The notes under the pieces were generated by a model that ran no database searches, was not told where the DNA came from, and saw only the letters and a list, made by a program, of their open reading frames with translations. A DNA stretch of 26,447 nucleotides from Burkholderiales bacterium. GTDB lineage: Bacteria; Pseudomonadota; Gammaproteobacteria; Burkholderiales; SG8-41. The position numbers were made by a program, and so were the translations under genes. Below are positions 1-26,447 of this stretch, piece after piece. The stretch is taken from NCBI GenBank assembly GCA_035259925.1, contig DATFVY010000054.1, positions 1-26,447 on the forward strand, in the 5' to 3' direction. The stretch's first letter is position 1. The number at the start of each line of letters is the position of its first letter.

Positions 1-1
1 C

Positions 2-853
2 AAGCTCGGCGTGGATTTCATCGACATCAACATGCTCAAAGTCTTCGCCGAAGAGAAGATCGACTGGACCGACGGCATGACGGCAATGATGGAGGCGCGC
101 GCGATCAAGAACGTGGACGAGCAGGAATGCCTGCGCATGGTTGGCGCGATCGGCGACGGCGCGCACTGGGAGTTCATGAACTTCCTCAAGCCCGGCATTA
201 CCGAGAACAAGCTCACCGCGCACATCATGGAGTACCTCTACGCCATCCCGGGGATGGAGGACGTGGAGGACGTGATCGTCTCCTCCGGGCCCAACACCTG
301 GCCCAACTGGCGCAACTTCTCCGACCGCATCGTCAAGCCCGGCGATATCGTGTTCATGGACCTCGCCGCGCTCACCTGGAACGGCTACAAGTCCTGCTAC
401 TACCGCACCTACTGCGCGGGCAAGGAGCCGACCAAGGAACAGAAGGACATCTACGCGACCGCGCTGAAGTGGCTCTACGACTCGATCAAGGCCGTGAAGG
501 TCGGCACCACGACGCGGGAGATTGCCTCCAAGTGGCCCTCGGCGAAGGAAGCCTGGGGTTACGCCGAGGAAGACCAGGCGGCGGCCAACCTGTGGGGACA
601 CGGCCTCGGGCTGGCGCAATACGACCAGCCGGTCATCTCGCGCATCTGGTCGCTCGACCACCCGATCGAGATCAAGGAAGGCATGGTGTTCGCGCTCGAG
701 ACCCAGCACGGCAAGATGTACGAATGGGGCGTGCGCATCGAGGAGATGCTGATCGTGCACAAGGACCGCATCGAGATCATCTCCAACTTCCCGGTCGAGC
801 AGATCACGGTCGTCGATCCGATGCCTGGCTACTCGACCCTTGCGGGACGCTAG
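2..853 (+). CDS. M24 family metallopeptidase-like protein (Xaa-Pro peptidase/creatinase fold), 5'-truncated by window edge
   Basis: Frame is open from base 2 to TAG at 851-853. Pita-bread motifs: GDIVFMD, GYKSCYYRT, GHGLGL, MVFALETQ, GVRIEEMLIV. Confidence 0.85.
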   Translation, partial: KLGVDFIDINMLKVFAEEKIDWTDGMTAMMEARAIKNVDEQECLRMVGAIGDGAHWEFMNFLKPGITENKLTAHIMEYLYAIPGMEDVEDVIVSSGPNTWPNWRNFSDRIVKPGDIVFMDLAALTWNGYKSCYYRTYCAGKEPTKEQKDIYATALKWLYDSIKAVKVGTTTREIASKWPSAKEAWGYAEEDQAAANLWGHGLGLAQYDQPVISRIWSLDHPIEIKEGMVFALETQHGKMYEWGVRIEEMLIVHKDRIEIISNFPVEQITVVDPMPGYSTLAGR

Positions 854-886
854 GAGGCTGCACCATCAACCAGGATGGAGGGGGCA

Positions 887-1906
887 ATGAGACCACGAAA
901 ATGGCTCGCCGCAGCCGCGGCGGCGCTGGCCGTGTCGGGTTGCGTTACGGTGGAGAAGCCGGTGCCGATGGAAGCGGTCATCGGCAACAACTTCGGCCAC
1001 CTGCCGATGTTCGTCGGAGTGGAGAAAGGCCTGTTCCGGCAGCACGGTGTCGATCTGAGGCTCAGAGTCGTCAACACTGGTACCGACATGGTCAACGCCA
1101 TGCAGAAGCGCGAGGTACAGATCGGCGACATGAGCGTGACCACCTTCCTCAAGGCGCGCCATGACGGCTCGCCCTTCACGGTGGTCGGGCTGATCATGAA
1201 CGACGCCAACGCGACCAACGCCGACGACCCCCTCGCGATCGTCGCGCGCAAGGACTCCGGCATCAGTCGGGTCGAGGACCTCAAAGGCAAGCGTGTCGGC
1301 CTCGCCCGCGGCCAGACTTCCGACGAGTACTTCAAGATGGTGCTGAGCCGGCGCGGCATGAAGTACGAGGACGTGCGGATCGAGAACATCATGGCGCCGC
1401 CCGCCATCGCGACAGCCCTCGCGCAGGGCAAGGTGGACGCGGTGGTTTCCTGGGAGCCGTTCAACACCATGGCGCTCGAGAGTGCCAAGGACTCCTACGT
1501 CGTGCTGCGCGGCGGCGGCCACCTGTCGTACATCATGGTGGCCACCGTGCACGACCCGATGCTGCGCAACGACCCGAAGACGGTACAGAATTTCGTCAAC
1601 GGACTCGCGGCGGCGTCCCACTACACCCGCAGGAATCGCCAGGAAGCGGTCGAAATCTTTGCAAAATGGGTCCCGAACGTGGACCGTGGCGTCGCGCAGA
1701 AGGCCGTCCAGCATATCAAGTACGACCCGCGCGTCTCGAGCGCGAGCCTGAAAGCTTTCGAGAATGCCCAGGGGGATCTGCTCAATCTGACGCTCAAGCC
1801 GGGGACCCAGCCGCTGCGCATCACGGACGTCGTGCTGGCGTCCTACACGCAGGTCGCGGAGAGGGACTTTCCCGAGTATTTCGCCGACCTGGCGCCCTTG
1901 AAATAA
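887..1906 (+). CDS. ABC-type substrate-binding lipoprotein, NMT1/THI5/SsuA-like (339 aa)
   Basis: ATG 887 follows GGAGGGG (alternative ATG at 875). Lipoprotein signal MRPRKWLAAAAAALAVSG-C19. Family-like segments DLKGKRVGLARGQTS and GKVDAVVSWEPF. Confidence 0.8.
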   Translation: MRPRKWLAAAAAALAVSGCVTVEKPVPMEAVIGNNFGHLPMFVGVEKGLFRQHGVDLRLRVVNTGTDMVNAMQKREVQIGDMSVTTFLKARHDGSPFTVVGLIMNDANATNADDPLAIVARKDSGISRVEDLKGKRVGLARGQTSDEYFKMVLSRRGMKYEDVRIENIMAPPAIATALAQGKVDAVVSWEPFNTMALESAKDSYVVLRGGGHLSYIMVATVHDPMLRNDPKTVQNFVNGLAAASHYTRRNRQEAVEIFAKWVPNVDRGVAQKAVQHIKYDPRVSSASLKAFENAQGDLLNLTLKPGTQPLRITDVVLASYTQVAERDFPEYFADLAPLK

Positions 1907-1917
1907 AGCGCGCCGAG

Positions 1918-3219
1918 ATGCAGAACCCGCTCATCTCTCTTGCGGCGCCGGAAGCGACGGACGCGGTCCGCGTCGGTCCTAAAGCCGCCAATCTGGCGGC
2001 GCTTGGCCGTGCGGGACTTCCCACTCCCGGGGGCTTCTGCCTCACGGCCGACGCCTATCGCGCCCAGCTGGCGCACCTCGGGCTGGAAGAGATGGCGCGC
2101 GAGGTCTTTTCGGCCGATGACGCCCGGGCGCGACGGAGCGCCTTGCGACTGCGCATGCAGTTGATGGAACAGCCAGTCCTGCCGGATGTGCAGGGGCCGT
2201 TGATCGCGGCATGGCGGGAAATGACGCGGCACGCCGCGATTCCGGGCGTCGTGCGGTCGACAGCATTGGTCGAGGACCGCCATGGATCGAGCTTCGCCGG
2301 TCAATTCGAGAGCTTTCTCGGCATAACGGACGAAGCCGACTTCCTCACCGCGGTACGCGCCTGCTGGGCCGCGCTTTGGGCGCCGCGCGCCCTGCGCTAC
2401 ATGGCCACGCACGACGTCGATCCGGCGCAAACGGCGATGGCGCTCCTGATCCAGCCGTTGGTAGCCGCGCGCGCGGCGGGTGGTGGCCTGAGCCGGACGG
2501 CTGAAGGGGAAATGCTGATCAACGCGACGCCGGGTCTCGGCTCCGCCATCGCGCAAGGCGAGGTCGCTCCCGACCGCTATCGCCTCGATCCCGCGGGGAA
2601 GCTGCGCGAGAGCCAGGCGGGGATCACCTATCACCAGGTGACGTGCGTGCACCAGCCGCATCTCTCGCGTCCCCGTGCAACCGGGAAATCCTGTCTCGCC
2701 CCAGCGCAGGTCGAGGAGCTGGGACGACTGCTGCTGGCGGCCGAGAAAGTCATGGACATGCCGGTCGAGATCGAATGGGCACTCGACGACGCCGGCTTCA
2801 AGCTCCTGCAGGCCCGACCGCTTCACCTGGACGACAAGCCTTCATCCCAACCCGCTGACCCGACCTGGCTGCGGCAGCCGCGTCTGCGCGGCCAGCCGGC
2901 AGGCGTGGGTTGGGGCACCGGCCGCGCCCGCGTGGTGAATTGCGAATGCGAAGTCTCGCGGATCGCGCCGGGTGACATCCTCGTGACGCGGGCCGCCGGG
3001 CCGGCGCTGGGCCGCGTGCTCGCCATCGTTGCCGGCGTCGTGACGGAGCTGGGCGGAAGCACTTCCCACCTCGCCTCCCTGGCGCGAGAGCGCTGCGTGC
3101 CGATGGTGCTGGGCGTGCCGGGAGCGACCCACCAGATACCCGAAGGCGCGCAGGTCGCCGTGGACGGCGTGGCGGGCATCGTGCGCTGGATGCGCGCCGG
3201 GGGCGCCGCGAGGGTCTAG
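1918..3219 (+). CDS. Minimal PEP-synthase/PPDK-like phosphotransferase: ATP-grasp domain plus phospho-His swivel domain (433 aa)
   Basis: ATP-grasp motifs VGPKAANL, VRSTALVED..SSFAGQFESF, IQPLV, GLGSAIAQGEVAPD, EIEWA, LQARP. Swivel motif TELGGSTSHLASLARE (His384, codon 3067-3069) and VAVDGVAGIV. ATG 1918 lies 11 nt after the upstream stop; the ORF-track extension to 1666 overlaps the previous gene. Confidence 0.85.
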   Translation: MQNPLISLAAPEATDAVRVGPKAANLAALGRAGLPTPGGFCLTADAYRAQLAHLGLEEMAREVFSADDARARRSALRLRMQLMEQPVLPDVQGPLIAAWREMTRHAAIPGVVRSTALVEDRHGSSFAGQFESFLGITDEADFLTAVRACWAALWAPRALRYMATHDVDPAQTAMALLIQPLVAARAAGGGLSRTAEGEMLINATPGLGSAIAQGEVAPDRYRLDPAGKLRESQAGITYHQVTCVHQPHLSRPRATGKSCLAPAQVEELGRLLLAAEKVMDMPVEIEWALDDAGFKLLQARPLHLDDKPSSQPADPTWLRQPRLRGQPAGVGWGTGRARVVNCECEVSRIAPGDILVTRAAGPALGRVLAIVAGVVTELGGSTSHLASLARERCVPMVLGVPGATHQIPEGAQVAVDGVAGIVRWMRAGGAARV

Positions 3220-3222
3220 GAC

Positions 3223-3861
3223 GTGGCCCAGAGAATTCGAGGCATTACCGACGCCGAGGCGACTGGCGTGGCCAGGGAACTGTTCGAGGCATCGAACCGG
3301 ATGCTGGGCCGGACCGCCAACCTGCAGCGCATCCTCGCGCACAGCCCGTACGTAGCGCGGTGGCTGCTACCCTTCATTGCCGCGGTGCGGCAGCCCGGCG
3401 CCGGTGCGGTATCCGATGTGCGGCTACGTAACCTGGCGGTGTTGAAGACGTCCACGATCAACGGCTGCAAATACTGAACGGAGCACAATCGCGTGCTTGG
3501 TCAAGCACTGGGGCTGAAGGACGAAGAGTTTGACGCGCTCCAGGGCGACTACCGTGCAAGCAGCCTCTTCGATCGGCGCGAAAAAGCCGTGCTGGCGTGG
3601 TCGGAGGCGATGACCCTCAACACGGCCAGGCGCGACGACGCGGTGTGGGACGAACTGCGGAGCCAGTTCAGCGACGCCGAGATCGTCGAGGTGTCGCTCG
3701 CGTGCGCGATGTTCAACATGATCAACCGCCTCAACGATTCCTTCCGCACGGAGCTCGAGCCGGAGGAATACAACCGCAGGCAGCATCGCGCCGTTGGGGT
3801 GGCTCGCGACGCGCTGGAGGAATACGCCTGCCGCATCTGCGGCGGTCGTAAAGGGACCTGA
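3223..3861 (+). CDS. AhpD/carboxymuconolactone decarboxylase family protein, predicted selenoprotein (212 aa, Sec85 at TGA 3475-3477)
   Basis: ORFs 3223..3477 and 3493..3861 are in the same frame and joined by one TGA: RNLAVLKTSTINGCKY-U-TEHNRVLGQALGL. This matches the AhpD NGCxYCxxxH pattern with the second Cys codon replaced by TGA. The C-terminal half carries typical CMD segments (REKAVLAWSEAMT, FSDAEIVEVSLACAMFNMINR). A hairpin follows the TGA. Confidence 0.85.
3493..3508 (+). promoter_or_regulatory. Putative bacterial SECIS element
   Basis: Perfect stem GTGCTT (3493-3498) / AAGCAC (3503-3508) with loop GGTC. The loop begins 22 nt after the UGA and starts with G. Confidence 0.7.
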
Positions 3862-4844
3862 TGCGCCCCCGCGTGTACGTGACGCAGCCGGTCGCGGCCA
3901 GCGCCCTCGAGCGGCTGCGCACGGTGGCCGATGTCGAGCTGAACCCCGACACGCTGCACAAGGTCACCAAGAGCGAGCTGCTGGAGCGGATGCCGCAGCT
4001 CGATCTCCTGTTCTGCCTGCTTCACGACAAGGTGGACCGCGACGTCATCGCGGCCGGCCAGCGTCTGCGCGCCATCGCTTCGATGAAGATCACGCCCTCC
4101 GACATAGACGTGGCCGCGGCCACCGCGCGGCGCCTGCCGGTCACGGTGATCCCCCCGATGGTGACGGAGGCTACCGCTGACATGCATTTTGCACTGCTCC
4201 TGGCCGTAGCCCGGCGCGTGGTCGAGGGCGACCAGCTGCTGCGTTCCGGCGTGTTTCCCGGCGCGCAATCGGCGCATCTGCTGGGCGCCGCGGTGCACGG
4301 GCGGACCATCGGCCTCATCGGCGGTGGGGGACGCATCGGGAAAGCGGTGGCGAAGCGGGCGCAGGGCTTCTCGATGCGCACCCTCTACTGGACGCCGCGC
4401 CGCAAGGCCGAGGCGGAGGAGCGGGAAGCCGGGCTCACCTATGTGCCTTATGACCAGCTCCTCGCTGAATCGGATTTCGTCTCGGTGCACGCTCCTCTCA
4501 CCGCCGAGACGCGCCACCTGGTCGGCGAGCGCGAATTGCAGCTGATGAAGCCCACGGCATTCCTCGTCAACACCGCGCGCGGTCCGATCGTGGACGAGAA
4601 AGCCCTGGTGCGCGCGTTGAAGGCGGGCCGCATCGCGGGCGCCGGCCTCGATGTCTACGAGAACGAGCCTGAAGTCGAGCCCGAGCTGATCGCCATGAAG
4701 AATGTCGTGCTTACGCCGCACCTCGGCAGCGCCGCGAAGGAGTTGCGCGAGGCCATGGCCAACATCGTGGTGGATAATATCTTCGCGGTGCTCGAAGGAC
4801 GGCGACCGCCCAACTGCTGGAATCCCGAGATATACAATTCGTGA
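3861..4844 (+). CDS. D-isomer-specific 2-hydroxyacid dehydrogenase (glyoxylate/hydroxypyruvate reductase-like)
   Basis: TEATADMHFALLLAVARR, IGLIGGGGRIG, catalytic-triad motifs NTARG, DVYENEP and TPHLGS. ATG overlaps the upstream TGA (TGATG). Confidence 0.92.
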   Translation: MRPRVYVTQPVAASALERLRTVADVELNPDTLHKVTKSELLERMPQLDLLFCLLHDKVDRDVIAAGQRLRAIASMKITPSDIDVAAATARRLPVTVIPPMVTEATADMHFALLLAVARRVVEGDQLLRSGVFPGAQSAHLLGAAVHGRTIGLIGGGGRIGKAVAKRAQGFSMRTLYWTPRRKAEAEEREAGLTYVPYDQLLAESDFVSVHAPLTAETRHLVGERELQLMKPTAFLVNTARGPIVDEKALVRALKAGRIAGAGLDVYENEPEVEPELIAMKNVVLTPHLGSAAKELREAMANIVVDNIFAVLEGRRPPNCWNPEIYNS

Positions 4845-4854
4845 AGGATCCGTA

Positions 4855-5847
4855 ATGGCTGGAAAAGCGAAAGTGGTGCTCACCGACTACGTCTGGGAGT
4901 CGCTGGACGTGGAGAAGAAAATCCTCGCTGGCGTGGCGGACCTGGTGCCGCTGCAAACCAAGAAGCCCGAGGACTTCCTCGCGCAGGCGGCGGATTGCGA
5001 CGCGCTGCTCAACACCTACGCCGGCCCCATCACCGGCGACGTCATGGCGAAGATGCCCAAGTGCAAGATCATCGCGCGCTACGGCATAGGCGTGGATACC
5101 ATCGATCTCAACGCGGCCACCCAGGCGGGCATCATCGTGACCAACAACCCCACCTATTGCATCGAGGAGGTTGCGGAGCACACCATGGCGCTGCTCCTCG
5201 CCGCCGCCCGCAAGGTGCCGTTCTACGACCGCATGGTGCGCGCACGCACTTGGGCGGTACCGCCCGGAAAGCCGCTCTATCGCCTGGTGGGTCAGACGCT
5301 CGGACTGGTCGGCTTCGGCAATATCGCGCGCCAGGTGGCGCTACGCGCCGCCGCCTTCGGCATGAAGGTGCTCTATGCCGATCCCTTCGTGAGGGAAGGA
5401 CAGTTCAGCGAACCCGGCAGGAAGACGGAGCTGAACACGCTGCTCAAGGAGGCGGATTTCGTATCCGTGCACCCTCCCCTCACGCCGGAAACGCGCAAGA
5501 TGATCAACGACGACGCCTTCTCGCGCATGAAGCCGACCGCCATCCTCATCAACTGCTCGCGCGGGCCGGTGGTGGATACAGACGCCCTGGTGCGGGCGCT
5601 CGACGCGAAGAGGATCGCCGGCTGCGCCCTCGACACCGTGGATCCCGAGCCGCTGCCGGATCCCCATCCGTTGCGCGGCCGTGAGAACGTGATTCTCAAC
5701 CCCCATGTTGCCTGGTACAGCGAGACCGCGATGGTGGGCTTGCAGGCGGGCGCGCCCAACGAGGTGCGCCGCCTGCTGGCGGGCGAATGGCCGGTGAACG
5801 TGGTCAACAAAGCCGTCAAAGAAAAGAATCGCGCGGGGCTCAAGTGA
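4855..5847 (+). CDS. D-isomer-specific 2-hydroxyacid dehydrogenase, CtBP-like subfamily (330 aa)
   Basis: ARYGIGVDTID, NNPTYCIEEVAEH, GLVGFGNIA, YADPF, NCSRG, DTVDPEP, NPHVAWYS. ATG 4855 is 10 nt after the upstream stop. Confidence 0.9.
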   Translation: MAGKAKVVLTDYVWESLDVEKKILAGVADLVPLQTKKPEDFLAQAADCDALLNTYAGPITGDVMAKMPKCKIIARYGIGVDTIDLNAATQAGIIVTNNPTYCIEEVAEHTMALLLAAARKVPFYDRMVRARTWAVPPGKPLYRLVGQTLGLVGFGNIARQVALRAAAFGMKVLYADPFVREGQFSEPGRKTELNTLLKEADFVSVHPPLTPETRKMINDDAFSRMKPTAILINCSRGPVVDTDALVRALDAKRIAGCALDTVDPEPLPDPHPLRGRENVILNPHVAWYSETAMVGLQAGAPNEVRRLLAGEWPVNVVNKAVKEKNRAGLK

Positions 5848-6815
5848 TCAACGCCGCGATCATCGGGCTGGGCTGGTGGGGCAAGAACATCGTCCAGTGC
5901 ATCCAGGGCAGGAGCGAGAAGCTTCGCTTCGTGCACGGCGTCAGCAAGGAGATCGACGCGGCCCTGCCCATCGCGGAGGCTAATGGCTTCACGCTCAGCG
6001 ACGACCTGGAGAAGGCGCTCGCCGACAAGCGCGTGGAGGCCGTCGTGCTGGCAACCCCGCATTCATTGCATGCCGACCAGATCGTGCGCGTTGCCGCCGC
6101 CGGCAAGCCGGTGTTCTGCGAGAAGCCGCTAGCGCTCAAGCGCGCGGATGCCGAGCGCGCAGTGGCAGCGTGCCGCAAGGCCGGGGTTGCGATCGGAGTG
6201 GGACAGAACAAGCGCTTCTGGCCCTCCATGGTGGAACTGCAGCGCGTCGTGGCGAGCGGCGCGCTCGGCCGCATCATGCACATCGAGGGCCATTACAGCA
6301 ACGAGAATTCGGGGCTGCATTTCTCCGCCTGGCGCGACTCGCCAAGCGAGTCACCCGGCGGCGGCATGACCGGGACCGGCATTCATCTCCTCGACTGGTT
6401 CATCGCGCTCGGCGGGCCAGTATCCGAGGTAAGCGCGCAAGTCGTGACTCACCGCTCCGGCGCCGACCCGCGCGACGCCGCGTCCGTCATGTTCCGCTTC
6501 GCCAATGGCCTGAGCGGCTACTTCGGCCTGGTGCGCGCCTCGCCGATCTACTGGCGCGTGCACGTTTTCGGCGACGAGGGCTCGGTCGAGGGACTGGGTG
6601 AAACCGAGCTGGTGGTGAGGACGCGCGGTGGCAAGGTGGAGCGGCGCGAATTCGCGAAGGTCGATTCGATACGCGTCGAGATCGATGCCTTCGCCGACGC
6701 CGCCGCGGGACGCAGCCCTTACCCTATCACCCCGGCGGAAATGGTGAATACGATCGCCGCCTTCGAAGCCATCATCCGCTCGATGGATAGCGGTAAACCG
6801 GCGCGGGTCGGCTGA
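5844..6815 (+). CDS. Gfo/Idh/MocA family NAD(P)-dependent oxidoreductase (323 aa)
   Basis: AAIIGLGWWG, ATPHSLH, VFCEKPL, GGGMTGTGIHLLD. GTG start overlaps the upstream TGA (GTGA). Confidence 0.92.
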   Translation: MINAAIIGLGWWGKNIVQCIQGRSEKLRFVHGVSKEIDAALPIAEANGFTLSDDLEKALADKRVEAVVLATPHSLHADQIVRVAAAGKPVFCEKPLALKRADAERAVAACRKAGVAIGVGQNKRFWPSMVELQRVVASGALGRIMHIEGHYSNENSGLHFSAWRDSPSESPGGGMTGTGIHLLDWFIALGGPVSEVSAQVVTHRSGADPRDAASVMFRFANGLSGYFGLVRASPIYWRVHVFGDEGSVEGLGETELVVRTRGGKVERREFAKVDSIRVEIDAFADAAAGRSPYPITPAEMVNTIAAFEAIIRSMDSGKPARVG

Positions 6816-6851
6816 AAAAAAAGCGGCGAGCCGCATGGCTCGCCGTTTGTT
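6815..6851. terminator. Bidirectional intrinsic terminator
   Basis: A-tract 6815-6822, stem CGGCGAGCC (6824-6832), loop GCAT, stem GGCTCGCCG (6837-6845), then TTTGTT. It lies between convergent stop codons. Confidence 0.85.
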
Positions 6852-6869
6852 CCTGTCCCTCACTGCAGG

Positions 6870-8711
6870 TCACAGCGCGCGCTCGAGCTGCTCCCTCTGT
6901 TCGTAGAGCTCTTTCGGCATGCGCGACTTGAGCTTGTCGTAGAGGTCGGCGTGATCCTTCACTTCCTTGCGCCACACGACCGGATCCACCTGCGTTAGCT
7001 CCTGGAAACGGGCACGGGTGAAGCCGTCGAGCCCGTTCCACTCGATGTCCTCGTAGCGCGGCTGCAGCCCCAGCGGCGTTTTCACTGCGTCCACCTTGCC
7101 CTCGATGCGGTCGATGACCCACTTCAGCACGCGCATGTTCTCGCCGAAGCCGGGCCAGATGAATTCGCCCTTCGCGTCCTGGCGGAACCAGTTGACGCCG
7201 AAGATGCGTGGCGCGTGCTTCAGGCCGCGCCCGATATTCAGCCAGTGCTTGAAATAGTCGCCGTAGTGATAGCCGCAAAACGGCAGCATCGCGAAGGGGT
7301 CGCGTCGCACCACGCCCACCTGGCCGACGATCGCCGCGGTGGTTTCAGACGCCATGGTCGAGGCCATGTAGACCCCATGCGTCCAGTCGAACGATTCGGT
7401 CACCAGCGGCACGGCGGTCGCGCGCCGCCCGCCGAAAAGGAACACGCTGATCGGCACCCCGTCGGGGTTCTGCCAGTCGGGATCCGCCGAAGGGATCTGG
7501 GCGCAGCTCATGGTAAAGCGCGCGTTGGGATGCGCCGCCTTGCGCCCGCTGCCCGGCGTCCACGCCTTGCCCTGCCAGTCGGTGAGCTGCGGGGGCGGTT
7601 CCTTGGTCAGGCCTTCCCACCACACGTCGCCGTCGGGCAGCAGCGCGACGTTGGTAAAGATCGTGTCGTGCCCCACTGCTTTCAGGCAATTGGGGTTGGT
7701 GAACTCGGAGGTCCCCGGCGCCACGCCGAACGCGCCGGCCTCGGGATTGATCGCGTAGAGCCTGCCGTCCTTCCCGGGCTTGATCCAGGCGATGTCTTCG
7801 CCGACGGTGGTGACTTTCCAACCCTTGTCCTTGAATACCTTGGGCGGAACCAGCATGGCGAGGTTGGTCTTGCCGCACGCGCTGGGGAAGGCCGCCGCGA
7901 TGTAGTACTTCTTCTTCTCGGGCGTTTCCAACCCCAGGATCAGCATGTGCTCGGCCAGCCAGCCCTGCTCCTTCGCCATGATCGACGCGATGCGCAGCGC
8001 GAGGCACTTCTTACCGAGCAGCGCGTTGCCGCCGTAGCCGCTGCCGAACGACCAGATTTCCTTGGTTTCGGGGTAATGGACGATGTACTTGTGCTGCTTG
8101 TTGCTGGGCCACACTGCGTCCTTCTGCCCCGGCGCGAGCGGCGCGCCCACGGTATGCACGCAAGGCACGAAATAGGCGTTCGTCCCCAGCACGTCGAGCA
8201 CCTTGCGCCCGATACGTGTCATCAGCTTCATGTTGACGACGACGTAGGGTGAATCGGTGAGCTCGACCCCGATGTGCGCGATGTGCGAGCCGAGCGGCCC
8301 CATGCTGTAAGGGATCACGTACATCGTGCGCCCGCGCATGCAGCCGTCGAACAGGGGCTTCAAGGTGGCGCGCATCTCGTCCGGCGCCACCCAGTTGTTG
8401 TTGGGACCCGCGTCTTCCTGGTTGCGGCTGCACACGAAAGTGCGCTCTTCCATGCGCGCGACGTCGTCGGGGTCGGAGCGGGCCAGGAAGCAGCCGGGCC
8501 GCTTCTGCTGGTTGAGCTTGATCAGCATGCCGCTCGCCACCATCTCGGCGCACAGGCGGTCGTACTCTTCCTGCGACCCGTCGCACCAGTAAATGCGGTC
8601 GGGCTTGGTCAGGCTGGCGATCTCGGAAACCCAGGCGGCGAGCTTGGCGTGCTTGACGTAGGCGGGCGTCGCTGCAGTCTTGGCCAGGTAAGCCGCGCTG
8701 GGGTGATTCAT
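6870..8711 (-). CDS. pckG: Phosphoenolpyruvate carboxykinase (GTP)
   Basis: 613 aa with hallmark motifs [99 protein letters not shown]. Confidence 0.97.
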
Positions 8712-8835
8712 ACGCTCCTCTTCCTCACACGATGAACTTTGTCTTGTAAAAACAAAGGCAAAGCGACCGTACCCCGTGGTAGCCTTGCCTGATTTTGGAA
8801 TAAGTTTACACCAAATTCGTTCCCCCCGGGACGGG

Positions 8836-10017
8836 CTACGCGGCGCGCGGCTGACGGCGCAACCACGCGAGCCACGCGATTCCGGCCCCCGCCAGCAGCA
8901 GGAAGGGGACGGCCCAGGTATTCATCGTCTGCCAGCCCTGGTAGGTAAAAAGCGCCCCCGACGACAGGGAGCTCACCACCAGGGTGAGGAAGATCAGGGC
9001 ATCGTTGACGCCCTGCACCTTGGCGCGCTCGGCCGGGGTATGCGATTCGGTGAGCAGCGTCGTCGCGCCTACGAACAGGAAGTTCCAGCCCACCCCGAGC
9101 AGCACGAGCGCAAACCAGAAGTGCGCTACGTCCATTCCGGCGAGCGCGATGACCACGCAGACGATGTTGAGCGCGATCCCGGTCAGCATGACGGGCAGCA
9201 GCCCGGTGCGTTGAATCACCATGCCAGTGACCAGCGAGGGCGCAAACATGGCCACCATGTGCCACTGGATCACGAATGCCGCGTCGCTGAACGGATGATG
9301 AGCGTCCATCATGGCAAGCGGTGTCGCCGTCATCAGCAAGTTCATCACCCCGTAACTGACCATGCCGGACAGCAGCGCCACGATGAACGCCGACTGCCGC
9401 GCGATCTCGGACATGGGTCTGCCGGCATCCTTGAGCGCGGATTCCGGCAGCGCCGGGATGTCGAGCCAGCGCAGCAACAGTATGGTAAGGACCGCCACCG
9501 CAATCAGCGAGAGGTACGCGCCGACGTAGGCATGGCCGGCGACGGCGTCATTGGTGAGCTTGCTCGTTTCCGGGCCCAGAAAGCCGCCGACGATGCCCCC
9601 GGCCAGCACCAGCGAGATCGCCTGGCTCTTGAAATCGGCGGGCACCGAGTCGGCTGCCGCGAAGCGATAGTACTGCGCGGCCGCAAAGTAGCCGCCCAGC
9701 ACCAGCACACCGATGCACAGCAGCCAGAAGGCGGACGCGTACACGCCCCACGCGGACAGGGCCGACCCGAGGATCGCGAAGACCGCCCCGACGGTGAATC
9801 CCGCGCGCCTGCCGATGCGCTTCATCAGCAGCGACAGGGGCATGGCGGCGAGGGTCGATCCGACGAAGTACATCGTCACCGGGAGCGTGGCGAGCGCCTT
9901 GTCCGGTGCGAGCGCGTAGCCCGCGAGCCCGTTGACGGCGACCAGGATCGAGTTGTTGGTGAACAACAGAGCCTGGCACGCCGCCAGCACCGCGACGTTC
10001 TTGCGCGCCGGGTCCAT
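8836..10017 (-). CDS. MFS transporter (393 aa)
   Basis: About 12 hydrophobic segments and a loop motif [11 protein letters not shown]. Also contains YRFAAAD and [11 protein letters not shown]. Confidence 0.9.
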
Positions 10018-10024
10018 CGCGACG

Positions 10025-10726
10025 TCAGCGCCGCTGGAACTGCACCTTACCGAACATGATCTCCCATGACTTGTCGCTATGCGGCGCCTGGTTGGCGGCC
10101 TGCACGTCGGCCAGCACTTTCAGGGCGCGCTGCACGGCGGGACGGGCGTTGATCTCGTCGAACCAGCGCTTGACGTTGGGGTATTCCGCGATATTGACGC
10201 CGCGGGCATCGGCGCCGCGCAGCCAGGGAAAGCTGGCGATGTCGGCGATCGAGTACTCGGTCCCGGTGAGGTAGCGCGTCCGTCCGAGCTGCTTGTCCAG
10301 CACGCTCGTCAGGCGGTTGGACTCGCTGGTGTAGCGGTCGATTGCGTACTGCAGCTTTTCTTTCGAGTAACGGCGGAAATGGTTGGCCTGCCCCATCATG
10401 GGGCCGAGGCCGCCCATCTGCCACATCAGCCACTGCACGCAGGTCCAGCGCGCGTGCATGTCCGCGGGCAGCAGCTTGCCGGTCTTGGAGCCGATGTAGA
10501 GCAGGATCGCGCCCGATTCGAACAGAGAAAGCGGCTTCCCGTTGGGGCCGTCGTGGTCCACGATGGCCGGGATGCGATTGTTGGGGCTGATCTTGAGGAA
10601 TTCGGGCTGAAACTGCTCGCCTTCCCGGATGTTGACGCTGTGGATCCGGTACTGGAGTCCGGTTTCCTCGAGCGCGATGTGAACCTTGTGACCGTTCGGT
10701 GTCGGCCAGGTGTATACGTCTATCAT
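10025..10726 (-). CDS. Glutathione S-transferase family protein, YfcG-like (233 aa)
   Basis: N-terminal YTWPTPNGHKV (TPN motif), ISPNNRIPAIVD, LFESGAILLY, WQMGGLGPMMGQ, YSIADIA. Confidence 0.92.
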   Translation of the reverse strand: MIDVYTWPTPNGHKVHIALEETGLQYRIHSVNIREGEQFQPEFLKISPNNRIPAIVDHDGPNGKPLSLFESGAILLYIGSKTGKLLPADMHARWTCVQWLMWQMGGLGPMMGQANHFRRYSKEKLQYAIDRYTSESNRLTSVLDKQLGRTRYLTGTEYSIADIASFPWLRGADARGVNIAEYPNVKRWFDEINARPAVQRALKVLADVQAANQAPHSDKSWEIMFGKVQFQRR

Positions 10727-10742
10727 ATGGACCCCCTAGGGT

Positions 10743-10830
10743 AATGATGAACGATGAATGATGAACGATGAATGGTCAGGGCCCTGCTTCGCAGGCAACT
10801 CATTCTGCGCCCTGCATTCTGCATTCATCG
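10743..10830. repeat. Heptamer-based inverted repeat element (REP-like)
   Basis: Left arm AATGATG-AACGATG-AATGATG-AACGATG-AATG (10743-10774). Central hairpin CCTGC-TTC-GCAGG (10783-10795). Right arm CATTCTG-CGCCCTG-CATTCTG-CATTCAT (10801-10828), partly complementary to the left arm. Confidence 0.7.
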
Positions 10831-10910
10831 CTACGATGAGCGCATCCTACCAACTTCGTGATGCCGGCGTAACAGAGCACCGCGCGACGCCCTGCTAGGC
10901 CGATTGCCGC

Positions 10911-12140
10911 ATGCCACGGTTCACATCATGGTGGTTGCCGCCGGGCACGTCGCCCGACGCGGGGCTGATTCTTGCCGCGCGCGGTATCCGCGCCTTCACC
11001 GATGGCTACGTGGCGCTGCTGCTCCCCTACTACCTCACCCTGCTCGGCTATGGAGCGCTGGAGATAGGCGTCATCGCCACCGCGACGCTCTTGGGGTCCG
11101 GGCTGCTTACTCTGCTCGCGGGCCTGTTCGCCTACCGCTTCCGGCTCCACGCGCTGCTCACCGCGGCGTGCGTGCTCATGCTCGTCAGCGGCCTGGGCTT
11201 CGCCACCTTCACGGATTTCTGGCCGCTGCTTCTCATCGCCGCTATCGGTACCCTCAACCCGTCGACCAGCGATGTCAGCGTGTTCCTGCCGATCGAGCAG
11301 ACCATCCTCTCGCATGCGGCGCCCGCCGAGCACCGCACCGTTCTTTTCTCGCGCTACAGCCTGGTGGCTCACCTGGTCGGCGCGCTCGGCGCGCTCGCCG
11401 CAGCCGTGCCCGGAATAGTCGCTCAGTGGGAAGTCCTCGAACTGAAGGCCGCCGTGCAAGTCATGTTCGTGGCCTACGGATTGTCCGCCCTTATCGTGCT
11501 CGCTCTTTACCGGCGGCTGGCCTCCGCCGGTTCCCACGGTGACGAGTCGCGCCCCGCTCCACTGGGGGCTTCACGCGGCGTCGTCTATCGTCTGGCGGCG
11601 CTATTCAGCCTCGACGCCTTCGGCGGCGGCTTCGCGGTGCAGTCCCTGCTCGCGCTGTGGCTGTTCCTCCGTTTCGATCTCTCGGTGGAAATGGCAGGCA
11701 CGATCTTTTTCTGGACCGGCGTGCTGGCAGCGGCATCCTTCCTCGCGGCACCGGCGATAGCCCGGCGCATCGGCCTGATCAACACGATGGTGTTCACGCA
11801 CCTGCCTGCGAACATCTTCTGTGTGCTCGTCCCCTTCATGCCGACGCTGGCGCTCGCCGTGCTGTTCCTGCTTCTGCGCGCGGCGCTTTCGTCCATGGAC
11901 GTCCCGGCACGCAGCTCCTACGTGATGGCGGTGGTCTCCCCGTCCGAGCGGCCCGCTGCCGCGGGCGTCACCGCCGTGCCGCGCAGCCTCGCCGCAGCCA
12001 CCAGCCCGGCTATCGCCGGCTATCTCCTGACCTTGAGCAGTTTCGGCTGGCCGCTGGTCATCTGCGGCGCGCTCAAAATCGCCTATGACCTGGCGCTGCT
12101 TGGGCTCTTCAGCAAGGTAAAACCGCCTGAAGAGCGGTGA
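10911..12140 (+). CDS. MFS transporter (409 aa)
   Basis: About 12 hydrophobic segments. Motifs ARGIRAFTDG, GTLNPSTSDVSVFLPIEQ, FSLDAFGGGF, ARRIGLINTMVFTH, MDVPARSSY. Confidence 0.9.
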   Translation: MPRFTSWWLPPGTSPDAGLILAARGIRAFTDGYVALLLPYYLTLLGYGALEIGVIATATLLGSGLLTLLAGLFAYRFRLHALLTAACVLMLVSGLGFATFTDFWPLLLIAAIGTLNPSTSDVSVFLPIEQTILSHAAPAEHRTVLFSRYSLVAHLVGALGALAAAVPGIVAQWEVLELKAAVQVMFVAYGLSALIVLALYRRLASAGSHGDESRPAPLGASRGVVYRLAALFSLDAFGGGFAVQSLLALWLFLRFDLSVEMAGTIFFWTGVLAAASFLAAPAIARRIGLINTMVFTHLPANIFCVLVPFMPTLALAVLFLLLRAALSSMDVPARSSYVMAVVSPSERPAAAGVTAVPRSLAAATSPAIAGYLLTLSSFGWPLVICGALKIAYDLALLGLFSKVKPPEER

Positions 12141-12174
12141 CTCGCGGATCGCGACTTGTGACGTCCGCGAGTTA
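12138..12174. terminator. Hairpin between convergent genes (possible terminator, no clear U-tract)
   Basis: ACTCGCGGA (12140-12148) pairs with TCCGCGAGT (12164-12172), spanning both stop codons. Confidence 0.5.
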
Positions 12175-13239
12175 CGCTCCACCCCTTGATGGCAGGCGGC
12201 TCGCGCGCAGCACCGGCGCCCACTTGTCCGTTTCGGTATGGATGCGGGTCGCAAACTGCTCGTAAGTCATGGTGGCGGGCTCGAGTCCGAGGCCGCGCAA
12301 ATGCGCCTGGATGGCGCGGCTCGCGATCAGGCCGCTCACCTGGCTTCTCACCCACGCAGTGGCAGGAGCAGGCGTGCCGGCCGGCGCGAACAGGCCGTAC
12401 CATCCCTCGATCTCGAATCCGGGGAGACCGGACTCGTCCAGCGTGGGTACCCCCTCCAGCCGATCGCTCCGCCGCACGCTGGTGACGGCCAGCGGCTTGA
12501 AGTGGTCGTTGGGAAGATAGGCGAGCGCGAGCGGCAGCGCCGCAAACATCAGCGAGACCTGCCGTTGCGCGATGCCGCTCAGGGCGGCGACCCCGCCGTT
12601 GAACGAGGCGTGCACGATGTGCACCCCGGCTTTGCGCCGGAACAGCTCCCCTGCCAGATGACCGGTGCTGCCGTCGCCGGAGGACCCGTAGTTGATCTCG
12701 CCTGGCCGCGGGCGCAGCCATTCGACGAACTCGCGCGGTGTATCGACGGACAGGCTCGTGCTCACCATCAGCACGAACGGCATCGTGGCGAGCGGCGTCA
12801 CCAGGATGAAGTCGCGCGCGGGATCGTACTCGACGCCCTGGAAATAGTGGGGATTGATGACGATCGTGCCGTTGCTTGCCAGCAGCAGCGTGTGACCGTC
12901 GGCCTCCGCGCGCGCCACCGAGGTGGCACCGCGCGTGGTGACAGCGCCCGGCTGGCGTTCGAGGAGGACCGGAAATCGGCTGTCGGGCTGGATGGCCTGG
13001 GCGGCAACCCGCGCCAGCGTGTCCGATATCGCCGGCGGGGCATTGTGGGCGATCATGCGGTAGGTGCGCGACATGCGCATCGTCCCACGGATGTCGGAGG
13101 GCCCGCTGATCGGGTACGGCACCACGATCTTGAGCGGCTTCGAGGGGAACGGCTGGGCAATCGCGCCGGGCGGAAGATGAACCGCCCCGACGCCAAGAAC
13201 ACCGAGGATCGTCAGAAGGCGTTTGGAGTCACGCAACAC
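12172..13239 (-). CDS. Bug/TctC tripartite tricarboxylate transporter substrate-binding protein
   Basis: Signal peptide then AQPFPSKPLKIVVPYP, ADGHTLLL, YDPARDF, NYGSSGDGSTGHLAGELF, VPTLDESG, WYGLFAPAGTP, KWAPVL. Start codon (GTG 13239) is uncertain. Confidence 0.88.
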   Translation of the reverse strand: MLRDSKRLLTILGVLGVGAVHLPPGAIAQPFPSKPLKIVVPYPISGPSDIRGTMRMSRTYRMIAHNAPPAISDTLARVAAQAIQPDSRFPVLLERQPGAVTTRGATSVARAEADGHTLLLASNGTIVINPHYFQGVEYDPARDFILVTPLATMPFVLMVSTSLSVDTPREFVEWLRPRPGEINYGSSGDGSTGHLAGELFRRKAGVHIVHASFNGGVAALSGIAQRQVSLMFAALPLALAYLPNDHFKPLAVTSVRRSDRLEGVPTLDESGLPGFEIEGWYGLFAPAGTPAPATAWVRSQVSGLIASRAIQAHLRGLGLEPATMTYEQFATRIHTETDKWAPVLRASRLPSRGGA

Positions 13240-13306
13240 GATTCGCGGCTCACACGTCCGTGAGCTGGATGGATTTCAGCCCCGGATATTGGACCTTCAA
13301 CGGGCG

Positions 13307-13690
13307 TCAGGATTCGCGCATTTCCAGGTCGGCGCCAAGCTCGCGTACCGTCTCGACCATGCGGTCGAGCTCCTGCTCGACCGATTGCTTGACCTCGGGG
13401 TCGTCCGGATAGCACAGCAGCCACAAGTCGGGAAAGGTTCCCGCGACGCGTTTGCGGCGTCCCAGCACCAGGCGGCGCGCGGCGTCCTCGAGCTCGCGCC
13501 TGAGCATGAACTCGGTGCCGTGATCCCAATAGATCGAGAGCGTATCGACCTTGAGACCGGATCGCAGCAGGCGAACCACGAATTCGAACCGGATCGAATG
13601 CATGCCCATGGCTCGCAACTGCACGACACGGTGCGCCGGCACCGGCTGTCCGTCGCGCAGCGCGTTCAGTTCTTCTTTTCTGGATGCCAT
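13307..13690 (-). CDS. Hypothetical protein (127 aa)
   Basis: Fills the gap between same-strand neighbours without overlap and has globular protein-like composition. No family recognised. Alternative ATGs at 13609 and 13603. Confidence 0.65.
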   Translation of the reverse strand: MASRKEELNALRDGQPVPAHRVVQLRAMGMHSIRFEFVVRLLRSGLKVDTLSIYWDHGTEFMLRRELEDAARRLVLGRRKRVAGTFPDLWLLCYPDDPEVKQSVEQELDRMVETVRELGADLEMRES

Positions 13691-13798
13691 GGCGGATTGA
13701 CGATCAGCACGGACATTAGCCTAGCGACTGCAGACCTGCGGTGCAAATCTATCATTTTGTTAGATTTTTCTTGGGGAACGGAATGCGGAAGGCAGGAC

Positions 13799-14257
13799 CT
13801 ACCGGTCAAGCGCGGCACCCATATCCCTGAGCTCGCCCCGCTTCCAGCGCAGCCAGGTGCGTAACCGGCGAAAATCGCGTGGTTCCACGTTGTCCTCGAC
13901 CAGGACCACCCGCCGCGTCCCTGCGCCAGCCCGCGGCCGCAGCCTGACGATGGTGAGGCTGGAAGAAACATAGCTTGACCCCAGCAGCTCGCACTCCACC
14001 CGGCGCCCGTCGCGCGTCTGAAAGAACGCGGTCCCGCTGTCGTCGAGTTCGAGCGCGACGATCGCACGCGCGGCGTGCAACGTAGCATCGCGCGCCAGCA
14101 GGTAGACCAGACTGATGGCGATGCCGAGCGTGACAGCCGCCCGGCCCAGCGCGGGGACGGGAACCAGCCACAGCAGCGCAGCCGCAATGCCGTGGACCAC
14201 GCACAGCGCCAGCGCAAGCCGGACCGAGGGTGAGATGGCGACCCGATGGGTCAGCAC
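13799..14257 (-). CDS. ygfX: YgfX (CptA) family membrane protein
   Basis: 152 aa with two N-terminal TM segments after ISPSVRL. C-terminal SYVSSSLTIVRL and DNVEPRDFRRLRTWLRW match the family's D..FRRLR.WL signature. Confidence 0.75.
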   Translation of the reverse strand: MLTHRVAISPSVRLALALCVVHGIAAALLWLVPVPALGRAAVTLGIAISLVYLLARDATLHAARAIVALELDDSGTAFFQTRDGRRVECELLGSSYVSSSLTIVRLRPRAGAGTRRVVLVEDNVEPRDFRRLRTWLRWKRGELRDMGAALDR

Positions 14258-14517
14258 TACCTGCAGCCCTTATTGGCGCAGGTGACCCGGTTGGCCCACC
14301 ACCATGCGGCGGTCAGGTTCTGCTTCCAGAGGGGGAGGGCCAGGTACCAGTCGCGATCGGCGTTGCACTGGGCGCAGGGGTCCGCCCCCGTCGCGCTCGC
14401 GCGCGGGCATTCGCGCTTGTGGAACTGTATCCCCGCTCCAAACGAGAGCCCGACCAGGGCGGTGGCCATCACCACGATAACGCCAATGATCAGCAGCAGG
14501 ATTACCAAGAACGTCAT
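14257..14517 (-). CDS. Small membrane-anchored Cys/Trp-rich hypothetical protein (86 aa)
   Basis: SD AAGGAGG 8 nt upstream of the ATG. N-terminal hydrophobic stretch of about 25 aa, 5 Cys and 5 Trp. Its TAG overlaps the ygfX GTG by 1 nt. Confidence 0.75.
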   Translation of the reverse strand: MTFLVILLLIIGVIVVMATALVGLSFGAGIQFHKRECPRASATGADPCAQCNADRDWYLALPLWKQNLTAAWWWANRVTCANKGCR

Positions 14518-14720
14518 AGCGCATTCCTCCTTAGGTGGAACCCGATTGAGGCAGCCATGCGCAAGCGGGGCTTGAGAACGTCGCCCCGGCGTCCCCTGAA
14601 GCGCCGCGCCGCCGTAACTCTACCGCCCATGCGAGGCTTTGGGTGTGACTTGTGGCGCAGCCTCGGTGCGATCGGCCCGTTGGCGACTGGGTCGAGGCCC
14701 TGGCCGCCAGAGATCGGCCC

Positions 14721-14729
14721 ATCATAGCA
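14721..14729 (-). promoter_or_regulatory. Candidate extended -10 promoter for the small-protein/ygfX unit
   Basis: Minus strand reads TG-C-TATGAT within an AT-richer patch; no good -35 element. Confidence 0.35.
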
Positions 14730-14744
14730 CTCTAACCCATTGAT

Positions 14745-14802
14745 AATACGTATTGGGACGTATCCCATCCTGTACCCAGCGCCATTTGTGGTTGATTTCC
14801 CA
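14745..14802. promoter_or_regulatory. Candidate operator cluster in divergent promoter region
   Basis: Perfect palindrome AATACGTATT (14745-14754), dyad TGGGA-CGTA-TCCCA (14754-14767) and a related 14-mer TGGTTGATTTCCCA (14789-14802). Confidence 0.5.
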
Positions 14803-14841
14803 CTGATCCCCTCGCTACTGTGAGAGCCGGCAAGGAAGGCG

Positions 14842-16248
14842 ATGGAAACCGTGCTGGACGGAGGCCTGCTCGACAGCATTTCGGCGTTCTGCCGTCAGAA
14901 CGGCATCGCCGAGTCCACTTTCGGCCGTCGCGCCGTCAACGATGGCAAATTCGTGGCCCGCTTGCGCGACGGCGCGCGCATCACCCCGGAAACGCTCGAG
15001 CGCGTGAGCGCGTACATGACCCGTCACGGCGCCGCGGCGCCGCAGTCACCGCCCGAGCTGCTGCGCCTGATTCGCGCTTCCAGCGGCCCCACGGCGCGCG
15101 TCGAGGGGGCGGCCGCGGACGGTGCTCCTTCCCGCACCTTTCGCTTTTTCGACAACCGGCAGAAATATCTCCTGTTCGTCAATACCTGCGGCGAGAAGGA
15201 GATGATCGCGCGCCGTGTCGGCATGGAGCTCGCGCACATTCATCCGCGCCCGCCCGCGGTGCGGGTGTTCGACGCCGGCATGGGTGACGGCACAGTGCTG
15301 ACGCGCGTCATGCGCGAAATGCACCGTCGCTTTCCCACCATGCCGTTCTATTTCGTGGCCAAGGAGATCAGCCTCGAGGACGTGCGCCTGTCCCTGGAGA
15401 AGATGGCCGACCGCTTGTTCGAGCATCCCGCGACGGTGCTCGTGGTGACCAACATGTATTACACGGAAGCGCCATGGCTCACCCCGAAGGCGCTGGCGGC
15501 GGCGACCTCGCTGGTCTGGCACGAAGTAGCACTCACCGGCACGACGGCCCATGAATTCAGCGAGCAGATCGCCGCGCTCGAGCCATTCCTCACGCGCAAC
15601 TGGCAGGCCCGCCACAGCCCCAAGACCGGCAATCCCGTGTACGAGCGCCCGGTGGCGCTGGTGATCTACCGCGAGGACTTCCGCTTCCTGCTCGACGAGG
15701 TCGTGCCCCGCCAGGGCAAGACGCGCGCCGACTACGACCTCGTGATCGCTTCCCAGCCCTATCGCGCGCGGGTCCCGGTCGCATTCAAGGCGTCGAAGGT
15801 CATCGGGCCGCTGGTGCGCGCTCTCGGTCGTGGCGGCAGGCTGCTCGGCATCCATTCCTTCGGACGTGACCCGGGCATGGAAATCGTGCACAAGATCTGG
15901 CCGCAGGAGGATCCCTTTCGCGCCGGGCGGCATGACGTGCTGCGCGCGGTACGCGATGAGCTGGGACGGGACGCGCGTCATTTCAACTTCAACTCCAACT
16001 CCGACGCGCGAGCGGTGTTCCGCTACGACATGTATACCCTGCCGAGCGAGATCTCGGAAAGCATCGGCACTTCGACCTTGTTCGCAGCCTGGAATGCCGC
16101 GGTTTACGTGGCGCAAATCGACGACGAGCGCCTGGCGCAGGTGGTGGCCGACCGACGGTATCTCGACGCGACCCGCGAGGTCCTCCGGGCCTGCAGCGGA
16201 CTCTGGTTCCTCGACGAGTCCTACGTCGTGTCGCGAAAGAGAGGCTGA
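14842..16248 (+). CDS. HTH-like N-terminal domain fused to class I SAM-dependent methyltransferase-like domain (468 aa)
   Basis: RBS AAGGAAGG. N-terminus LLDSISAFCRQNGIAESTFGRRAVNDGKFVARLRDG resembles a small Cro/XRE-like HTH. After an Ala/Pro linker comes SAM motif I VFDAGMGDG, then AKEISLED and YDLVIASQPY. Confidence 0.75.
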   Translation: METVLDGGLLDSISAFCRQNGIAESTFGRRAVNDGKFVARLRDGARITPETLERVSAYMTRHGAAAPQSPPELLRLIRASSGPTARVEGAAADGAPSRTFRFFDNRQKYLLFVNTCGEKEMIARRVGMELAHIHPRPPAVRVFDAGMGDGTVLTRVMREMHRRFPTMPFYFVAKEISLEDVRLSLEKMADRLFEHPATVLVVTNMYYTEAPWLTPKALAAATSLVWHEVALTGTTAHEFSEQIAALEPFLTRNWQARHSPKTGNPVYERPVALVIYREDFRFLLDEVVPRQGKTRADYDLVIASQPYRARVPVAFKASKVIGPLVRALGRGGRLLGIHSFGRDPGMEIVHKIWPQEDPFRAGRHDVLRAVRDELGRDARHFNFNSNSDARAVFRYDMYTLPSEISESIGTSTLFAAWNAAVYVAQIDDERLAQVVADRRYLDATREVLRACSGLWFLDESYVVSRKRG

Positions 16249-16249
16249 C

Positions 16250-17155
16250 ATGCCCGTCCCCGCGCCCGGTGCGCCGGTCCTGCCCCGCTCCGAAATCTCC
16301 AGCGGCATAGCCGACCTGATCGCCGCCGGCTCCCTCGAGATGACTGCCGACCGGGCGGATGACGCGCGCGCGATCGCAGCCCTGCTGCCCGCGGGCACGC
16401 GGATCTACGTGAATCACCTCCCCCGCCACTCGCTCGATGACTCGCTGTCGGCGCTGATAGCCGTGCGCGCAGCCGGGCTGGAGCCGGTGCCCCACATCGC
16501 GGCGCGACGCATACCGTCCCGCGCGACGGCGCGCATGTTCCTGGAGGAAGCCGTCCGCAAGGCCGGCGTGTCGAAGGTGCTGCTGCTCGGCGGCGATGAT
16601 CCGCAGCCGTGCGGCCCCTACCCCGATGGTGCGTCGCTGCTGCGCGACGGCGTGCTCGCCGGGAGCGGCCTGCGCGAGGTGGCGCTGCCCGGCTACCCGG
16701 AAGGGCACCCCGTCATTTCCCGCGAGGTCCTCGAGCGCGCCCTGATGGAGAAGCTCGAGCTGGCCTCCACGCAAGGGCTCGGGGCCTATCTGGTGACTCA
16801 GTTCTCATTCGCGCCGGCGCGCATCATCGAATACTGCGCCTGGCTGGCGCGGCGTATCCCCGACGCTCCGGTCTACGTCGGGCTGGCCGGTCCGACCGAC
16901 GCCCGGGCGCTCCTGCGCTTCGCGCAGCGCTGCGGGGTCAGCGCGTCACTGCGCGCGCTGCGGGCCCAGGGGATGGGCGCGGTCAATCTCGTCATGCACA
17001 CCGACCCGCGTGAACAGCTGGCTGCCATCGCTCGCTACTGCCTCGCGCATGCAGCGTGCAATGTGGTGGGGGCGCACCTGTTCACGTTCGGCGGTGCCGC
17101 GAGGGCCGCGGCGTGGATGAACCAGGTGATCGCATCGAAATACGGAGAGCTCTAG
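16250..17155 (+). CDS. Methylenetetrahydrofolate reductase-like (MetF-like) flavoprotein (301 aa)
   Basis: SLEMT (catalytic Glu position), PVPHIAARRI, VLLLGGD, PGYPEGHP, LVTQFSF, VYVGLAGP, HLFTFGG. ATG is 1 nt after the upstream TGA. Confidence 0.85.
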   Translation: MPVPAPGAPVLPRSEISSGIADLIAAGSLEMTADRADDARAIAALLPAGTRIYVNHLPRHSLDDSLSALIAVRAAGLEPVPHIAARRIPSRATARMFLEEAVRKAGVSKVLLLGGDDPQPCGPYPDGASLLRDGVLAGSGLREVALPGYPEGHPVISREVLERALMEKLELASTQGLGAYLVTQFSFAPARIIEYCAWLARRIPDAPVYVGLAGPTDARALLRFAQRCGVSASLRALRAQGMGAVNLVMHTDPREQLAAIARYCLAHAACNVVGAHLFTFGGAARAAAWMNQVIASKYGEL

Positions 17156-17856
17156 CGCGCGCGGGCTGCGGCCGTGGCTTCGACCCAGGTCGAGATCTCG
17201 TCGAGCAAGGCGGTGACTGCCTGGTTGAACGCGTTGACCGCGGCGGAGGCATTGTCGCCGCCGGTGGCGGCGGACTGCGAAAACCTGCGCCGCGCCAGCA
17301 TGGTGCGCTCCGCGTAATCGACTATTTCCGCCGTCACCTCCACCACGACGCGGCCGGGACCCGTGCTCGCGTTGGTTTCCTGGTAGAGCTCCTCGAGCCG
17401 GGTGTTGAGCACGACGTCGCCCCTGATGCCCGCGGTCGTGAAGGCAACCGAGCTGAAGGCGCCACGCGCCTCCAGGCGGTGCATCAGCAACTCGGAGAAT
17501 CTGCGCCCGGGACGCTCCGTCCAGCCGGCAAACTGGTAGTAGCCACGCTGCCCGGCGGCCCGGCTGTAGGCCATGCTCTGCGTGTCATAGAACGCGCTCG
17601 TCACCGTCGGGTTGATGAGCAGTGTACGGCTCACCCCTTTGGCGGGAGGTTTCGCCGCCGCCGGCTTGGCGAGGTCGCTGAGCACGAAGTATTGCTGAGG
17701 AGGAACGGCGGCGGGATTGGGCAGGCAACCCGCCAGCCCCGTTCCGAGCGCACACAGCAGCAGCACGCGCACCGTATTCCGCACGCCGGCTCGTCCAGGC
17801 ATCGCCCGGATCGGGGTCAGCAATCCCAGCGCCAGCGCCGCGATGGACGTTCTCAC
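17152..17856 (-). CDS. ABC-type transport auxiliary lipoprotein (PqiC-like)
   Basis: Lipobox LAG-C, PTVTSAFYDTQSMAY, YQFAGWTERPG; last gene of the MCE operon. The true start may be downstream of GTG 17856. Confidence 0.85.
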   Translation of the reverse strand: MRTSIAALALGLLTPIRAMPGRAGVRNTVRVLLLCALGTGLAGCLPNPAAVPPQQYFVLSDLAKPAAAKPPAKGVSRTLLINPTVTSAFYDTQSMAYSRAAGQRGYYQFAGWTERPGRRFSELLMHRLEARGAFSSVAFTTAGIRGDVVLNTRLEELYQETNASTGPGRVVVEVTAEIVDYAERTMLARRRFSQSAATGGDNASAAVNAFNQAVTALLDEISTWVEATAAARAR

Positions 17857-18800
17857 CGCATTTGCTCCCCGGGGCCAAGCTGCGCCGGATTCGGCCCGAA
17901 AATCACCGCGCGGGGATCCTGCAGCCGGTCGGCGGCGCGGGCCAGGATCTCTGCGCTCGCGCGCAGCTCCTGAGCGGTTGCACGCAACTCGAGCACGCCG
18001 GTGTGGGTGGCGGCATCGAGGGACTTCGAGAGCGTGGTGGTCGCCCGCTCCAGCGCCTGGGCCGCCTTGGAAAGGTCGCGCAGCGCGACGTCCGCCTGAT
18101 TCGCCACGGGCTGCGCACTCTTGCTGAGGTTGTCCACGCCAGCCGCGATCTCGCGGCTCGCCTTTCCAAAATCGGCCGCGGTCTTCTCCAGGGCGCTCGC
18201 CACCTCGTCAAAGCGGCCCACGCGCTTGGCGAGACCGCCGGAAAGCTCGCGCAGATTCGCCAACGTCGCCCTGAACGCGTCGCGGTTGTCCTTGTCCAGC
18301 AGCTCCTCCACGTTTCCAAGGGCGGCTGCGCCGGTGATCGCCAGCCGGTTCATGGCGCCTGTCAGCTGCTCAATGTCCGAATGCCCCTCGGCGATGACCG
18401 GGTTGTCCTCGCCGGAGCGGACTTCCGTCAATTCGGGCCCCGGACGGCCAGGCGTCACCAGGTTGATGCGCGCGAGGCCGGTCAGAATATTCCGGTCGAC
18501 GACTGCGACCGTATTGGTGCTGACCGGCGAATTCTTGTCGATGCGGATCGTCACGCGGACCAGGTTGATGTTGTCGCGTGAGATCGAATACTGCTCGACG
18601 CGCCCCACCTTGACGCCGCGGATATTGACGTCGCCTCCGACTTGCAGGCCCTCCAGTGACTGCCGCTCGAAGTAGATCGTGTAGTAGCGGAAGTCGGTCC
18701 GCGCGCCGGTGCGCGCAAGCCATACCATGGCGAGGACGACTGCAAGCACGAGGCAGACCAGCGTCGCGCCGACGGTCTTATAGTGGGCTTCCGCTTCCAT
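17853..18800 (-). CDS. MlaD/MCE family protein (315 aa)
   Basis: MEAEAHYKTVG, a TM anchor, SLEGLQVGGDVNIRGVKVGRV, NILTGLARINL and a C-terminal heptad/helical region. Confidence 0.92.
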   Translation of the reverse strand: MEAEAHYKTVGATLVCLVLAVVLAMVWLARTGARTDFRYYTIYFERQSLEGLQVGGDVNIRGVKVGRVEQYSISRDNINLVRVTIRIDKNSPVSTNTVAVVDRNILTGLARINLVTPGRPGPELTEVRSGEDNPVIAEGHSDIEQLTGAMNRLAITGAAALGNVEELLDKDNRDAFRATLANLRELSGGLAKRVGRFDEVASALEKTAADFGKASREIAAGVDNLSKSAQPVANQADVALRDLSKAAQALERATTTLSKSLDAATHTGVLELRATAQELRASAEILARAADRLQDPRAVIFGPNPAQLGPGEQMR

Positions 18801-18806
18801 CGTCGT

Positions 18807-19565
18807 TCAACCTCCGAGCATTCTGCGCACGTGGAAGTAAGACTGCAACCACGGATCGTCGACCCGGCACACGTCCCTCACCGGCCCGTCCGCGATTACT
18901 TTCCCGCGCGCGAGCACGATCGCGCGGTCGACGATGCCGAGCAGGGTATCGAGGTCGTGAGTCACGAGCAGCACCGTCAATCCGAGATCGTCGCACAGAA
19001 AGCGCACGAGCCGGTCGAAGCCGCGCGCGGTAATCGGGTCGAGCCCGGAGGTCGGCTCGTCGAGGAACAGCACCTCGGGCTCGAGCGCAAGCGCCCTTGC
19101 TATCGCAGCACGCTTGCGCATGCCGCCGGAAAGCTCGCTCGGCATCTTGGTGGCGGCTTCGGCCGGCAAGCCCGCGAGCGCGATACGCAGCCGCACGAGG
19201 GGGCCGAGAAGGTGCGGTGGCACCGGAGCATGCTCGATCAGCGGCGTGGCAACGTTCTGCTCGACAGTGAGCGAGGAAAACAGCGCGCCATCCTGGAACA
19301 GCATCCCGAAGCGCCGGCGCAGGGCGGCCATCTCGTCCTCCGTGGCGCTCCAGACATCGGTCCCGAGCACCCTCACCCGCCCCGAGGTCGGTTGCAGCAA
19401 GCCGATGATCTCCCGCACCAGCACCGATTTGCCGCTGCCGCTCCCGCCGATCATGCCGACGATCTGTCCGCGGGGGACGGTGAAGGAGACGCCGTCGTGC
19501 ACCGTCTGGTCGCCGAAACGGGTCACGATCGAGTCCACTTCGATGGCCGGAACGGCGGTGTTCAA
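18807..19565 (-). CDS. ABC transporter ATP-binding protein, MlaF/Mkl-like (252 aa)
   Basis: Walker A GGSGSGKS, Q-loop MLFQDGALF, signature LSGGMRKR, Walker B LFLDEPTSGLDP, VTHD. TTG 19565 overlaps the upstream TGA (TTGA). Confidence 0.92.
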   Translation of the reverse strand: MNTAVPAIEVDSIVTRFGDQTVHDGVSFTVPRGQIVGMIGGSGSGKSVLVREIIGLLQPTSGRVRVLGTDVWSATEDEMAALRRRFGMLFQDGALFSSLTVEQNVATPLIEHAPVPPHLLGPLVRLRIALAGLPAEAATKMPSELSGGMRKRAAIARALALEPEVLFLDEPTSGLDPITARGFDRLVRFLCDDLGLTVLLVTHDLDTLLGIVDRAIVLARGKVIADGPVRDVCRVDDPWLQSYFHVRRMLGG

Positions 19566-20683
19566 ATCCCTATCTCCTGAAACAGGACGGCAAAAAAAGC
19601 ATCGAGCAGAATCACAGCAACGATGCATTGCACGACCGTGGAGGTCGTATTGATGCCGATGGAGCGCGAATCGCGGCTCACTGTCATGCCCATGCGGCAG
19701 CCGATGATCGCAATGAAGGCCGCGAATACCGACGCCTTGACCAGCCCGACGGTGACGTGGTCGAGGTTCAGTTCCGCGTGCACCCGCTCGATGAAGGTCG
19801 TGGGCGTGATGTCGAGCAGCGGGTTGGCCACGGTCATTGCGCCCGCCATGCCGGAGATGTCCCCGACGAACACGAGCAGCGGCAGGGCGACAATCAGGGC
19901 GACAAAACGTGGAATCACCAGCACCTGCATGGGCGACAAACCCAGCGTGCGGATGGCGTCGATCTCCTCGGTCAGCAGCATCGTGCCGAGCTGGGCGGTG
20001 AACGCAGCCCCCGAGCGGCCGGCAACGATGACCGCGACAATGATCGGCGACAGCTCGCGGCAGGTGCCGATCGCGACCGCATCGACGACCAGAATGTTCG
20101 CTCCGTACTTTTCTGCCTGCATCCCGAACAGGTAGGCGAGCACCACGCCGATCAGGAAGGTGACGAGCACGACGACCGGGATCGCCTTGATGCAGGTTTG
20201 TTCGAACTGGGCGGTGAGCTCCTTCAGCCGCAGCGCCCGTGGACGCCGCGCCAGGTCGCCCAGGGCGGACGCCGAGCGCCCGAAGAAGCCGAGATGTCCT
20301 TCCATCAGCCCGCGGAAATCGATTACGTGCATGCCGATCAGGGCCAGGGGAGGGACGCGGCGCGCACGCGGGCCTTCGGTTGCCGTATCGAGGAGCCGTG
20401 CGCGGACCGCCTCGATCACGCGCTTGTGGCTGGCGTTGAAGCCGGCAAGTCCTTCGACGCTTGCGCCGGCCCCTGCAACGCGCTGCAGCAGGGCCAGCGC
20501 GGCGGCGGTGTCGAGTGCGGCGAGTTCGGCACCGTCCAGCGTCAAGGGCAGCGCCGTCATTTCCGTAGCGGCGAGCGCAGCATCGATCTCGGCGAGCCGT
20601 GGCAGGCGCCAGTCGCCCGCGAGAAAAAGCGTCGCCTGTCCCTCGCGCTGTTCCAGGCGGCAAAAGTGGTGCGGCGTATCCAT
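19562..20683 (-). CDS. MlaE family ABC permease with N-terminal STAS-like domain (373 aa)
   Basis: LFLAGDW and LAALDTAAALAL (STAS-like), then RELSPIIVAVIVAGRSGAAFTAQLGTM.LTEEIDA and GINTTSTVV. The ORF-track extension to 20911 overlaps the SemiSWEET gene and is rejected. Confidence 0.92.
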   Translation of the reverse strand: MDTPHHFCRLEQREGQATLFLAGDWRLPRLAEIDAALAATEMTALPLTLDGAELAALDTAAALALLQRVAGAGASVEGLAGFNASHKRVIEAVRARLLDTATEGPRARRVPPLALIGMHVIDFRGLMEGHLGFFGRSASALGDLARRPRALRLKELTAQFEQTCIKAIPVVVLVTFLIGVVLAYLFGMQAEKYGANILVVDAVAIGTCRELSPIIVAVIVAGRSGAAFTAQLGTMLLTEEIDAIRTLGLSPMQVLVIPRFVALIVALPLLVFVGDISGMAGAMTVANPLLDITPTTFIERVHAELNLDHVTVGLVKASVFAAFIAIIGCRMGMTVSRDSRSIGINTTSTVVQCIVAVILLDAFFAVLFQEIGI

Positions 20684-20836
20684 CGACGGGCGGCTGCGTT
20701 TATCCGTATTCGTCGCCAGGGACGTACTATATCGCTCCGGGCTGCATATTTCCCATGGGGGAGCGGGAAAACGCGGTTCTTCGCCCGGCGTCGCGTATCC
20801 TATTCCAGCGGGATACAGGCATACGACAGGAATCCA

Positions 20837-21091
20837 ATGAACCCCATCGATCCGATCGGCTATCTGGCCGCCACGCTGACCACCATCGCGTTCATCCCCC
20901 AGGTGCTGCATACCTGGCGCCTGCGCTCGGCGAGCGGGATTTCGCTGGGCATGTACTTCATATTCACGATCGGGATCGGCCTGTGGCTGATCTACGGCAT
21001 CCTGCTCGGCGCGTGGCCGATCATTATCGCCAATGCGGTAACGCTCGCCTTGACGGCGTCAGTCCTGGTGCTGGCGCTTCGCTATCGTTGA
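20837..21091 (+). CDS. SemiSWEET / PQ-loop sugar transporter (84 aa)
   Basis: MNPIDPIGYLAATLTTIAFIPQVLHTWRLRSASGISLGMYFIFTIGIGLWLIYG..WPIIIAN: three TM helices with the PQ motif. AGGA upstream of the ATG. Present in the ORF track only as the tail of ORF 19628..21091. Confidence 0.92.
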   Translation: MNPIDPIGYLAATLTTIAFIPQVLHTWRLRSASGISLGMYFIFTIGIGLWLIYGILLGAWPIIIANAVTLALTASVLVLALRYR

Positions 21092-21111
21092 GCGTCGCCG
21101 CGCTTCGAGCG

Positions 21112-23370
21112 CTATTTCTTGCCCATCTGCTCCAACGCCTGCTGCAGACTCACCTTCGCATCGGCATTGTCCTGCTCAGCCGATTTGCGCAGCCAGGCCA
21201 GGCCTTCTTCGCGGTCCTCCCGGGTGCCCCGGCCCGCCCAGTAGAACTTGCCGGCCTGCAGCTGTCCCCAGGCATCGCCCAGCTTGGCCGAAGCGAGATA
21301 GTCCCGGAAGGCCAGTTCCTGTCTGCCCTGCTGCTGGTGCCTCCACCCGCGCTGGTTGTAGGCATGGTGGGACCGGGGATCGACCTCGATGACGAGGTTC
21401 AGCACCTCGATGACGTCTTCCGCGGCGTTGGAGCGGGCCGCGGCGGAGACCGCGCGCTCCAGGCAGTAGCGGGTATCACGCACTTTGGAAAGTGCGAGCT
21501 TGACGTCCGCGAACGCCTCAGCGTCGCGCTTGAGCTGGCTCAGGACATACGAGCGCTCGCACAAGGCGCGGGCATCGGCGTAGAGCGCGATGGATTCGTC
21601 GTAGAGCTGCAGCGCCTGAGTAAAATCCTTGTCCTGCTGACGTTCGTGCGCGCGGTACGCCGGGATTCGTGCCGCCACGCGCGCGGCTGATTCGGGATCC
21701 TTGAGCTGCGCGCGGGATTCCGCCACGAACGCTTCCATTTCCGCGAGGCTGCCGCCCCAGCGCGGTTCCAGACTGCTCAAGTAGGCGAGCCTCAGCTCCA
21801 CGCTCTGCGGCGCGAGTTTGACGGCCTCCGCATACTGCGCTTTGGCCCCGCCGCGGCGGCCGCCAGCCAAGCGTGTGACCGACATCAGCAGCAGGCGGCT
21901 CAGGTAGGGCTTTTGCGTCAACTTGAGCGATCGCTCAAGGTCGCGCCGCGCCTTGGCCATGTAGTTGCGCATCGCCTCGACATTCTCGTCCGGCGTGTCC
22001 TTGATGAACGCGGTCCCCCGCGCATCCAGCCCCTGCGCATAGTAGTAGCTGCCGCGCGCGACCAGCGCGGCGTAGGAAGCGGGATATTTCCCCACCCATT
22101 CGGTGAGTGCGGCCTCCCCGCTTCGCGGGACTTTCCGGAACGCGCCAAAGGCGTTTTCCAGCTGCCGGGTGGTGCCCGGATCGGCCTCGAAGGCCCATTG
22201 GTGACCGCCGAGCAGGCGCTCCAGCGCCTCGTAGTCGCGCTTGCCCAGCAGGTCGATGATCTGCCGCTGCACCGGGTCGACGGCGACGAGCTTGGGGCTT
22301 TCGGCCACCGCCGCGTCACCGCCCTCCTCCCCGGCTGTCGTTTCGCCGGTTTGCGCGTCCGGGAGGACTCCGCCCGAGAGACTGGCACGCTCGTCGGTCG
22401 GCGGGTGCGACAGGAGGAAGCTCGGAAAGATGCCGCGCCGCGGCTCGTCGTCGTCTTCCAGGCGCGCCAGGATCGTGGCAAAGTGGCGCGGCTCGATGCC
22501 GGCCTTGCGCATCAGCGCCACGGCATAGGCATCGGCCTCGCGCTCGTTGTCGCGCGAGTACTTGGCCTGTAACAGCAAGGTCGGGGCCGCGGCGGCCAGC
22601 GACGTCGTCGAGGCGATGTCGCCCGTTACTGCGGCGATAATGAGCGCAGTCGCCGAGCCCTCGAGCAGACGCCGCATCGTGTGCCTGTGATGCACGTGGC
22701 CCAGCTCGTGCGCCAGGACAGCGAGCACTTCCTGGTCGTTCCGGGCGCGCTTCACCAGCTCATCCGTCATGACGATGATGCCGGACGGCAGCGCAAACGC
22801 GTTCGGGCCGATGATCGGGCTCGCGCGAAACTCCAGGCGATAGGGAACCGGCGGGTCGGCGAGGCGTGCCATGGCCTCGAACTTGGTGGTGAGGGTTTTC
22901 TGCCGGACCGGTGGCAGCTTCGAAGGCTTCATCAAGCTCCTGTCGATCCCCGCGAGCGTCTCGCGTCCCAGCGCCGCTTCGGCCTCCACCGGGATGCGGT
23001 TGGCGATCTGCTCGATCGCCACCGGCAGCACGCGATAGAGCAGCACCCACAACGCCGCCACTACCAGCCCTATGGCGAGCACCGCGTAGACCGGCCGCGA
23101 CTCCCACGTGTGCAGGACCCGCTCGTAGTGCCGGTCGCGTGTCATGCGGTCAACCGCATCGTTGTCGGCCGTCACGCAGGCCCCGCCGCCCGGCAGATAG
23201 AGCCAGCGCGGAGTATTGGCTATGCGGAGCGACCGGCGTACCCCGCGCGCGTCGAATTCCACGTCCACGTCGCGGCCGACCACCTTGAGCTTGTTGCCCG
23301 TGATCAAGACGCTCACCGGGCGCTTGAGCGAGTTCTTGCCGTCGAAGTAATCGGCCTGCAGGACGCTCAT
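21112..23370 (-). CDS. M48 family zinc metalloprotease with C-terminal DUF4034-like, TPR and Sel1-like repeats (752 aa)
   Basis: MSVLQADYFDG start overlaps the yjgN stop (ATGA). GPNAFALPSG, HELGH (22696-22710), YSRDNEREAD, LSHP. The C-terminal half has WVGKYPASYAALVARG..DARG, TPR-like AYNQRGWRHQQQG and Sel1-like GQLQAGKFYWAGRG..WLRKSAEQDNADA. Confidence 0.88.
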   Translation of the reverse strand: MSVLQADYFDGKNSLKRPVSVLITGNKLKVVGRDVDVEFDARGVRRSLRIANTPRWLYLPGGGACVTADNDAVDRMTRDRHYERVLHTWESRPVYAVLAIGLVVAALWVLLYRVLPVAIEQIANRIPVEAEAALGRETLAGIDRSLMKPSKLPPVRQKTLTTKFEAMARLADPPVPYRLEFRASPIIGPNAFALPSGIIVMTDELVKRARNDQEVLAVLAHELGHVHHRHTMRRLLEGSATALIIAAVTGDIASTTSLAAAAPTLLLQAKYSRDNEREADAYAVALMRKAGIEPRHFATILARLEDDDEPRRGIFPSFLLSHPPTDERASLSGGVLPDAQTGETTAGEEGGDAAVAESPKLVAVDPVQRQIIDLLGKRDYEALERLLGGHQWAFEADPGTTRQLENAFGAFRKVPRSGEAALTEWVGKYPASYAALVARGSYYYAQGLDARGTAFIKDTPDENVEAMRNYMAKARRDLERSLKLTQKPYLSRLLLMSVTRLAGGRRGGAKAQYAEAVKLAPQSVELRLAYLSSLEPRWGGSLAEMEAFVAESRAQLKDPESAARVAARIPAYRAHERQQDKDFTQALQLYDESIALYADARALCERSYVLSQLKRDAEAFADVKLALSKVRDTRYCLERAVSAAARSNAAEDVIEVLNLVIEVDPRSHHAYNQRGWRHQQQGRQELAFRDYLASAKLGDAWGQLQAGKFYWAGRGTREDREEGLAWLRKSAEQDNADAKVSLQQALEQMGKK

Positions 23371-24458
23371 ATTCCCAGGTCCAGATTGAAGATATCGCCC
23401 AGCTCCTGGCCGGTCGCGCCGACCCGCTCCAGCGCCGGATTCGCCTCGAACCGGATGCCCTCCTCGACGGTCACCGCGAAGTTCTCGAGCCGATAGCGCA
23501 GCGTGCGGACGACCGCCCACGGAATGAGAAATCCTGCCGTGGCTGCCACCGCGACTGCATTTCCGATGTACAGGCGCGCCAGCTTCCATGCTCCGAGCGA
23601 GCTGGAGCACCGGATGCCCGGCCCGTAGGTGCCGTTCCACATCAGGTTGGCGGTGCGTGCCTGGATATAGGCATAAACCACGGCGTAGGCCGCGTAGATC
23701 AGGACCATGGGCACGACGAAACCCAGCCAGGCTATCGACTCGGGCAGCCACGGCATGGTCATCGCGAACCCCATGCCCACCGAGATCGGGACGACCAGGG
23801 CCATGAGGATCAGGCCGCCGATCAAGTAGATCGCGAAGTAGTCGCCGGCGGAGATGCGGCAACCGAAGCCCGTTGTGCCCAGCGCGTGGTGGGACACCAC
23901 GAACGCTTTCTGCCGCGCCACGAACCAGGGGTAAGCGAGACCCAGCGTCAGCACGGCGACGATCAGCATGCCGATGTAAATCCGCGCTGCCCGTCCCGTC
24001 GTCCCGGAGAAATCGAAGCGCAGGCCGCGATAGGCCGAATTGCGCGCGTTGAACGTGAAGGCCCGCACGATGAGCCAGGGAAGCACCAGGATCGCCACCG
24101 CCCAGAATGCATAGGTCGCCGGCGGATAGAGCTCGCTCGCGAAGGCGTAGGTAACGAAGATGATGAAGGCGACGATGCGCCCCTTGAGGATCACCTTGGG
24201 GCTGCCGAAGTAGTCGAAGCTGTCGCCGTCGAGGCGGGTGCTGCCGTAGAAGTAGCGCTTCTTGCGCACCTTGGCCCACGCCGAGTAGATGCCGAGCGTG
24301 ATCAGGGTGAAGAACAGGTTGACGATCCAGATGCGGAAATACTCACCCGCCGAGCCGGTGAATTCCGGCCGGAGCGTGCGCTCCCCTGCCGCGCCCGGGT
24401 GCGCGCCTGAAGGCGGGTCGCCGGGCCTAGCTGGTGCCAGCGGTATGCCGCTGTCCAA
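23367..24458 (-). CDS. yjgN: YjgN (DUF898) family inner membrane protein
   Basis: FTGSAGEYFRIWIVNLFFTLITLGIYSAWAKVRKKRYFYGST and NARNSAYRGLRF; gene pair with an M48 peptidase. Start uncertain: TTG 24458 follows GGGAGAGGA, TTG 24500 is the alternative. Confidence 0.9.
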   Translation of the reverse strand: MDSGIPLAPARPGDPPSGAHPGAAGERTLRPEFTGSAGEYFRIWIVNLFFTLITLGIYSAWAKVRKKRYFYGSTRLDGDSFDYFGSPKVILKGRIVAFIIFVTYAFASELYPPATYAFWAVAILVLPWLIVRAFTFNARNSAYRGLRFDFSGTTGRAARIYIGMLIVAVLTLGLAYPWFVARQKAFVVSHHALGTTGFGCRISAGDYFAIYLIGGLILMALVVPISVGMGFAMTMPWLPESIAWLGFVVPMVLIYAAYAVVYAYIQARTANLMWNGTYGPGIRCSSSLGAWKLARLYIGNAVAVAATAGFLIPWAVVRTLRYRLENFAVTVEEGIRFEANPALERVGATGQELGDIFNLDLGI

Positions 24459-24896
24459 TCCTCTCCCTTCCCCGACACGAGCTGCCGGACCCGGGCTCAA
24501 GCAACCTTGAGGAATCCCCGGCCGTAGAGCCGCTTCGACGCTTCTGCGCGCGGGTTGATCGACGCCATTCTATTGTTCGTCGCATCGATGACAACGCGTT
24601 GATCGTTCTTGGCGAGGGCCGGCTCGATCCAGTCGCGGATCCACCTCACCGGGAGCTTCGTCTTCGTGCGGCGGCGATCCGCTCGCCGTTCTTTTCCGGT
24701 TGCGGCGTGCAGGAGATGAACAGGCTGCTGACCATGCGGTGTTATACAACGTCTCGGTCAGCAAGGCTAATAAGTCTCGTAGGATCAGAGTGATGCATAA
24801 CAAAATCTCACAGAATGTGAGGTTTGGGCCGAGCCTTTTCCGGAATGTGAAATTGGACGGCAGCGAACTCGTTGCTGCGCCGCTGGTCACTGGGTC

Positions 24897-25199
24897 ATGA
24901 GCCGAGGGAACGCCAGGATCGGAAGAGTCACGGGCTGGGCGGGCCTGTGGCTGCTGCTGATCGCTCCGGCCTACGCCGCTGATACCGGTCAGCGCAGCGA
25001 TCCCGTCGATCCGATCTGCCGGGAGCGCAATGCGCCTCCGGAAAGGTGCGTGATCGACGACGGCCCGCCTCCCCCCCGCCCACGGGCTGCCGGAACGCAA
25101 CCACCGCAGGGGCCGGCTGCGCCCCCCGGCACCGGCATCGATGGTGGCGGTGGGCCCAAGGTCCCGCCGAGAGCGACGTCACCCCGAGGCCTCAAATAG
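24897..25199 (+). CDS. Small secreted Pro/Gly-rich hypothetical protein (100 aa)
   Basis: Sec-type signal ending AYA-AD, a two-Cys segment (DPIC..ERCVIDDG) and a low-complexity Pro-rich tail. RBS is weak. Confidence 0.55.
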   Translation: MSRGNARIGRVTGWAGLWLLLIAPAYAADTGQRSDPVDPICRERNAPPERCVIDDGPPPPRPRAAGTQPPQGPAAPPGTGIDGGGGPKVPPRATSPRGLK

Positions 25200-25343
25200 G
25201 GCGGGACTCCTCGCGCAGCGCGCGCGAGGTTTTCAGGCGTCTCGCAGGCTGAAACGCTCCCGCCTTTCATCCCCCCTTCAGGAACAGCTGCTCGCATTAG
25301 GCGATAATGCCTGGTTGCGTCACGCGCATTTCGAAGTTACCTG

Positions 25344-26279
25344 ATGGTGAAGAGCGGGTTTTGTGAGCTTGCGCAGTTCGGCCTGGTACGGTTTTCCGGC
25401 GAGGAAGCGCAGGATTTCCTGCACAACCAGTTGACGTGCGACGTCAGCGCGCTGGAGCCGGGACGCAGCACGTACGGGGCATACTGCACGCCCAAGGGGC
25501 GGGTCCTGGTGACCTTCCTTCTGTGGCGCGCGGCAGAGGGCTACTACATGCAGCTCCCCTCTTCCCTGCGCGAGCCGATCCAGAAGCAGATCTCGAAGTA
25601 CATCCTGCGCTCCAAGGTGAAAGCTGCCGATGCAACTCCCGAGTGGGCGCTGGTTGGCGTCATGGGCAAGGATGCAGCTGCACTGGCGCAGCGCGTGGCC
25701 GGCAAGGTACCCCAGGCGGTCCATGAACTCGCGCAGACGCCCGAAGCGATGGTCATCCGGTTACCGGGCGACCGTTTCGAGATCGTTGCCGCGAGCGACA
25801 AGGCACGCTCGATCCTCGAATCGCTCGCTGCGGGATCTGAAAAAGTGGACGCGGAGCAGTGGCTGCTACAGATCGTCCGCGCCGGCGTGCCGGTGATCCT
25901 GCCCCCGACGCAGGAGGAGTTCGTGCCGCAAATGGTCAATTTGGACCTGATCGGCGGCGTGAGCTACGACAAGGGATGCTATCCCGGACAGGAAATCGTG
26001 GCGCGCATGCACTATCGCGGGACGCTCAAGCAGCGCATGTACCTTGCCACCATCGGGTCCAGGGAGCAGCCGCAACCAGGTGAAAAGCTCTACAGCCCCG
26101 ACTTCGGCGAACAGGCATGCGGCACGGTGGTGAACACCGCCCGCTCCCCGGAGGGGGGACATGACCTTCTCGCGGTTGTCCAGATCAGTGCCGCGGGGCG
26201 CGGCAATCTCCACTGGAAGGCACCCGACGGTCCGGAACTCAGGCTGCTTAAGCTACCCTATAGCGTGACCGACGGCTGA
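25344..26279 (+). CDS. ygfZ: Folate-binding protein YgfZ (Fe-S cluster/tRNA modification associated)
   Basis: GEEAQDFLHNQLTCDV, CTPKGRV, EEFVPQMVNL and the signature KGCYPGQEIVARMHYRG. Confidence 0.96.
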   Translation: MVKSGFCELAQFGLVRFSGEEAQDFLHNQLTCDVSALEPGRSTYGAYCTPKGRVLVTFLLWRAAEGYYMQLPSSLREPIQKQISKYILRSKVKAADATPEWALVGVMGKDAAALAQRVAGKVPQAVHELAQTPEAMVIRLPGDRFEIVAASDKARSILESLAAGSEKVDAEQWLLQIVRAGVPVILPPTQEEFVPQMVNLDLIGGVSYDKGCYPGQEIVARMHYRGTLKQRMYLATIGSREQPQPGEKLYSPDFGEQACGTVVNTARSPEGGHDLLAVVQISAAGRGNLHWKAPDGPELRLLKLPYSVTDG

Positions 26280-26307
26280 CGGCTGGCGGCCGACAGCTCA
26301 AACAATA

Positions 26308-26447
26308 ATGGAAACGATGCCGCTGTGGCTCAAGCTGGCCTACACCGCGTATGCCGCGGTGACAGTCGCGGTCTATACCAGGAAGTATCCGCTGTGGAAT
26401 TTTCTCTGGTTCTCCGACATCGCGCTGATCCTCACGGTGCCGGCCCT
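26308..26447 (+). CDS. Membrane protein, 3'-truncated by window edge
   Basis: METMPLWLKLAYTAYAAVTVAVYTRKYPLWNFLWFSDIALILTVPA, open to the window end. Alternative ATG at 26317. Missing from the ORF track. Confidence 0.7.
   Translation, partial: METMPLWLKLAYTAYAAVTVAVYTRKYPLWNFLWFSDIALILTVPA

What the first reader, a model, noticed from the sequence alone, without database searches (positions are those of the whole stretch)
3223..3861. Hidden selenoprotein: in-frame UGA gives a C-K-Y-U motif in an AhpD/CMD protein
Seen: a single TGA (3475-3477) falls exactly at the second Cys position of NGCxYC, the frame continues intact for 127 more codons, and both ends are translationally coupled to neighbours. 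Known: CxxU AhpD-like proteins are among predicted bacterial selenoprotein families, so the fold is not new, but standard gene callers split or truncate such genes. The operon context is what is unusual. No sel machinery genes are in this window.
Basis: partly seen in the sequence, partly recalled or inferred. Interest (0 to 1): 0.82.

Follow-up and report, generated by a model that had tools for sequence, protein, structure and literature searches.

The report
Unannotated selenocysteine AhpD-like redox protein
This is a real but routinely mis-annotated selenoprotein gene: a 212-residue AhpD-like redox protein whose in-frame UGA is read as selenocysteine with the help of a conserved RNA hairpin just downstream. 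The type of protein is already known, so it is a solid new member and not a new kind of thing.

Summary

**The gene.** Window 3223-3861 (+) is one 212-codon gene with TGA at codon 85 (3475-3477), inside C82-K-Y-U85-T-E-H88.

**Comparative evidence**
- All 80 species-level relatives fetched, and 17 same-genus genomes, carry TGA at this codon.
- In every full-length database homolog the position is an invariant Cys.
- dN/dS is the same upstream (0.12) and downstream (0.14) of the TGA.

**SECIS.** A 6-bp hairpin with a GGUC loop (3493-3508) starts 15 nt after the UGA. The *E. coli* fdhF SECIS has the same loop.
- It pairs fully in 79 of 79 orthologs.
- Its six codons show essentially no synonymous variation.
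- Diverged paralogs keep an equivalent hairpin through compensatory changes.

**Sec machinery.** The genome, an incomplete soil Burkholderiales MAG, has selA, selB, a Sec-containing selD and tRNA-Sec.

**Fold.** The predicted structure (pLDDT 92.5) matches AhpD-like structures.

**Novelty.** CxxU AhpD-like selenoproteins have been known since 2005, so this is a new member of a known kind. No curated model captures this clade. Three things are new:
- the clade itself
- a C-terminal CxxC that travels with the Sec form
- a partly conserved operon with a dikinase-like enzyme and dehydrogenases

Selenium incorporation and the substrate remain untested.

The parts
3223..3861 (+). Complete selenoprotein CDS: 212 codons plus stop, GTG start, Sec at codon 85, terminal TGA 3859-3861.
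   Evidence: Orthologs start with ATG at the same position. dN/dS is 0.116 upstream and 0.144 downstream of the TGA. The AF2 model has pLDDT 92.5 with an AhpD-like fold.
3210..3213 (+). Shine-Dalgarno-like GAGG, 9 nt before the GTG start and inside the 3' end of the upstream gene.
   Evidence: Read directly from the sequence. Not tested further.
3466..3486 (+). Redox motif C82-K-Y84-U85-T-E-H88. The Cys82 codon is 3466-3468, the Sec85 codon is 3475-3477 and the His88 codon is 3484-3486.
   Evidence: C82, Y84, C85 and H88 are invariant in 34 aligned sequences. TGA is present in 79 of 79 motif-matched orthologs, and in L123 by eye. The motif lies at the N-terminal cap of helix 83-95 in the model.
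3493..3508 (+). SECIS apical hairpin. The 5' arm is GUGCUU (3493-3498), the loop is GGUC (3499-3502) and the 3' arm is AAGCAC (3503-3508). It starts 15 nt after the UGA, and the loop starts 21 nt after it.
   Evidence: Fully paired in 79 of 79 orthologs. Codons +6 to +11 have third-position entropy of 0 to 0.1, against about 1 at flanking synonymous sites. Paralog hairpins give 100% pairing, 3 of 6 pairs with compensatory changes, and a covariation score of 0.655 against 0.338 for shuffles (0 of 500 shuffles reach it). The E. coli fdhF SECIS has the same GGUC loop 18 nt after its UGA.
3481..3498 (+). Competing hairpin: GAGCAC (3481-3486) pairs with the same GUGCUU arm. Probably not functional.
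   Evidence: It is the single-sequence MFE fold, but it pairs fully in only 25 of 79 orthologs. A ribosome with the UGA in its A site should cover it (inference).
3829..3840 (+). C-terminal second dithiol motif C203-R-I-C206 (Y-A-C-x-[I/F]-C).
   Evidence: 72 of 76 Sec orthologs match C-x-[I/V/L]-C. Three of the other four have CRFC or CTFC, and the fourth (L052) has a longer tail whose printed part begins with the IC of the motif. Only 1 of 115 Cys homologs (P0003) has it. The model places it on a terminal helix, 195-205, with pLDDT about 70-87.
1666..3219 (+). Upstream neighbour: an ATP-grasp (PPDK_N) plus phospho-histidine swivel domain protein of 517 aa. It lacks the C-terminal acceptor domain of PEP synthase.
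   Evidence: Pfam PF01326 and PF00391. It matches only positions about 10-460 of the 798-position PEP synthase model. It lies directly upstream in 42 of 74 informative ortholog loci.
3861..6815 (+). Downstream neighbours: two D-2-hydroxyacid dehydrogenases (3861-4844, and about 4850-5847 within ORF 4702-5847) and a Gfo/Idh/MocA oxidoreductase (5787-6815).
   Evidence: Pfam and NCBIfam. A 2-HADH lies directly downstream in 39 of 71 loci. Gfo lies directly downstream in 9 of 71, and within 4.6 kb in 25 of 45. The closest Cys homolog, P0002, is also adjacent to a Gfo/Idh/MocA gene.

Best explanation
Window 3223-3861 encodes one 212-residue selenoprotein of the AhpD/CMD fold.

**Decoding.** When the ribosome reaches UGA-85, the upstream competing pairing is melted. 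The hairpin GUGCUU-GGUC-AAGCAC, 15 nt downstream, recruits SelB-GTP-Sec-tRNA(Sec), and selenocysteine is inserted instead of termination. The final UGA (3859-3861) has no such hairpin and terminates.

**Protein.** It carries a C82-x-x-U85 redox centre at the N-terminus of a helix, with Y84 and H88 beside it. Sec85 is inferred to be the attacking nucleophile, forming a selenenylsulfide with Cys82 during turnover. The enzyme would then be a thiol/selenol oxidoreductase that reduces a peroxide, sulfenic acid or disulfide on a partner or small molecule. The clade-specific C-terminal C203-x-x-C206 is inferred to shuttle electrons into that centre.

**Shown here:** gene integrity, Sec-codon conservation, RNA-level constraint and covariation of the hairpin, presence of the Sec machinery, and the fold.

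**Inferred:** actual selenium insertion, the chemistry, the role of the tail, and any link to the neighbouring dikinase-like and dehydrogenase genes.
For: - **Sec codon.** TGA is at the same codon in 17 same-genus genomes and in 80 of 80 species loci. The position is an invariant Cys in 33 full-length homologs.
- **Selection.** dN/dS is 0.116 upstream and 0.144 downstream. dS drops from about 1.0 to 0.37 in the 20 codons after the Sec codon.
- **Hairpin constraint.** GTG CTT GGT CAA GCA CTG shows essentially no synonymous change in 79 species, in a 66.5% GC genome, although four of those codons end in A or T (GC). It is fully paired in 79 of 79. The single variant turns a U-A pair into U-G.
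- **Covariation.** Three paralog groups (B, C, D), with different stems, keep a hairpin with a G-U-C loop 17-21 nt after their own UGA. The formal count on groups A-C gives 100% paired, 3 of 6 pairs compensatory, and 0 of 500 shuffles reaching the covariation score. Slid controls pair at 31-48%.
- **Reference SECIS.** The loop matches the E. coli fdhF SECIS loop, GGUC.
- **Machinery.** selA plus selB on C90, selD with U at the known catalytic Cys position (HGGG-U-GCK), and tRNA-Sec.
- **No recoding.** TGA is the commonest terminator of long frames in this genome, 617 of 1036, so there is no genome-wide reassignment.
- **Fold.** AF2 pLDDT 92.5. Foldseek top hits are all AhpD-like (2gmy, 6k40, 2prr, 7xw1, 6e8l) plus Bmp8, with target TM 0.8-0.9.
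- **Evolution.** The Sec orthologs form one clade with Cys sisters.
- **Literature.** CxxU AhpD-like selenoproteins are an established family (PMC1088965, PMC2398784, PMC13188914).
Against: - There is no direct evidence of selenium in the product, and no RNA or protein data. The two 'RNA?' runs are of uncertain type.
- Rfam's curated models, SECIS families included, give no match even at E up to 10.
- Single-sequence folding prefers the competing hairpin, and no fold stands out from shuffles (z of -0.29, -1.55 and -0.62). The SECIS call therefore rests on comparative evidence only.
- The canonical AhpD proton relay is incomplete. Asn70 replaces the Glu, and the His lies 3 residues after the second redox residue instead of 4 (alignment against PA0269; PMC3141380). 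Peroxide-linked chemistry is therefore an analogy.
- Scores are below the cut-off for Pfam CMD (20.9 against 23), TIGR01926 (67 against 81.8) and both curated '(seleno)protein' AhpD models.
Confidence: 0.93

Rival explanations
1. The gene is a pseudogene. The TGA is a nonsense mutation or an assembly error in a former CxxC AhpD-like gene.
For: Gene callers treat it as broken. Only a 122-aa C-terminal fragment from this window is in the protein collection (P0090). The MAG is fragmentary, at 53.5% completeness.
Against: The same TGA is present in 80 of 80 species loci and in 17 same-genus genomes. dN/dS downstream (0.144) is as low as upstream (0.116), with no frameshifts or further stops. Contigs from independent runs list no difference at the codon.
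Confidence: 0.01
2. There are two separate small genes. An 84-aa N-terminal peptide ends at the TGA, and a 122-aa protein re-initiates at GTG 3493.
For: GTG 3493 is invariant in the orthologs and lies 15 nt after the TGA. ORF 3493-3861 is listed as an ORF and was called as a protein.
Against: The invariance covers all six codons of the hairpin, not only the GTG. TGA-bearing paralogs have no start codon at the equivalent position (TCG, GCG, CTG or GGG there), yet they keep a hairpin. Every Cys homolog is a single chain, and a split would separate C82 from residue 85 and H88. The AF2 model is one compact domain.
Confidence: 0.01
3. The UGA is read through without selenocysteine, for example by near-cognate Trp or Cys insertion or a lineage-wide TGA reassignment.
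For: The frame is clearly translated through the UGA, and nothing here measures which residue is inserted.
Against: TGA closes 617 of 1036 long frames in this genome, and it closes this gene and its neighbours. A full Sec machinery is present, and selD is itself a TGA-containing gene. A SelB-type hairpin with the fdhF-like GGUC loop is under RNA-level selection. The position is a redox Cys in homologs, the classic Sec/Cys pair.
Confidence: 0.03
4. It is a genuine selenoprotein, but not a general peroxide-defence AhpD. It is a dedicated redox component of the conserved operon, either reducing or activating an intermediate handled by the acceptor-less dikinase-like enzyme and the 2-hydroxyacid and Gfo/Idh/MocA dehydrogenases, or carrying out Bmp8-like reductive chemistry.
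For: The order dikinase-like gene, then Sec gene, then 2-HADH is tight and conserved in more than half of the informative loci. The Gfo/Idh/MocA adjacency recurs in a shortened operon form (9 of 71) and next to the closest Cys homolog, P0002. The canonical AhpD relay is incomplete (PMC3141380). No AhpC-type peroxiredoxin turned up among the window ORFs scanned. Bmp8, a debrominase, is among the structural neighbours.
Against: The more distant Sec orthologs (73-75% identity) lie in unrelated contexts such as TctC plus amidohydrolase. Another Cys homolog stands alone beside a GST. The association is therefore not obligatory, and neighbourhood alone is weak evidence of shared function.
Confidence: 0.25

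Closest known systems
AhpD-like CxxU selenoproteins of the Sargasso Sea and GOS surveys (AhpD-like 1, COG2128; 'AhpD-like protein' TIGR01926; CMD-like PF02627). Sources: PMC1088965, PMC2398784, PMC13188914.
   Same: The same superfamily and the same CxxU motif, with Sec replacing the second Cys of CxxC. Cys homologs greatly outnumber Sec forms. The function is likewise unknown and presumed to be redox.
   Different: This clade scores below the TIGR01926 and PF02627 cut-offs. It is confined mainly to one uncultured soil and groundwater Burkholderiales family. It also carries an extra C-terminal CxxC. I could not check identity with any specific published sequence.
NCBIfam NF053654 'YciW-related (seleno)protein' (GroundWater_YciW) and NF041238 'AhpD_rel_CFYUT'.
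   Same: These are the best-scoring curated families. Both are AhpD-related families in which Sec and Cys forms alternate.
   Different: Scores are 73 against a cut-off of 310, and 36 against 175, so it is not a member of either. The paralog groups B-D in the same genus also fall below these cut-offs.
E. coli fdhF SECIS element.
   Same: A hairpin immediately 3' of the UGA and inside the coding region, with an identical GGUC apical loop. The loop begins 18 nt after the UGA in fdhF and 21 nt after it here.
   Different: The stem sequence is unrelated. The fdhF fold has an unpaired U in the 5' arm next to the apical stem, and this 6-bp stem has no equivalent. No long lower stem is evident. No Rfam model matches. 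SelB binding has not been tested.
Mycobacterium tuberculosis AhpD and Pseudomonas aeruginosa PA0269 (2o4d, 2ijc, 7xw1).
   Same: An all-helical AhpD fold with the C-x-[H/Y]-C motif on a helix-turn-helix. The Tyr between the two redox residues matches PA0269 (PMC3141380).
   Different: Sec replaces the second Cys. Asn70 replaces the relay Glu. The His is at +3, not +4. The protein has about 65 extra N-terminal residues compared with PA0269, plus a C-terminal CxxC tail. No ahpC neighbour turned up among the window ORFs scanned.
Bmp8 debrominase (6ohi, 6ohj).
   Same: A CMD/AhpD fold enzyme. The solved substrate complex is a C82A variant, which suggests a catalytic Cys at that position. Query TM is 0.72-0.73.
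   Different: Only 18-19% identity. There is no evidence here of halogenated substrates.

Membership tests
Bacterial selenoprotein gene (SelB/SECIS-decoded UGA) | The in-frame UGA aligns with Cys in homologs. | tested here: met
   U85 aligns with an invariant Cys in 33 full-length homologs.
Bacterial selenoprotein gene (SelB/SECIS-decoded UGA) | The UGA is conserved in orthologs and the coding frame is under purifying selection beyond it. | tested here: met
   TGA in 80 of 80 species loci and in 17 same-genus genomes. dN/dS is 0.144 downstream against 0.116 upstream.
Bacterial selenoprotein gene (SelB/SECIS-decoded UGA) | A stem-loop just 3' of the UGA with G and U in the apical loop, supported by conservation and covariation. 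| tested here: met
   Hairpin at 3493-3508 with a GGUC loop. Fully paired in 79 of 79. No synonymous variation. Compensatory changes across paralogs, with 0 of 500 shuffles reaching the covariation score. Same loop as fdhF.
Bacterial selenoprotein gene (SelB/SECIS-decoded UGA) | The genome encodes selA, selB, selD and tRNA-Sec. | tested here: met
   selA 529.7 bits and selB 436.9 bits on C90, selD 411.4 bits on C127, all above their cut-offs. tRNA-SeC(tca) on C356.
Bacterial selenoprotein gene (SelB/SECIS-decoded UGA) | Selenium is actually incorporated at the UGA position. | not testable with these tools
   Needs 75Se labelling or mass spectrometry.
Rfam curated SECIS families | A match to a SECIS covariance model. 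| tested here: not met
   cmscan of 3200-3900 at E up to 10 returned only two unrelated chance hits.
AhpD/CMD superfamily (Pfam PF02627, AhpD-like fold) | Sequence match above the Pfam gathering score. | tested here: not met
   20.9 bits against a cut-off of 23, E = 3.6e-4. Several close homologs do carry a precomputed PF02627 hit.
AhpD/CMD superfamily (Pfam PF02627, AhpD-like fold) | An all-helical AhpD fold with the redox motif on the conserved helix pair. | tested here: met
   AF2 pLDDT 92.5. 36 PDB chains at E <= 1e-3, all AhpD/CMD family, with target TM 0.79-0.90. phmmer hits to 2gmy, 2ijc, 7xw1 and 6k40.
Canonical AhpD (M. tuberculosis AhpD / PA0269 type) | A proton relay of Glu ... C-x-x-C-x-x-x-H. 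| tested here: not met
   In the HMMER alignment to PA0269, Glu36 aligns with Asn70 and His55 aligns with Asn89. The protein's own His88 is at +3 (relay residues from PMC3141380). The C-x-Y-C core itself is conserved.
Canonical AhpD (M. tuberculosis AhpD / PA0269 type) | A functional partnership with an AhpC peroxiredoxin. | tested here: inconclusive
   No peroxiredoxin turned up among the window ORFs scanned. The rest of the genome was not searched, and the MAG is 53.5% complete.
TIGR01926 peroxidase-related enzyme subfamily | A score at or above the curated cut-off (81.8 bits). | tested here: not met
   67.0 bits.
NF053654 YciW-related (seleno)protein; NF041238 AhpD_rel_CFYUT (seleno)protein | A score at or above the curated cut-off (310 and 175 bits). 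| tested here: not met
   73.2 and 36.0 bits.

The most novel reading that the evidence does not exclude
The Sec form co-evolved with a C-terminal CxxC tail. In much of the clade it also sits between an acceptor-less ATP-grasp/phospho-histidine enzyme and 2-hydroxyacid and Gfo-type dehydrogenases. On the most novel reading, the selenoprotein is the redox module of a so far undescribed small-molecule pathway, perhaps linked to an SsuA-like binding protein. It would work as a three-centre relay (tail dithiol, then Cys82, then Sec85) that performs a reductive step on a phosphorylated or oxidised intermediate, and not in peroxide defence.
Probability: 0.15. Interest if true: 0.65.

Novelty: new member of a known kind. 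Interest (0 to 1): 0.4.

Why it matters
**Annotation.** At least 80 species-level genomes of an uncultured soil and groundwater Burkholderiales lineage carry this gene. The protein search returned no full-length Sec ortholog, only the 122-aa C-terminal fragment from this window (P0090), and no curated HMM reaches its cut-off. A dedicated model plus the SECIS described here would correct the annotation. It would also add a well-supported entry to selenoprotein catalogues such as BSepDB.

**Biology.**
- This is an unusually clean natural example of a coding-region SECIS, because the footprint is visible as six codons frozen at synonymous sites.
- The lineage has expanded AhpD-like selenoproteins to several paralogs per genome.
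- The Sec-for-Cys change coincides with the gain of a second CxxC.

These points make testable questions of why Sec is kept in this fold and what AhpD-like 'peroxidase-related' proteins actually reduce. The finding does not change what is known about how Sec is decoded or which protein families use it.

Tried and rejected
- **Rfam scan of 3200-3900 at E up to 10.** No SECIS family matched.
- **Single-sequence thermodynamics.** The MFE fold picks the competing hairpin, and z-scores are unremarkable at -0.29, -1.55 and -0.62. I therefore did not use folding energy as evidence.
- **Competing hairpin (3481-3486 with 3493-3498).** Rejected as the functional element because only 25 of 79 orthologs pair it fully.
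- **Joint MAFFT alignment of all four hairpin groups.** MAFFT placed group D's loop indel inside the stem (A3). The formal pair count was therefore limited to groups A-C (A4). Group D hairpins are described only from the raw sequences.
- **Full maximum-likelihood tree of 191 rows.** It did not finish in time. I used a thinned FastTree of 97 rows instead. Its support for the Sec clade is 89 (SH-like), and the midpoint root is for drawing only.
- **Expression evidence.** No holder is on record as RNA. The two 'RNA?' runs are labelled GENOMIC RNA-Seq and are kept as contigs, so transcription is not shown.
- **Pseudogene, split gene and recoding.** Considered and rejected (see the rival explanations).
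- **Not done.** Complex prediction, a covariance-model search of the genome for further SECIS elements, and a genome-wide census of selenoproteins.
Full report
**Observation.** The stretch 3223-3861 on the + strand starts with GTG and has one in-frame TGA at 3475-3477 (codon 85). It stays open for 127 more codons to TGA 3859-3861. The local motif is N-G-C82-K-Y-U85-T-E-H88. The upstream gene ends in TAG at 3217-3219, three bases before the start, with a GAGG at 3210-3213. The terminal TGA overlaps the ATG of the next gene by one base.

**Is it a gene broken by a stop, or a Sec codon?** A search of 40 related genomes found orthologs at 79-93% identity in 17 same-genus genomes, each with exactly one TGA. 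Translation shows the TGA at the identical codon in all of them, with the frame open to a normal end.

A scan of one genome per species found 80 further loci at 73-94% identity. Of these, 79 matched my motif pattern with TGA, and the 80th (L123) also has U at that position when read by eye.

Full-length database proteins at 56-70% identity all have Cys at this position. C82, Y84, C85 and H88 are invariant in 34 aligned sequences.

Pairwise dN/dS among 16 complete orthologs is 0.116 upstream of the TGA and 0.144 downstream, or 0.132 when the first 20 downstream codons are left out. The part after the stop is therefore as constrained as the part before it.

Contigs from public soil runs list no difference at 3475-3477, including relatives of about 90% identity from a different study. 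TGA is also the commonest terminator of long frames in this genome, at 617 of 1036, and it ends this gene and four of its neighbours. There is no general reassignment of TGA.

**Sec machinery.** The genome is a fragmentary MAG of 2.0 Mb in 403 contigs, 53.5% complete and 66.5% GC. It still holds the full set:
- selA (529.7 bits) and selB (436.9 bits), adjacent on contig C90
- selD (411.4 bits) on C127
- a tRNA-Sec (anticodon tca) on C356

selD itself has an in-frame TGA in HGGG-U-GCK. From memory, and not checked here, this is the position of the catalytic Cys17 of E. coli SelD.

**SECIS.** Fifteen nucleotides after the UGA lies GUGCUU-GGUC-AAGCAC (3493-3508). Taken alone, its folding energy is not remarkable, and the MFE fold prefers a competing pairing of GAGCAC (3481-3486) with the same GUGCUU arm. 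The comparative evidence, however, is strong.
- dS falls from about 1.0 to 0.37 in the 20 codons after the Sec codon.
- Across 79 species, codons +6 to +11 (GTG CTT GGT CAA GCA CTG) have third-position entropy of 0 to 0.1. Flanking synonymous sites sit near 1, and the codon just before the hairpin varies freely (CGG, TAC, CGA, TGG, AAA and others). This is in a 66.5% GC genome, yet four of the six codons end in A or T.
- The hairpin pairs fully in 79 of 79 orthologs, and the one variant turns a U-A pair into U-G. The competing hairpin pairs fully in only 25 of 79.
- The same genus carries diverged paralogs (29-44% identity) that also have C-x-Y-U-x-x-H. Three paralog groups (B, C, D) each have a hairpin 17-21 nt after their own UGA, with different stems (GCGCUU/AAGCGU, UCGCCU/GGGCGA, CCGGGG/CUCCGG) and a G-U-C loop. 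In codon register these hairpins sit at different offsets, so they are maintained independently of the protein alignment.
- On a hairpin-anchored alignment of groups A-C, all cells pair and 3 of 6 pairs show compensatory changes. The covariation score is 0.655 against 0.338 for shuffles (0 of 500 reach it), and slid controls pair at only 31-48%.
- The E. coli fdhF SECIS, read from the K-12 genome, has the same GGUC apical loop. It begins 18 nt after its UGA, against 21 nt here.
- This genome's own selD has a strong hairpin with a GUU loop that begins 20 nt after its UGA.

Rfam has no matching model.

**The protein.** Pfam gives only a sub-threshold CMD match of 20.9 bits. The best NCBIfam hits are NF053654 'YciW-related (seleno)protein' (73 bits, cut-off 310), TIGR01926 'peroxidase-related enzyme' (67, cut-off 81.8) and NF041238 (36, cut-off 175). 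All are below their cut-offs.

An AlphaFold2 model built from 34 sequences is confident, with pLDDT 92.5 and pTM 0.88. It is all-helical, with C82 and U85 at the N-terminal cap of helix 83-95. Foldseek returns only AhpD/CMD proteins at significant E-values: Atu0492, D. radiodurans AhpD, PA0269, S. pneumoniae AhpD and Bmp8, with target TM 0.79-0.90. Sequence search of the PDB agrees.

Compared with the PA0269 and M. tuberculosis AhpD proton relay (Glu, C-x-x-C, His at +4; PMC3141380), this protein keeps C-x-Y-[C/U]. It has Asn70 in place of the Glu, and its His is at +3. It is therefore AhpD-like but not canonical AhpD.

By analogy with CxxC and CxxU oxidoreductases, I infer that Sec85 is the nucleophile and Cys82 the resolving residue.

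**A clade-specific extra.**
- A C-terminal Y-A-C-x-[I/F]-C is found throughout the 76 complete Sec orthologs. 72 match C-x-[I/V/L]-C, three have CRFC or CTFC, and L052 has a longer tail after the motif. Only one of 115 Cys homologs (P0003) has it, and P0003 is one of the two closest Cys relatives.
- In a FastTree of 97 sequences the Sec orthologs form one clade (support 89). P0002 and P0003 are the nearest Cys proteins, and a large all-Cys clade lies outside. One Cys/Sec change is enough to explain the tree.
- One Cys homolog, P0065, is fused to a thioredoxin domain. This suggests a thioredoxin-type partner for the family.

**Context.**
- Upstream is a 517-aa protein with PPDK_N and PEP-utilizer swivel domains. 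It matches only the first 460 or so positions of PEP synthase models and so lacks the acceptor domain.
- Further upstream is an SsuA-family binding protein.
- Downstream are two D-2-hydroxyacid dehydrogenases and a Gfo/Idh/MocA oxidoreductase.
- A GTP-PEPCK, a GST and MFS transporters follow on the other strand or further along.

Among the 80 loci:
- the dikinase-like gene lies directly upstream in 42 of 74 informative cases
- a 2-HADH lies directly downstream in 39 of 71
- Gfo lies directly downstream in 9 of 71
- Gfo lies within 4.6 kb in 25 of 45

The most distant Sec orthologs lie elsewhere; L115, for example, sits beside a TctC receptor and an amidohydrolase. The closest Cys homolog, P0002, follows a Gfo/Idh/MocA gene, and another, P0017, stands beside a GST. 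The operon link is real for part of the clade but is not a defining property.

**Distribution.** Record titles name uncultured Burkholderiales or Betaproteobacteria MAGs from soil and groundwater. A few other labels are probably binning or labelling errors. In an even draw of 300 genomes of the order, orthologs (E <= 1e-60, all with one TGA) were found in 4 of 6 genomes of the window's own family outside its genus. They were also found in 1 of 7 genomes of one other family, and in none of the genomes searched in the remaining families. The window sequence itself is held by soil-metagenome runs.

**What is known.** CxxU AhpD-like proteins were reported as selenoprotein families in the Sargasso Sea and GOS surveys. 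AhpD-like 1 (COG2128) was the fourth most abundant family in GOS. Current reviews and BSepDB list them (PMC1088965, PMC2398784, PMC13188914, PMC13326102). The kind is therefore known.

What I did not find described, and what no curated model captures, is this Burkholderiales clade with its SECIS, its C-terminal CxxC and its partial operon association.

**Verdict.**
- Genuine selenoprotein gene (0.93).
- New member of a known kind.
- Moderate interest.
- Selenium incorporation, substrate and partner remain to be shown.

The scan's first-stage notes on this window (a GGUC hairpin with a competing fold, and a seven-gene operon) agree with what I found independently. I tested the first fully and the second in part.

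Noticed in passing
G000 contig C127, about 348-1277 (-) (locus L006): This genome's selD is itself a selenoprotein gene. It has an in-frame TGA in HGGG-U-GCK, followed by a strong hairpin (-26.9 kcal/mol, z = -2.7) whose GUU loop begins 20 nt after the UGA.
   Followed up: partly
Same-genus genomes, e.g. L033 (G015:C174), L035 (G014:C126), L036 (G008:C248), L040 (G001:C46), L041, L042: AhpD-like selenoproteins are expanded in this genus. One search confirmed 17 paralog genes in the fetched loci with C-x-Y-U-x-x-H. They are often in tandem arrays that mix TGA and Cys copies. In one search, genomes such as G008 and G014 list about 7-8 TGA-bearing AhpD-like matches each. All score below the cut-offs of the curated (seleno)protein models.
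   Followed up: partly
window 3829-3840; orthologs L046-L125: A C-terminal Y-A-C-x-[I/F]-C motif is seen throughout the 76 complete Sec orthologs, but in only 1 of 115 Cys homologs (P0003). It may be a second redox centre gained around the time of the Cys-to-Sec change.
   Followed up: partly
protein P0065 (341 aa, database homolog): A Cys-form homolog is fused to a C-terminal thioredoxin domain (PF00085). This Rosetta-stone hint suggests the family works with a thioredoxin-type partner.
   Followed up: no
window 1666-3219 (+): A 517-aa protein with an ATP-grasp (PPDK_N) and a phospho-histidine swivel domain but no acceptor or PEP-binding domain. It is related over that part to PEP synthase, rifamycin phosphotransferase and the PigC/RedH ligases. 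Its substrate is unknown.
   Followed up: partly
window 127-1164 (+), and the tested + strand frames in 12238-17973: Long open frames with no Pfam hit. ORF 127-1164 also has no NCBIfam hit. In DNA of 66% GC, some of the other frames I tested may be the wrong frame or strand.
   Followed up: no
window 6870-8711 (-), 10025-10726 (-), 8836-10017 (-), 10911-12140 (+): A GTP-dependent PEP carboxykinase lies convergent with the operon's end. A glutathione S-transferase and two MFS transporters follow. A Cys homolog of the selenoprotein (P0017) also sits beside a GST elsewhere.
   Followed up: no
loci L053-L055, L058, L062, L080, L091, L100, L103, L110-L112, L116, L118, L120, L123: Record titles label some MAGs as Streptomycetaceae, Bordetella parapertussis, Chitinophaga pinensis, Syntrophobacteraceae, Acidimicrobiaceae or Rokubacteria. 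Their loci are nevertheless 73-84% identical, and for many syntenic, to the Burkholderiales ones. These are probably taxonomy-label or binning errors in the public records.
   Followed up: no
protein P0090 (122 aa) = window 3493-3861: The public protein collection holds only the C-terminal fragment of this gene, called from the GTG inside the SECIS hairpin. This shows directly how gene callers mis-annotate it.
   Followed up: yes
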